Shown here: piece after piece, positions 1-64,000 of the stretch
Layout of the letters: every line of letters starts with the position of its first letter
Position numbering within the stretch: the first letter of the stretch is position 1
Assembly: GCA_002104945.1 (NCBI GenBank)
Contig: MCFH01000038.1
Location: 475,434-539,433 of the forward strand
Length of the DNA stretch: 64,000 nt
From: Piromyces finnis finn
Lineage: Eukaryota > Fungi > Neocallimastigomycota
Reading direction: 5' to 3'
The notes under the pieces: generated by a model
Told to the model about the DNA's origin: nothing
Seen by the model: only the letters and a program-made list of their open reading frames with translations
The model's database searches: none
Program-made: the position numbers and the translations under genes

Positions 1-1736
1 AGGGAAAAGAAAGGGATGAAAGAGATAGCCCTATTAAAAGTGTTGTACCCATTAATAATTTAAAGGTTAATCACACTGCTTCCTTAAAAAAATTTAATGC
101 TAATAGTATTAATGAATTGGATGATCCTTGTCCGGATTTACACCAACTCTTTCTTTTATTTAATGCGCAATATTTTCATCACAAATTAGATAGTGTGGAA
201 GTGAGGTGGTCAAAACGTATGACCCTTTGTGCTGGTATATGTTATTACTATCCGGGTGGCTATTGTTCTGTACGGTTAAGTGAACCCCTTTTGAAATTCA
301 GAACACGAGGTAAGATATTTTACAAATATTAATGTTTTATACCTTTTTATATCATTTTATTTATTTTTTAAAATTTAGTATAATTGACAATATATATTTG
401 ATTATTAATTAATTATCATATAGATGATTTCATAAATACACTTCTTCATGAAATGGTAAAATATTTATTGTATTTTAGTATAATAATAAAAGTAATTTTT
501 AATTAAAATAATAATAATATGTTAAACATTTATTAGATTCATGCTTATTTATTTTTAACTGAAGGTAATAAGGATCATGATGGACATGGTGAAAGTTTTC
601 ATCGCATTATGTATAAATTAAATAAAGAAACCGGATCAAATATCACAGTATATCATAATTTTCATAATGAAGTAAATCATTATAGGACACATGTATGGCG
701 ATGTAATGGGTAAATATTTATTACAACAAAGAAAGTCATCTTTCTTTACTAAATATTATAGACTTTATATATTTTAAAATACATTTTTAAATTATTTAAT
801 ATTTTTTTTTTCTTTTTTCAATCTATTTTTTTTTATTTGACATTTTCTAGTCCATGTCGTAATAGACCTCCATTCTTTGGTTATGTAAGACGTTCCATGA
901 ACCGTAAACCTCAGAAAGCAGATCATTGGTGGCGGCAACATCAAATGACTTGTGGTGGTGAATTTATAAAGATTTCTGAACCAGAAGAATATACCCGTAA
1001 ACGTTTAAAGAAACAACAAAAGGATGGAAGTGATACTATGATAGACAAAACACTCTTAAATCAACCTTCTACATCCGATTTTGATAACTTTCAACGATTA
1101 AAAACTATCAACACTACTACTATTTCAAAGCCAAGATCAACTCAAATCACAAAGCCTACTAATTTCATTAAATCTGTTAATCAAATTAAACCTACTCAAT
1201 TAACGAAACCTACCCTAACAAAACCAAAGCCTAGACTTTTTAACCCCACTAAAGTTAATAGTCCTAATCACAGTAAACCTGATCTTTCTTTCCGAACCAA
1301 AATTTTTGATCCTCGAACAAAACGAGAATTTGACGGTGGTGGCCATTTTATTCAAGCTCATGCTGATGATGAAATTGATGATGGTACAAATGATTTTAGT
1401 AATCATAATATTCTTCGTCACCCTACTAATACCAGAAGTTTTGGTGGAACCAGCGGTAAACTTTTTGGTAGAAGTGGTAATGTCCATGGTTTTAAAGATA
1501 AAAAAAATACATCTTCTTCTATTACTACTACTTCCAAGCCAGGAAGTAATATACATGGTTTTGGTAGCTTGAAAAAAACTGTTTCTAATACCGTTTCAAC
1601 TTCTAAACCAGGAAGTAATATTCATGGTTTTAGTAGTTTTAAGAAAAACAATTCTAATACAACCAACTCCACAAAAAAGAATAAAACCTCTGGTAGTAAT
1701 AAAAGTATCTATGACTTTTTAAAAAGAAAGAAATAG
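1..1736 (+). CDS. SPRTN: SprT-like DNA-protein crosslink metalloprotease (Spartan), 5' partial, 4 exons visible (~3-309, 424-455, 537-709, 851-1736)
   Basis: Frame open from window start. Spliced product gives DPCPDLHQLF...RWSKRMTLCAG...LLHEM|IHAY (HExxH split by an intron)...HGESF...WRCNG|PCRNRPPFFGYVRRSMNR...WWRQHQMTCGG; GT-AG junctions keep phase. Confidence 0.93.
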
Positions 1737-2878
1737 ATTTTTAAATATCAAAAACAATTTTCTACATAATTTTGATATCAACAAAACCTTCAAACTTATA
1801 TACGTTTACAATTCAATTTTAATTTGTATATTATATTGTTACCGTTAGCTATATATTTTATTTTTTTTTTTATATCTTCATTCGTCTCTTTGTAAAAATA
1901 AAGAATGAAATATTTATTTTGTAATATTTTATAGTAACATTTTTTCTAAAAAGTTAAATACTTATATTAGAATCATTATCATTATTGTCATAACATCTAC
2001 TATCTATTAAAATTATTGTTAAAAAAAGTTATTTCATAATTATTTTATTTTATATAATAAAAGTTTTCTTTTTTCTTGTGTTTTTTTTTTTTTAATAAAA
2101 TTTTTATATTATTTAAAGTTACATAATTAAAAATTAAAATATTAAAAAAAAAAATTTCATATGGTTAAAAATAATAATAAAAATAAAATAAAATAAAAAT
2201 TATAAAGATTATGAGAAAGAATAAAAAAAAAAGTGTTATAAATAAAATATAAAATAAGTATTGGTTTAATAATGCTTTGTTTTTATTATAAAACTTGTAT
2301 ATTTTGAGTAGTTTTTTTTTTATAGGTATTTGAACTTTTTTTTTTTTAGTATTAAAAACATTTTCAATAATTAAAATTTTAATTAAATTTCATTTAAATT
2401 TTTTTAATTTGAAATTTATATAAAAATTTTTTATTTTTAATTATTAAATTATTTTTTTTTTGTTGACATTTATTAAAAAAAAAAAAAAAAGTATTCTCCA
2501 TTTTTGAATAATAGAAGATAAACCAACAAACAAACAAAAAAAAAAACAACAAAACAATATAAATTATCACTTTTATAATAATATTATTAAAATAAAGTAA
2601 ATATTTATATATATAAAAAAGAAGAAAAAAAGAAATAAAATCTTAAATTTTTTATAATTTAAAAATAAAAGAAAAACATCGAACTTTCATTTTATTTATA
2701 TTTTTAAAAAATAAAAAAAATGTCAAAAATATAAACAATCTATACTAATGAATACATCTATCTTTATTAATAATATATATATTGTCACTCAATAATTAAT
2801 ATTATATATTTATTATCAACATTTTTATTTTCTTATTAATATTTCAATATTAATATATATATATATATAAAAGTCAAA

Positions 2879-4810
2879 ATGAGTTGGTATGTACAATGTG
2901 ACAAAATAACACTATAAAATAAATAATTGAAAAGGTCATTGCTTTTATTTATAATTATTAATATAATTACTATTAAAATTATTATATGACTTTGGTATAC
3001 ATTAAATAAATAGGAATGGATTTAAGAAGAAGATTAACCGTGTTGGTACTATGGTAAAATATCAAAACTAGATATTTTTCCTTTCATTTATATAAATGTT
3101 TTAGTAAAGACTAATTTATAATTAATATATATGTCCATGAAATCTTATAGTTAAAACAAACCACTGGTATGATAGGAAAAACAGTAAATATTTTCAATTA
3201 AAATCTATATATAAATTAATATGCTAGAAATAAATTTAAATATGTAATGCTATGAAAAAAAGTCAACATTATATTTAATAAATATTATTTATATATATAT
3301 ATATAAATTACTTCCTTAAATATAACAGGAAGATAAAGAATTCAATAGTAAGGAAAGACGTTTCAAAAGGTAATTGTCAAAAGATATATAACAAAGTTTA
3401 TTCAATATAAATATAAATTATATATATATATAAAAAAAGAAAGAAATATTAAAAAATGTTAATGACACCTTAATAATGAATATTTTTTTTTCTACTAAAT
3501 TTAAATTTTGAATTAAATTAAAAAATCATAAACAATATAGTTATGAAAAGAAAATTACAACTTTATGTAATGAAGCTAAGGAATATTTAAATTATGTTAG
3601 AGGTAAATAATATTAAATGGAATAATATTTTTTAATACTTTATAGAATATTTCATAGTATTTTTTTAAAAAAAAAAAAAAATAAAAAAAAATAAAAATTC
3701 ATAGGTTTTATTCTGTTTTTATAATATTAATACTATATATATAAGTAATAACTTTTTCATATTTATTTTTATTAATTATTATCATTTTTAATTTTGAAAA
3801 TATTTAGCCTTGACTTTAAATGAATATAAGATAGCTGAAGAAATTGATGGTTTATATAACGAAAATTTTGATATGGCTCTCTGTGCTATGAATTTTAAAA
3901 CTGCTGCTGGAAAAATTAACGATGGAACTCGTTTAGAATTTGTAAATTATCATTAAATTGGAAAATAATTAAATATCTCAAAAAATAAAATTTATCATTA
4001 AAAAATAGATAATAAAAATAATTCATAAGCAAAATGAAAGATAAATAATTTTGGGAGGAATCAATATTATAAAAAAAAAAAAAGGATATAAAAAAAATTG
4101 GAATAGCTTTATAAAACAAAAAATATTATATTTTTTTTTAGCAACTAAATAACTAATGATAATTATTTATTATATTATTTATATATTTATCAATTTATAA
4201 TTTTATATAAAATTTTAAATTGATATAAAAAAGGATAATAATTATATAACAACCGTATTAAATCCAGTAAATCAACTTGGTGTCAACTTCCCAACTGTTA
4301 ATCAATTAATTAGTAAACGTGAAAATAAACTATTAGATTATGATGAATGTAAGAGTAAAGTTGATAAATTGGTTGATAAACCTTCCAATGACCCAACAAA
4401 CTTAACTAGAGTAAATATTCAAAGATTAAAAGATTAATCGTTATTAATGTTGTAATAGTTTTATTTTATCATTATTATGTAACCTATGTTTTTATTTTTA
4501 AATATTCGTTACATAGGCTGAAGATAAATTAAATTATGCCAAGGAAGCCTATGATGTTATTAATGATGCTTTATTAGAATATTTACCAAAACCACTTAAT
4601 ACTCGTATTGATTACTTAGAACCAAGTTTTGACGCTCTTATCCTTTCTCAACTTTCATTTTCAGAAAAATCTTTCAATACTCTTAATGAATTACAAAATA
4701 AATTTGCTATTGCTGGTGCCAATTTAGAAAATTTAGAAGATCTTACACAAAGATCAGATTATGCACTTCAAGAATTAAAGAAATTAGGTATCTGTAACTT
4801 TCATCAATAG
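2879..4810 (+). CDS. RVS161: N-BAR domain protein, Rvs161/Hob3/BIN3 type, 8 exons; absent from the ORF track
   Basis: Manual splicing gives MSWNGFKKKINRVGTM...EDKEFNSKERRF...EAKEYLNYVRA...KRENKLLDYD...LQELKKLGICNFHQ*, matching recalled yeast Rvs161 N- and C-terminal motifs (MSWEGFKKAINRAG; LGIC). Confidence 0.88.
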
Positions 4811-5263
4811 ATGTAATTAAGATTTGGTGTAATAAAAAATCATCCCTCTTTATCGACCTATTCTTTTTAAACTCCCATTAACAATATGACCCATAAACAT
4901 AAATACTTTTTGATATTTTCATTATTAACACATATATATTATATAATAAAAAAGAAAAATAATAAAAAAAAAATTAAAAATATATATATATATATATTTA
5001 AAATATTTAAATAAATAAAACAAATGTGTACTCAAAATTTTTTATTTATTATGAATTGTTATGATGTATATTAGATATTAGTATATAGTATATATTCTCT
5101 ATATTTTTCTTTTTTTTCTTAATCTACCTAAATAATTGATGAATTTTTAAAATTTTATCTTTATATTGTGGCTTGAAAATATGGCACATTATTAAATATT
5201 AAAATAAAAATAATTTTTTAATTTTTAGTTAAACTTTTTAGCATACAATATCTATAGAAAAAA

Positions 5264-5600
5264 ATGATTAAATCAAAAAAGATAAAAAAGAAAAATTTAA
5301 GAAAAAGAAGTTCTTCCGTATTGGAAGAAGAAGAAGAAAATATAGAGGAAACTAGGTTTGTATTTTCATATAAAACAATAATATAAAATTATGAAAGTAA
5401 AAGATACTAAATAAAATAATAAATTGAATATTAAAATGGTGAATTAATATAAAGTTTTTTCTATTTTTTTTAAAAAATGTTATTCTATTCATATATGTAA
5501 TATTAATTTTATTATTTATCATTGAAAATAATAATTAAATCCTTTTTTTTTTTTTAATAATGTTTTAATAATTACGTAAAAATATGAATTGAAATTTCAA

Positions 5601-5643
<43 letters not shown>

Positions 5644-7275
5644 GTAACTTAATTCAGGAAGCTATGGAAATTAGAAAATTTAGAAAAAGACCAGAAGGTA
5701 TGGAAACAAAAGAGCTTTCAATTGGTGAGGAAAATAAAAAACAAGTAGGGGAAGAAGTGGAAGCAACAGAACCAATATCAAAGTATAATAATAAAAAACA
5801 TTTTATATATCTATATATCTAAATAATCAATTTAATTATTCATCATTTAATTAAATTAATTTTTTAATTTTAATTAAATAACAATAATGAGTATAAAAAA
5901 TAAAAATTATTTTATTATTATTAAATATTTTAATTAGGATATTAAATTAACTTATTTCTTTTCTTTTCTTTTTTTTTTTTTTACTACATGTATTAATTTT
6001 AACATTTTACCCTCATAGAGCTTTTTCAGATAATTCTGCTATTACAAGTTCATTTAAAACTCAAACTAATTATATGGATACAGAAAAGTTAATGTAAATA
6101 TACTCAAAAGAATAAATAAATAAAATAAAATAACTGGATATTTAATAGTTAAATAAATAACAAAAAAAAAAAAAAAAAAAAAAAATACATTGAAATTTCA
6201 TTTTAAATTTCACATTTCAAATCTAAATCTCAAATTCGAATTTCTTATTTAATTATCATATTTTAAAATATATATATATATAATAATAAATATATTTATG
6301 TGTATATAGGAATAAATATATTGAAGATGAAATTAGAAAGAAAAGAGGTGAAAATATAGAAAATGAAGAAGAAGAAGAAATACAACAAAGTACTGCTACT
6401 GATGAATTTAATAGTAAATATGAAATTCCAGAAAACTTAAAAGTTCGAGAAAAATATATTAAAGAAGATAATGTTACTACTTCTTTATCTATGTTAACAT
6501 CAATCCAAGAAGTAGACTTGGGTATTGAGTACGTTGAACAAATCACTGTTCTTTATATAATTATTAAATAAAAAAAAAACGAGTAATTAATTTTATTTTT
6601 AATTTAAAATATTTGATATTCTAATAAAAAAGGAATAAGTTAAAGAATATTGAAGCAACAGAAAAAGCAAGGGAAAAGTTAGAAAAGGATAAAAAGAAGA
6701 AAAAGGATATGGTGGTAAGCTTTTAAAATATAAAAATAATATAATCAATATTTGAATGAATAATAAAATAAATATATATAGTAGAAAATATTGGGTAAAA
6801 ACTAATTAAAACTATATTATATTCTCATAAAAAAAAAAATGAATAGAATAATCTTATTGGTGTTACAGTAGCAGCTGAAAGATGTAATTATTTACAATAC
6901 ATATTATATTTTAATGATATAGCAATTAGTAATTAATTAATTTATTAATTAAATTATTATTATTATTTCATTATAGTTTACAATGCTAAATCAAACGATA
7001 AAAGATTTGACCGTATGTTTTCTGAAAAGGATAAAGAACAAAAAAATAAAGAAACAGACGATAAATCTCAAAGAGAAGTTAGTAAAAATCCATTAATTGC
7101 AAAAATTAATAAAATGAATTCACATAATTCCGGTTCTTCTAATAATAAATCTGGTAATGGTAATAACAATTATCGTTCAAACCATAATGGAAATGGTGGT
7201 CGAAACTATGATAGAAGAAATATGGCAACAGATGATATTACATATGAAAGATTTAAGAAACGTTTTAGAATGTGA
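5264..7275 (+). CDS. TLS1: Tls1/C9orf78 (HCA59) family splicing-associated protein, 7 exons
   Basis: Spliced product has NKYIEDEIRKKRG, YEIPENLKV, LTSIQEVDLGIE-NKLKNIEATEKA and C-terminal ATDDITYERFKKR, which follow the C9orf78 family motifs; splice phases are consistent. Confidence 0.85.
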
Positions 7276-7447
7276 CCTTAATTTCTAAATTCTACAGAAT
7301 ATATTAAGATAATTGATAAAACCAAATGCATACGCCAATATAAATATAATTTCTATTTTATTTATTAAATAAAAACATTTTCTGTTTTCATTGTAATTTA
7401 ATTCTTTCTTTTTTTTTTTTAATTTAATTTCAATTATATCCTACTTA

Positions 7448-7495
<48 letters not shown>

Positions 7496-7997
7496 ATTAT
7501 ATCAACTAAATCTTGATAAAATAATTAATAAATATATATATATAATTAGTGATAATCAATTGATTTAATAATATTATTTATTATTCAAGTTTTTCAATAA
7601 TTAATAATACCATTATTTATTTTAAAATTACTTTTTTTTTTTAAGCATATAAAAGAAATTTTCATTATTATCATCATTTTTATTTTATAAAAATTTTTAT
7701 TTTTTTTATTATTAATATATTTAATAAAAATAAATAATTAAATAATGATTAAATTAATAAGATAAATGTAGTGAAAAGAAATATATAATTATTTATGATT
7801 CTATAAATCTAAATATTCTCTAAATATAATAATTTAGTTTATGCCTTTTTCTATGTTATATTTTTTAAACAAAGATTATAATCTTTAGTTTCTTGATTTT
7901 TCTATTTTTTATTTTTTTATTAATGTAATTGATCCTGAACGTTATTATAATCTATTATTTATCCTTTTTTTTTTTTTTACTCTACTTTCAAATGTAA

Positions 7998-9850
7998 CTA
8001 TTCATCTCTTTTACGTGGCATAAGCTTATGTTCTTTACTAGCATTCTTCTTTCTTCTCTTTTCCAATATTTTATCAATAGATTTGGATTTGGTATTCTTG
8101 TATTTGTCAATTAATTCCATTCTCTTGAGATCAGCTATTTTATTTATAAATAAAAAAAAAAAAAAAGAATTAATAACAATGTAACTTTTTATTTCTCAAG
8201 AAAATTTATTTAAAAAAAAAAAAAATAAAAAAAAAACAATCCACAAAAAAATCAAACAATTACCCTTCTTTAAGTAGAATGGTTTCTTTCCTTCCTTAAC
8301 TCTTTGAATTTCCTTCTTACGCCATTCACGTTTAATAGATTGTCTTCTTTCTCTTTCCTTTTCAGTTTGTTTTTTAGATTTCTAAAAGATAAATAATAAT
8401 AAATTTATTACATTTATCATAACAATTAATAAAGAAATACATAATATATATACTATATAATATATAATAATAAACAATTTATAAATGTATATTACCAAGG
8501 ATTGATAAACTCTCATTAATTTTTCCTTTTCTATTGAATTTTTGGTCTTTTTTATTTTATCTTGAATCATATTCATTTCATTTTCTTCCATTTCAGCAAG
8601 GAATTTGTAGGATTTTTTAAATAAATCTTCATTATACTTTCCAGAAAGGTTATCAAATCTTGGATCTCTTGCTTTCTATTAATAAATATATAATAAGGAT
8701 AGCAAAATCCATCGATTATAATAATAAATATTGATAAAATTACAAAAAAATAAATAATATTATTATTAATATAATAAAATATATAAAAATAAAAGTAGTG
8801 TAAAATCTTATAATTCTTTCAAACAAATTTATTATTATTATAATTGTTATTAATATTTATTTATTTTTCACTATACTTTACCTTCTTTTTAATTTCAACA
8901 ACTTCTCTATATCTACTAACTGGTTTTTTCGATGAAATTTCCATAGGTCTAAAAGAAAAAAAAAGAGAATTATTATTAATAAAATTCCAAATCTTGAAAA
9001 AATAATACATAGTACACATAGTACATGTTGAAATAAAAAATTTATTCAATACATTTCTAATTATCAATTTTATAAAATGTAAATTACTATGACTATTGTT
9101 GTTACTACTATTATCACCTACCACTATTATTATCATTATTATTATAAATTCTAAAATTCACAACTTACCTATTTTTATTTTCTCTCTTCTTAATGACTTG
9201 AGGTCCTCTTTTTTGACGGAGAAGTTTCAATGATTCTTTTGCTTTACTTATTGTTTCATCCTTAATAATATTAGATTTATTGGATGTTTTAGAAAATGTT
9301 TTATTAAATTCTTTCATTCCCATTTTTTGTTGTATCTTTGCTATTTGGCTAAATGGAATTTTTGATAATTCTAATAATTGGTAAATTTTATAAAGAAATT
9401 GCGTTATAAATAAATTTTAAAATGAAATCTTCGGATTAATAAACATATATAATGTATTCCTAAATAAGTACCTTTTTCTAATTGTTCCTAATATATTTTA
9501 ATATTGAAAAAATTATTTTTTCAAAATAAAAAAGATGATATTTTTGAAATTAATTTATAATTTTAAATTTAAAGAAATCTGATTTTAAATTAAAATTAAG
9601 TTTTATATAAATATATATTTATTTATTTAATTTATAATAAATGACAAAATATATATACAATTTGTTGGTCTCTGTTATCATTTTCTTCATCATCAGAATC
9701 ACCTTCAATAATTTCTTTTTCAGAATCATAGTCTTCTTCTCCTTCATCATCCTCAGTTTCAACTATTTCTTCTTCGGAGTCATCATATTCTTCTTGAGAA
9801 TCAAATTCTTCTTCAAATTCTTCTTCCTCTTCTTGATATTGTTTTTTCAT
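7998..9850 (-). CDS. RRP36: rRNA biogenesis protein Rrp36 (DUF947), multi-exon
   Basis: Acidic N-terminus, then PMEISSKKPVSRYR, RDPRFDNLSGKYNEDLFKKSYKFL, GKKPFYLKK and KRRKKNASKEHKLMP; TAG at 8000-7998. Confidence 0.9.
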
Positions 9851-10504
9851 TTTTCAATATATATATCTTATACTAAAAAAAAAAAAAATTAGAAAAAAAA
9901 AAAAAGATAAAATGAAATACTAATTATATATCTTTATTGAACGATTTTTTTTAATTTTATGTTTTTCTTATGATTAAATCACGTGAATTGTTATTTATAT
10001 ATTTTGATTTGGAATTTACATATCTATAAATAAATATATTAATAAATTTAATAAAAAAACTATGAAATTTCACTAATAAAAGTAAATGAATAAATAGATT
10101 AAAATTAAATAAAATAGATTTTATTATTAAAATGAATAATTAATTATTTTTTTTTAAAAATTTATTTTAAAAAAAAAAGAATAAAAAAAAATAAAATAAA
10201 AAAAAAGAAAAAGAAAAAGGTAGTTTACATCAAGTAAAATGAAAAAAAATATTACCATTAAATACAATATTATAACTATATTATTAACTTCATTAATAAA
10301 ATCTTTTTTATCATTATTCTCTATATTTAATAAATATGATATAAAATTACTTTATTTTAAATTCAAATGTTTACTTGGAAAATTGTATTTCTTCATCAAT
10401 TTAAATAATAAAATATTCAATCCAAACTAATACATATAAATTATAAATGTACATATATTTTATACCACTATTCATAGTTTAAAAAAAAATTAAAATAATT
10501 AACT

Positions 10505-11759
10505 ATGAGTCAGCTTATTAATTTCGTTAAAGATTTTATTATTTCTCTTATCGGTGATAAGTGTTACGTTGAATTAGTTGAAAACTTAAATGTTACCAAC
10601 TTTGAATGTTTAAAATATTCATTTTCTAAAGTTCTTGGTTTAGGTATGGTTTGTGGTGGAGCCATTCTTAAAGTTCCACAAATCATTAAGATTTTAATGT
10701 CAAAATCTACAAAGGGTATTTCTGTTACTTCTTACTTTTTAGAAATCTTAGCTCTTTTAATTAGTATTTCTTACAATGTTCGTTTCGGCTATCCATTCAC
10801 TACTTGGGGAGAATATCCATTCATGGGTAAATATATAATAATAAAGGTTTTTAATTAAAATTATATATATATATTTGAATAGTGTATATAGAAAAAGCGA
10901 AAAGAATATACATTATTTAAATTATATATAATTATGATATTAAAAAAATAATATTAATAAATTTATTTATATTATTTATTTATATATTTGGAAATATTCC
11001 TTCTCAATACAATTATTATATATAGCTATTCAATGTTTCATTGTTCTTTTCTTAATATACTTTTACAAGAAAACTAGAAAGAATTTAGCTTACCTTTTAG
11101 CTCCTTTACTTATTTTACTTGTTATTTTTAACCAAAGTAAGTAAACAATACTAATATATATTTCATTTTTTAAATAGTTTTGAAATATGGTTATATTCAG
11201 AAAAAAAAATATAAAAATTATATAGTAAAAATAAATAAATATTATAATGGGATTTCCTCAAATGCATATATTAGTGTATTTTATAAGAGACATTAAAAAA
11301 TAATAATTTATATATATATGTAAAATGATTTTTACTTTTTTTTTTAAAAAAAAAAAAAAACATTTATAAATTAGTTATTAATTTATTACTTTTATCTTTT
11401 TATTGTTATAATAAATAGCTTTCATTCCAAACAAACTTCTTCAAATTCTTCAAACTTGTACTGTTGGTATTACAATCGCTGGTCGTTTACCACAAATTTT
11501 TGCTAACTACAAGAATCGCAGTACTGGTGAATTATCTGCTCTTACTGTCTTCTTCCAATGTGCTGGTTCATTAGCTAGAGTTTTCACTACTCTTCAAGAA
11601 GTTGACGATTACGTTGTTATGGCTGGTAATCTTATTGCCTCTTCATTAAATACTGTATTATTCATTCAAGTTCTCTACTATTGGAGATCTGCAAGTTATC
11701 TTCCACTCGATTCAAAAAAGATTGGTAAGGGTAAGCCAAAGAATAAGAAGAGAATATAA
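10505..11759 (+). CDS. MPDU1: Mannose-P-dolichol utilization defect 1-like PQ-loop membrane protein, 3 exons
   Basis: Two PQ loops (LKVPQIIKI...STKGIS; RLPQIFANYKNRSTGELS), CLKYSFSKVLGLG, GSLARVFTTLQEVDD, and a C-terminal KKRI (KKxx ER-retrieval-like). Confidence 0.9.
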
Positions 11760-14484
11760 AGCCAGGTCGAAAAAATTGATATAAAAATTAGTTAAAAACA
11801 TAATAATTATAAAAGTAAAAAAAAAAAAAAATATACATAACATCATATTTTTCTTGTTTATTTTTTTTTTTTTTTTTTTACAAAAGATTATCATCATTTA
11901 TATCATTTATGTTGATTTAATCATTTATATGGTATTCTTTTTTTATTTTCATAATTATACAATTAATTAATTTCTATATTTTATTTTTTCAAGGAGTAAA
12001 AAGTAAAAATATTTTTTATGATAATATATATCATTACATAATATATATATAGACACAATATATTTATAAAATGTTTATATAACGACCTAATTATCATGAA
12101 AATAAGTATTTAAAATTCATATGAAAACATTTCATAACAATGACACACTTACTCAATAAAGATAATAAGAATAATTCTTTAAGTAATTATAAGATAAGAA
12201 AAATTACCAAAAAAAAAAAAAAAAAAAAAAAAAATAGAATAAAATAAAAATAAAAATAAAAAGTAATATATATATATATATAAAAGAAAATGAAAACTTT
12301 TACGCTAAAAAGTTAATTAATTAATAAATAAGACATAAATATCGATTAAAAAAAAAAAATAAATAAATAAATAAATTATATTTTTATCTTGTAGATAAAA
12401 ACAAAACAATTAATAAAAATAAAAACATACATAATATTTTTTTATATATCCTATATTTTTTTATGTGTTTCCATTAAAATTGAAAAATAGTTTTTATTAT
12501 ATAGACCGCTAAACACATTGTTTTACAAATAGCAAAATAATCATTATCAAAACATTTATGTATTTATGTGTTTCAAAGATAACATTCCTGTTATTGTAAT
12601 TAAGAAAATTGATTCAGAATTAACACCTTTATAAATTGTTTCATTTCAGCGGCATGCACCTGAATAAGTATTTTATAAGAATTAATATACTATTACTAGA
12701 TTAATAGGACGGATAACATCTATTGCATCATAAATAACGAAAATCATTATTTAGTTTTCATGTTTTTTGCGAGCTCTTCCTTATTCATTAATCTATAAGC
12801 CAAATATTATCTTTAACCTTATATTTATAAACCATCATTTTCCAAAAAATCAGAAAAAGTTGATTTAGGAAATTCACTATAGTTAATAATATTATCATTA
12901 TATATTGAAAATTTATAAATATTAATGACAACAACAGTCCCATTTTTAATATTTTAAGTTTTAATGTTACCTAAACATTTATATTCAATAATATTAAAAA
13001 TTATTTAATTTTCTTCAGATATGTTCCCAAAAAAGAAATTAGTAATATTACTAATATTACTGTTGTTTTATTCAAATTAGTAAAACAATTTATTATATTA
13101 TATTATATTATTATTAATATATTATATTATTTTCTATTATTTAAATTTATTTTATGAATAATACATTGATATTAATTACTTTGAATTACATTAATTAAAT
13201 CCATCTACATTCATATCCACATTCATGTAAAAAAATATCACTAGATGATAATATTGTTCATATTATACATATTATACAAAAAATAAAATTTTGCTTTGGC
13301 ACATTAATAAAAATGTAAATATTATTTTTTTTTATAAATAAATATACTGTTAGAATATGTGAAACGTTATGTCACATGTATTCAAATGTATTGAAATGTA
13401 TTAAAACGTATTTGTATATATTGTATTTGATTATATGTTTAAGCCACAATGTAAATGTATAAATACATGTAGTTTGAGAAGAATGTAACGCAAATAGTTC
13501 TTTATCATAAAATATATTAATAAAGTTGACATAATTATAAACCTAAATTAAACAACTCTTAATAGATTAAGAGTCTCAAGACTCTCAAGAGAGAATCTCA
13601 TTAATTCTCAAATGATTCTCTGAAAGATGAATCAAACCGCCGGATATGACATTTTGTCATAGAAGAAAACTGTAGGAAATTCTAACTATCAGAACTAAAT
13701 TATTTAATCTGAAATTTTCTATGTTTGATAAAATTATCTTGAGATCTAAAATTTGAGATTTCAAAATTTTAAGATTGAAATATTATTTTCGCCATAAATA
13801 AAAGATTCGAAGTAACTTAATATAGAAAATAAGGAAATAATCAATCTGATAAATAAAACATAGAAAGTGGTATATTTTCTAATATGATATAAGTTAATCT
13901 ACAATGATAGAATTCAAACATTAAATTTCCGAAAAACTAGTAAATTATTAAAATTTAAATTATTTTGAATTCAATAAACTCAGAAAATATACAAATCAAA
14001 TTAAATATAAATAAATAGCTTAAACCCCCAAGGAACAATACCTATATCACTATATTGATTTGATAACTTTGTAGCTTAAAACAAATCGTCAATAGTAAAC
14101 TACAAAAAGCTTTCAGTAAATTTAATATTCCTTGAATATAGACATAATATCAATAGTAACAAAACTTCTATTCTCAAGAAGATATGATATAGAAGTATTA
14201 ATATTAAGAATATAATATGTGAAATTTGAATAAATAAGTTCCTTAAGCTTAGATTATTTATCAGGATAATTTTAAAATTTATGTAACAAAAAGAATATTT
14301 CCTAGCATTCCATATTAATTCTATAATAAAGCAAAATTTTATAAAGATCTCTACATCCATTATCTAAAGAAAGGATATGAGAACACAATTATGAAAATTA
14401 GTATTTATCAATTATGATATATATTGAAAATTGTAATATGTAATATCTCCGATAAGGATCTTAACACTGATGAAATTAGAAATC

Positions 14485-15230
14485 CTATATGGTTTATATT
14501 TCCTTAAGAAGCGTGGTTACAGAAAGATTTTAATTCCACTCCTTATGAAGAGTGATGTTATGACCAAGACAGCTCAATTATCTGATATTGATGAAGAATT
14601 ATACATGGTTTCTAAAGTTAATGATAATCCAGAACCAAAATGTTAGTGAACAACCAATGAGTACTTTCTATAGAGGTGAATGGTTCAGTGAACCAGAAAA
14701 GTAATTATTAGCCAGAGATGCTAGTTATTCAATTTGTTTCAAAAAGAAAGCTGGTGCTCACTGCAAAAAATACTTAGGGTCTTTTCCAGCATTAACTAAT
14801 TCGAAAAGATTGAGCAATCCATTTTTTGTCAATCAGAAAAGAGCTGGGAAGAATTAGAACAATTAATTAGTACTACTGAAGATTTCTACCAATCTCTTAA
14901 ACTTCCATATCACGTTATTGCCATTGTTTCTGATGTCATAAACAATGCTGCTACTAAGAAACACGATCTTTAAGCTTATTTTCCATTCCAACCTGAATAC
15001 AAGGAATTAGATAGTTGTCGTAACTATACTGATTACCAATCTAGAAACTTAGGTAACATGTTTGGTGTTAAGAAGATGAACTCCCATGTTAAGAACTACG
15101 TTTACTTATTAAACGGTACTCTTTGTGCTAACGGACGTACTTTTTTGCTGTACTCTCGAAAACTATCAAACCGAAAATGTTTTAATTGTTCCAGAACTAT
15201 TAAGACCATATATAGATGTTGTTAAATTTA
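14485..15230 (+). pseudogene. SES1: Intronless degraded fragment of cytosolic seryl-tRNA synthetase inside the LTR element
   Basis: Translates, with stops and frameshifts, to KTAQLSDIDEELY, SEQPMS..RGEWFSEPEK, FEKIEQ, FYQSLKLPY, NNAATKKHDL, FPFQPEYKEL, TDYQSRNL, ENYQTE..IVPELLRPY, colinear with the eukaryotic SerRS catalytic domain. Confidence 0.92.
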
Positions 15231-17140
15231 TTTGTCAAAGAACTCACTTCTGACAAGAAAATAGTTAAAATATAATTTAGGAAGATATAAAGTTTATTAT
15301 ATAGCATGAAGATTATTCAACTTGATATTGATCTACTCATTATGTCAATTTGCATACAATAACATTAAATATCCATATATCCAGTTATTAAAATATCCAT
15401 TCACAAATATTCATGAACACATAATTACATATATTTACCAATATTTCATCTTATTTTCAAAAGAACTAGTTTTATTAACATTCATAAAATAGCATTATTG
15501 TTATTGAAAGCATACATATTTATTTCAAGTAAATAAATTGTTTGTGAAATATTCAAATACTTTAACTACTACTATTTTAATGAGAAAATATTCTTTCCGC
15601 CATAGAGGAAAGATAGAACATAAAGAAAATACATAAAATTTATACAATTAGAAATATGAATTAGAATAATTAAACATTATTTGATAAGTTTGTATAAAAT
15701 ACCCTATTGTAATGAAATTATGCAATGAACATTGAAACTATCCTTGTGAAAATGTCAATCAATTTCTTTATGATAATTTCACTCAAATCAGTATTATATA
15801 ATTTAATCCAGTATACTATTCTTTGAATTAAATCATTATAACAATACTTTAAGATAATATTTAGCCTCAAAAGCATTATTTAAATTATTGCTACCTATAA
15901 AGCAAATATATTACTGGTCAAATGCTCATCCCGTAGGCTGTTATTGCTAATATACATAGCAAATATTTCAAATGAGGTAATTTATTAAAGTTAGAAATGC
16001 TTAGCGTGAAATGAGCATATTCTACATATATATATACTTTGAATAACCTAGCGTGAAATGGGTATATTCAATAATATTTTAACAACTTATCATGATTTAA
16101 CTTAGCGTGAAATGAGTTATATTCATAGATAATTATTAATGATGGTTTTAGACCTATATATATTTAATTTGGTCCCATCAATAACAATGTAGTACCTTCA
16201 TAGTAAGGGCTCCTTAGATTTAGATGACATTGATTTATCATATTTATTTATTACCAACATTCAAGAATGTTGTGACGCCGTTTTAAAATATAATTTACGG
16301 TGATTTAGTAACCTCATATATAAATCGCCACTTTCAACGTAGTGAGTGATCGCCGACCAATTAGCTGACATTCTAATTAACCGAGCCGACTTCGATATAA
16401 TTTAGAAGAACTTTATTCTCTTCAACAATCGATATTTTAAATGTCATTATCTTACAATATTAACTTGTTATAATTTTACTGGTATATCTACTTATTTTAC
16501 ATTAAAATATATTATCATGAAAATATTATTTCACTATATTTTAAAGGATAAGCAATTGAGAAAAATGAATGAAAACATTAGAATATGTTATTTATTATTT
16601 ATATAGGTATTAATACTTATCGTATATGTTATGGAAAATTATTCATTATTATGAAAATTTGATGCAAAATGAATGAAATTTTATGAAATTTAAATTTCTC
16701 TTTTTCAAATCTAAGTATTTATTACTAAACATCTAGATTTGAGGGGGAAGTAGTGAATATACGAAATTTAAAATTCAAGATAATAATTTTTGTTTCTAGT
16801 TAAACATTGGAAATAACTAAAACATTGCATAGAAACTAAGGCTTAATAAATAGAATGAATTGAAATTCAAATTGTAAAAATTTATAAGATTCAATATGTA
16901 AAAATGAAAAGAACAAAATTTCAAATACAAAGTAAAATATTCTTAAATATTATAAGAATAATTAATCAATACAAAAGGCATAAAAGGAAGGAAAAACACC
17001 TAAAAGAAAATGTTAAAATTCAATATACATAAACTAAATAACTATTAAGAATTAAATTAAAATTTTACCATTATTAATTAGTATTTACAAATAGATTGAA
17101 ATACAATTATGCTAATATTCTAAAGAAAATTGTAATTATA

Positions 17141-17431
17141 AGGACATAAAACCAGAGAGTTATCCATAGGTTGTCCGAAGAACGTAAAACCAAGAAGATT
17201 AACCATAGGTTGTTAAGAGAACGTAAAACCAAAAAGAGTTATCCATATGTGTTGTCATTAGGACGTAAAATCAAAGGTTAACCATGAGTTGTTAAGAAAA
17301 CGTAAAACCAAAGAGGTAAACCATGCGTTGTCATAAGGACGTAAAATCAAAGAGATAAACCATGTGTTGTCTATAATTCTGTGTAAATCTCAGAGAGATT
17401 ACCAATATAGTTTATAGGATAATGTAAAACC
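17141..17431. repeat. Degenerate tandem array, 7 units of 37-42 bp plus a partial unit
   Basis: Units start at about 17147, 17185, 17224, 17266, 17303, 17342, 17384 and 17425; core CGTAAAAYCAA..GAG.TAACCAT..GTTGT. Confidence 0.9.
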
Positions 17432-18320
17432 GGAAGGGTTTTCAATCCTTAATGGATGGTATAACAATTTATGAATATCCAATCCAAATTTTAAACTTTA
17501 ATACTACCCAATTATACAAAGGTTTTCAGTTTATCCATAAAAACGAAGTTATAGGGTAATATTTAAATTCTTTAAAGCAATTAGCGAATAATATATGTGA
17601 AATATTTTAAATTCCAATTAATGAAATATAAAAATTTTAAACATTAGATTTAGTTTATAGTTAATAGTTTAGAAATAATAAAATGCACATATTCACCAGC
17701 AAACCAAATTTTACTTAGTAGAAAATTAGGTTTGAGGGGGAATGTTAGAATATGTGAAACGTTATGTCACATGTATTCAAATGTATTGAAATGTATTAAA
17801 ACGTATTTGTATATATTGTATTTGATTATATGTTTAAGCCACAATGTAAATGTATAAATACATGTAGTTTGAGAAGAATGTAACGCAAGTAGTTCTTTAT
17901 CATAAAATATATTAATAAAGTTGACATAATTATAAACCTAAATTAAACAACTCTTAATATATACAATACAATATAAATTATTATATATTATATATTATAT
18001 ATTATATAATATATATTTTATAATGAGTAAATTATTTAATTAAATTTAAATTAATGATTTACATTAAATAAAATGTATTATAATATATTATAATATAAAT
18101 CATTTAATTAAAATATTTAAATAAAATAAAATATTATTAATTTTCAAAAATGTAACAAAATTCAAAGAAATGAAGTCTTTATTTTTTTTTATATCTAGTT
18201 TTAAAATGATTTTTATTAATAGAAATAATATATAGGTATAAGTTTTTGTTTATTGTTTTATATATTTACTCTTTTTAGAAATACAAATAATATTGCATGT
18301 TATAATAATATTTTCGGAAT

Positions 18321-19520
18321 ATGAACAATATCGAGTATTATAAGAATAAAGAAGATTCAGAGGTAATAAAGTTGCTTAAACATTACAAAATATATAATGA
18401 AGGAAATTTTAATTCTGAAAATATAAAAGAATTAATTTGCAAATTAGTAATGTATGGAGAAGCAAGAAATTTAAAAAATGTATTGAATGAATTATTTGAA
18501 AATTATAGATATGATAGAGATTTTGAAATTGATAAACAATTTAGGTTTGACAATGATTTTATAATAACTTTACTTATTTATTACAAAAATAAGATACAGT
18601 TTTCGAATAAAGAACTAAAGCTATTATTAATTAAAGAAAAAGAAAAAAAGTCTAATTCTATTGTTAATTTTTATATAGCTGATAGATATATTGATAAACT
18701 GGATTACTTTTTCGTAACACCTTTATATATTGCTTGTGTCAATAATAATGAAGAAATAGTAAAAATGTTATTTGATTATGGGGCAAATGTAAATTTCCGA
18801 AATAATATAGGTGAAACAGCTTTATTATATTTATGTCAATGTAATCTTTCTCTTGATATTATAAAATTACTAATTGATAAATACAAAGCTAAGATATATG
18901 ATGTAGATAATTATGGAAATACATTATTACACAAATTTTGTAAAAGACGTAGTGATAATGATGTAAAATTATTTAATTTTTTAATAGAAAAAGGCTTAGA
19001 TATAAATAAAGTTAATAATGAAGGAAATACTCCATTAATAGAATTGTGTAGGTATACAACAAAATATTTTTATATACCGTTATTATTGGAAAATGGTGCA
19101 GAAATTAATATACGAAATAATAAAGGTGAAACAGCATTACTTGTAGCTTGTAAATACGGCGGATATGATAGATTGGTAAAAAAATTGGTAGAGTGTGGTG
19201 CTGATGTTAATATAGCTGATAATGATGGTAATACACCATTATTAATAAGTTGTCGTGATGATAGTAAGCTTTCTATTTCAAGGTTAAAGCGATATTTTAT
19301 TGAGAATGGAGCAGATATAAATAAAGCGAATAAAAATGGAAGAATACCTTTTCATGAATTATGTGAACATGGAAATAATTGTATAATAAATTATTTCATT
19401 GATCATGGAGCAGATATAAATAAAATGGATAATGATGGTAATACTCCATTAAGTATTGCACGTAAGAATCTTAGTGAAAAAGCTAGTATTAAAAGTTTAA
19501 TTATCCATGGAGCAAAATAA
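18321..19520 (+). CDS. Ankyrin-repeat protein, intronless (399 aa)
   Basis: Repeated G.TPL/TAL...LL..GADVN units (TPLYIAC, GETALLYLC, GNTPLIELC, GETALLVAC, GNTPLLISC, GNTPLSIA). Confidence 0.92.
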   Translation: MNNIEYYKNKEDSEVIKLLKHYKIYNEGNFNSENIKELICKLVMYGEARNLKNVLNELFENYRYDRDFEIDKQFRFDNDFIITLLIYYKNKIQFSNKELKLLLIKEKEKKSNSIVNFYIADRYIDKLDYFFVTPLYIACVNNNEEIVKMLFDYGANVNFRNNIGETALLYLCQCNLSLDIIKLLIDKYKAKIYDVDNYGNTLLHKFCKRRSDNDVKLFNFLIEKGLDINKVNNEGNTPLIELCRYTTKYFYIPLLLENGAEINIRNNKGETALLVACKYGGYDRLVKKLVECGADVNIADNDGNTPLLISCRDDSKLSISRLKRYFIENGADINKANKNGRIPFHELCEHGNNCIINYFIDHGADINKMDNDGNTPLSIARKNLSEKASIKSLIIHGAK

Positions 19521-19730
19521 TATGAAAGTAAATATAATTTTTATTTGTTTGATGTTATAATTAAGGTATTTTTATTCGAATAGAGCTTATTTAAATAATT
19601 ATATATCATTAAAATTTACAATAGATATATAAATAATATATAATTTTAAAATAAAGTAAAATAAACTAATAAATATAAAATGATTATAATATTTTATTTT
19701 TATTTATATAAAATCTTTAATAAATTAAAG

Positions 19731-20735
19731 ATGAGAATAATTAAATGGTTTATTCTGATTTTAATAAGTATTACAAAAATATATTGTAGTCCTTACAATC
19801 ATTTAGATATTCAATTAGCATTATTGATTTTATCTGCTGGAGATCATGATGGAAATATAGTTAAGGATGCAAATCTTGAATTTATGAAAATTAATATTAG
19901 TAAAGATCCAAGTAATAAAGTAGAGAAAGATATAATCGATATTATTCCAAGTTTAAGAGAAATAAGAAAACATGAAAATGATATAGAAAGACAAAATCAA
20001 AGAATTGAAATCAAATTTAAAGAGTTGTATAAAAAAGCTGAAAAATTAGCTATTCATAGATTAGGATTAACTATTGAGAGCACATTATTTGATGCCTTTA
20101 GAACTGAAACTAATAATAACAATGTTAATAATAATAATGAACTGGTTAAAACGCATTTTGAAAATTTGGATGTATTTAGAAAATTGAATACTGATGGTAT
20201 TGGATTAATTAACGGTGAAAATGACATGACTACGTTATCTTTTTATAGAAAAGATAGTAATATAAACTCTAATAAAATTAAATTTAGAGATGCTATTAAA
20301 AACAATGTTCCTTTTGCACCACAATATGATAATAATCATTCCAACAGTTATATTGTTAATTATTTTAAAGATGTAGCATCACAATGTCATCAATTACAAA
20401 CTTGCAAAATTTTATTTGATAATTCTAATCCAACATACAGTTTAATCAAAGATGATTCTAATGATAATTTATATTTTATTGTTAGTCTTAATAATAATAT
20501 ACATGCGTTTCAATTAAAAAATAATAACGGTCAATATATTATGAATAGTTATGACAATGAATCATTAAACGATTTAAATGACATAATTCAAGGATATGGT
20601 AAATCTTCTGAATACACAAGTAATAGTGCTTTTATTAAAGGGGATGATATTAGTATAATTCCAGATTGTGGTATAATTCTTACTACTAGAAATATACTTC
20701 CAACATACAGTTTCAGTATACTTTTATACTTTTAA
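19731..20735 (+). CDS. Putative secreted protein of unknown function, intronless
   Basis: Long ORF in ~20% GC DNA; MRIIKWFILILISITKIYCS looks like a signal peptide, so the second ATG is preferred over 19680; hydrophobic C-terminus. No family recognised. Confidence 0.7.
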   Translation: MRIIKWFILILISITKIYCSPYNHLDIQLALLILSAGDHDGNIVKDANLEFMKINISKDPSNKVEKDIIDIIPSLREIRKHENDIERQNQRIEIKFKELYKKAEKLAIHRLGLTIESTLFDAFRTETNNNNVNNNNELVKTHFENLDVFRKLNTDGIGLINGENDMTTLSFYRKDSNINSNKIKFRDAIKNNVPFAPQYDNNHSNSYIVNYFKDVASQCHQLQTCKILFDNSNPTYSLIKDDSNDNLYFIVSLNNNIHAFQLKNNNGQYIMNSYDNESLNDLNDIIQGYGKSSEYTSNSAFIKGDDISIIPDCGIILTTRNILPTYSFSILLYF

Positions 20736-21521
20736 TTTAAAGTAATATTTATTAATACATATAATTAATTATGTATATATTTTTATATTGATACATTTAT
20801 TTCTTTTATTAAACAATGCTTTTAATTATTAATAATTTTTTGATGAACTTAAAGTTTCATTATTTAATATAATATTATATCATTGAATATATACATTATA
20901 CATGTTTTAAATTTTTTTTTTAATAATACAATTATTTTTTTAAACCGATTTAATTATTTCAATAACGATTATTTTTTTTCTTTATTATATCCATTCTATT
21001 ATTTCAATAATAAGAAATAACAAAAATAATAACAGTATAAATGAATATTATAATTTATAAATAATAGGATAGAGATTATTCAAATATAATATAATGCTTT
21101 TCTACTTATTTTTTACCATTAAAATTTTATATTGAGGCTTATTATTTAATATCAAAAAAAAAAAAACTTTTTTAAAGTTATTAAAAAAATATTAATTTAA
21201 TTAATTATTGAATGATTCTAATAATTTTTTAATTAACTAGATAAAATTTTTTTTTTTTTTTGGAAACAAATTTTATAAAAAAAAAATGTTATTTAATACA
21301 TATAAATAATATAAATTAATATAAATTAGAGACAGCAACCATCTTTTTTTTAACCAAAAAAAAAAATATAATTTTTATTTTTTCTTAATTGCTAAATAAA
21401 TAAATTGAATTAAAATTGAAAATTAAAAAAAAAAAAAAAAAGAAAAATAAAATAAAATATAAAATGAAATAAATAAAAAAAATAATAAAATAACAACAAT
21501 AAATATAAATAAATCTCAAAA

Positions 21522-23657
21522 ATGAATAATAATTTAAAATATTTTTCAATTCTAGTAGTAATTTCTTTACTATTAAATATCCCTTATACTCGAGGTGAAA
21601 AGGTTTTATCTAACAAGGATACTATTATAAATGCTAAAAAGGATCAGTATTATTTGATTTATTTTAACAATACTTATGATGAATTTAAGATATTTTCTAA
21701 TTTAAAAAATAGAAAACGTCAAGAATCGTATAATAATGTTTTATCTTTTGTTGACAAAATTCACAATTTAATTGCTGAAAATAAACACACCTATGAAAAT
21801 CCAAAAATATTAGATAAAATTGAAGAAAAATCAAAATTAAAAAAAAGGAGTAATAATAGTCAACAATTTTTCAACTATGGAAATTCAGAATTAATTTATC
21901 CAATATCCTCTGTAGGAAACAGAGTAGTATTTTATTCCTTCCTCTCATATGACTTGTACAAAAAGGTTAAAACTCTTAATAATGTTATAGAATGTACTAC
22001 AAATAAATATAGTGTATCAATAAATAGTTATTATAATAAAGAAGATATATTAAAAGAAACAAAATGGAATAAACTTTCTGTAAGAGAAAATGCTGATTTA
22101 CATTTGTCTCTAATATCACAAGGAATATACAATACAAATATAATTAATAAATATGATAATAATTATTATTATCCAAGTTCTGCAGGTAAAGATGTTGATA
22201 TAGTAATTATGGATTCAAGTTTCAATTTTGATTATTCAGAATTTGAAAATACCAATGACCGTATAGCTAAATGTGTTGCTCATATAGAGGATGGAAAACC
22301 AGTTATTGGTAAATGTGGAAGTTGTGATTATTATCATGGAGAACAAGTTGCTGATACAGCAGGTGGATTAAAACATGGAGTAGCTAATCTTGCAAATATA
22401 TATGGTATCGCTATATCATCTAATGAAAATGGTGAATATCTACAAAGTGATATATTATCAGCATTACAATTTATTTATGAAAAATTGATTCGTCCCAATA
22501 AAACAGTCGTTAACATATCATCGGGAAATTGGCAATATGAAAAAGATAATTTTTTCATCCAATATCAAGAAATAGTCGATAAAATAACAAAGAAAGGGGG
22601 TATTGTTGTTACTTCGGCTGGTAATGATAGAGAAGAAATTAATCCTGAAATAAATGATTTATATTACATTCCATGTTCATTCAACAATACAATATGTGTT
22701 GGTTCAACAATTAGTTATATGTTTCAAAATACAATAGAAGCCTATACAAAAACTGATTTTTCAAATTACGGAAAAGATGTTGATATTTTTGCACCTGGAG
22801 ATTGTAATGTTGAATATATAGGACCATTATTAGAAAAATATTGTGTTGATAATTTATATTGTGACCTTAGCTTACCATTCCCATTTCATTTTTTGAATAT
22901 TAAAAATGAAACAATTGAAATGGGTGTAAGAAATGATATTGTAGATGGAACGTCCTTTTCTGTTCCTATTGTTGCTGGTATTATTGCTACAATAATAAGT
23001 GAAAATCCAACAATTAATTATAATAAAGATACTATTTTAGACATTTTACTTAAGAATGCAATTCCATTTACATTTAAAAATAATGATTGGAAAAATGAAG
23101 ATAGCATTATGGTTAATAATGGTAAACATATTGTTTATTCTGCTGACGGAACATATAATGGATGTGGTATTAATGCAGGAAATAAACCATGTCAAAATAC
23201 TACTACTACTACATCTACTAAAGAAACATTTTCAAAAGCATTCACTACAGCCACTTCGACAAACAAAGCAACTACAAAAACAAATTCTCCAGAAAAATTT
23301 ACTACAACAAAAAAGACCACTACAACGACAACAAAGAAATCTACTACAACAAAAAAGACCACTACAACGACAACAAAGAAATCTACTACAACAAAAAAGA
23401 CCACTACAACGACAACAAAGAAATCTACTACAACAAAAAAAACCACTACAGCTACAACAAAGAAATCTATTACAACAAAAAAAACCACTACAATTACAAC
23501 AAAGAAATCTACTACAACAAAAAAGACCACTACAACGACAACAAAGAAATCTACTACAACAAAAAAAACCACTACAGCTACAACAAAGAAATCTATTACA
23601 ACAAAAAAAACCACTACAACTACAACAAAGAAATCTACTACAACAAAAAAAAAGTAA
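21522..23657 (+). CDS. Secreted S8 subtilisin-like serine protease with Thr/Lys-rich tail
   Basis: Signal peptide; catalytic D (VDIVIMDSS), H (YHGEQVA), oxyanion N (SAGND), S (DGTSFSVP). Confidence 0.92.
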   Translation: MNNNLKYFSILVVISLLLNIPYTRGEKVLSNKDTIINAKKDQYYLIYFNNTYDEFKIFSNLKNRKRQESYNNVLSFVDKIHNLIAENKHTYENPKILDKIEEKSKLKKRSNNSQQFFNYGNSELIYPISSVGNRVVFYSFLSYDLYKKVKTLNNVIECTTNKYSVSINSYYNKEDILKETKWNKLSVRENADLHLSLISQGIYNTNIINKYDNNYYYPSSAGKDVDIVIMDSSFNFDYSEFENTNDRIAKCVAHIEDGKPVIGKCGSCDYYHGEQVADTAGGLKHGVANLANIYGIAISSNENGEYLQSDILSALQFIYEKLIRPNKTVVNISSGNWQYEKDNFFIQYQEIVDKITKKGGIVVTSAGNDREEINPEINDLYYIPCSFNNTICVGSTISYMFQNTIEAYTKTDFSNYGKDVDIFAPGDCNVEYIGPLLEKYCVDNLYCDLSLPFPFHFLNIKNETIEMGVRNDIVDGTSFSVPIVAGIIATIISENPTINYNKDTILDILLKNAIPFTFKNNDWKNEDSIMVNNGKHIVYSADGTYNGCGINAGNKPCQNTTTTTSTKETFSKAFTTATSTNKATTKTNSPEKFTTTKKTTTTTTKKSTTTKKTTTTTTKKSTTTKKTTTTTTKKSTTTKKTTTATTKKSITTKKTTTITTKKSTTTKKTTTTTTKKSTTTKKTTTATTKKSITTKKTTTTTTKKSTTTKKK
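23302..23655 (+). repeat. 42-bp coding tandem repeat (STTTKKTTTTTTKK), about 8 copies
   Basis: Read directly in DNA and protein; variants with ATT/ITT substitutions recur. Confidence 0.95.
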
Positions 23658-25032
23658 CTACCATCACTAGAAGAAAAAAAAGCAAGTACAAATATGCCTT
23701 TTTTAAAAAAGGATCAACTTCTAAAAGAATATCTACATAAAAAAATAAAAATAAAAAATAACACTAGAAAAACTTTCGAAACAAAACAAGGTGTCAATAA
23801 TCAAGACATCTACCACAAAAAAATTACTATTAGGAAAAAAAAAAATAACTAGTTTTTAATAATTATTAGTTATAGAAATATTTATAAATTTTGTATAATT
23901 TTAATAGTGTATATATTATAGATAATCAGTATAATTTTTATTTCATTTAAAATAATTAAATCTAAATAAAAGAGAATTAAAATAAAATATATATATATAT
24001 ATAGTGATATAAATTATTTTTCCTACGACTACTACTACTAATAATAAATAAATAAAATTCATAATGTATAAAATTATATCATTTATCATTTTAAAGTTCA
24101 TACCTATTATGGTTATATTTCAAATTAATCTAGTAGTTATTTTTATATTAATTTTTATTTATCAACATTAATTTTGTTTTAAAATAATTCATAATAAATA
24201 ATAAATCATTTATTTTTTATGAATAATAAAAGATAAGTTTTTTTTTTTTTAAATTTATATTCAAAAAAGTTAGAATTAATTATCATTAATTGATCTTTTT
24301 TTTAAAAAAAAAATGAGTCACTTTAAAGTACACCTTTTTTTAATATTCTAATATTCTTATCATTTTTATATATAGTCATATTAATTTTGAATTTGAATAC
24401 AAAATGTTTCATATTAACTTTCGATAGAACTTTTAATATTCTAAAAATAAAAATATAAAGTTTTGTATTAAAATCAAGGATAGATGGGTTAAAAACAAAG
24501 AATACTTTTTTTTTTCTTTTTTTTTTTTTTTTTTCTCGCTCTCTTTATAAAGATGGTAATTTTAACATACCCATCCTCCTTAAATGTTATAATTCCACCA
24601 TTTTTATTTTCTAAATAATAATTAAAAAAGTTTGTTTTTTATTAAGCAAGGGTTACACTAAAATAATTTAATTAAATTTTAATATATATTAAATTAAGCT
24701 TTATTATAGAAAATAATATGATATATTATAAAATAAATGATAAGTAATTGCTAAGTATTATTCTAAATGCATCAAATTAAAAATATAAAAATAATAAAAA
24801 ATTACCCTTTTTTTTATAATATAAAATAAAAAAAAAAAAAAAAAAGTAAAAAAAGAATTATTATTTTTTATAATAAAATAATAATAATGAAGAAATAAAA
24901 AGTTTTTCAACTTCTATTTTTCCTTCCTATTAAAAAACTAAAAATAATACAAATATAAATAATTAAATATTTAATACAAAAAAAAAAAAATTAATAATTT
25001 AATATAATTTAATTTAATGTAAAATTGTGAAT

Positions 25033-26841
25033 ATGAAAAATATTATTTCATTACCAATTATAATATTAATTACATTATCATTAGCAACTTTTGCTTGTGC
25101 AAAAGTTAGTGAAAAATGTAAAACTAATTTAAAAAAAATTGAAAATGACCAATATTATTTGATATATGTTAATAACACTTTTGGTGAATTTAAAGTATAT
25201 TCAAGTAATAAAAAACGTCAAGAATCAAAATCTAATGAATTTATATTTTCATTAGTCGATGATCTTCATAATTTAATTATTGAAAATAAGGATACCTATA
25301 AAAATCAAGAAAAGTTTGAAGAATTAGAAAGTAGTAGTCTATTAAATAAAAGAGGAGATAGTAATGATGAAAAAAAATTTTATATCGGTGAATCAAGCTT
25401 CATATATCCAATATCTTCAGTTGATAATGTTGTGGTCCTAAATGCTTATCTTTCTAAAAACTTGGTAGAAAAGGTTATTAGCTACGATAGTATTATTGAT
25501 GTAGAACCTGATCTACATTCAGCTAAATACCAAAGTTATTATAATAAGGAAGACATATTAAAAGAAACAAACTGGGAAAAACTTGCAGTTAGAGAAAATG
25601 CTGCTTTTCATTTATCCTTAATTTCGCAAGGACAATATAATAAGAATTTAGTTAATAAATATGATAATAACTATTACTATCCATATTCAGGCGGTAAAGA
25701 TGTTGATATTATTATTTTAGATGCAGGTTTCCATTTTAATTATTCAGAATTTTCTAATTCAAATGAACGTAATGCTAAATGTATTGGATACATTTTAAAT
25801 GGTAAATTTTACCAAAGTGAAAAATGTGCATGTGATTTTTATACTCATGGAGATAAAGTCGCAGATGTAGCAGGTGGATTAAAATATGGTGCAGCTAATA
25901 AAGCTAATATCTATGGTATTGCTCATTCAACTGAATATATTACTATAGATGATAGTGATGCAATTGCTGCATTACAACAAATATATGAAAATATGATTCG
26001 TCCTCACAAAACCATTATTAGTATTTCTTATTGTATTGTTAGGGAAAAGAAATCATCTTTTTATAAACAATATACTAGTTTAATAGATAAAATTACTGAA
26101 AAAGGTGGTATCATTGTCTGTTCAGCTGATAATGGATATGGAGAAATAGATGGTGAATCAACTAACTATTATTACCTACCATGCTCATCACCAAATACTA
26201 TTTGCGTAGGAGGAATCCAAAATAAGTCAAAATCTAAAATGGATGATGTATATACAAAATCTGAAGGTTCTACCTACGGTAAAGATGTCGATATTTATGC
26301 CCCGTTTTGGGTTGAAACAAAAATTATTAAAGATAATAAGGTTATAAATGAATCGGGAAGTGGTAATTCATTTGGTACTCCTTTAGTATCTGGTATAATA
26401 GCTACTATTATTAGTGAAAATTCTAAAATAAAATTTACTAAAAATTCAATGTTGAAATTACTTCTCGATAATGCTATTCCATTTGATTATAAACGCAAAA
26501 CACTTCATATGGTTAACAATGGTAAGCACATTGTATACTCAGAAGATGGGGTTTATTATGGATGTGGAATTAATGCTGGTAATAAATTATGTTATTCTAT
26601 GTCAACAACAACTAGATCTACAACTAAAAAAACTACTACTGCTAAAAAAACTACTACTACTAAAAAGACTACTACTACTAAAAAGACTACTACTACTAAA
26701 AAAACTACTACTACCAATAAAAAAACAACTAATAAAACTACTTCAAAAAAAGCTTCTACTACTAAAAAAGTAACAACTAAAAAAGTAACAACTAAAAAAG
26801 TTATTACAAAAGTTGTAACAGTTAATAAAAAAAACAACTAA
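25033..26841 (+). CDS. Secreted S8 subtilisin-like protease, tandem paralog, Thr/Lys-rich tail
   Basis: Colinear with the upstream paralog (YYLIY, YYNKEDILKET.W.KL.VRENA, YDNNYYYP.S.GKDVDI); D (IILDAG), H (HGDKVA), S (GNSFGTP). ATG at 25033 preferred to GTG at 25027. Confidence 0.9.
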   Translation: MKNIISLPIIILITLSLATFACAKVSEKCKTNLKKIENDQYYLIYVNNTFGEFKVYSSNKKRQESKSNEFIFSLVDDLHNLIIENKDTYKNQEKFEELESSSLLNKRGDSNDEKKFYIGESSFIYPISSVDNVVVLNAYLSKNLVEKVISYDSIIDVEPDLHSAKYQSYYNKEDILKETNWEKLAVRENAAFHLSLISQGQYNKNLVNKYDNNYYYPYSGGKDVDIIILDAGFHFNYSEFSNSNERNAKCIGYILNGKFYQSEKCACDFYTHGDKVADVAGGLKYGAANKANIYGIAHSTEYITIDDSDAIAALQQIYENMIRPHKTIISISYCIVREKKSSFYKQYTSLIDKITEKGGIIVCSADNGYGEIDGESTNYYYLPCSSPNTICVGGIQNKSKSKMDDVYTKSEGSTYGKDVDIYAPFWVETKIIKDNKVINESGSGNSFGTPLVSGIIATIISENSKIKFTKNSMLKLLLDNAIPFDYKRKTLHMVNNGKHIVYSEDGVYYGCGINAGNKLCYSMSTTTRSTTKKTTTAKKTTTTKKTTTTKKTTTTKKTTTTNKKTTNKTTSKKASTTKKVTTKKVTTKKVITKVVTVNKKNN

Positions 26842-27426
26842 GAAAAAAATATTAATAATTAAATATAATGATAATAATACATTCATTATATTATAAATGT
26901 AAATACTATATATATAATATAAAAATATAAAAGATAAAAGATATATTAATGTTGAAAAAAAAAAAAAAAAAAAAAAAAACTTTTAAAATAATGTTACATT
27001 AATTAATTAGTTAGTTTAAAACAATGTAAATTTAAATAAAATAATGTAATAAAATATAATTTAAAAAAGTATATACATATACGTGTTTCCAATTACTATT
27101 AATTAAATTATTTATATATTATCATGATGGTTTTAAGATTTTTAAAATAGATTTCATATATATTATATTTTATTTTTCTTTTTTTTTTTTTTTTTTTTTT
27201 TTACAAAGGATGACCTCAAGATTGATTCCTTAGTTTTTAATAATTATCTTACAATAAATTATCATTAATTGCTATTGATTTTTATTATAATTTTCATGGT
27301 AAGGATTAATTTTTTTCTTTGTTTTATCTTTTTTTCTACTAAAAAACTATTAAATAACCTTTTATATATACAACAAAAATTAAACTATATTAAAATTTAA
27401 TATAATAAGAATTAAAATAAAATTTT

Positions 27427-27498
27427 TAGCAGCGGTATGTTTCGATCATACGACCTGTGGGTTATGAGCCCACCACGCTTCCACTGCGCTACGCTGCT
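27427..27498 (-). tRNA. Initiator tRNA-Met (CAT)
   Basis: Reverse complement folds as a cloverleaf: A1-U72 pair, GTGGG-CTCATAA-CCCAC anticodon arm, ATCGAAA T-loop; T-run downstream. Confidence 0.97.
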
Positions 27499-27514
27499 TC
27501 TTTCAATTTTTTTT

Positions 27515-28455
27515 TGTAGTAATTTCTTATTATTGTTTACAGAAATTACTATCTACAATAATATTAACGAATAATATTGTAGTATTATTATGCGGAAATA
27601 AGAAGTATTGAACAAATTAGAATAGAAAATAGAAAGTAAAAATAAAACTTATCGAGTTTATTATAAAGATTTATAATAAACAACCAAACACAAAGAGTCA
27701 AATGGGTCGTAAGTTTTTTTAGTTAAATTACTGATTTATTAGAAGGATATTTTATTTAATTAAAAAGAAAAATGTATTTATGTTATTTATTATAACGTAT
27801 TCCTTTATAATAATAACTCTTGAATTTCTAAGGAATTTCAAGAGTGTTTTATTTATAATTTTATTAAAAAATAAGGTTAAATAAACGGGTTCTAATCTTA
27901 ACAAATAAAATGTTTAGGAAAAGACTAGAAGAAAAACCTAAACATGATTTTCGATCAATATTCTAGTCATATTGATCTTCGTGTAATTTTAAGTAAAACC
28001 GAATGCTTCTTTAAAGCGAAATCGGGAAAACCTTAAAATTCCGATTCCTATTTTATCCGTGCTTAATACAATACATAAAATATAATTAATACATAATTTA
28101 AAACAATAAGTGTAATGAATATAGTTAGTCAAAATTAAATGTATAAGATAAATAATAAGTAAATAAATTATTTATATTAATTAAATGTACATAAAAATTA
28201 ATAATTAAATAAATTTATAAAGTTAATTAAATATATAAGAATATAGCAAGTAAATAAATTTTATATTTTATATAAGTGTATATAAAATTAATATTTTAAG
28301 TAAATCATAAGTATTAACTAAATGAATGAAATATTAAATAATTTAATAAATTATTAGTAATAGTTGAATGTATAGAAAATAATAATTTAAATAAATTTGT
28401 ATTAAATAATAAGAAATAATAATTATTCAATTATGAATAATTAATATTTCTTACA
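27515..28455 (-). mobile_element. Solo LTR, family A (diverged copy A0)
   Basis: TG...CA termini, TTTTT on both flanks, shares the hairpin, TTAGGAAAAGACTAGAAGAAAAACCTAAA and termini with the LTRs at 52887 and 58346. Confidence 0.85.
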
Positions 28456-29165
28456 TTTTTTTAAGGAACCAACAAATAATGTTATTCTTGTCATAATTAA
28501 TGATTATGACCTAATCCATTATTGTTCCTAAATGTATGAAAACTTTACAATATTCTTATTTGTAAATTAATGTATACATTTAAATTATATTTAAAATTAT
28601 TAATAATTATTTTTATTGAACTTAAATTTTATTTTATTAAACTTAAAAATTAATTTAGTAATAATAATATATTGAAAATTATAGTTTATTGAACTTTTAG
28701 TTTAATTTATCAAGTTAATGAATTTTTATTAATTAAAATTATGAATAATATTTCTGTAAAATAGTAAAATTCTTTAGTTAAATATATTTAAAGTAAACTT
28801 TTAATGTATGATGTTAATCAATTTAATAATATGTATAAATATTTATTATAATAGTAATGTAATTTTATTGTTCATTTAAAAGTAATTTAAATACTAAAAT
28901 TAATGTAAATAATTAAAGACTAATTCTTTTAATTAACACTACTTAATTTTTTACAAAAAGTATAAAAAGGTGTATATTATAAGAATTAGAAAATATACAG
29001 ATATTTTTATTTTTATTTTATTTTATAATTTTATATTAATATCTTAATAAAACAATTTTATTAATAAAACAATTTTTCTTATTTCATTTTAATATTATTT
29101 TTGAGTATTAATAAATTTATTAATATTTTATAAATAAAAGTAAATTCCTCGAACCGTAACATTTT

Positions 29166-30376
29166 TGATACGCTACTCACATAAAAACATGATAAAAACT
29201 AGCTGAATAAACACGACTTAACCCATAGTAACTTATAATAAAAATAAACAATAATAACCCTTAAAGATGAATGAATAATAATTTTATGAAAATATAACCC
29301 TTTCTTTAAATAAATAATATTATCTTTATTATATAATAAATTCTGAGTAAAAACGACCTAATAGTGATAATAATAAAATAAATTATTAAATAAAATAAAT
29401 TATTAAATAAAATAAATTATTAAATAAAATAAATTATTAAATAAAATAAATTATTAAATAAAATAAATTATTAAATAAAATAAATTATTAAATAAAATAA
29501 AACGACTTAATCCAATAATGTACTAAAATAATAAAATAATAATAAATAAATAAAAATGAATAAATAAACTAAAAATAAAATGATATACATCAAATTATTA
29601 ATTCTAGTGTTTATCCAAGTGTTCTTTAGAAATACTCTTAAACTTATAAATTAAAAAAATAACTAATTGAGTAATTATTACTAAAATGATAAACTTAAAA
29701 CCTGGAAATAGAACAATAATAACAATTCCAAAGATAAAATACAGAACTCTTTTATGTTTCTGTATAAAATGAGTGTTTATAATAATTGATACTTTTAATA
29801 TTTTAATTTTGTTAAATTTTTATTTTAATTTTATTTTAATTTTATTTTAATATTATTTTAATTTTAAATTTTAATTATTTTATTCAAGGTATTATACATT
29901 TAATGATAGTCAATGATAATTTATAATAATTTTTCTAAATTTAAACATTTTGAAGTAATAAGAAAATCAAATAAGTAATATTCTATAATATTTTATAATA
30001 CTAAGACATAATTTTAATTTATTCTTTTAATTTTAATAAATAATAACAATAGTAATAATAACATTTAATAGTTAAAAATAATAATACATGTAATAAATGA
30101 AAATGTATAAAAGGAAGATAAAATTCTTCTTTATAAAGGGGGGACAATAAATAGAGAATAAAAAGACCATAAACAGATAATAAATAAATTATAAAATATA
30201 ATAAAGATTTAATTTAAAACATAATAAGAGTTTATTTTCGAGTTTTGAGTGATTTATTTGTTAATTATAAAACATATTTTATTTTATTTTAAATTTATTG
30301 TTTCATCATTATAATATAGAATTTATTATTTATTAAAAACATTATATTATTCACAAATATATCGGTCAACGCATCA
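29166..30376. mobile_element. Solo LTR-like element, family E (copy E1, inverted relative to 51808-52883)
   Basis: About 1.1-1.2 kb inverted paralog of 51808-52883; termini TGATRCG...CGYATCA; TTTT on both flanks. Confidence 0.8.
29372..29500. repeat. 17-bp minisatellite AATAAAATAAATTATTA, 7 copies plus partial, inside E1
   Basis: Counted directly; the paralog near 52645 has about one unit. Confidence 0.92.
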
Positions 30377-30379
30377 TTT

Positions 30380-30411
30380 TGATAAATAATTAAATTTATA
30401 AATTATGAATT

Positions 30412-30457
<46 letters not shown>

Positions 30458-31149
30458 TTAAAACACAGATAGTGTAAAGATATCAAACGCCACAGATTGA
30501 TATCTTTAATGTAACTTAAGCCATAAATATCATTGTTTAAGTTACACGAATTATATTACAGAAAAAGAAAATGGGACATAATTTATTTATTAATAATTAA
30601 AGTTTAAAACAAAATAAATTATTAGTTTATTCTTAATGTTTAACAAATAAATTAAAATTCTCAATTCAAACCCCTAGTTTTAGTATTGTTTTGTAATAGA
30701 AATAGACATCTAGTATATAATTATTAAATGTTTAATATATCAATAATACATGGGCACATATTCAAATTGAATAGTACTTAATTTGAATTGCCAATTGTAT
30801 TTTACTAAAAATAGTTATAGTTTAAATATTTATTAATAATTAAGATTTTAGTGTAGATTTTAAATAATAATATATAAGAAATAAATAGTTATAATATAAT
30901 ATAAATGTATTTAGGAAAAATATAAATAGAAGATATTTTTCATCATTTTATCGATGTAATTATTATTAAAATTCTATTATAATAAAAGATATTTTTAATA
31001 AAACAATTTTTTATTTTTATTTTAAATTTAGTGTTATTGTAATAGAATAGATATCCTAATCTATTCTTTCTGTGTCGCCATTACAGATAGTTAAAAATTA
31101 AAATAATTAACTTGTATAAAATTATTAAATTAAAAATTATAAATGTAAA

Positions 31150-31180
<31 letters not shown>

Positions 31181-31593
31181 TAAATTAAATAGTTTATATT
31201 TGTTTATAATTATACTTTAAAATAATAATTTTGTATAAATAGTGATAGAATTATTTTATTTTAAAAGATGTTCCTAATAATCCAGTAAAATTAGATAATA
31301 ATATTAAATTTTATTAAAATAATAGTTGTGATTATATTTACATACATTCAAGATGTATTAAACCATAACATATATATATTTAATAATACAAGAGTTATTA
31401 AATATTAAAACTTTATAATTAAATAAAATAATTTTATATTTTAAACTAACAAAGACTTGCAAATGAACAAGTATAAAAATCATTTATTCTATTTTTATTT
31501 TCTTATTTATTTTTATTTATTAAATTTTAGATACAAATATTATCACTTTCTATATTCATTTATAGAATTAAGATAATATTTTTCTTCGTATCA
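30380..31593. mobile_element. Solo LTR-like element, family C (copy C1), interrupted by a family B solo LTR
   Basis: TGATA...TATCA termini; uninterrupted paralog at 47162-47754; contains an (AAT)n run. Confidence 0.78.
30473..31085 (+). mobile_element. Solo LTR, family B
   Basis: Matches LTR 34761-35365; TSD GATAG; empty site visible in C2 near 47248. Confidence 0.93.
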
Positions 31594-31658
31594 TTTTTGA
31601 TACAAAGAGGATATTATAAAAGGTTTTATCTTCAACTTCTGTTTTTCTCTTATAATAA

Positions 31659-32262
31659 TGTAATGTTGAACACTGAAAGAATAGATTAGGATATCTATTC
31701 TATTACAATAACACTATAATTAAAATAAAAATTGTTTTATAAGAAATATCTTTTATTATAATAGAAATTTATTAATAACAATTACATTGATAAAATGATG
31801 AAAAATATCTTCTATTTATATTTTTCCTAAATACATTTATATTATATTATAACTATTTATTTAAAATATTATTTAAAACCTACACTAAAATCTTAATTAT
31901 TAATAAAATATTTAAACTATAACTATTTTAGTAAAATTAAATAAGCAATTCAAATTAAGTACTATTCAATTTGAATATGTGCCCATGTATTATTTATATA
32001 TTAATCATTTATTATTTATATACTATTCATCTTTTTCTATCAAAAACAATACTAAAACTAAGAAATTAAATTTCTCAATTTAATTTATTTGTAAAACATT
32101 AAAAATAAATTAATAATTTATTTTGTTTCAAACTTTAATTATTAATAAATAAATTATGTTTCATTTTCTTTTTCTGTAATATAAATTGTGTAACTTAAGC
32201 AATAATACTTGTGGCTTAAGTTACATTAAAGATATCAAGCTGAGGCGTTTGATATCTTTACA
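31659..32262 (-). mobile_element. Solo LTR, family B (subtype B2), reverse orientation
   Basis: Reverse complement of the B LTR, closest to 43351-43965; TSD ambiguous (TAATG only if the terminal TG is shared). Confidence 0.9.
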
Positions 32263-35200
32263 TAATGTTCTATTAAATCATCCGATTTATACTGGACTTA
32301 TGAATGATAATAAAGAGGATTCGCATAATTCATATTACGACAGGAAGAATATTAACCAGAACTTTAGATATCCATATTTCAACAGAACTAGGACTAACTA
32401 CCGCAGAATTTATGGAGGACAGTCTAATTGGAGCAACACCAATGGTTATGTAAATCAACAGAATGATAATAATAGTAGAATGGGTTTAACCCCTTATCAA
32501 GTCATGAATAAATCTTATTCTACAACAGGAAATGCGGAAAAAAGGGTATTTCTGATGGAACCAACCAATGCCATTCCAAGGGAGATTGATGAAAGAAACT
32601 CTGATATAAAATGTTTCAGATGTGGACAAAGTGGACATAAACTTATAGAGTGTCCATATACTTTTAAACAACTTGCGGAAATGGAAGAAAAGGGGCTTTT
32701 AAACTAGACTCTGGGAGAAGGACAACTCCCAGTAAACAAACCAATCTATCGGTGGTACAACCCGCGGTAGATAAAACAATAAATAATACTTGTGCTCCAA
32801 ATAATAATTATCAAGAGCCTTCGTCCATAACCTTGATTGCAACTAAGAAATCGAAGGACACAAATAGCAAAATTAAAAATGGGCACAAGGAAACAACAGT
32901 CCAGATAAAGAGGATGCATGAGAATAAATTACAACGAAGTCCTATGCCTATTAAGACTGCGGCTATGAAGAATAACGAGCAATTAGATAAAAAAAGGAAT
33001 TATACAAATGAAAGTGATAAGGAGATGAACTTGGACACTTCTGAAGTTATAGCGATAGATTCTGAAGGAAAATCAACCAAAGATAAAGATAAGATAATGG
33101 AAACCATAGAAAAAGAAGAAATGGAAGGGGAGAAAGATGGTATGAATGAAGAATTGAATAAGAATGATAAGAGCGAAGTAAAAGCTCCCAAAGAAAGCGA
33201 AAAAGTAAATAAAGTAGAGAAGTTAGAACACTTGGATGTATCTCATCTAAATGACAAAAGAATCGAGAATGTGACAAAGAAAAGTCGAGAAGAAAGAAAT
33301 GCTGAAATTAAGAAACAGGAAAAGAAAGAAGCAAGTAAAACAAGCTCGTTACCTCCACAAGAACAAATTTCGAACATCAAAAGACATATACGATTAATAG
33401 ATGGATTTGAAGAGTTTAAAATAGATGATTTAGTAAAGGAAGTGGCTTCCACAGAAGGGATAACTAAACTTGTAAATCTATTAGACTTGTTTCCAAAATT
33501 TCGTACAGTTTTTGCCCAAAAATTGAAATTAAAACCAAAATTCAGAAACACAGTCACTATTGCAGTTACTCTGCTGGGGGAACATAAAGTCGTCAAGGTT
33601 CGTGGAAGAGTAGAAGAATTTGAGGCAGAAATCTTCTTAGATTCATGTGCCAGTGTTAATATGATAACGAAGTCAGCCCTTCATAAGTTCGGAATCCACA
33701 ATTGGTGAGAAAACTTTCACAGATATTTTTAGAGTGATTGAAAAGGACGATATTTTTAATATATTAATTGGTATTGACTCTTTAAAAAGAAATCGATTTA
33801 ATTTAAATTTTGTGGATGATAGTTTATATTACATTGATAAAAATAATTCACACATGAAGATTGCAGACCTGTATTATGATATTAATCTACCAGAATTAAA
33901 AGGGGAAGATTCAGATGAGGAAATTATAGAAGAAACACCAATGTTAATAACAGTAGCGATGTCTACCCAGAATGAAGGAAAAGAAGGAACGTTAGAAACA
34001 AAAGAAAATATTATTAATGAAGTTGTGGATAAAATACCGGAAGATATTAGAGAGGTAGTAAGAAAGCTATTTGATAAATTTAGGCGTGTTATCGCTGTTA
34101 AAACTGATGATCTGAGTAGAACCAAATTACTACCTCATCGTATCAGGTTGAAGCCAAACTCGTTTCCTTTTAAACAACGAGCATATAGGCTGTCAAAAGT
34201 GCAAGCAGATGCATTGAAAGTGGAGTTAACCAAACTAATTAATAATAAATTAATTGAACCATCCCACTCATCGTGGTCGTCGCCTGTAGTCTTAGTGCCT
34301 AAGAAAAATGGAAAATACCAAATGTATGTAGATTATCGACGCTTGTGAATGTACAATAAAAGATTCTTACGCCCTACCACTAGTTGATGATATACTGTGT
34401 TACGTAGGTAAGAAAGCTGTTTTGACTACTATGGATTTGTTTTCGGGTTACCACCAAGTACCAATGTATTCGGAAGATGAAGACCTTACTTGTTTCACAA
34501 CTATTTATGGTAACTACAATTTTAAGGTAATGCCATTTGGGCTGTGTAATGCACCTGCTACATTTCAGAGAGAAATGAACAGGATATTCTTCAGTTTGAT
34601 TGGCATCTGCGTTTTTATTTACATTGACGATTTAATTGTATTTTCTTATACCATAGAGGATCATGTAAATGATTTATTGAAAGTATTTACAGTCCTTCAA
34701 GAAAATGGGTTGAAAATTAATATTGAAAAATGCAACTTCTTTCAGAAGTAAGTAAAATTATGTAAAGATATCAAACGCCTCTGTTTGATATCTTTAATGT
34801 AACTTAAGCCACAAGTATTATTGTTTAAGTTACACAAATTATATTCAGAAAAAGAAAATGAGACATAATTTATTTATTAATAATTAAAGTTTAAAACAAA
34901 ATAAATTATTAATTTATTTTTAATGTTTAACAAGTAAATTAATATTCTCAATTTAAATCCCTAGTTTTAGTATTGTTTTTTTATAGAAATAGATAAATAA
35001 TAAATGATTAATATATCAATAATACATGGGCACATATTCAAATTAAATGGTACTTAATTTGAATTGCCAATTGTATTTTACTAAAAATAGTTATAGTTTA
35101 AATATTTATTAATAATTAAGATTTTAGTGTAGATTTTAAATAATAATATATAAGAAATAAATAGTTATAATATAATATAAATGTATTTAGGAAAAATATA

Positions 35201-35405
35201 AATAGAAGATATTTTTCATCATTTTATCGATGTAATTGTTATTATTAAAATTCTATTATAATAAAAGATATTTTTAATAAAACAATTTTTTATTTTTATT
35301 TTAAATTTAGTGTTATTGTAATAGAATAGATATCCTAATCTATTCTTTCAGTGTTCAACATTACAATAACAATTACCTAACGAAAACCAAGAATACGTTA
35401 GGGTA

Positions 35406-35556
35406 TCTACCGCCGAGTAAAAGAAGAAAAAGAAGGAATAACTACTGAGTTGAAATTGAGTCTATCGCCGAGTAAAAGAAGAAAAAAGAAGGAATAACTA
35501 CTGGGTTGAAATTGAATCTACAGCCGCCGAGTGGGAAGAAAGGACCAAGAATAACC
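35406..35556 (+). repeat. 55-56-bp tandem repeat in the element B leader, 2 copies plus a degenerate third
   Basis: TCTA.CGCCGAGTAAAAGAAGAAAAAGAAGGAATAACTACTG.GTTGAAATTGA starting at 35406 and 35461; partial unit at 35517. Confidence 0.88.
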
Positions 35557-35661
35557 ATTAAGGATTGATTAGTAGTACAAAACTTGTTCGACACTGCTTT
35601 TGCAGAACGCGTCTGAATAACTTTTGTATTGTTTGATATACTAAAATTATCTTTTATAAAT

Positions 35662-35696
<35 letters not shown>

Positions 35697-35743
35697 ACTT
35701 ACTTGAAATAGTAGTAAGAAAACATTTTATTTATTTTAGTAAG

Positions 35744-38700
35744 TTGGAGGGTTTAATTAGTGAATTTGAAAATTTGAATTTGGAAATGGGTGATAGGAAT
35801 GTGGGTGTTTCCGGGAACTCGGGGAACATTATTAATGCTCCACCGATATTCTCTGGTAAACAACGTGAATTAGATGGATTTTTAACTAGAGTGGAGTTGG
35901 TATTTCGTACTCGACCGACACTGTATAATACAGATCGAGTCAAGGTCGACTTCGTTATATCATACTTCTCTGGTAAACCTTTGGAATGGGCTTCAGTGTT
36001 GATGAAGAATAATAGTGGGGTTTTAAACCATTATGATGAATTTGTAGATAGGTTGAAGGCTAATTTTGGCAGTTATAGATACGATACCGTTGTAGCTAAC
36101 GGTAAATTAGATAATCTTCGCCAAAGGAAACTTGGTCAGGTATTAGATTACATTACCGAGTTTCAACGTATTAGCCAAAATTCAAGCTTTAATGATAGCG
36201 CAAAAATCTACATGTTTCTGAAAGGTTTATTACCACCACTTAGGGAGAAGTTGGCTTTCATTGAATCAAACTCAACTTCAATTGAACAATTGATTTCTTC
36301 AACTATTTTAGTTGAAGATATGATGAAAAGGAATTCTTTAAGTGAATTTTATTTTAATGGTAGAAGGGCTAATGATCCTATGGATGTGGATGTATTTAAA
36401 ATTAGTAGAGAGAATAAACGAAAAAGGTATGTGAATATTCAAGGATCAAGTAAAAATTACAATGAAAACATAGATAACTTTGAAGAAGAAAAGAAAAAAG
36501 GGTTATGTTTTCTTTGTAAACAACCGGGACATTTAAAATTTAATTGTCCTAATAGAGTAAAGCCCAGAAAAGTGTTAAGAATTGTTAAAGAAAGGACTCC
36601 AAAAATTGTTAATCCAAAAATTTACAAAGTTGGAGTCAAGGGAGTGAAAAGTGATTTAAACCTTGTGGATTTTTACTTGAGTACCAATGAAGTTTCGGAA
36701 GTTAAAATTAAGGTTTTAATTGATTCCGGTTCTGAATTAAATTTCATTAATCCAAGTCTTGCTGAAGACCTTGGTATTAATTTGGAAAAAGTAGAACCAT
36801 TCCGTGTATCTGGTGTTAGTGATGGAGTTGTTAGTGTTTGGGAAAGGACTGAGAAGTGCATGCTCCGTTGCAAAAATCACTTCGAAGTAATTCAACTTTA
36901 TGGATTACAAGTCCCCGGTGTTGATGTTATTCTTGGTTTGCCGTGGATAAAGAAGCATAATCCAAATGCTTTCTACGACTCTAAGAAAATCGCTTTTAGT
37001 TCTGGTTATTGTGCCAGACATTGTAATAAAGGCAAAAGAAAGAGAAAACCAAGAAAGAAGTCAAAGAATGATCAGTTAGATCATGATGTTCTCGACCGAA
37101 GCTTGACCAAAAAGCCGAAAGTAGATCCCTCTGTCCCAAACAATGAAGAAAAAGAATATGTTAAAGGCCGCCTTGTTAGAACCATCAATGATGAAGATGA
37201 TAGCGATGATGAATATATTAGTTTTAATAAAAAAGTTAAATGTATTGTAACAAAAATTAATGAAACATGTAATAATGATAACGAATCATGTAGTAATAAT
37301 AATAATAATGGAAAAGATATTAATAAAGATAAATTGGTCGCCGTACCAACCCAATATTTAGAATTTAGTGAAGTGTTTAATGAAAAAAATTGTGAAGTGT
37401 TACCTCCTCATAGACCTTATGATTGTGAAATCAAACTTAAAGATGATTCGACTTTATTTTATGGACCTTTGTATCCATTAACTGAAGTTGAAAGAGAGGA
37501 ACTTAAAAAATATATTGATGATAATTTAAATAAAGGTTTTATTAGGAAATCATCGTCTCCTGCTGGTGCCCCAATTTTATTTGTTAAAAAGAAGGATGGC
37601 TCCCTAAGACTTTGTATCGATTATAGAAAGTTGAATGATATTACCATTCGTAATTCATATCCTTTACCTTTAATTAGTGACCTTTTGGATAGGGTGAAAA
37701 ATGCTAAGATTTTTACTAAATTAGACCTTAAATCCGCTTATAATCTTGTTCGTATTAAAGAAGGTGACGAATACAAAACGGCTTTTCGTACTAGATATGG
37801 ACATTTTGAATATCTGGTTATGTCTTTTGGATTAAAGAATGCACCTGCAACTTTTCAACACTTCATTAACGATGTCCTTAGTGACTATTTAGACGATTTT
37901 GTTATCTCATATATTGATGATATTCTTATTTATTCTAATAATATCGAAGAACATCATGAGCATGTTAAAAAGGTACTTAAGAAACTACTTGAAAATAATC
38001 TTTATGTTAAATTAGAAAAATGTGAGTTTGATGTTGAGAAAACCACTTTTCTTGGTTATGTCATTTCAAAGGATGGATTGCAAATGGATGAGAATAAAAT
38101 TAAAGCAATTCTCGATTGGCCGGTTCCCAAGAATGTTAAAGAGGTTCAGTCTTTTATTGGTTTATGCAACTATTACAGAATTTTTATTAAAGACTTTGCT
38201 AAAATTGCAAACCCTCTTCACAAACTCACTAGAAAGAATGTTGCTTTTAACTGGGTGAAAGAAGATCAGGACGCTTTTATTTTATTAAAATCTCTGTTCA
38301 CGTCAGCTCCTATTCTGAAACATGCGGATAGTAATAAACAATTTATTGTAGAAACTGATGCTAGTAATTATGCTGTCGGTGCTATTCTCTCTCAAGAATT
38401 TGATGGCAAATTACATCCTATTGCATTTCTTTCTAAAAGTTTGACGAGTTGTCAAAGAAACTATCCTATATATGACAAGGAACTTTTAGCTATTGTAGTT
38501 GCTCTTGAAGAATGGCGTCATTATTTAGAAGGTGCATGCCATCCGTTCATAATTTATACTGATCACAAGAATTTAACATTTCCTAGAAAACCTGAAATGT
38601 TATCTCAGAGACAAATTAGATGGAATTTGTTCTTATCCAGATTTGATTTTAAACTCATTTATAGAGCTGGAAAGAAATCCGGTAAGCCTGATATCCTGTC

Positions 38701-40336
38701 TCGTAGAAGTGACCATGTAGAGAATAATATTAATTCTGATGTTTCTTGTCTTACTATTTCGTTTCATCATAGCGATAACAAACCGTTAATCGATTCTATT
38801 TTATTAGAACTTAAAAATGACGATTTGTATAATTCTATTGTCCAATTTAAAATGAATGGTTCTGCATGTAATGCACCTATTAAAAATATTGATAAAGTTA
38901 TTATTGATAACGAAGGATTTTTGTTATATAATAATCTTATTTATGTTCCTAAATCTCTTAGGACAAGAGTTTTGGAACTTCATCATGATTCTGTTGCTGC
39001 TGGTCATTTCGGTATTAAGAAAACCACTGAACTGATTTCCAGAAACTTTTGGTGGCCAAGGTTTCATTCAGACGTTAAATCTTTTATCAAATCTTGCGTG
39101 ACTTGTTGCAAATCCAAAGTCCCCAGACATAAGCCTTATGGATTGTTATCCCCTTTGGACACTCCCAGTAGGCCCTGGTCTGATATTTCTATTGATTTTA
39201 TTGTTGATCTTCCTAAGTCCAGAGATATGACAACTCTCATGGTTGTTGTCGATAGATTTACTAAATTTGCTCACGCCATTCCTTTACGTTGTCTTCCTAC
39301 TGCTTCGATTGCTGCTGATGCTTTTATTGCTAATGTCTTCCGTTTGCATGGTCTTCCTGATTCCATCATTTCTGATAGAGGCTCGCAATTTACTTCTGAC
39401 TTTTGGTCAAGACTTTGTGACCTTCTTAATATCAATCATTCATTATCAACTGCCAACCATCCGCAGACAGATGGTCAAACGGAGAGGGTGAACGGCATAT
39501 TAGAACAATATTTCCGTTGTTTTATAAATAAAAAGCAGAATAACTGGGTTGATCTTATCCCATTTGCTGAATTTGCATATAATAATACTTTACAACAATC
39601 TATAAATCAATCCCCATTCTTTGCTAATTATGGTTTTCATCCAAAGTTCAGCTTGGAAATCCCGGCTAATGATAGACCTAGTAGAGCTGAACAAAGAGTA
39701 ATTGATATGAATGAAAACTTTAAATTATTAAAAGAAAACTTAGAAAAAGCAAAAGAAACATATAAGAAATATGCCGATATGAAGAGAATGATTCCCCCGG
39801 AGTTCGAAGTGGGAAAGAAGGTATGGTTATTGAAAGATTCTCCTGGAACTAACCTAAAGAGAAAATTAGCACCTCAAATGCTTGGCCCATTTGAGATAAT
39901 TGAAAAAGTTAGTTCTCTCGCTTTCAAATTGAAACTTCCAAAGACAATGAGATGTCATCCAGTCTTTCATGTTTCATTGTTAGAACCATACTTTGAAAAC
40001 AAGTTTAACGACAGGTCTAATCGTAGGAAGAGGAACATTCACCTTAACACAGATTTAATTGAAAAAATTCCAGAGAAAATTGAAAAGATGAAATCTGTTA
40101 ATGGTGAAACATTTTATAAGTTATCATGGAAAGGATTTGACAAATCCACTTGGATTTCTGAAGATCAGATTCCAGATAAACAATTAATACAAGAGTTTGA
40201 AAGAAACTCTAAAAAGTCAAAATATAAGTCGAACGACTCCTCCATGAAAATTAGAAAGAATAAAGTTGGTAATCTAATCAAGCACAGATACCAACCATTT
40301 GTAATTGAAATTCCTTCGAGAAAAGATTCCTTATAA
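35744..40336 (+). CDS. Gag-Pol polyprotein of element B (single ORF with CCHC, protease, RT, RNase H, integrase, chromodomain)
   Basis: CFLCKQPGHLKFNC; LIDSGS; YIDD; ETDAS; HHD..AGH...CVTC; GPF; YKLSWKGFDKSTWISE. First ATG is about 35786; the listed start is TTG. Confidence 0.95.
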   Translation: MEGLISEFENLNLEMGDRNVGVSGNSGNIINAPPIFSGKQRELDGFLTRVELVFRTRPTLYNTDRVKVDFVISYFSGKPLEWASVLMKNNSGVLNHYDEFVDRLKANFGSYRYDTVVANGKLDNLRQRKLGQVLDYITEFQRISQNSSFNDSAKIYMFLKGLLPPLREKLAFIESNSTSIEQLISSTILVEDMMKRNSLSEFYFNGRRANDPMDVDVFKISRENKRKRYVNIQGSSKNYNENIDNFEEEKKKGLCFLCKQPGHLKFNCPNRVKPRKVLRIVKERTPKIVNPKIYKVGVKGVKSDLNLVDFYLSTNEVSEVKIKVLIDSGSELNFINPSLAEDLGINLEKVEPFRVSGVSDGVVSVWERTEKCMLRCKNHFEVIQLYGLQVPGVDVILGLPWIKKHNPNAFYDSKKIAFSSGYCARHCNKGKRKRKPRKKSKNDQLDHDVLDRSLTKKPKVDPSVPNNEEKEYVKGRLVRTINDEDDSDDEYISFNKKVKCIVTKINETCNNDNESCSNNNNNGKDINKDKLVAVPTQYLEFSEVFNEKNCEVLPPHRPYDCEIKLKDDSTLFYGPLYPLTEVEREELKKYIDDNLNKGFIRKSSSPAGAPILFVKKKDGSLRLCIDYRKLNDITIRNSYPLPLISDLLDRVKNAKIFTKLDLKSAYNLVRIKEGDEYKTAFRTRYGHFEYLVMSFGLKNAPATFQHFINDVLSDYLDDFVISYIDDILIYSNNIEEHHEHVKKVLKKLLENNLYVKLEKCEFDVEKTTFLGYVISKDGLQMDENKIKAILDWPVPKNVKEVQSFIGLCNYYRIFIKDFAKIANPLHKLTRKNVAFNWVKEDQDAFILLKSLFTSAPILKHADSNKQFIVETDASNYAVGAILSQEFDGKLHPIAFLSKSLTSCQRNYPIYDKELLAIVVALEEWRHYLEGACHPFIIYTDHKNLTFPRKPEMLSQRQIRWNLFLSRFDFKLIYRAGKKSGKPDILSRRSDHVENNINSDVSCLTISFHHSDNKPLIDSILLELKNDDLYNSIVQFKMNGSACNAPIKNIDKVIIDNEGFLLYNNLIYVPKSLRTRVLELHHDSVAAGHFGIKKTTELISRNFWWPRFHSDVKSFIKSCVTCCKSKVPRHKPYGLLSPLDTPSRPWSDISIDFIVDLPKSRDMTTLMVVVDRFTKFAHAIPLRCLPTASIAADAFIANVFRLHGLPDSIISDRGSQFTSDFWSRLCDLLNINHSLSTANHPQTDGQTERVNGILEQYFRCFINKKQNNWVDLIPFAEFAYNNTLQQSINQSPFFANYGFHPKFSLEIPANDRPSRAEQRVIDMNENFKLLKENLEKAKETYKKYADMKRMIPPEFEVGKKVWLLKDSPGTNLKRKLAPQMLGPFEIIEKVSSLAFKLKLPKTMRCHPVFHVSLLEPYFENKFNDRSNRRKRNIHLNTDLIEKIPEKIEKMKSVNGETFYKLSWKGFDKSTWISEDQIPDKQLIQEFERNSKKSKYKSNDSSMKIRKNKVGNLIKHRYQPFVIEIPSRKDSL

Positions 40337-42469
40337 ATTAATCTCGCAGGAGCTCGACTTAGAGAGAGAGATTGTAAAGATATCAAACGCCTCTGTTTGA
40401 TATCTTTAATGTAACTTAAGCCACAAGTATTATTGTTTAAGTTACACAAATTATATTCAGAAAAAGAAAATGAGACATAATTTATTTATTAATAATTAAA
40501 GTTTAAAACAAAATAAATTATTAATTTATTTTTAATGTTTAACAAGTAAATTAATATTCTCAATTTAAATCCCTAGTTTTAGTATTGTTTTTTTATAGAA
40601 ATAGATAAATAATAAATGATTAATATATCAATAATACATGGGCACATATTCAAATTAAATGGTACTTAATTTGAATTGCCAATTGTATTTTACTAAAAAT
40701 AGTTATAGTTTAAATATTTATTAATAATTAAGATTTTAGTGTAGATTTTAAATAATAATATATAAGAAATAAATAGTTATAATATAATATAAATGTATTT
40801 AGGAAAAATATAAATAGAAGATATTTTTCATCATTTTATCGATGTAATTGTTATTATTAAAATTCTATTATAATAAAAGATATTTTTAATAAAACAATTT
40901 TTTATTTTTATTTTAAATTTAGTGTTATTGTAATAGAATAGATATCCTAATCTATTCTTTCAGTGTTTAACATTACAAATTACTAGGGCATACCTTATCC
41001 ACTGAAGGACTTAAGCCAATTCCTGAGAAAGTAAAGGTAATACTAAACTGGCTACCACCGAAAAGTGTTTCTCAATTGCGTTCGTTTTTAGGGGCTGTAA
41101 GTTACTACCGAAAATTTATTGACAAATTTGCGCAATATGCTAAACCACTATTTAAGTTATTAAAGAAAGACGAAGAGTTCAAATGGAGTCCAGAGGTGAA
41201 TAACTCATTTGAAATCTTATAATTAAGACTAATAGAAGCTCCAATACTAATACCACCGGATTTTGAAAAACCATTCAAGATTCAAACAGATGCATCACGT
41301 AATGGGATAGGTGGAGTGATTTTACAAATAGATGAAGATGGAATGGAGAAACCACTACACTTTGTAAGTAGGACACTGAATAAATCAGAAGAAAACTACA
41401 GTGTAACAGGTTTAGAAGGGACAGTTGCATACTATTGTTCTAAGAAATTCAAGCATTATATAGTAGGAAATACGTTGGAAACTGAATTAATCACCGACCA
41501 TAAACCGCTAGTTGGATTGATTAATAATAGCGAACCAACCAATAGTAGGCATCTTAAATGGGTCACTACGTTTAGTATATTAAAAATCAAAGTGTTGTAC
41601 GAAGAAGGAAAGAAGAATGTGATAGCTGACGCTCTATCAAGATTGACCAGTAAGGAAGAAAGTCAGTTAGCACCAAGACCAATTAATAACAAACAAACAA
41701 TCAACGTGATCGTGGATAATAATCGTAATACTACTACTAATAATAAAATAAGTAAGGATAACAATCAATATAAAAAATAAATGATTTTATTAATAGGAAA
41801 ATTATAACTATGGATGGCATACAATACTACAAAAGTAATGGGAAACTAAGAAGAATTATAGATGATGACGAAGAAAAATTCAGACTAATTGAAGCCGCTC
41901 ATTCTATCGGACATGAAGGTATATACAAGACCTATCATAGGTTAAAGAAGGAATTCTATTGGAAGGCATGAATAACGATGTAAAAATTTATATTAAGTGT
42001 TGTCCAAGATGCCAACAATTCAAGCCACAGAAATTTAATCTTTTTGTTGAAAGCATACCCACAAAGCCAGGTTTACCATTTTCAAAAGTAGGTCTAGACC
42101 TGGTAGGTCCGTTGCCAATAACAAATAAAGGCAATAAATACATTATTGTTCTAGTGGACTATTTAACTAAATGGGTGGAGGCTGAGGCTTTAAAGAATAT
42201 AGAACCTGACAATGTCATTGACTTTTTGAAGAGAGTATTTTCTCGCCATGGTATTCCTGAGGTTATAGTAGCATACAATGGGCCTCAATTTCGATCTGAT
42301 AAGACGAAGGCATTCCTGAATTTACATGACGTGTACGTCCAATACGTATCGACATATCACCCTGCATCTAATGGAGAAGTGGAAAACCGGAATAAGGAAA
42401 TAGTCAAATATCTGAAACTATTAGGTGATAAAGAAGATGAATGGGATGAAATACTGCCTAGTGCACTAT

Positions 42470-42985
42470 AATGCGTTTTTGAAAATATAAAACGCCATCG
42501 ACTATACTGAATAAAGAACTTTTAATATTCCCAGATTCAGTATTGACTTTAGAAAAGATATCCTGACAATATTTATCAGCTTTTTGAGCACTTATTAGTT
42601 TATCAATATTTTCATTCATGGAACAACAAAAGAGCTTATTTTTTATAATAGTATCAGGCCTTATTTTGATACTATCTTTATAGTCGGGACGTCTTGATAA
42701 AGCATCGGGCTTGCCACTACTTACACCCGATCTGTATGAGATCCTAAAGTCAAACTTGGAAAGGAAGAGACTCCAACGAATTTGTCTTTGATTCAAGTGT
42801 TGGGGTTTCTTGAAGTATAACAAATTCTTGTGGTTTGTAATAATTTGTACAGGATATTTGGAGCCTTCTAAGTGATGCCTCCAGGTATCGAAAGCAGTAA
42901 TAATTGCCAGAAGTTCTTTGTCATAAATCGTATAATTAACTTCGACTTTATTAAGAAACCTGGAGTGAAAAGCAACTGGATGAAG
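42470..42985 (-). pseudogene. Inverted RNase H/linker fragment of a family A-related pol
   Basis: LHPVAFHSRFLNKVEVNYTIYDKELLAIITAFDTWRHHLEG...LLYFKKPQHLNQRQIRW...GKPDALSRRPDYK...QKRIIV is colinear with element A pol at about 56735-57260. Confidence 0.9.
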
Positions 42986-43350
42986 ATATAAAACAAAATT
43001 TATTAATTAATAAAGAAAGAAAGAAGAATATAATTCCAATGCTGTGATGGCTAAACACAGGTATCTCAGGAATATTTTTTTCAAAGCTGTAATTACTGAA
43101 CACAAGACTTTTTGAACACTTTAATGCTTTACTCTCTCTCTTTGACATCTTTGTACAACTAAAAAATTAAATTTTTTAAAAATTTTTCTTGATAGGGGAA
43201 AAATTTATTAAAAATTTAAAATTTAAGTTGTAACACCAAAATTTTCTACGTTTGAATACTTTTTAACACCTTCTCATGCTCATGCTTAAATCCTTAGGTT
43301 TTATATATAATAAAAATATATAGATATATAAAAATTTATTTTTTATATTA

Positions 43351-43965
43351 TGTAAAGATATCAAACGCCTCAGCTTGGTATCTTTAATGTAACTTAAGCC
43401 ACAAGTATTATTGTTTAAGTTACATAAATTATATTACAGAAAAAGAAAATGAAACATAATTTATTTATTAATAATTAAAGTTTGAAATAAAATAAATTAT
43501 TAACTTATTTTTAATGTTTTACAAATAAATTAAATTTCTCAATTTAATTTCTTAGTTTTAGTATTGTTTTCTGATAGAAAAAGATAAATAGTATATAAAT
43601 AATAAATGATTAATATATAAATAATACATGGGCATATATTCAAATTGAATAGTACTTAATTTGAATTGCCTATTTAATTTTACTAAAATAGTTATAGTTT
43701 AAATATTTTATTAATAATTAAGATTTTAGCATAGGTTTTAAATAATAATATAAGAAATAAATAGTTATAATAATATAAATGTATTTAGGAAAAATATAAA
43801 TAGAAGATATTTTTCATCACTTTATCGATGTAATTGTTATTATTAATAAATTTCTATTATAATAAAAGATATTTCTAATAAAACAATTTTTATTTTTATT
43901 TTTTTAATTTTGGTGTTATTGTAATAGAAGATATCCTAATCTATTCTTTTAGTATTAATATTACA
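43351..43965 (+). mobile_element. Solo LTR, family B (subtype B2)
   Basis: TG...CA termini, TSD TATTA. Confidence 0.93.
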
Positions 43966-44178
43966 TATTATCTATTATTATTTTTATTACTTTTTTAAAG
44001 TATATAAAAAAATAAAGTTTACATAGAATAAAAAGGCTTATGAAAATATAACCAACAACTATGTAGTTTCTAGAGCACACTCTCTTATAATCCAAAAGCT
44101 CGAGAAAATACATAAGAAAAGTGCACTTTTTTGGAATTGGAAAGACAGGGGGTGACGTCATATATTATCAACATATTA

Positions 44179-44887
44179 TGTAAAGATATAAGATATATCT
44201 TTAAATTATTTAATAATTAATTAATAATTAAAATATTGATATTTTAATGGAAATTATTTATAAAATTTATTAAATAAATTTTATGGAATAATTAAATAAT
44301 AATTAATTTCAAAATATCAAGGTTAAGAAATGAATTTTGGATAAATATTTAAATTAATGGATAATTAAATTTAAATATTTTAAATATTCAAATTAAATCT
44401 TAAAAAGTTTTTATTTAACTAAAATTAGTTTAATAACTTTAGTGTAGTTTTAAAATAAGTTTTTTTAATAAGAAATATATTATAAATAGTATTATTAATA
44501 TTAAAATAATATATAAATAATACATGGACTGTATTCAATTTGCAGTTTACTCAAATTGAATCAAAGGTGTATTTAATTTGTTTTAGTTTAGTTTTATTAT
44601 TTTATTTATTTAATTTTGTATTAAATTAGTTTCGTTTATTTTATATTAAATATATGTATAATTTAATGAAAAATATATAATGAATGTAAATGAAAAAACA
44701 TATAAATACATGTATTTTTTCCAAATTTTAAATAAACGTAGTTGTTATTGACTATTATCTAGTTAATAACCTTTAAGAAGAAATATTAATTGAAATTTTT
44801 ATTTATTAATTTGTGTTTAATTTTTTTTTTATATTTTTTGTGTTTTATTGTAAAAATAATAATCTATTTTAAATTTATTATTTTACA
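44179..44887 (+). mobile_element. Solo LTR G, distantly B-related
   Basis: Starts TGTAAAGATAT like B, ends TTTTACA, TSD TATTA, equivalent hairpins. Confidence 0.75.
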
Positions 44888-45161
44888 TATTATGAGTTGA
44901 CTCTGTCCATTCAAAAATTGAATTTGAAAAAAAAAATTTTCACAAGCCTTAATTAATAATAAAAATGATATCCACCAGGTAGGCGATATTATTTGTATTA
45001 TTAATGCAATAACGATAGAAAAGCCTATTAAAAATAATAAATAAGAAGGTAATTCAATTTATTTTTTTATGTACTTTTTTTTACCACTTTATATTTATTA
45101 TTTAAGCCAAAACTACGATTTTTCCAACACCCTTAAGTCTACTTGGGAGTCAGCATATATT

Positions 45162-45495
45162 TGTAATGTTGAACACTAAAAGAATAGATTAGGATATCTA
45201 TTCTATTACAATAACACTAAATTTAAAATATAAATAAAAATTGTTTTATTAGAAATATCTTTTATAATAGAAATTTTATTAATAACAATTACATCGATAA
45301 AATGATGAAAAATATCTTCTATTTATATTTTTCCTAAATACATTTATATTATATTATAACTATTTATTTCTTATATATTATTATTTAAGATCTACACTAA
45401 AATCTTAATTATTAATAAATATTTAAACTATAACTATTTTTAGTAAAATACAATTGGCAATTCAAATTAAGTACTATTTAATTTGAATATGTGCC
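45162..45495 (-). mobile_element. Truncated family B LTR (3' half only)
   Basis: Reverse complement of the B LTR end; stops abruptly at a fold-back junction. Confidence 0.88.
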
Positions 45496-46386
45496 GGATA
45501 TATGTATATTAATAACCATTAATATACATATATCCGGCCAATAAATGATGACCAGAATATATGGTTTCAATTGAAATATTTGTGGGCAAACTTATGGCCA
45601 CAAGTGTAAAATATTCTAAACTAAGTTCAGGTTTGTATACACTCAATAGACTAAACTACACTTTAAATTATTTTTAATTTTTATATTTTATTTATTAAAT
45701 TATTTTAAATAACTAAACTAAAACAACCGTTGATTACTTTACCGTGAAGGATATTTTACCAGAGCCCTCACTAGGTAATCAATATTTATTATTAAAAAAA
45801 ACAACTAAACTAATTATAAACTAATGTTAATTTATCTAAACAAAATTAACCTATACGATTTTCCAACTATCGTTTCAATAGTTGAAAAATTTTCTTTATT
45901 TATACTTTTTAAATAAATTGAATAAATTCTAATATACATGTTTTAATATTATAATTTTACATTGTTTACATTTATACATTTATTAAAAGAAATTGTTTGT
46001 ATTAAACTATTTAAATTCAATTTATTTAATAAAGAATTTTCTAAACTTAAAATAAAGTTTTTATTTATTTACTATATGGTTGATTATATTTCAAACATAT
46101 ATTCAATTTATTTATTTCTAATTTTGAGGCTTAGTTTATAAAAAAAATTTTTTTATTATCTAAAATATTTATTGGTTAAAAATTATTTAATTTAAAATTC
46201 TATTTTATCATCAAAAACTTTATCTTATCAATAAGTTAAATTTTACATAAATTTATGTTAATGTATTGTGATGTAAATTTTTGTAAAATTTACGGTACAT
46301 TAATTCAATACATGATACATTAATATACATACGTATTAAATACATTATTTAACTAATTCAATATTTTATAACAAGTATTTCCTACA
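45493..46386. mobile_element. 5'-truncated LTR-like element D2 containing solo LTR N (45605-46370)
   Basis: Matches the end of D1 (51690-51806); N has TGTAAAATATT...AATATTTTATA termini and TSD ACAAG. Confidence 0.78.
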
Positions 46387-46387
46387 A

Positions 46388-47155
46388 TGTAAGAATAAAT
46401 ACTTATTATTTATTCTTAGTATTAAACATTACAAATAATTTATTTAGTTAATAATCATTAATCCATTAGATTATATTAATATATTTATTTATTATTATAG
46501 TTATTTGTTAAGTTAAATATTGTAAATATTTATTTAGTTAATAATTATTCATTCGCTATATTAGATTAATTAATTTATTTAATTATGTATTTATACATTC
46601 ATTTATATATATACTTGTATTATAAAAGATAAAACACATACTAATTACATTAATAATATTATACAACTATATATTAGTATGTAATAGGAAACCGGATATT
46701 AAGGTTTTACCCGTTATCAACGGTTTTACTTAATATTACGATGATTGGTATGATTAGAATATCAATCAAATAACTTTTTAGGTTTTTCTTCTAGTCTTTT
46801 CCTAAAAAGATTCTTGTTAAGATTAGAATGTTCTTAGAAATTTTAATTTAATAGAATAAAACATATAAATAGTACTCTTGAGTTCGATTTGAGAAATCAA
46901 GAGTTATTATTATAAGATTAATTATAATAAATAACTTTATACAAAATAATAAGTAATAAAATAAATATTAAAAAAACTATTAAATACACAAAATAATTCT
47001 GATACATTTGGTTTTGTTTATTATAATTTCTTATAATAAACTCATTAAGTTAAGTTTCTAATTTTACCTTTATTTTCACATTTTAATAATAGTTTATATT
47101 ATTAATTTAAAGCTAATAATTATTATTATATAATAAATATAATATAATTATTACA
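46388..47155 (+). mobile_element. Solo LTR, family A (diverged copy A1)
   Basis: TGTAAGAAT...ATTATTACA, TSD TACAA, conserved A-family core. Confidence 0.87.
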
Positions 47156-47161
47156 TACAAA

Positions 47162-47193
47162 TGATAAATAATTAAATTTATAAATTATGAATT

Positions 47194-47236
<43 letters not shown>

Positions 47237-47310
47237 TTAAAACACAGATATTTGAAAATTAAAATAATTAACATGTATAAAATTATTAAATTAAAAACTA
47301 TAAATGTAAA

Positions 47311-47341
<31 letters not shown>

Positions 47342-47754
47342 TAAATTAAATAGTTTATATTTGTTTATAATTATACTTTAAAATAATAATTTTGTATAAA
47401 TAGTGATAGAATTATTTTATTTTAAAAGATGTTCCTAATAATCCAGTAAAATTAGATAATAATATTAAATTTTATTAAAATAATAGTTGTGATTATATTT
47501 ACATACATTCAAGATGTATTAAACCATAACATATATATATTTAATAATACAAGAGTTATTAAATATTAAAACTTTATAATTAAATAAAATAATTTTATAT
47601 TTTAAACTAACAAAGACTTGCAAATGAACAAGTATAAAAATCATTTATTCTATTTTTATTTTCTTATTTATTTTTATTTATTAAATTTTAGATACAAATA
47701 TTATCACTTTCTATATTCCTTTAGAGAATTAAGATAATATTTTCTATTGTATAA
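47162..47754. mobile_element. Solo LTR-like element C2
   Basis: Near-identical to C1 without the B insertion; right terminus decayed; CAAA on both flanks. Confidence 0.78.
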
Positions 47755-47759
47755 CAAAA

Positions 47760-49590
47760 TGTAATAATTATTATATATTTAATAATAATTATTATCTACA
47801 ATATAATAATACAAATCGTAATATGTATTATTAAATTGAGAAGTTTCTTAATAGTAAATAAAAATGAATACTTATCTTAAAGAGTTTATTATAAGTGAAT
47901 TATAATAACAAACACAAAATATTAAGACTATCTTTAATGTAAATTTTTTATGAATATGGTTTTTGAAAGGGGTATTTATTATAATTGTCTTAAAATAATA
48001 ACTCTGGATTCTTTAGTGGAATTCCAGAGTCCTTATATTTATAATTTTTTGATAATTTAAAGTTTAATAAAGAATTTCTAATCTTAACAAATAATCTTTT
48101 TAGGAAAAGACTAGAAGAAAAACCTAAAAAGATATTCGATTGATAACTAATATATCAATCATCGTAATATTAAGTAAAACCGATTAAAATTCGGAAAAAC
48201 CTTAATATCCGATTGTCCTAATATGTATTTATATTTTCTAATTGTTTCTATAAGTTATTTCAAGATACGATACATAAATATAAAATACAAACGTAAAATA
48301 AAATATATAATGTTTCTTATAAAATGTAATACAAAAATTATTAATTAAAAAATAAATGAATGTTTACTATTATTTTAAATATATTACTAAATTAAATAAA
48401 TAAATAATTAATATAGTAATTAAATAAATTTTAAATTAAGTAAATGAATAATTAATATCAATATAGATAAATGTTTATAGTAATTTAAATGAATGTATGC
48501 TAATAGTTTAAATAAATAATTAATTTAATAATTAAAAAATAATTTGTTAAGTTTTTGGATTTGGTTATGCGGCCAGGTCAGAATGTTATCAATTATATAG
48601 TAAATATGTTTTTTAAGAAATTAAATTTAACTATAAAATAACACTTTAAACTTCCAAATGAGAAATTAATATTTATTCTCTAGAATAACTTTTTTATAAA
48701 ATTTTATTTATTTATTAATAATAATATAAATGATAATATATTTAATAACTATATAATTAAGATTATAACTATAATCTTTACAAAGAATTAAAATCGAATT
48801 CAATTCATTCTATTTTATATTCTTTGTTCAGATTATTAAATTGATAAAAATAAAGTATTACATGTAATATGTTAATAATATAATAAGATTGTTTGTTTGT
48901 TTGTTTGTTTGTTTTGTCATGACATAAAATAAAATAAACATATGATTAATCATTTAAACACTTGATCCATTAATCTATTTTATAATAATTAAAATTATTT
49001 AATTTATAAATGTTAACCGTTACACCTAAATGGTTTAGTTCTATTTTTAGTAACAGTCACTATCATTAATTAAATTAATATAATTAGAATTTCTATTGAT
49101 ATCTTTTTAATTTTCGTCAAGTCATAAGAAATGTCTATGATCCATACTTGATATCATATTAATTTTAATTTACTTATTAAAATCTTCGAATGATCATATC
49201 TTCCTTAAATGACCTGTTAGAAGGACCGCGATTGTACCAAAATGTAGCCTTTTCCTTAAGCTTTCTAATAAACCTGGTTTCACAGCCGTAGCACTTACAG
49301 CCGTAGCGATCGTTTTTGGCGAGTTACACCTTGTTTCGTGTTTGTTTATTTTTGGTTAAGGGTTATAGTGTATTGATATTAAATTTTTTGAAATCATAAC
49401 CCTTTCACTGAACCAAAATTTAAAAGGTGACTTTTAAAAGTGTTTTAAAATAATTATTGGGATTATTTAATTCTAATTATTATGTTTAATTAATTATAGA
49501 TATTATCTGAATTTGTTTTAAATCCAGTTAATATCTTCACATAATTAAATAAGAATTAATTTATACAAAAAATAATTATTAATTCTTACA
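47760..49590 (-). mobile_element. Solo LTR, family A (copy A2, reverse), interrupted by solo LTR M1 (48545-49541)
   Basis: A2 has TSD CAAAA; M1 has TG...CA termini and TSD TAATT, and the A sequence resumes right after it. Confidence 0.88.
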
Positions 49591-49596
49591 CAAAAA

Positions 49597-51302
49597 TGAT
49601 ACAATATTTTCATAAAGTACCACAAAATAATTTATTTATTTTAGGACAAAGCAAATAGGGAATTATAAAATAATATATTCTAATAAAGGAAGTTAATAAT
49701 AACAATTTCAATACTTTTAATAAGTAAAATAGAAAGAAAGAAACATGTAATTTATATAATATTTTTGTTATATCTTCAATCTTTATTTATAATTAATGAA
49801 TGAAAGGTTTTTTTACAATTAAAAGAATAAGAATAATTTATATTTAAGAACAAATAATATAACCTAATAGAATTATTTAACTCCTTTAAATAATTCTCTT
49901 CCAAAATATTCTTCCCAACTAATTATTCCTCTCTTTTTTTTTTTTTTTTTTTTTTTTTTTCTCTTTGTTCTTTTTATACTATTTTTATATCATTTTTCCT
50001 ATAACTCCGCTATATTATTAGAATTATTATTACTATTATTGACTATGTACATTAATGTACATTAATAATTTATTCTACAATATTATATTATTACTATTTT
50101 CTAACCTAAATTACTTTTTTGTTAAGTTTTTGGGTTTGGTTATGCGGCCAGGTCAGAATGTTATTAATTATATAGTAAAAATGTTTTTTAAGAAATTAAA
50201 TTTAATTATAAAATAACACCTTAAACTCCCAAATGAAAAATGAAAAATTTATATTTACTTTAAAATAACTTTTTATAAATTTTTTATTTATTTAATAATA
50301 ATAATATAAATGATATTATAAGTAACTATATAATTAAGATTATAACTATAATCTTTACAAAGAATTAAAATCGAATTCAATTCATTCTCTTTTATATTCT
50401 TTGTTCAGATTATTAAATTGATATTAATAAGAATAAAGTATTACATGTAATATATTAGTAATATAATTAAATAAGTAATAAGATTGCTTGTTTGTTTGTT
50501 TGTTTGTCATGACATAAAATAAAATAAACATATGATTAATCATTTAAACAGTTGATCCTAATTAGTAATTATAAAAACTATTCAATTAATAATTCATCAT
50601 TATTAATTGATATTACCATAACATATTTGTTATAATTAAATAATTATTATTTTCAAAATTATTTCTAATAAAACTTGCCGTTAACCTATTTTATAATAAT
50701 TAAGATTATTTAATTTATAGGTGTTAACTGTTACACCTAAATGGGTCTAGTTCTATTTTTAGTAACAATCGTTATCATTAATTAAATTAATATAACTAAA
50801 ATTCCTATTGATATATTTTTAATTTCATCAAGTCATAAGAAATATTTATGATCCATACTTGATATCATATTGATTTTAATTTACCTAATAAAATCTTTAA
50901 ATGATCATAACTTCCTTAAATGATCAGTTAGAAGGACCGCGATTGTACCAAATTGTAGCTTTCTTCCTAAGCTTTCCAATAAACCTAGTTTCATCACCGT
51001 AGCACTTACAGCCGTAGCGATCGTTTTTGGCGAGTTACACCTTATTTCGTACTTGCTTATTTTTGGTTAAGGGTTATAGTGTATTGATATTAAATTTTTG
51101 AAATCATAACCCTTTCACTGAATCAAAATTTAAAAGGTGACTTTTAAAAGTGTTTTAAAATAATTATTGAAATTATTTAATTATAATTATTATGTTTAAT
51201 TAATTATAGATATTATCTGAATTTGTTTTAAATCCAGTTAATATCTTCACATCACTTTCTATATTCCTTTATAGAATTAAGATAATATTTTTCTTCGTAT
51301 CA
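49597..51302. mobile_element. LTR-like element P (TGATAC...GTATCA, C-type right end) containing solo LTR M2 (50120-51251)
   Basis: 6-bp terminal inverted repeat and A-runs on both flanks; M2 is a paralog of M1 but has no TSD, so a deletion is likely. Unity of the two halves of P is inferred. Confidence 0.6.
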
Positions 51303-51310
51303 AAAAATCG

Positions 51311-51806
51311 TGTAAAAGGTTTTTATATATATTAGTTAATAGGTTAAATATAACAAGTTAATTAAGTTAGTTATTACCTCTCTATACGAGTTAATAACTA
51401 AATAAAGTTTTATAAAAAATAATAAAAGAACTAAAATAAATATTATAACACAAAAATAAATATAAAACAAATAAATATTAATATGAAATATTATTTACTT
51501 AAATAATTATATTTTAATTATATCTTTTATTTATTTATTATAATTATCTACATTAATTATTATTATAGCTATTAATTTACTTTAATACTAACGCTAAAGT
51601 ATTTAACGTTAGTTTTGACTATACTATTTAACTATATGAGTTTATTTTCTTTACCACTTGATTGGGTAAAGCAAATAAACTTCCTATTTAATTAATAACC
51701 ATTAATATATGGTTATACATATATTTGGCCAATAAATGATGACCAGAATATGTGGTTTCAATTGAAATATTTGTGGGCAAACTTATGGCCACAAATATTT
51801 CTTACA
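51311..51806. mobile_element. Solo LTR-like element D1
   Basis: TGTAA...TTACA termini, paralog D2, 13-bp subterminal hairpin; flanks do not match as a TSD. Confidence 0.65.
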
Positions 51807-51807
51807 A

Positions 51808-52883
51808 TGATGCGTTGACCGATATATTTTTGAATAATATAATATTTTATATAAATAATAAATTCTAATATTTATGATGAAACAATAAATTTAAAATAAA
51901 ATAAAATATGTTTTATAATTAACAAATAAATCACTCAAAAACTCGAAAATAAACTCTTTTTATTATGTTTAAATTATCTCTTTATTATATTTATAATTTA
52001 TTTATTGTCTATTTATTGTCCCCCCTTTATAAAGAAGAATTTTATCTTCCTTTTATACATTTTCATTTATTACATGTATTATTATTTTTAACTATTAAAT
52101 GTTATTATTACTATTGTTATTATTTATTAAAATTAAAAGAATAAATTAAAATTATGTCTTAGTATTATAAAATATTATAGAATATTACTTATTTGATTTT
52201 CTTATTACTTCAAAATGTTTAAATTTAGAAAAATTATTATAAATTATCATTGACTATCATTAAATGTATAATACCTTGAATAAAATAATTAAAATTTAAA
52301 ATTAAAATAATATTAAAATAAAATTAAAATGAAATTAAAATATTAAAAGTATCAATTATTATAAACACTCATTTTATACAGAAACATAAAAGAGTTCTGT
52401 ATTTTATCTTTGAAATTGTTATTATTGTTCTATTTCCAGGCTTTAAATTAATCACTTTTAGTAATAATTACTCAGTTATTTATTTGTTAATTTATATATA
52501 TAAGTTTGAAAGAATATCTAAAGAACACTTGGATAAAACACTAGAATTAATAATTTAATGTATATCATTTTATTTTTTTAGTTTATTTATTCATTTTTAT
52601 TTACTTATTATTATTTTATTATTTTAATACATTTTTGGATTGAGTCGTTTTATTTTATTTAATAATTTATTTTATTATTATCTCTATTAAGTCGTTTTTA
52701 TTCATAATTTATTATTTAATAAAGAGAATATTATTTATTTAAAAGAAAGGGTTATATTTCCATAAAATTATTATTTATTCATTTTTAAGGGTTATTATCT
52801 TTTATTTTTATTATAAGTCGCTATGGGTTAAGTCGTGTTTATTCGGCTAGTTTTTATTACGTTTTTATGTGAGTAGCGTATCA
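51808..52883. mobile_element. Solo LTR-like element E2
   Basis: Inverted paralog of E1; TSD ACAA after removing element A. Confidence 0.8.
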
Positions 52884-52886
52884 ACA

Positions 52887-55800
52887 TGTAAGAATTAATA
52901 ATTATTTATTGAATAATTATTAATTCTTATTTAATTATTTTTTTAATTATTAAATTAATTAATTATTTAAATTATTAGCATACATTCATTTAAATTACTA
53001 TAAACAGTTATTTATATTAATATTAATTATTCATTTACTAAATGTAAAATTTATTTAATTATTATATTAATTAATTATTTATTTAATTTAGTAATTTATC
53101 TAAAATAATAGTAAACATTCATTTATTCTATTATTTAATAATTTTTGTATTACATTTTATAAGAAACATTATGTATTTTATTTTACGTTTGTATTTTATA
53201 TTTATGTATCGTATCTTGAAATAACTTATAGAAACAACTAGAAGATATAAATAAATATTAGGACAATCGGATATTAAGGTTTTTCCGAATTTTATTCGGT
53301 TTTACTTAATATTACGATGATTGATATATTAGTTATCAATCGAATATCTTTTTAGGTTTTTCTTCTAGTCTTTTCCTAAAAAGATTATTTGTTAATATTA
53401 GAAATTTTTTATTAAACTTTAAATTATTAAAAAATTATAAATAAAAGAACTCTGGAATACCACTTAAAAATCCAGAGTTATTATTATAAGAACTATTATA
53501 ATAAATAACCTTTATTAAAACAATATTAATAAAATATTTTAAATTAATTAACATTAAAAGTTTTGTGTTGTTTATTATACTTCCTTATAATAAACTCTTA
53601 TTAAGATAAGTATAAAATTTTATTTTAACTTCTCAGTTTAATAATACTAATTATTATTAAATTGAAGATAATAATTATTATTATATAATATATATAATAA
53701 TAATTATTACAATAATAACTCTCCTACATCAGATTGTTTAATAATTATTATTTTATTGGCATTAGAATTTCAATTCACAATATAAAATTTTGCAAAAAAT
53801 AAATAAATACAATATATTAATAATTAATAATACATAAAAAAAAAAAAAAAATTACCAATAAGAAAAAAATATATATATATATTACCAATCAATATATAAA
53901 AAAAAAAAAAAAAAAAAAAAAAATTTTTTTTTTACCAATCAAATGTATAAAAAAAAAATTTTTTAAATTCTTTGCCAATTAATTAGATATTATTGAAATT
54001 ATATATAAAAAGTTAAATTTTCAAAAAAAAAAAAAAAAAATTGATAATAATAGTAATAATAATAGATAACAATAATAACAATAACAAAAGATATATAAAC
54101 TGTATTATATTATAAAATATCAATATTTTCACAAATAAGATATACTACAATACTACAGTATTAGTAAAAAAAATATAATAATAATATCAATAAATAATAT
54201 TTTATTCTACACTGATCTTATTTTATTTTTATAATTTAAAAATAGATAATATGGAATTCAATAGTAATAGTCAAGACATACAAGAAAATACTCCAAGGAG
54301 CGATAAGGCAACTGTTGAAACTTCCAAATTAATAGCTACCCTAACAGATATTCTACCAGCATTCCTCTCGCCTAATGGGATTCTTGCAAAAGAATCAGAA
54401 ACTCAAGACGCGCCTAACTTATTGGAAATTATTGCTCAGAGTGAGGATTTCTTCGCAGAACATCCTAACTCTTTCTTGAGCGACGACAATAAGAGTTCCT
54501 TCATCATAAACAAGTTACATGGAACCACAAGGAAATGGGGGCTATCTCTATTAGCCGATGGAACTCTGAAGAATCTAAGTTATGATAATTTTAAGGAACT
54601 ACTTTTAAGGAACTTTGATGGAGGGGATAGCAGAAAAGAAAAATATGTTCTCATGGAAAAGCTATGGAAGTTAAAGCAGCAACAGTTGGGGAAAGTAACT
54701 GACTACACTATTGAATTCCGCCGCATCGCAAGTAGGATAGGATGGCAAGACGAAGTTTTCATTGATATTATTGGAAAGGGCCTACTAGATCGAGTCCGCG
54801 AAGAGTATGACAAGATTGAAAAACCAAGAACCTTGTTTGAGGCTACCAATGCTATCATAGGTATCGATAGGAAATGCTACTTAGAAAGTTATATCAGACA
54901 CAAACCAAGTAAAATTCATGGAAAACATCATAAATCTTTTGGAAGGAAAAAGCACGACTTAACTAAAGTTGAGAATAAGTTTACATCGTTCAACCAAAGA
55001 AAGGGCAAGACTAAGAGTGAAATTTTATCAGCAAATTACACTCCTAATAACAAAACCTCAATGACAACTGTTTTCACTATTCACATAAAGGGAAAAGTCA
55101 TCAAATGTAATTTTTTGATTGACTCAGGATCTGCGAAAAGCTTTATCTGCCGAACCTTTGCTACCAACAACAAATTACCAACTTCAGGTCTCACCTCTCC
55201 CATCAATATTCAGCTTCCCAACAGTAAAAACATGACCATCAGACATGTTACTACCCCTTTGAAGCTCAAGTTAATGGATCATGTTGAGGATTACGAATTT
55301 TTTATTGGTAATCTTCAACTTCACGGCATCTGTGGAATTCTAGGAAGGGATTGGCTTGCAATTCATAATCCTTATATTAATTTTAAAACAAATAAAATAT
55401 ATTTCTTGGATTATTATTGCAAAGATCATTGTAAGTCTTGTAGAGGTAATAAATTTGTTTTTAAATCAAAAGATGTTACAGCTACAATAGTTTATAATGA
55501 AAACTGTATTAACGACTCTATTATCCCGGAGAATATCACAGAAGAAGAAATCCAAGACCACAACTACAACTGGTGCAACGCTATGATAGAGATGGGAACT
55601 ATCATAGATGGGAAGGCTACCGAGGATGCAACCATCAGCAAAGCTCTAGCCAAAGAAGACATTATAAAGAAGTACTACTCTAATTTAATGAAGGTGTTCG
55701 AAAAGACAGAAGCCGACAAACTTCCACCTCATCGAGTTTATGACATTTCGATTGACTTAATACCAAATAGTCAATTATACTTTGGTCCAATATATTCATT

Positions 55801-58800
55801 AACAGTTGTCGAGTTAGAAACCTTAAAAAAATATATTAATGAAAATCTTGAAAAGGGTTTCATTCGAAAGTCCAAGTCACCAGCCGGTGCTCCTGTCTTG
55901 TTCGTGAAAAAACATGACGGATCCCTTCGACTATGTGTAGACTACCGACGTTTGAACGCAGTTACCATCAGGAACAGCTACCCCCTTCCAAAGATTAATG
56001 ATTTGATTGAATCATTCAAAAGTGCTTCAATCTTTACTAGGCTCGATCTTAGATCAGCCTATAATTTGGTTCGTGTCAAGGAAGGCCACGAATATTTAAC
56101 TGCTTTCCGAACTCCGCTTGGACATTATGAATATCTTGTAATGCCCTTCGGTCTTCGTAACGCACCTTCGGTCTTTCAAAGATTCATACAAGATGTGCTT
56201 ACAGATGTTATCGGTTCTTATGCTCAAGTCTATTTAGATGATATAATTATTTATTCAAAAAATATAGACGAGCATATCAAGCATGTCAAGAAAATACTTC
56301 AACTCCTTATCGATAATGGCCTCTATGTGAAACTCGAAAAATGCGATTTTCACGTTAAGTCAACTACATTCTTAGGATTCAATGTCTCTCCAAATGGCCT
56401 TACAATGGATCCTGACAAGGTGAAATCAATCTTGGATTGGCCAACGCCAAAAAACTTAAAAGAACTCCAGAGTTTTTTGGGTTTATGCAACTTTTACAGA
56501 AAGTTCATAAAAAACTTTGCCGAAATAATGGAACCTCTTCGTAGACTACTAAAAGGTAACTCTGTTTTCAATTGGGATACTCAAGCTGAACGGTCCTTCA
56601 ATCTACTTAAACAGGCTTTTAAAAATGACGAATTACTTATCTTTCCAAATCCAGACAAAGAATTCGTAGTTGAATCAGACGCAAGTGACTTTGCGTTAGG
56701 ATGCGTTCTCTCACAAATTAGCGATAAAGATAATATGTTACATCCTGTAGCATTTTACTCAAGATCTTTGAACAAAGCTGAAGCTAACTACACTATCTAT
56801 GATAAGGAGCTTCTTGCTGTTATTACTGCCTTTGATGTATGGAGACATCATTTAGAAGGCGCAAAGTTCCCAATTCAAGTTATCACCGATCACAAAAATC
56901 TACTCTATTGGAAAAAGCCTCAACGTCTTAATCAGAGACAAATCCGCTGGGGCATGTTCTTGTCAAAATTTGATTATAGAATTTCTTTCAGACCCGGTGC
57001 TAGAAGTGGGAAGCCTGACTCGCTCTCAAGAAGGCCAGATTACAAACCAAATGAATATAAATCTAATGAATATATCATTCCTGAAAAGAATATTTGCTGT
57101 GCCACAAGAGATAATATTAATAATCTTATTGAGTCACAGAGGTCTGATAAATATTGTAGAAACATCCTTTCCAAAATCAAATCAGGGACTGAAATAAAAA
57201 GTGCCTTGTTCAAAATCGTCGACGGTGTTCTCCATTTTCAAAACCGTATATTAGTGCCATCTGCGTTGAAAGGAAACATATTAAAATCCTTTCATGATAC
57301 TCCTACAAATGGTCACCAGGGTATTGACAAAACGCTTGAAAAACTTAAACGTTACTACTGGTGGCCTAATATGAAAAATGATGTTAGAAATTTTGTCCTT
57401 TCATGTAAAACTTGTGGAAAGAACAAAATAAGAAGACATAAACCATATGGTAAGATTCAACCTCTCCCTGTTCCTAACAAGCCATGGGAAATAATAGGTG
57501 TAGACTTCATTGTCTACCTTCCAAGCTCTCAGGACTGCTCTTGTATTATGGTTGTATCGGATCATTTTACTAAAATGATTCATTTAATTCCCTGCTCCGA
57601 CGTACCCTCTGCTGACCTAACAGCTAAACTTTTGTTATTCAATGTATTTCGCTACCATGGATTTCCTAAGGTAATAGTTTCGGATCACGGTACCCAGTTC
57701 TCCTCCGAATATTGGACTTCGCTTTGTTCGGCCTTGCATGTAAAGCCTCGACTTGCTACAGCTCACCATCAACAGTCAAATGGACAAGTCGAGAGAGCCA
57801 ACTCAGTGATTGAACAATATCTTCGCTGTTACTGTTCTTCGGCACAACATGAATGGTTTTCTTATCTTCCCTTATGTGAGTTAGCTTATAACAATTCTCT
57901 TCACAAGTCTATAGGAATGTCGCCATTTTTCGCCAATTATGGGTTCCATCCGGAATGTAATATTGATTCTCCCCCGATTCTACTTAAGGATAACGCTTCA
58001 TCTCTTACTAGAGATTGGTCGTCCCATTTTAATGCCTTAAAAAAACAACTAAATCAAGCTAAAGAAGACTTCAAGAAGTATAGAGATAATCACAAATCCA
58101 CGGGTCCAGAGCTTAAGGTCAATGATATGGTTTGGCTCAAGCGCCATTATTTTACTAATGAACCTGCTAAGAAGCTAGCTTCTCAATATTTAGGACCATT
58201 CCGCATTTCTGAAAAGAGGGAACGTATGAATTACAGGCTTGAATTACCAGAAAATCTTAACATTCATCCTGTATTTCATATTTCACAATTGGAACCTTAT
58301 ACGAGTAGAAATCCTGAACTAAAGGAACATTTATAAAGGGAGCAATGTAAGAATTAATAATTATTTATTGAATAATTATTAATTCTTATTTAATTATTTT
58401 TTTAATTATTAAATTAATTAATTATTTAAATTATTAGCATACATTCATTTAAATTACTATAAACAGTTATTTATATTAATATTAATTATTCATTTACTAA
58501 ATGTAAAATTTATTTAATTATTATATTAATTAATTATTTATTTAATTTAGTAATTTATCTAAAATAATAGTAAACATTCATTTATTCTATTATTTAATAA
58601 TTTTTGTATTACATTTTATAAGAAACATTATGTATTTTATTTTACGTTTGTATTTTATATTTATGTATCGTATCTTGAAATAACTTATAGAAACAACTAG
58701 AAGATATAAATAAATATTAGGACAATCGGATATTAAGGTTTTTCCGAATTTTATTCGGTTTTACTTAATATTACGATGATTGATATATTAGTTATCAATC

Positions 58801-59170
58801 GAATATCTTTTTAGGTTTTTCTTCTAGTCTTTTCCTAAAAAGATTATTTGTTAAGATTAGAAATTTTTTATTAAACTTTAAATTATTAAAAAATTATAAA
58901 TAAAAGAACTCTGGAATACCACTTAAAAATCCAGAGTTATTATTATAAGAACTATTATAATAAATAACCTTTATTAAAACAATATTAATAAAATATTTTA
59001 AATTAATTAACATTAAAAGTTTTGTGTTGTTTATTATACTTCCTTATAATAAACTCTTATTAAGATAAGTATAAAATTTTATTTTAACTTCTCAGTTTAA
59101 TAATACTAATTATTATTAAATTGAAGATAATAATTATTATTATATAATATATATAATAATAATTATTACA
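52887..59170 (+). mobile_element. Full-length Ty3/gypsy element A; 825-bp LTRs at 52887-53711 and 58346-59170
   Basis: TG...CA LTRs with one visible mismatch, polypurine tract AAAGGGAGCAA, TSD CAACA/CAAAA. Confidence 0.97.
54251..58336 (+). CDS. Intact Gag-Pol polyprotein of element A (1361 aa, no chromodomain)
   Basis: LIDSGS; MPFGLRNAP; YLDD; ESDAS; HD...GH...CKTC; DFI..D..S; GPF...HPVFHISQLEPY, then stop. Confidence 0.96.
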   Translation: MEFNSNSQDIQENTPRSDKATVETSKLIATLTDILPAFLSPNGILAKESETQDAPNLLEIIAQSEDFFAEHPNSFLSDDNKSSFIINKLHGTTRKWGLSLLADGTLKNLSYDNFKELLLRNFDGGDSRKEKYVLMEKLWKLKQQQLGKVTDYTIEFRRIASRIGWQDEVFIDIIGKGLLDRVREEYDKIEKPRTLFEATNAIIGIDRKCYLESYIRHKPSKIHGKHHKSFGRKKHDLTKVENKFTSFNQRKGKTKSEILSANYTPNNKTSMTTVFTIHIKGKVIKCNFLIDSGSAKSFICRTFATNNKLPTSGLTSPINIQLPNSKNMTIRHVTTPLKLKLMDHVEDYEFFIGNLQLHGICGILGRDWLAIHNPYINFKTNKIYFLDYYCKDHCKSCRGNKFVFKSKDVTATIVYNENCINDSIIPENITEEEIQDHNYNWCNAMIEMGTIIDGKATEDATISKALAKEDIIKKYYSNLMKVFEKTEADKLPPHRVYDISIDLIPNSQLYFGPIYSLTVVELETLKKYINENLEKGFIRKSKSPAGAPVLFVKKHDGSLRLCVDYRRLNAVTIRNSYPLPKINDLIESFKSASIFTRLDLRSAYNLVRVKEGHEYLTAFRTPLGHYEYLVMPFGLRNAPSVFQRFIQDVLTDVIGSYAQVYLDDIIIYSKNIDEHIKHVKKILQLLIDNGLYVKLEKCDFHVKSTTFLGFNVSPNGLTMDPDKVKSILDWPTPKNLKELQSFLGLCNFYRKFIKNFAEIMEPLRRLLKGNSVFNWDTQAERSFNLLKQAFKNDELLIFPNPDKEFVVESDASDFALGCVLSQISDKDNMLHPVAFYSRSLNKAEANYTIYDKELLAVITAFDVWRHHLEGAKFPIQVITDHKNLLYWKKPQRLNQRQIRWGMFLSKFDYRISFRPGARSGKPDSLSRRPDYKPNEYKSNEYIIPEKNICCATRDNINNLIESQRSDKYCRNILSKIKSGTEIKSALFKIVDGVLHFQNRILVPSALKGNILKSFHDTPTNGHQGIDKTLEKLKRYYWWPNMKNDVRNFVLSCKTCGKNKIRRHKPYGKIQPLPVPNKPWEIIGVDFIVYLPSSQDCSCIMVVSDHFTKMIHLIPCSDVPSADLTAKLLLFNVFRYHGFPKVIVSDHGTQFSSEYWTSLCSALHVKPRLATAHHQQSNGQVERANSVIEQYLRCYCSSAQHEWFSYLPLCELAYNNSLHKSIGMSPFFANYGFHPECNIDSPPILLKDNASSLTRDWSSHFNALKKQLNQAKEDFKKYRDNHKSTGPELKVNDMVWLKRHYFTNEPAKKLASQYLGPFRISEKRERMNYRLELPENLNIHPVFHISQLEPYTSRNPELKEHL

Positions 59171-59186
59171 CAAAAATTAATGTTAT

Positions 59187-59268
59187 GTCAGTTTGTCCGA
59201 GTGGTTAAGGAGTCAGACTTGAAATCTGATGGGCTTTGCCCGCGCAGGTTCAAACCCTGCAGCTGACG
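59187..59268 (+). tRNA. tRNA-Ser (TGA)
   Basis: 82 nt; TCAGA-CTTGAAA-TCTGA anticodon arm, long variable arm GGGC-TTT-GCCC, GGTTCAA T-loop, downstream T6. Confidence 0.97.
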
Positions 59269-59331
59269 AATTATTTTTTAATTTAAATATATAAAAATAA
59301 ATATATTTTAAAAAATTAATAATAAATAATT

Positions 59332-59403
59332 AGGGGCGTTCCGGATTTGAACCGAAGACCTATTGATCTGCAGTCAATTGCTCTACCGCTGAGCTAACAC
59401 CCC
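59332..59403 (-). tRNA. tRNA-Cys (GCA)
   Basis: Reverse complement GGGGTGTTAGCTCAGCGGTAGAGC-ATTGA-CTGCAGA-TCAAT...GGTTCAAATCC...CGCCCC-T. Confidence 0.96.
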
Positions 59404-60569
59404 TTTTTGACGAGTTACACCTTATTTCGTACTTGTAAAATATTGTATTAGTTAAATGTATTAGTTAAATTGTCACGAATACTAGTGAAATTACAATTTC
59501 AAGATCACTTGGAATTGTGAAATCACTTATGAAAATTCAAAATCAACAAATATTTTATTTTCAAATAAATTATAAAATTTTATTAAGAAATATTTAAAAA
59601 TTTAGAAAAGGTTAAAATATGACCTTAACCCTTAATAATTTTTATAATAAATAACTTTAACCCTTATCGTTAAAATGGAATAAGAAAAAACACGCGTATC
59701 TCCTCAACGAATGACGATTTTTGAATAAAAATGTTTTGGTTATAATTAAGTTCGTTAGAAAGCCACGCTCGAGACAAACAACATATCTTAAAATCAGGTC
59801 AATATCTCTGCTGGTTCACGAGATATTCCAATTTAAAGATATTTTGTTAGCAATGATTAATTGTTTATTCAGAGAATGATCACCCCTGATATATCAAACA
59901 TAAATCATTCACTCAAAGTATAAAAAATTATTGTTTAATTAAATTAAAATTATTTTCCGGAACTAATTAACTTTATTTTATAATAATTATTTCAACAACA
60001 TAATTTATAATCTTTGAACTAGAGGATTATAATTATTAATATTATATTCAATGAATTATATTATAATTAAGAAATAATTAATATTATGAATATTATAAAC
60101 AATAGTTATTTTTAATAATTAGTAGTAAGTCTTAAGTTTAGCCTTAGTATTATAAAATATATTATGAATATAATCATGTACTAAAAAGTTATTTTAGTAT
60201 TAAATGTAAAATTACAAATAGTATAAATAGTTTAGAATAGTTTTATGAATTAAATCTTTGTAAAGATTATTATCTTATTAATACTTAATAAGTATTACTA
60301 TTAAATAATCTTATTATTATATATATTCTTTAAATAAAATAAAAAGGAATTATTTTAACTATAATACATAATTTAATTATTCATTTATAAATCAATTAAG
60401 ATTATTTTAATAAAACATTTTTTTTCTAACCTAGTTATCTTTTAACCTTTTATTTAATTTGATATTTTAATATTAAATTATAAGTTTAGTAAAACTTTTA
60501 CAATAATCTTTACCGCGTTTTTTACCATAACTACCTTAGGAAAAAACTTAATTTAAAAATTTAAAAAAA

Positions 60570-61481
60570 ATGACTCAACCAACACCTAAACCAGTTCAAC
60601 AATTCCTAAAGCCTCAAGATTTAGAAGAATTTAAGAAAAATCTTTGTGGTGAATTAGACAAGTATATCACTCAACAATTGGATAAAAATACCACCTCCTT
60701 GTTAGAACGTATGGATGCTATGTTAAAGGAACTTAAGAGTCGTGCTAATTATACTGAAACCGAGGAATCTTCTACTGATTATGATGAAGATCATGATGTT
60801 ATAATGCGTAATAGAACCTATCCTATCAAACAAGTACCAGATCCAGGATTCTTTACTGGTGATACTACTCAGACTGAGTTATTCTGCGAACTCTGCCAAG
60901 CTACCTTTAAAACTCCACCTAACAATCAACTATCTGAAGAAGTAAAAATTAACTTTGTTGTTGTTAGATTACGTGATTCTGCCAGAACTTGGTATCATAT
61001 TAAATATAAAGATGGTATTACTCCTATGACTATGAACGAACTATTAAGTGAATTAAACGAAGCTTTTTCAAATGTTACCAGTACCAAATTAGCCATGATT
61101 CAATTAATAGAATTAAGACAAGCTTATGGAAAAGTGAACGATTATATTAACAAATTTAGAGATTTAAGTCGTTGTTTAGAGATAGATGACATTAGTCTTT
61201 CACTAATATTTTTAAATGGTTTACATCCAAAATATAAGAATGAAATTAAGAAAGCTGATATTTTACCTAACACTTTAAGTGAAATGGTTACAAAGTGTAT
61301 AATTTTTGAAAATTCTCTTGCTACTAATAATAAATTAAATATCAATAATAATAATAATAAAAATCAACATTACAATAAGAGAAACAATAGGAAATTCAAT
61401 AAGAATAAAACCCATTATCAAAATTCAAACAATAATAATAATTATGTCAATAAAGTTCAAAAAATGAACTCAAAAAACTAA
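60570..61481 (+). CDS. Gag of element H
   Basis: PDPGFFTGD, ARTWY and Y.NKFR..., typical of retrotransposon capsid domains. Confidence 0.88.
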   Translation: MTQPTPKPVQQFLKPQDLEEFKKNLCGELDKYITQQLDKNTTSLLERMDAMLKELKSRANYTETEESSTDYDEDHDVIMRNRTYPIKQVPDPGFFTGDTTQTELFCELCQATFKTPPNNQLSEEVKINFVVVRLRDSARTWYHIKYKDGITPMTMNELLSELNEAFSNVTSTKLAMIQLIELRQAYGKVNDYINKFRDLSRCLEIDDISLSLIFLNGLHPKYKNEIKKADILPNTLSEMVTKCIIFENSLATNNKLNINNNNNKNQHYNKRNNRKFNKNKTHYQNSNNNNNYVNKVQKMNSKN

Positions 61482-64000
61482 GAAATGAACTCTCAAGAGA
61501 GTCTAAGAGAGTTCATAATACAAAAATAATACATTACAACTTTCCTACATATGACTCTAAAATAAATAAAAAATTGCCTACAACATTTTTCAACTTAAAA
61601 TTTTTTATCCCAATTAAATTAAACAAACTTTATGATTTAAAAAATTCAATTAATAAAAATCAATACAATTTAATTTTAGATAGTGGCTCATATTGCAACT
61701 TTATTTCAATCAACTTGGTCAATAAATTAAAACTAAAACCACACAAATTATTACACTCAATTGAAATAAATGGAATTAGTGGTTCAATATTTATTGATAC
61801 ATACACCTTCTTATATTTTAAGACTACTATCTATATTAATCATTCAAAATTTTTAATTACTTTTAAAGAAAAATTTCTAATTATTAAAAATCTTCCAACA
61901 GATCTGTTATTAGGCAATAAATTTTTACACAAATATCAACTACATTTTAATTATAATAAAAATTTTGTATATTCAAGTTTAAATTTTAACAATTTTAAAA
62001 AATTAAATTCTAATAAAATTATATATAAAATTAATAAAAACCGATTGAATAAATCCAAAAATTTAAAAATTAAAAACATTAATCATAATAAATTAACTTT
62101 CAATACATCTTTTAATAATTTGAAAAATTACTCTAAACCAAAATATCAAAATTTCAGCTATAATTACTTTATTCACTCATTTTTAGCTAATAGTGAAAAA
62201 GATTATAATACTGATAATGATGAAGACTTCAAATTAGAAGAAGTACCAGAACCATATCGTGATTTAGCGGAAGTTTTCAGCAAGGTTAAGGCTGATAAAC
62301 TACCACCACATAGGCTAACGGATTGTAAAATCGTTTTACAAAAAGATGCTTCTTTACATTATGGTCCTATATATCCTCTATCTGAAGATGAATCCCAAGT
62401 TCTTAAAGAATACATAGATGAAAATCTCAAGAAAGGATTCATTAGACCATCTGAATCTCCAGCTGGTTATCCTGTTTTATTTCAGAAAAAGAAGGATGGA
62501 TCGTTACGTCTTTGTATTGATTACAAAAAATTAAATGCAGTTACAATTCGTAATTCTTACCCACTTCCTCTAATTACTGATATTATCGAAAGAGTGAAAG
62601 GTGCTAAATTTTTTTCAAAATTAGATCTTCGTTCTGCTTACAATTTAGTGCGTATTCGTGAAGGAGACGAATATAAGACAGCTTTTAGAACTAAATATGG
62701 TCACTATGAATATTTAGTAATGCCTTTTGGTCTAAGAAATGCCCCTGCTACATTTCAATCATTTATTAATTCAGTATTACGCCCTTATTTAGAAAAATTT
62801 GTTATTTTATATTTAGATGATATTCTGATTTACTCGGAAACATTAGATGAACATATACAACATGTTCGTACTGTTCTCCAAACACTGCTCAAAAATAATT
62901 TATTTGCTAAATTAAAGAAATGTGAATTTCACAAGCCAGAAGTTGAATTTTTAGGACACGTTATATCAGGCAATGGTATATCTACTGATCCAAAGAAAAT
63001 TAAATCTGTCCAAGAATGGCCTACACCTAATTGTGTAAAAGATGTTCAACGCTTTGTTGGATTATGCAACTATTATAGAAGATTTATAAAAGATTTTGCT
63101 ACTATTGCTAAACCGCTTCACAATTTAACAAAGAAAAATACTAGTTTTAATTGGAATGATAAATGTAATAACTCATTTTTAGAATTAAAAAAGAGACTAA
63201 TCTCTTCACCTATTTTATTACATCCAGATCCAACCAAACCATTTATTGTCGAATGCGATGCTAGTAATTTTGCCATTGGTTGTATACTTTCTCAAAAGGA
63301 TGAAGATAACAAATTACATCCTGTAGCATATTATTCAAGATGTTTAAACAATGCTGAATTAAATTATTCAATTACTGAAAAGGAACTTTTAGCTATAAAA
63401 TGTGCATTTTCTACCTGGAGACATTTATTACTAGGTGCTAAATACCAAGTAACCGTTTTTACTGACCATAAAAACCTTCTATACACCTTAGGTGGTAAAG
63501 TCGGAAACCAACGTCAACATCGTTGGCATTTATTTTTCCAAGAATATAATTTTCAATTAATATACCGCCAAGGAAGAAAAAATGGTAAACCTGATAGTTT
63601 GTCAAGAAGACCTGATTACGAGAAAAATAATGTTGAACCTAAACCAGAACATATATTAGATTATAAAAACGTTCCCGATACTCCATGTTTTGTTGGTATT
63701 GTTGGTTCTCTCATTGATCAAATAATAGAAAATTATAAGGATGATGAAAATGCGAATAATATTTATCTTTACTTTAGTCCTAATAATGCTAATCAAGGTT
63801 ACTTTTACAGACCTTTCAGAAAAATGGAAAAATTTAAAATAAAAAATAATTTAATTTTATATAATAATTTAATTTATGTACCAGAAAAACTTCATGTAGA
63901 TATTTTAACCAGGTACCATGATAACGCTACTGCTGGACATTTAGGTATTCGAAGAACTGAAGAACTAATTAACCGTAATTTTTTTAACCGTAATTTTTTG
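61472..64000 (+). CDS. Pol of element H in the -1 frame (protease, RT, RNase H, start of integrase); runs off the window and is absent from the ORF track
   Basis: Frame open from 61454; LILDSGS, MPFGLRNAP, YLDD, ECDAS, RYHD..TAGH. Confidence 0.92.

What the first reader, a model, noticed from the sequence alone, without database searches (positions are those of the whole stretch)
45493..59186. Conveyor-belt stack: eight LTR elements abut end to end leading up to tRNA-Ser
Seen: D2, A1, C2, A2, P, D1, E2 and A are separated by only 1, 6, 5, 6, 8, 1 and 3 nt. TSDs overlap the previous element's terminus (TACAA, CAAA, CAAAA, AAAA, ACAA, CAACA/CAAAA). Removing elements one at a time places A at 16 nt, E2 at 14 nt and D1 at 11 nt from the tRNA. 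Older ones come out at about 14-18 nt if D1 had a 5-bp TSD. Inference: several families repeatedly hit the same narrow Pol III start window, each pushing predecessors away, so the stack is an ordered record of invasions. Caveat: D1 has no matching TSD (AATCG vs ATTAA), so distances to its left are model-dependent.
Basis: partly seen in the sequence, partly recalled or inferred. Interest (0 to 1): 0.92.

Follow-up and report, generated by a model that had tools for sequence, protein, structure and literature searches.

The report
tRNA-anchored stack of LTR retrotransposons
Upstream of a serine tRNA gene in the gut fungus Piromyces finnis, eleven Ty3-like retrotransposon insertions have piled up because each copy lands at a fixed distance from the tRNA gene and pushes older ones outward: the yeast Ty3 habit in a new fungal group, striking but of a known kind.

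Summary
Eight LTR elements abut with gaps of 1, 6, 5-6, 6, 8, 1 and 3 nt and end 16 nt before tRNA-Ser(UGA). Genome copies fix every boundary. Three more solo LTRs are nested inside the eight, making eleven insertions.

The host is Piromyces finnis, an anaerobic gut fungus. The elements are chromodomain-less Ty3/gypsy retrotransposons from several deep lineages (40-50% pol identity).

In 23 non-redundant tRNA genes, repeat ends pile up 10-17 nt upstream (18x background) and at 66-67 nt (8x). Families A, A1, A2, D, E and P sit in these same registers at other tRNA genes.

Repeated Pol III-directed insertion that pushes older copies outward is well supported. Three inner elements duplicated the last bases of their outer neighbour, and the two nested P LTRs lie where the 66-nt register predicts if their hosts were then innermost.

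A strict chronological record is only partly supported. Divergence shows no gradient with distance. D1 and P2 lack target-site duplications, which suggests a rearrangement. The non-targeted family B cuts off the left end.

This is the Ty3/DGLT-A mechanism in a phylum where my searches found no report of it. The scan has noted similar stacks elsewhere in this genome.

The parts
45161..45495 (-). Truncated LTR of the abundant non-targeted family B (LTR positions 269-606). It forms the left break of the stack.
   Evidence: breakpoint read
45496..45603 (-). D2, left piece. It is a 3' fragment of a D-family LTR; about 380 nt are missing.
   Evidence: Strand is inferred from full-length D in L001, whose ORFs run opposite to this orientation.
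45605..46370 (.). F, a solo LTR nested in D2 with TSD ACAAG. It lies 16 nt from D2's tRNA-side end.
   Evidence: (genome copies match query 107/110 to 873/876)
46371..46386 (-). D2 terminal 16 nt, including the second ACAAG copy.
46388..47155 (+). A1, a solo LTR of 768 nt with TSD TACAA on both sides. The left copy is D2's last four bases plus one.
   Evidence: (many copies match 1-768; 1-2 differences from them)
47162..47754 (.). C2, a solo LTR of about 593 nt with TSD ACAAA / (A)CAAA.
47760..48544 (-). A2, left piece. Inverted solo LTR of a distinct A subfamily.
   Evidence: (about 30 copies at 99%, starting at query 6 = 47760)
48545..49541 (-). P1, a solo LTR of 997 nt nested in A2 with TSD TAATT. 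It lies 49 nt from A2's tRNA-side end (second register).
   Evidence: Strand is inferred from full-length P in L020.
49542..49590 (-). A2, right piece (its 5' 49 nt). A2 as a whole has TSD CAAAA on both sides.
49597..50119 (.). Low-copy LTR family. G as a whole has TSD AAAAA on both sides.
   Evidence: (42 candidates, nearest copy 96%)
50120..51251 (-). P2, a solo LTR of 1132 nt nested in G, 51 nt from G's tRNA-side end. No matching TSD.
51252..51302 (.). G tail. It resembles a C-family 3' end and finishes in GTATCA.
51311..51806 (-). D1, a solo LTR of 496 nt with no TSD (AATCG versus ATTAA). It has 6 private changes and sits near the root of two younger D subfamilies.
51808..52883 (.). E2, a solo LTR of 1076 nt with a 4-bp TSD ACAA that repeats D1's last three bases.
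52887..59170 (+). A, a full-length Ty3/gypsy element. LTRs are 52887-53711 and 58346-59170 (1 mismatch in 825). The ORF 54251-58336 encodes gag-PR-RT-RNaseH-IN-SH3. TSD is CAACA / CAAAA.
59171..59186 (.). 16-nt spacer: A's right TSD copy plus 11 native bases.
   Evidence: The same spacer lies next to an A2 LTR at a paralogous tRNA-Ser (C8).
59187..59268 (+). tRNA-Ser(UGA), the anchor of the stack. It is followed by a T-run.

Best explanation
The region is a pile-up of chromodomain-less Ty3/gypsy retrotransposons that integrate at fixed distances upstream of RNA polymerase III genes.

At least five families (A with its subfamilies A1 and A2, plus C/G, D and E) cut the DNA 11-18 nt before the first base of the mature tRNA. 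The P family cuts at 66-67 nt. F probably cuts at about 28 nt.

Each new copy lands between the tRNA and the previous copy, so older copies move outward by one element length. The gaps left behind are only the few bases by which the registers differ, plus the 4-5 bp TSD.

Most copies later collapsed to solo LTRs. Only the innermost copy (A) is still full length and looks active.

Shown here: the anatomy, the registers, their genome-wide use by these same families, and the relative order at three junctions and two nested hits.

Inferred by analogy with Ty3 and DGLT-A: integrase (or RNase H) is tethered to TFIIIB/TFIIIC on the tRNA gene.

After the stack formed it was disturbed at least once. 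There is a recombination or conversion event around P2 - G tail - D1, and a deletion at the B/D2 joint.
For: Element identity:
- The ORFs carry the Ty3/gypsy domain order (Pfam).
- The best solved relative is the Ty3 Gag-Pol of entry 7q5b (E = 3e-142).

Registers:
- Repeat-homology ends occur at 2.5 per nt at 10-17 nt and 1.1 per nt at 61-68 nt, against 0.13 per nt background, over 23 non-redundant tRNA genes of seven species.
- The second register stays at 66-67 nt from the tRNA while the host LTR's end varies from 11 to 28 nt.

The same families at other tRNA genes:
- full-length D at 12 nt
- full-length A1 at 18 nt
- full-length E at about 16 nt
- A2 at 16 and 17 nt
- full-length A at 15 nt
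- P at 66 nt

Insertion footprints:
- 5-bp TSDs are verified for D, the A types and P at many loci.
- D sits at the identical site with the identical TSD but in opposite orientation at two paralogous tRNA-Arg loci (L016 and L018).
- TSD overlaps fix D2 before A1, and D1 before E2 before A.
- P1 and P2 depths of 49 and 51 nt imply that A2 and G stood 15-17 nt from a tRNA when hit.

Other support:
- All five full-length register-type elements visible in sequence are innermost (window A; L001, L009, L015, L020).
- A second stack of the same build lies upstream of tRNA-Met in this window.
Against: - There is no age gradient. Private or nearest-copy differences are A 0-1/825, E2 3-4/1077, D1 6/496, P2 2/991, A2 4-5/787, P1 7/996, C2 2-3/499 and A1 1-2/768. 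G's nearest copy is only 96% identical.
- D1 and P2 lack TSDs.
- The order of A1, C2, A2 and G cannot be read from the TSDs alone.
- By coordinates only, a G LTR pair lies outside an A2 LTR at C8. So full-length copies are not always innermost, and family order is not fixed.
- No read-level check of the assembly was obtained.
Confidence: 0.85

Rival explanations
1. Chimeric stack. The mechanism is the same, but the present array was joined from blocks built at different tRNA genes, by ectopic recombination or gene conversion between D (and P) LTRs. The outer block (D2 to G) would then record invasions at another tRNA gene that has since been deleted, not at tRNA-Ser.
For: - D1 and P2 are the only two elements without TSDs, and they flank one 59-nt segment (51252-51310).
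- D1 is the clock outlier: 6 private changes in 496 nt, more than any neighbour on either side.
- The peel-back through D1 gives G a distance of 14 nt, while P2's depth implies 15-16 nt.
- The arrangements 'C tail, 8-nt gap, D' and 'P, C tail' exist at other loci and could act as donors (L018, L016, L020).
Against: - The junctions outside D1 and P2 form an unbroken TSD chain.
- The 8-nt gap left of D1 is what two precise registers predict anyway.
- No donor locus with identical sequence was found in the 200 kb of genome I could read.
Confidence: 0.25
2. LTR-end or junction targeting. New copies are drawn to A-rich junctions beside existing LTR termini, whatever the distance to the tRNA. Under this reading, position in the stack says nothing about age.
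For: - The TSD chain at D2's end is symmetric. Insertion in the order G, A2, C2, A1 at D2's terminus gives the same sequence.
- That order also matches the weak divergence ranking G > A2 ~ C2 > A1.
- E sits 1 nt after a D end at five loci.
Against: - Every family involved has its own fixed distance to tRNA genes where it is innermost.
- P's position follows the tRNA, not the host LTR end, so A2 must once have been innermost.
- The share of E copies that sit beside a D LTR (about 4 of 20) matches the share of tRNA genes with D innermost.
- A relaxed Rfam scan finds no cryptic tRNA or other Pol III gene inside the stack.
Confidence: 0.05
3. Assembly artefact. Near-identical LTRs were wrongly chained by the assembler.
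For: - Many LTRs here are 99-100% identical to copies elsewhere.
- No reads could be laid on the region.
Against: - Each junction carries its own coherent TSD logic.
- Nested elements resume their host LTR exactly.
- The same architecture recurs on many contigs.
Confidence: 0.03

Closest known systems
Ty3 of Saccharomyces cerevisiae (Metaviridae)
   Same: It is a Ty3/gypsy element with a 5-bp TSD that integrates in either orientation within a few bases of the Pol III start site, about 15 nt upstream of tRNA genes (PMC10347736, PMC5911963). It is the best solved-structure match of the A polyprotein (7q5b). In yeast, tRNA upstream regions also hold fragments of earlier insertions (PMC10347736).
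   Different: - The elements here come from several lineages only 40-50% identical to each other. Their closest named relatives are fungal chromovirus-like elements from rumen fungi, not Ty3.
- Copy numbers run to hundreds per family and stacks to 8-13 elements, whereas yeast has a handful of Ty3 copies.
- Tethering to TFIIIB is untested.
DGLT-A of Dictyostelium and other social amoebae
   Same: It is a Ty3/gypsy element without a chromodomain, found 13-18 nt upstream of tRNA genes, and is seen as convergent with Ty3 (PMC5006619, PMC6101501).
   Different: - The host here is a fungus (Piromyces finnis), so this is not the amoebozoan clade.
- DGLT-A has about 20 copies, mostly solo LTRs, and no long stacks are described in those papers.
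- DGLT-A uses RNase H and the integrase N-terminus to bind Tfc4. Nothing is known about tethering here.
Ty1/Ty2/Ty4 (copia) and TRE5-A (non-LTR): more distal tRNA-upstream registers
   Same: Like family P at 66-67 nt, they land further upstream of tRNA genes. TRE5 lands at about 50 nt, and Ty1 on the first upstream nucleosome (PMC5006619, PMC10347736).
   Different: P is a Ty3/gypsy element. Its register is sharp to within 1 nt in the cases seen, rather than a nucleosome-wide or 10-nt-wide zone.
Nested LTR-retrotransposon chronologies in grass intergenic regions (SanMiguel and Bennetzen; recalled from memory, not checked here)
   Same: The order of insertion is read from physical arrangement and LTR divergence.
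   Different: In grasses the order comes from nesting at untargeted sites. Here it comes from polar displacement away from a fixed target, and divergence is too low to date the steps.

Membership tests
Ty3/gypsy (Metaviridae) LTR retrotransposon | Direct LTRs with TG...CA ends flanking an internal region | tested here: met
   A: 825-nt LTRs with 1 mismatch. Full-length D, P and A-like elements are seen in L001, L020 and L015.
Ty3/gypsy (Metaviridae) LTR retrotransposon | Domain order gag, protease, RT, RNase H, integrase | tested here: met
   Pfam hits in that order for A, B, D, P and A-like. The best PDB match is Ty3 Gag-Pol 7q5b.
Ty3/gypsy (Metaviridae) LTR retrotransposon | Short target-site duplication | tested here: met
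   5 bp for A types, D, P, F and B; 4 bp for E. 8 of the 10 elements in the stack that can be scored have a matching TSD, exact or with one mismatch.
Ty3/gypsy (Metaviridae) LTR retrotransposon | Polypurine tract and tRNA primer-binding site | tested here: inconclusive
   A polypurine run lies before the 3' LTR of A and of B. No primer-binding site was found against the 12 tRNA species at hand.
Pol III-directed integration (works like Ty3 / DGLT-A) | Insertions concentrated within about 20 nt upstream of mature tRNA 5' ends, genome-wide | tested here: met
   18-fold excess of repeat ends at 10-17 nt over 23 tRNA genes. Family-by-family distances are 11-18 nt.
Pol III-directed integration (works like Ty3 / DGLT-A) | Many different tRNA species are used, in both orientations | tested here: met
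   Ser, Cys, Met, Arg, Glu, Gly and Trp are used. A2 is inverted. D sits at one site in both orientations (L016 versus L018).
Pol III-directed integration (works like Ty3 / DGLT-A) | Physical tethering of integrase or RNase H to TFIIIB or TFIIIC | not testable with these tools
   Needs binding or integration assays.
Pol III-directed integration (works like Ty3 / DGLT-A) | Other Pol III genes (5S, U6) are also targeted | not tested
DGLT-A clade | No chromodomain after the integrase | tested here: met
   No PF00385 hit in A, B, D, P or A-like, while relatives at about 50% identity carry it.
DGLT-A clade | Belongs to the amoebozoan DGLT-A lineage | tested here: not met
   The host gene is 96% identical to a Piromyces finnis protein. 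The nearest pol relatives come from rumen metagenomes and Orpinomyces.

The most novel reading that the evidence does not exclude
Anaerobic gut fungi (Neocallimastigomycota) hold a previously undescribed radiation of Ty3/gypsy lineages. These lineages read the Pol III complex as a ruler with at least two, perhaps three, discrete marks: 11-18 nt, about 28 nt, and 66-67 nt upstream of the tRNA. Different deep lineages are fixed on different marks. The polar stacks give a base-resolution fossil record from which the succession of subfamily invasions could be reconstructed genome-wide. The A family, with an intact ORF and many 100%-identical LTRs, would still be active.
Probability: 0.45. Interest if true: 0.65.

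Novelty: new member of a known kind. Interest (0 to 1): 0.45.

Why it matters
- It extends position-specific tRNA-gene targeting by LTR retrotransposons to a fungal phylum. My searches of the paper library found no report of it there.
- Several lineages share one register and another holds a sharp second register. That makes the question of how integrases measure distance from TFIIIB/TFIIIC testable by comparison within a single genome.
- The stacks explain a good part of the repeat load and of the assembly breaks around tRNA genes in these genomes.
- An active element with a predictable landing site beside tRNA genes could become an integration tool for organisms that still lack good genetics.
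- The stack itself is the expected by-product of such targeting, not a new mechanism.

Tried and rejected
- My first guess of a social amoeba (AT-rich genome, DGLT-A-like habit) was wrong. Host and element proteins point to Piromyces finnis.
- Cryptic tRNA or Pol III gene inside the stack: a relaxed Rfam scan of 45000-53800 gave only hairpin-type miRNA noise. I inspected the 100-nt module at the D LTR end as a possible tRNA mimic. It has a closing stem but no A or B box, so I dropped the idea.
- Dating by nearest-copy identity: this is unreliable. P1 is nested in A2 yet is slightly more diverged. G's 4% and D1's 2-3% distances reflect deep, low-copy lineages as much as age.
- Primer-binding sites were not found.
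- The fetch from genomes stopped after 20 loci, or 200 kb. Orthologous or paralogous stacks could then be compared only by coordinates.
- Strain comparison was not possible. The runs found belong to the same organism, and the best holder is probably the assembly's own sample.


Full report
**What is there.** The window is contig C165:475434-539433 of a 56.5-Mb, 232-contig, very AT-rich genome. A host ORF is 96% identical to a Piromyces finnis ankyrin protein. The closest named relatives of the retroelement polyprotein come from rumen fungi and rumen metagenomes. The organism is therefore an anaerobic gut fungus, not a social amoeba as the base composition first suggested.

The window holds three tRNA genes: tRNA-Met(-) at 27427-27498, tRNA-Ser(UGA)(+) at 59187-59268 and tRNA-Cys(-) at 59332-59403.

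**Anatomy of the stack.** I set each terminus from where homology to many other genome copies begins and ends. I then read the flanks directly. From left to right:

| Element | Coordinates | Notes |
|---|---|---|
| B (truncated LTR) | 45161-45495 | left break of the stack |
| D2 (fragment) | 45496-46386 | carries nested F, 45605-46370, TSD ACAAG |
| A1 | 46388-47155 | TSD TACAA on both sides |
| C2 | 47162-47754 | TSD ACAAA |
| A2 (inverted) | 47760-49590 | TSD CAAAA on both sides; carries nested P1, 48545-49541, TSD TAATT |
| D1 | 51311-51806 | no TSD |
| E2 | 51808-52883 | TSD ACAA |
| A (full length) | 52887-59170 | TSD CAACA / CAAAA |
| spacer | 59171-59186 | 16 nt |
| tRNA-Ser(UGA) | 59187-59268 | anchor |

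With the three nested LTRs there are eleven insertion events.

**What the elements are.** A has 825-nt LTRs that differ at one base. Its 1361-aa ORF carries gag, protease, RT, RNase H, integrase and a Tf2-type SH3 domain, with no chromodomain. At least 19 other A LTRs in the genome are identical to it.

Full-length D, P and A-like elements in other loci have the same build. The polyproteins of A, B, D and P are only 40-50% identical to each other. The best solved relative of A is the Ty3 Gag-Pol of entry 7q5b.

**The target is the tRNA gene, and this holds genome-wide.** With the window this gives 39 tRNA genes, 23 of them non-redundant and free of a second tRNA directly upstream.
- Ends of repeat homology occur at 2.5 per nt between 10 and 17 nt upstream.
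- They occur at 1.1 per nt between 61 and 68 nt.
- Background is 0.13 per nt.

Reading the flanks shows LTR termini at 11-17 nt before Ser, Met, Arg, Glu, Gly and other tRNA genes.

I then matched the coordinates of tRNA-Ser/Cys paralogs and of one further tRNA gene listed against the earlier copy lists. The same families turn up in the same places:
- a full-length D at 12 nt
- a full-length A1 at 18 nt
- a full-length E at about 16 nt
- A2 at 16 and 17 nt
- a full-length A at 15 nt
- P at 66 nt

D, the A types and P make clean 5-bp duplications at many loci; E makes 4 bp. At two paralogous tRNA-Arg loci (L016 and L018), D sits at the same base with the same AAAAT duplication but in opposite orientations.

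**A second register.** LTR ends of P and of two other families lie exactly 66-67 nt before the tRNA. This holds whether the host LTR beneath them ends 11, 12, 14, 22 or 28 nt from the tRNA. The mark is therefore set by the tRNA and not by the host LTR.

Nine of about 41 A LTRs genome-wide are broken at LTR position 45/46. P LTRs abut such breaks at several loci.

F may mark a third register. It lies 16 nt inside D2, and an LTR with the same first 11 bases starts 27 nt before tRNA-Cys. This is tentative.

**Peel-back.** Removing each element with one TSD copy gives these distances to the tRNA at the time of insertion:

| Element | Distance (nt) |
|---|---|
| A | 16 |
| E2 | 14 |
| D1 | 11 |
| G | 14 |
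| A2 | 15 |
| C2 | about 16 |
| A1 | about 17 |
| D2 | about 13 |

All values lie within, or within 1-2 nt of, the range of each family's own norm where one is known (C 14, D 11-12, A types 15-18). The nested P LTRs give an independent calibration. P2's depth of 51 nt implies G stood at 15-16 nt. P1's depth of 49 nt implies A2 stood at 17-18 nt. Both agree with the chain to within 1-3 nt.

**Is it an ordered record?**

In favour:
- A1's duplication repeats D2's last four bases. E2's repeats D1's last three. A's repeats E2's last two. The outer neighbour was therefore already there in each case.
- P1 and P2 show that A2 and then G were each innermost when hit.
- All five full-length register-type elements I could see in sequence are innermost.
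- The tRNA-Met stack in the same window has the same build.

Against, or silent:
- The chain TACAA, ACAAA, CAAAA, AAAAA gives the same sequence under the reverse order of insertion.
- Private substitutions are few: A 0-1, E2 3-4, D1 6, P2 2, A2 4-5, P1 7, C2 2-3 and A1 1-2 (and bit scores). Their rank correlation with distance is about 0.2.
- G's nearest copy is only 96% identical, but G belongs to a low-copy family of deep lineages.
- D1, the clock outlier, is also one of the two elements without a TSD. The other is P2. Together they flank a single 59-nt segment, which suggests recombination or conversion with another 'P - C tail - D' locus.
- By coordinates, a G LTR pair lies outside an A2 LTR at C8, the opposite order of families to that seen here.
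- Family B is not targeted. The full-length B (34761-40978, TSD AATTA) sits inside the RT coding region of an older element. Other B LTRs nest at arbitrary depths. A B-associated deletion ends the stack on the left.

**Verdict.** Repeated Pol III-directed insertion with displacement is well supported (0.85). A strict, undisturbed chronology for all eight elements is plausible but unproven (about 0.6).

The mechanism is that of Ty3 and DGLT-A (PMC5911963, PMC5006619, PMC6101501). In yeast, too, new Ty copies land among fragments of earlier ones upstream of tRNA genes (PMC10347736). I found no paper that reports tRNA-targeted retrotransposons in Neocallimastigomycota. Earlier notes of this scan describe similar stacks, and the 61-66-nt register, on other pieces of this genome. 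My tests agree with them.

**Limits.**
- Only 200 kb of the genome outside the window could be read. Other loci were compared by coordinates alone.
I sent those letters to no search tool afterwards.

Noticed in passing
window 27499-31660: A mirror stack lies upstream of tRNA-Met(-). After 17 nt come an A-like LTR (27516-28455), an LTR of another family (about 28461-29162), E (29166-30376) and C (30380-31594). The C element has a B solo LTR nested in it (30473-31085, TSD GATAG). Gaps are 3-5 nt of T.
   Followed up: partly
window 59404-63500: tRNA-Cys(-) has its own upstream pile. An LTR terminus lies 27 nt from the tRNA. Nested in that LTR, a second-register element starts 64-67 nt from the tRNA. 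Further out are a gag ORF (60570-61481) and RT-like sequence (62342-63483).
   Followed up: partly
window 34761-40978: Full-length family-B element: 606-nt LTRs with 1 mismatch, a 1530-aa ORF and TSD AATTA. It is inserted inside the RT-coding region of an older element. B is the most abundant family (841 first-look candidates) and shows no tRNA register.
   Followed up: partly
window 51018-51056 and 49309-49345 versus 59405-59431: P LTRs contain a stretch of about 30 nt that is nearly identical to the 27 nt directly upstream of tRNA-Cys in this window. It may be a captured tRNA flank. No tRNA-like fold was detected next to it in P.
   Followed up: partly
L016:3497-3992 versus L018:8894-9388: Two paralogous tRNA-Arg loci carry a D LTR at the same base with the same AAAAT duplication, but in opposite orientation. 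This means either independent hits at one position or an LTR inversion.
   Followed up: partly
L003, L005, L007, L011 (tRNA-Glu then tRNA-Arg, 10 nt apart); L008-L010: Tandem tRNA-Glu/tRNA-Arg pairs lie 10 nt apart. In L008-L010 the tRNA-Glu has an internal deletion, and a full-length D sits 11 nt before the remnant.
   Followed up: no
window 45489-45542: A near-perfect 50-nt palindrome lies exactly at the joint between the truncated B LTR and the truncated D2. It gave weak miRNA-type Rfam hits. It may mark the rearrangement.
   Followed up: no
genome-wide: The first look for tRNA found about 2900 candidates. The single tRNA-Arg(UCU) sequence alone occurs at least 33 times, which suggests a very large tRNA gene complement.
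   Followed up: no
window 47200-47240 and 30410-30455: An (AAT)n microsatellite near the 5' end of C-family LTRs varies in length between copies. This lowers their apparent identity.
   Followed up: no
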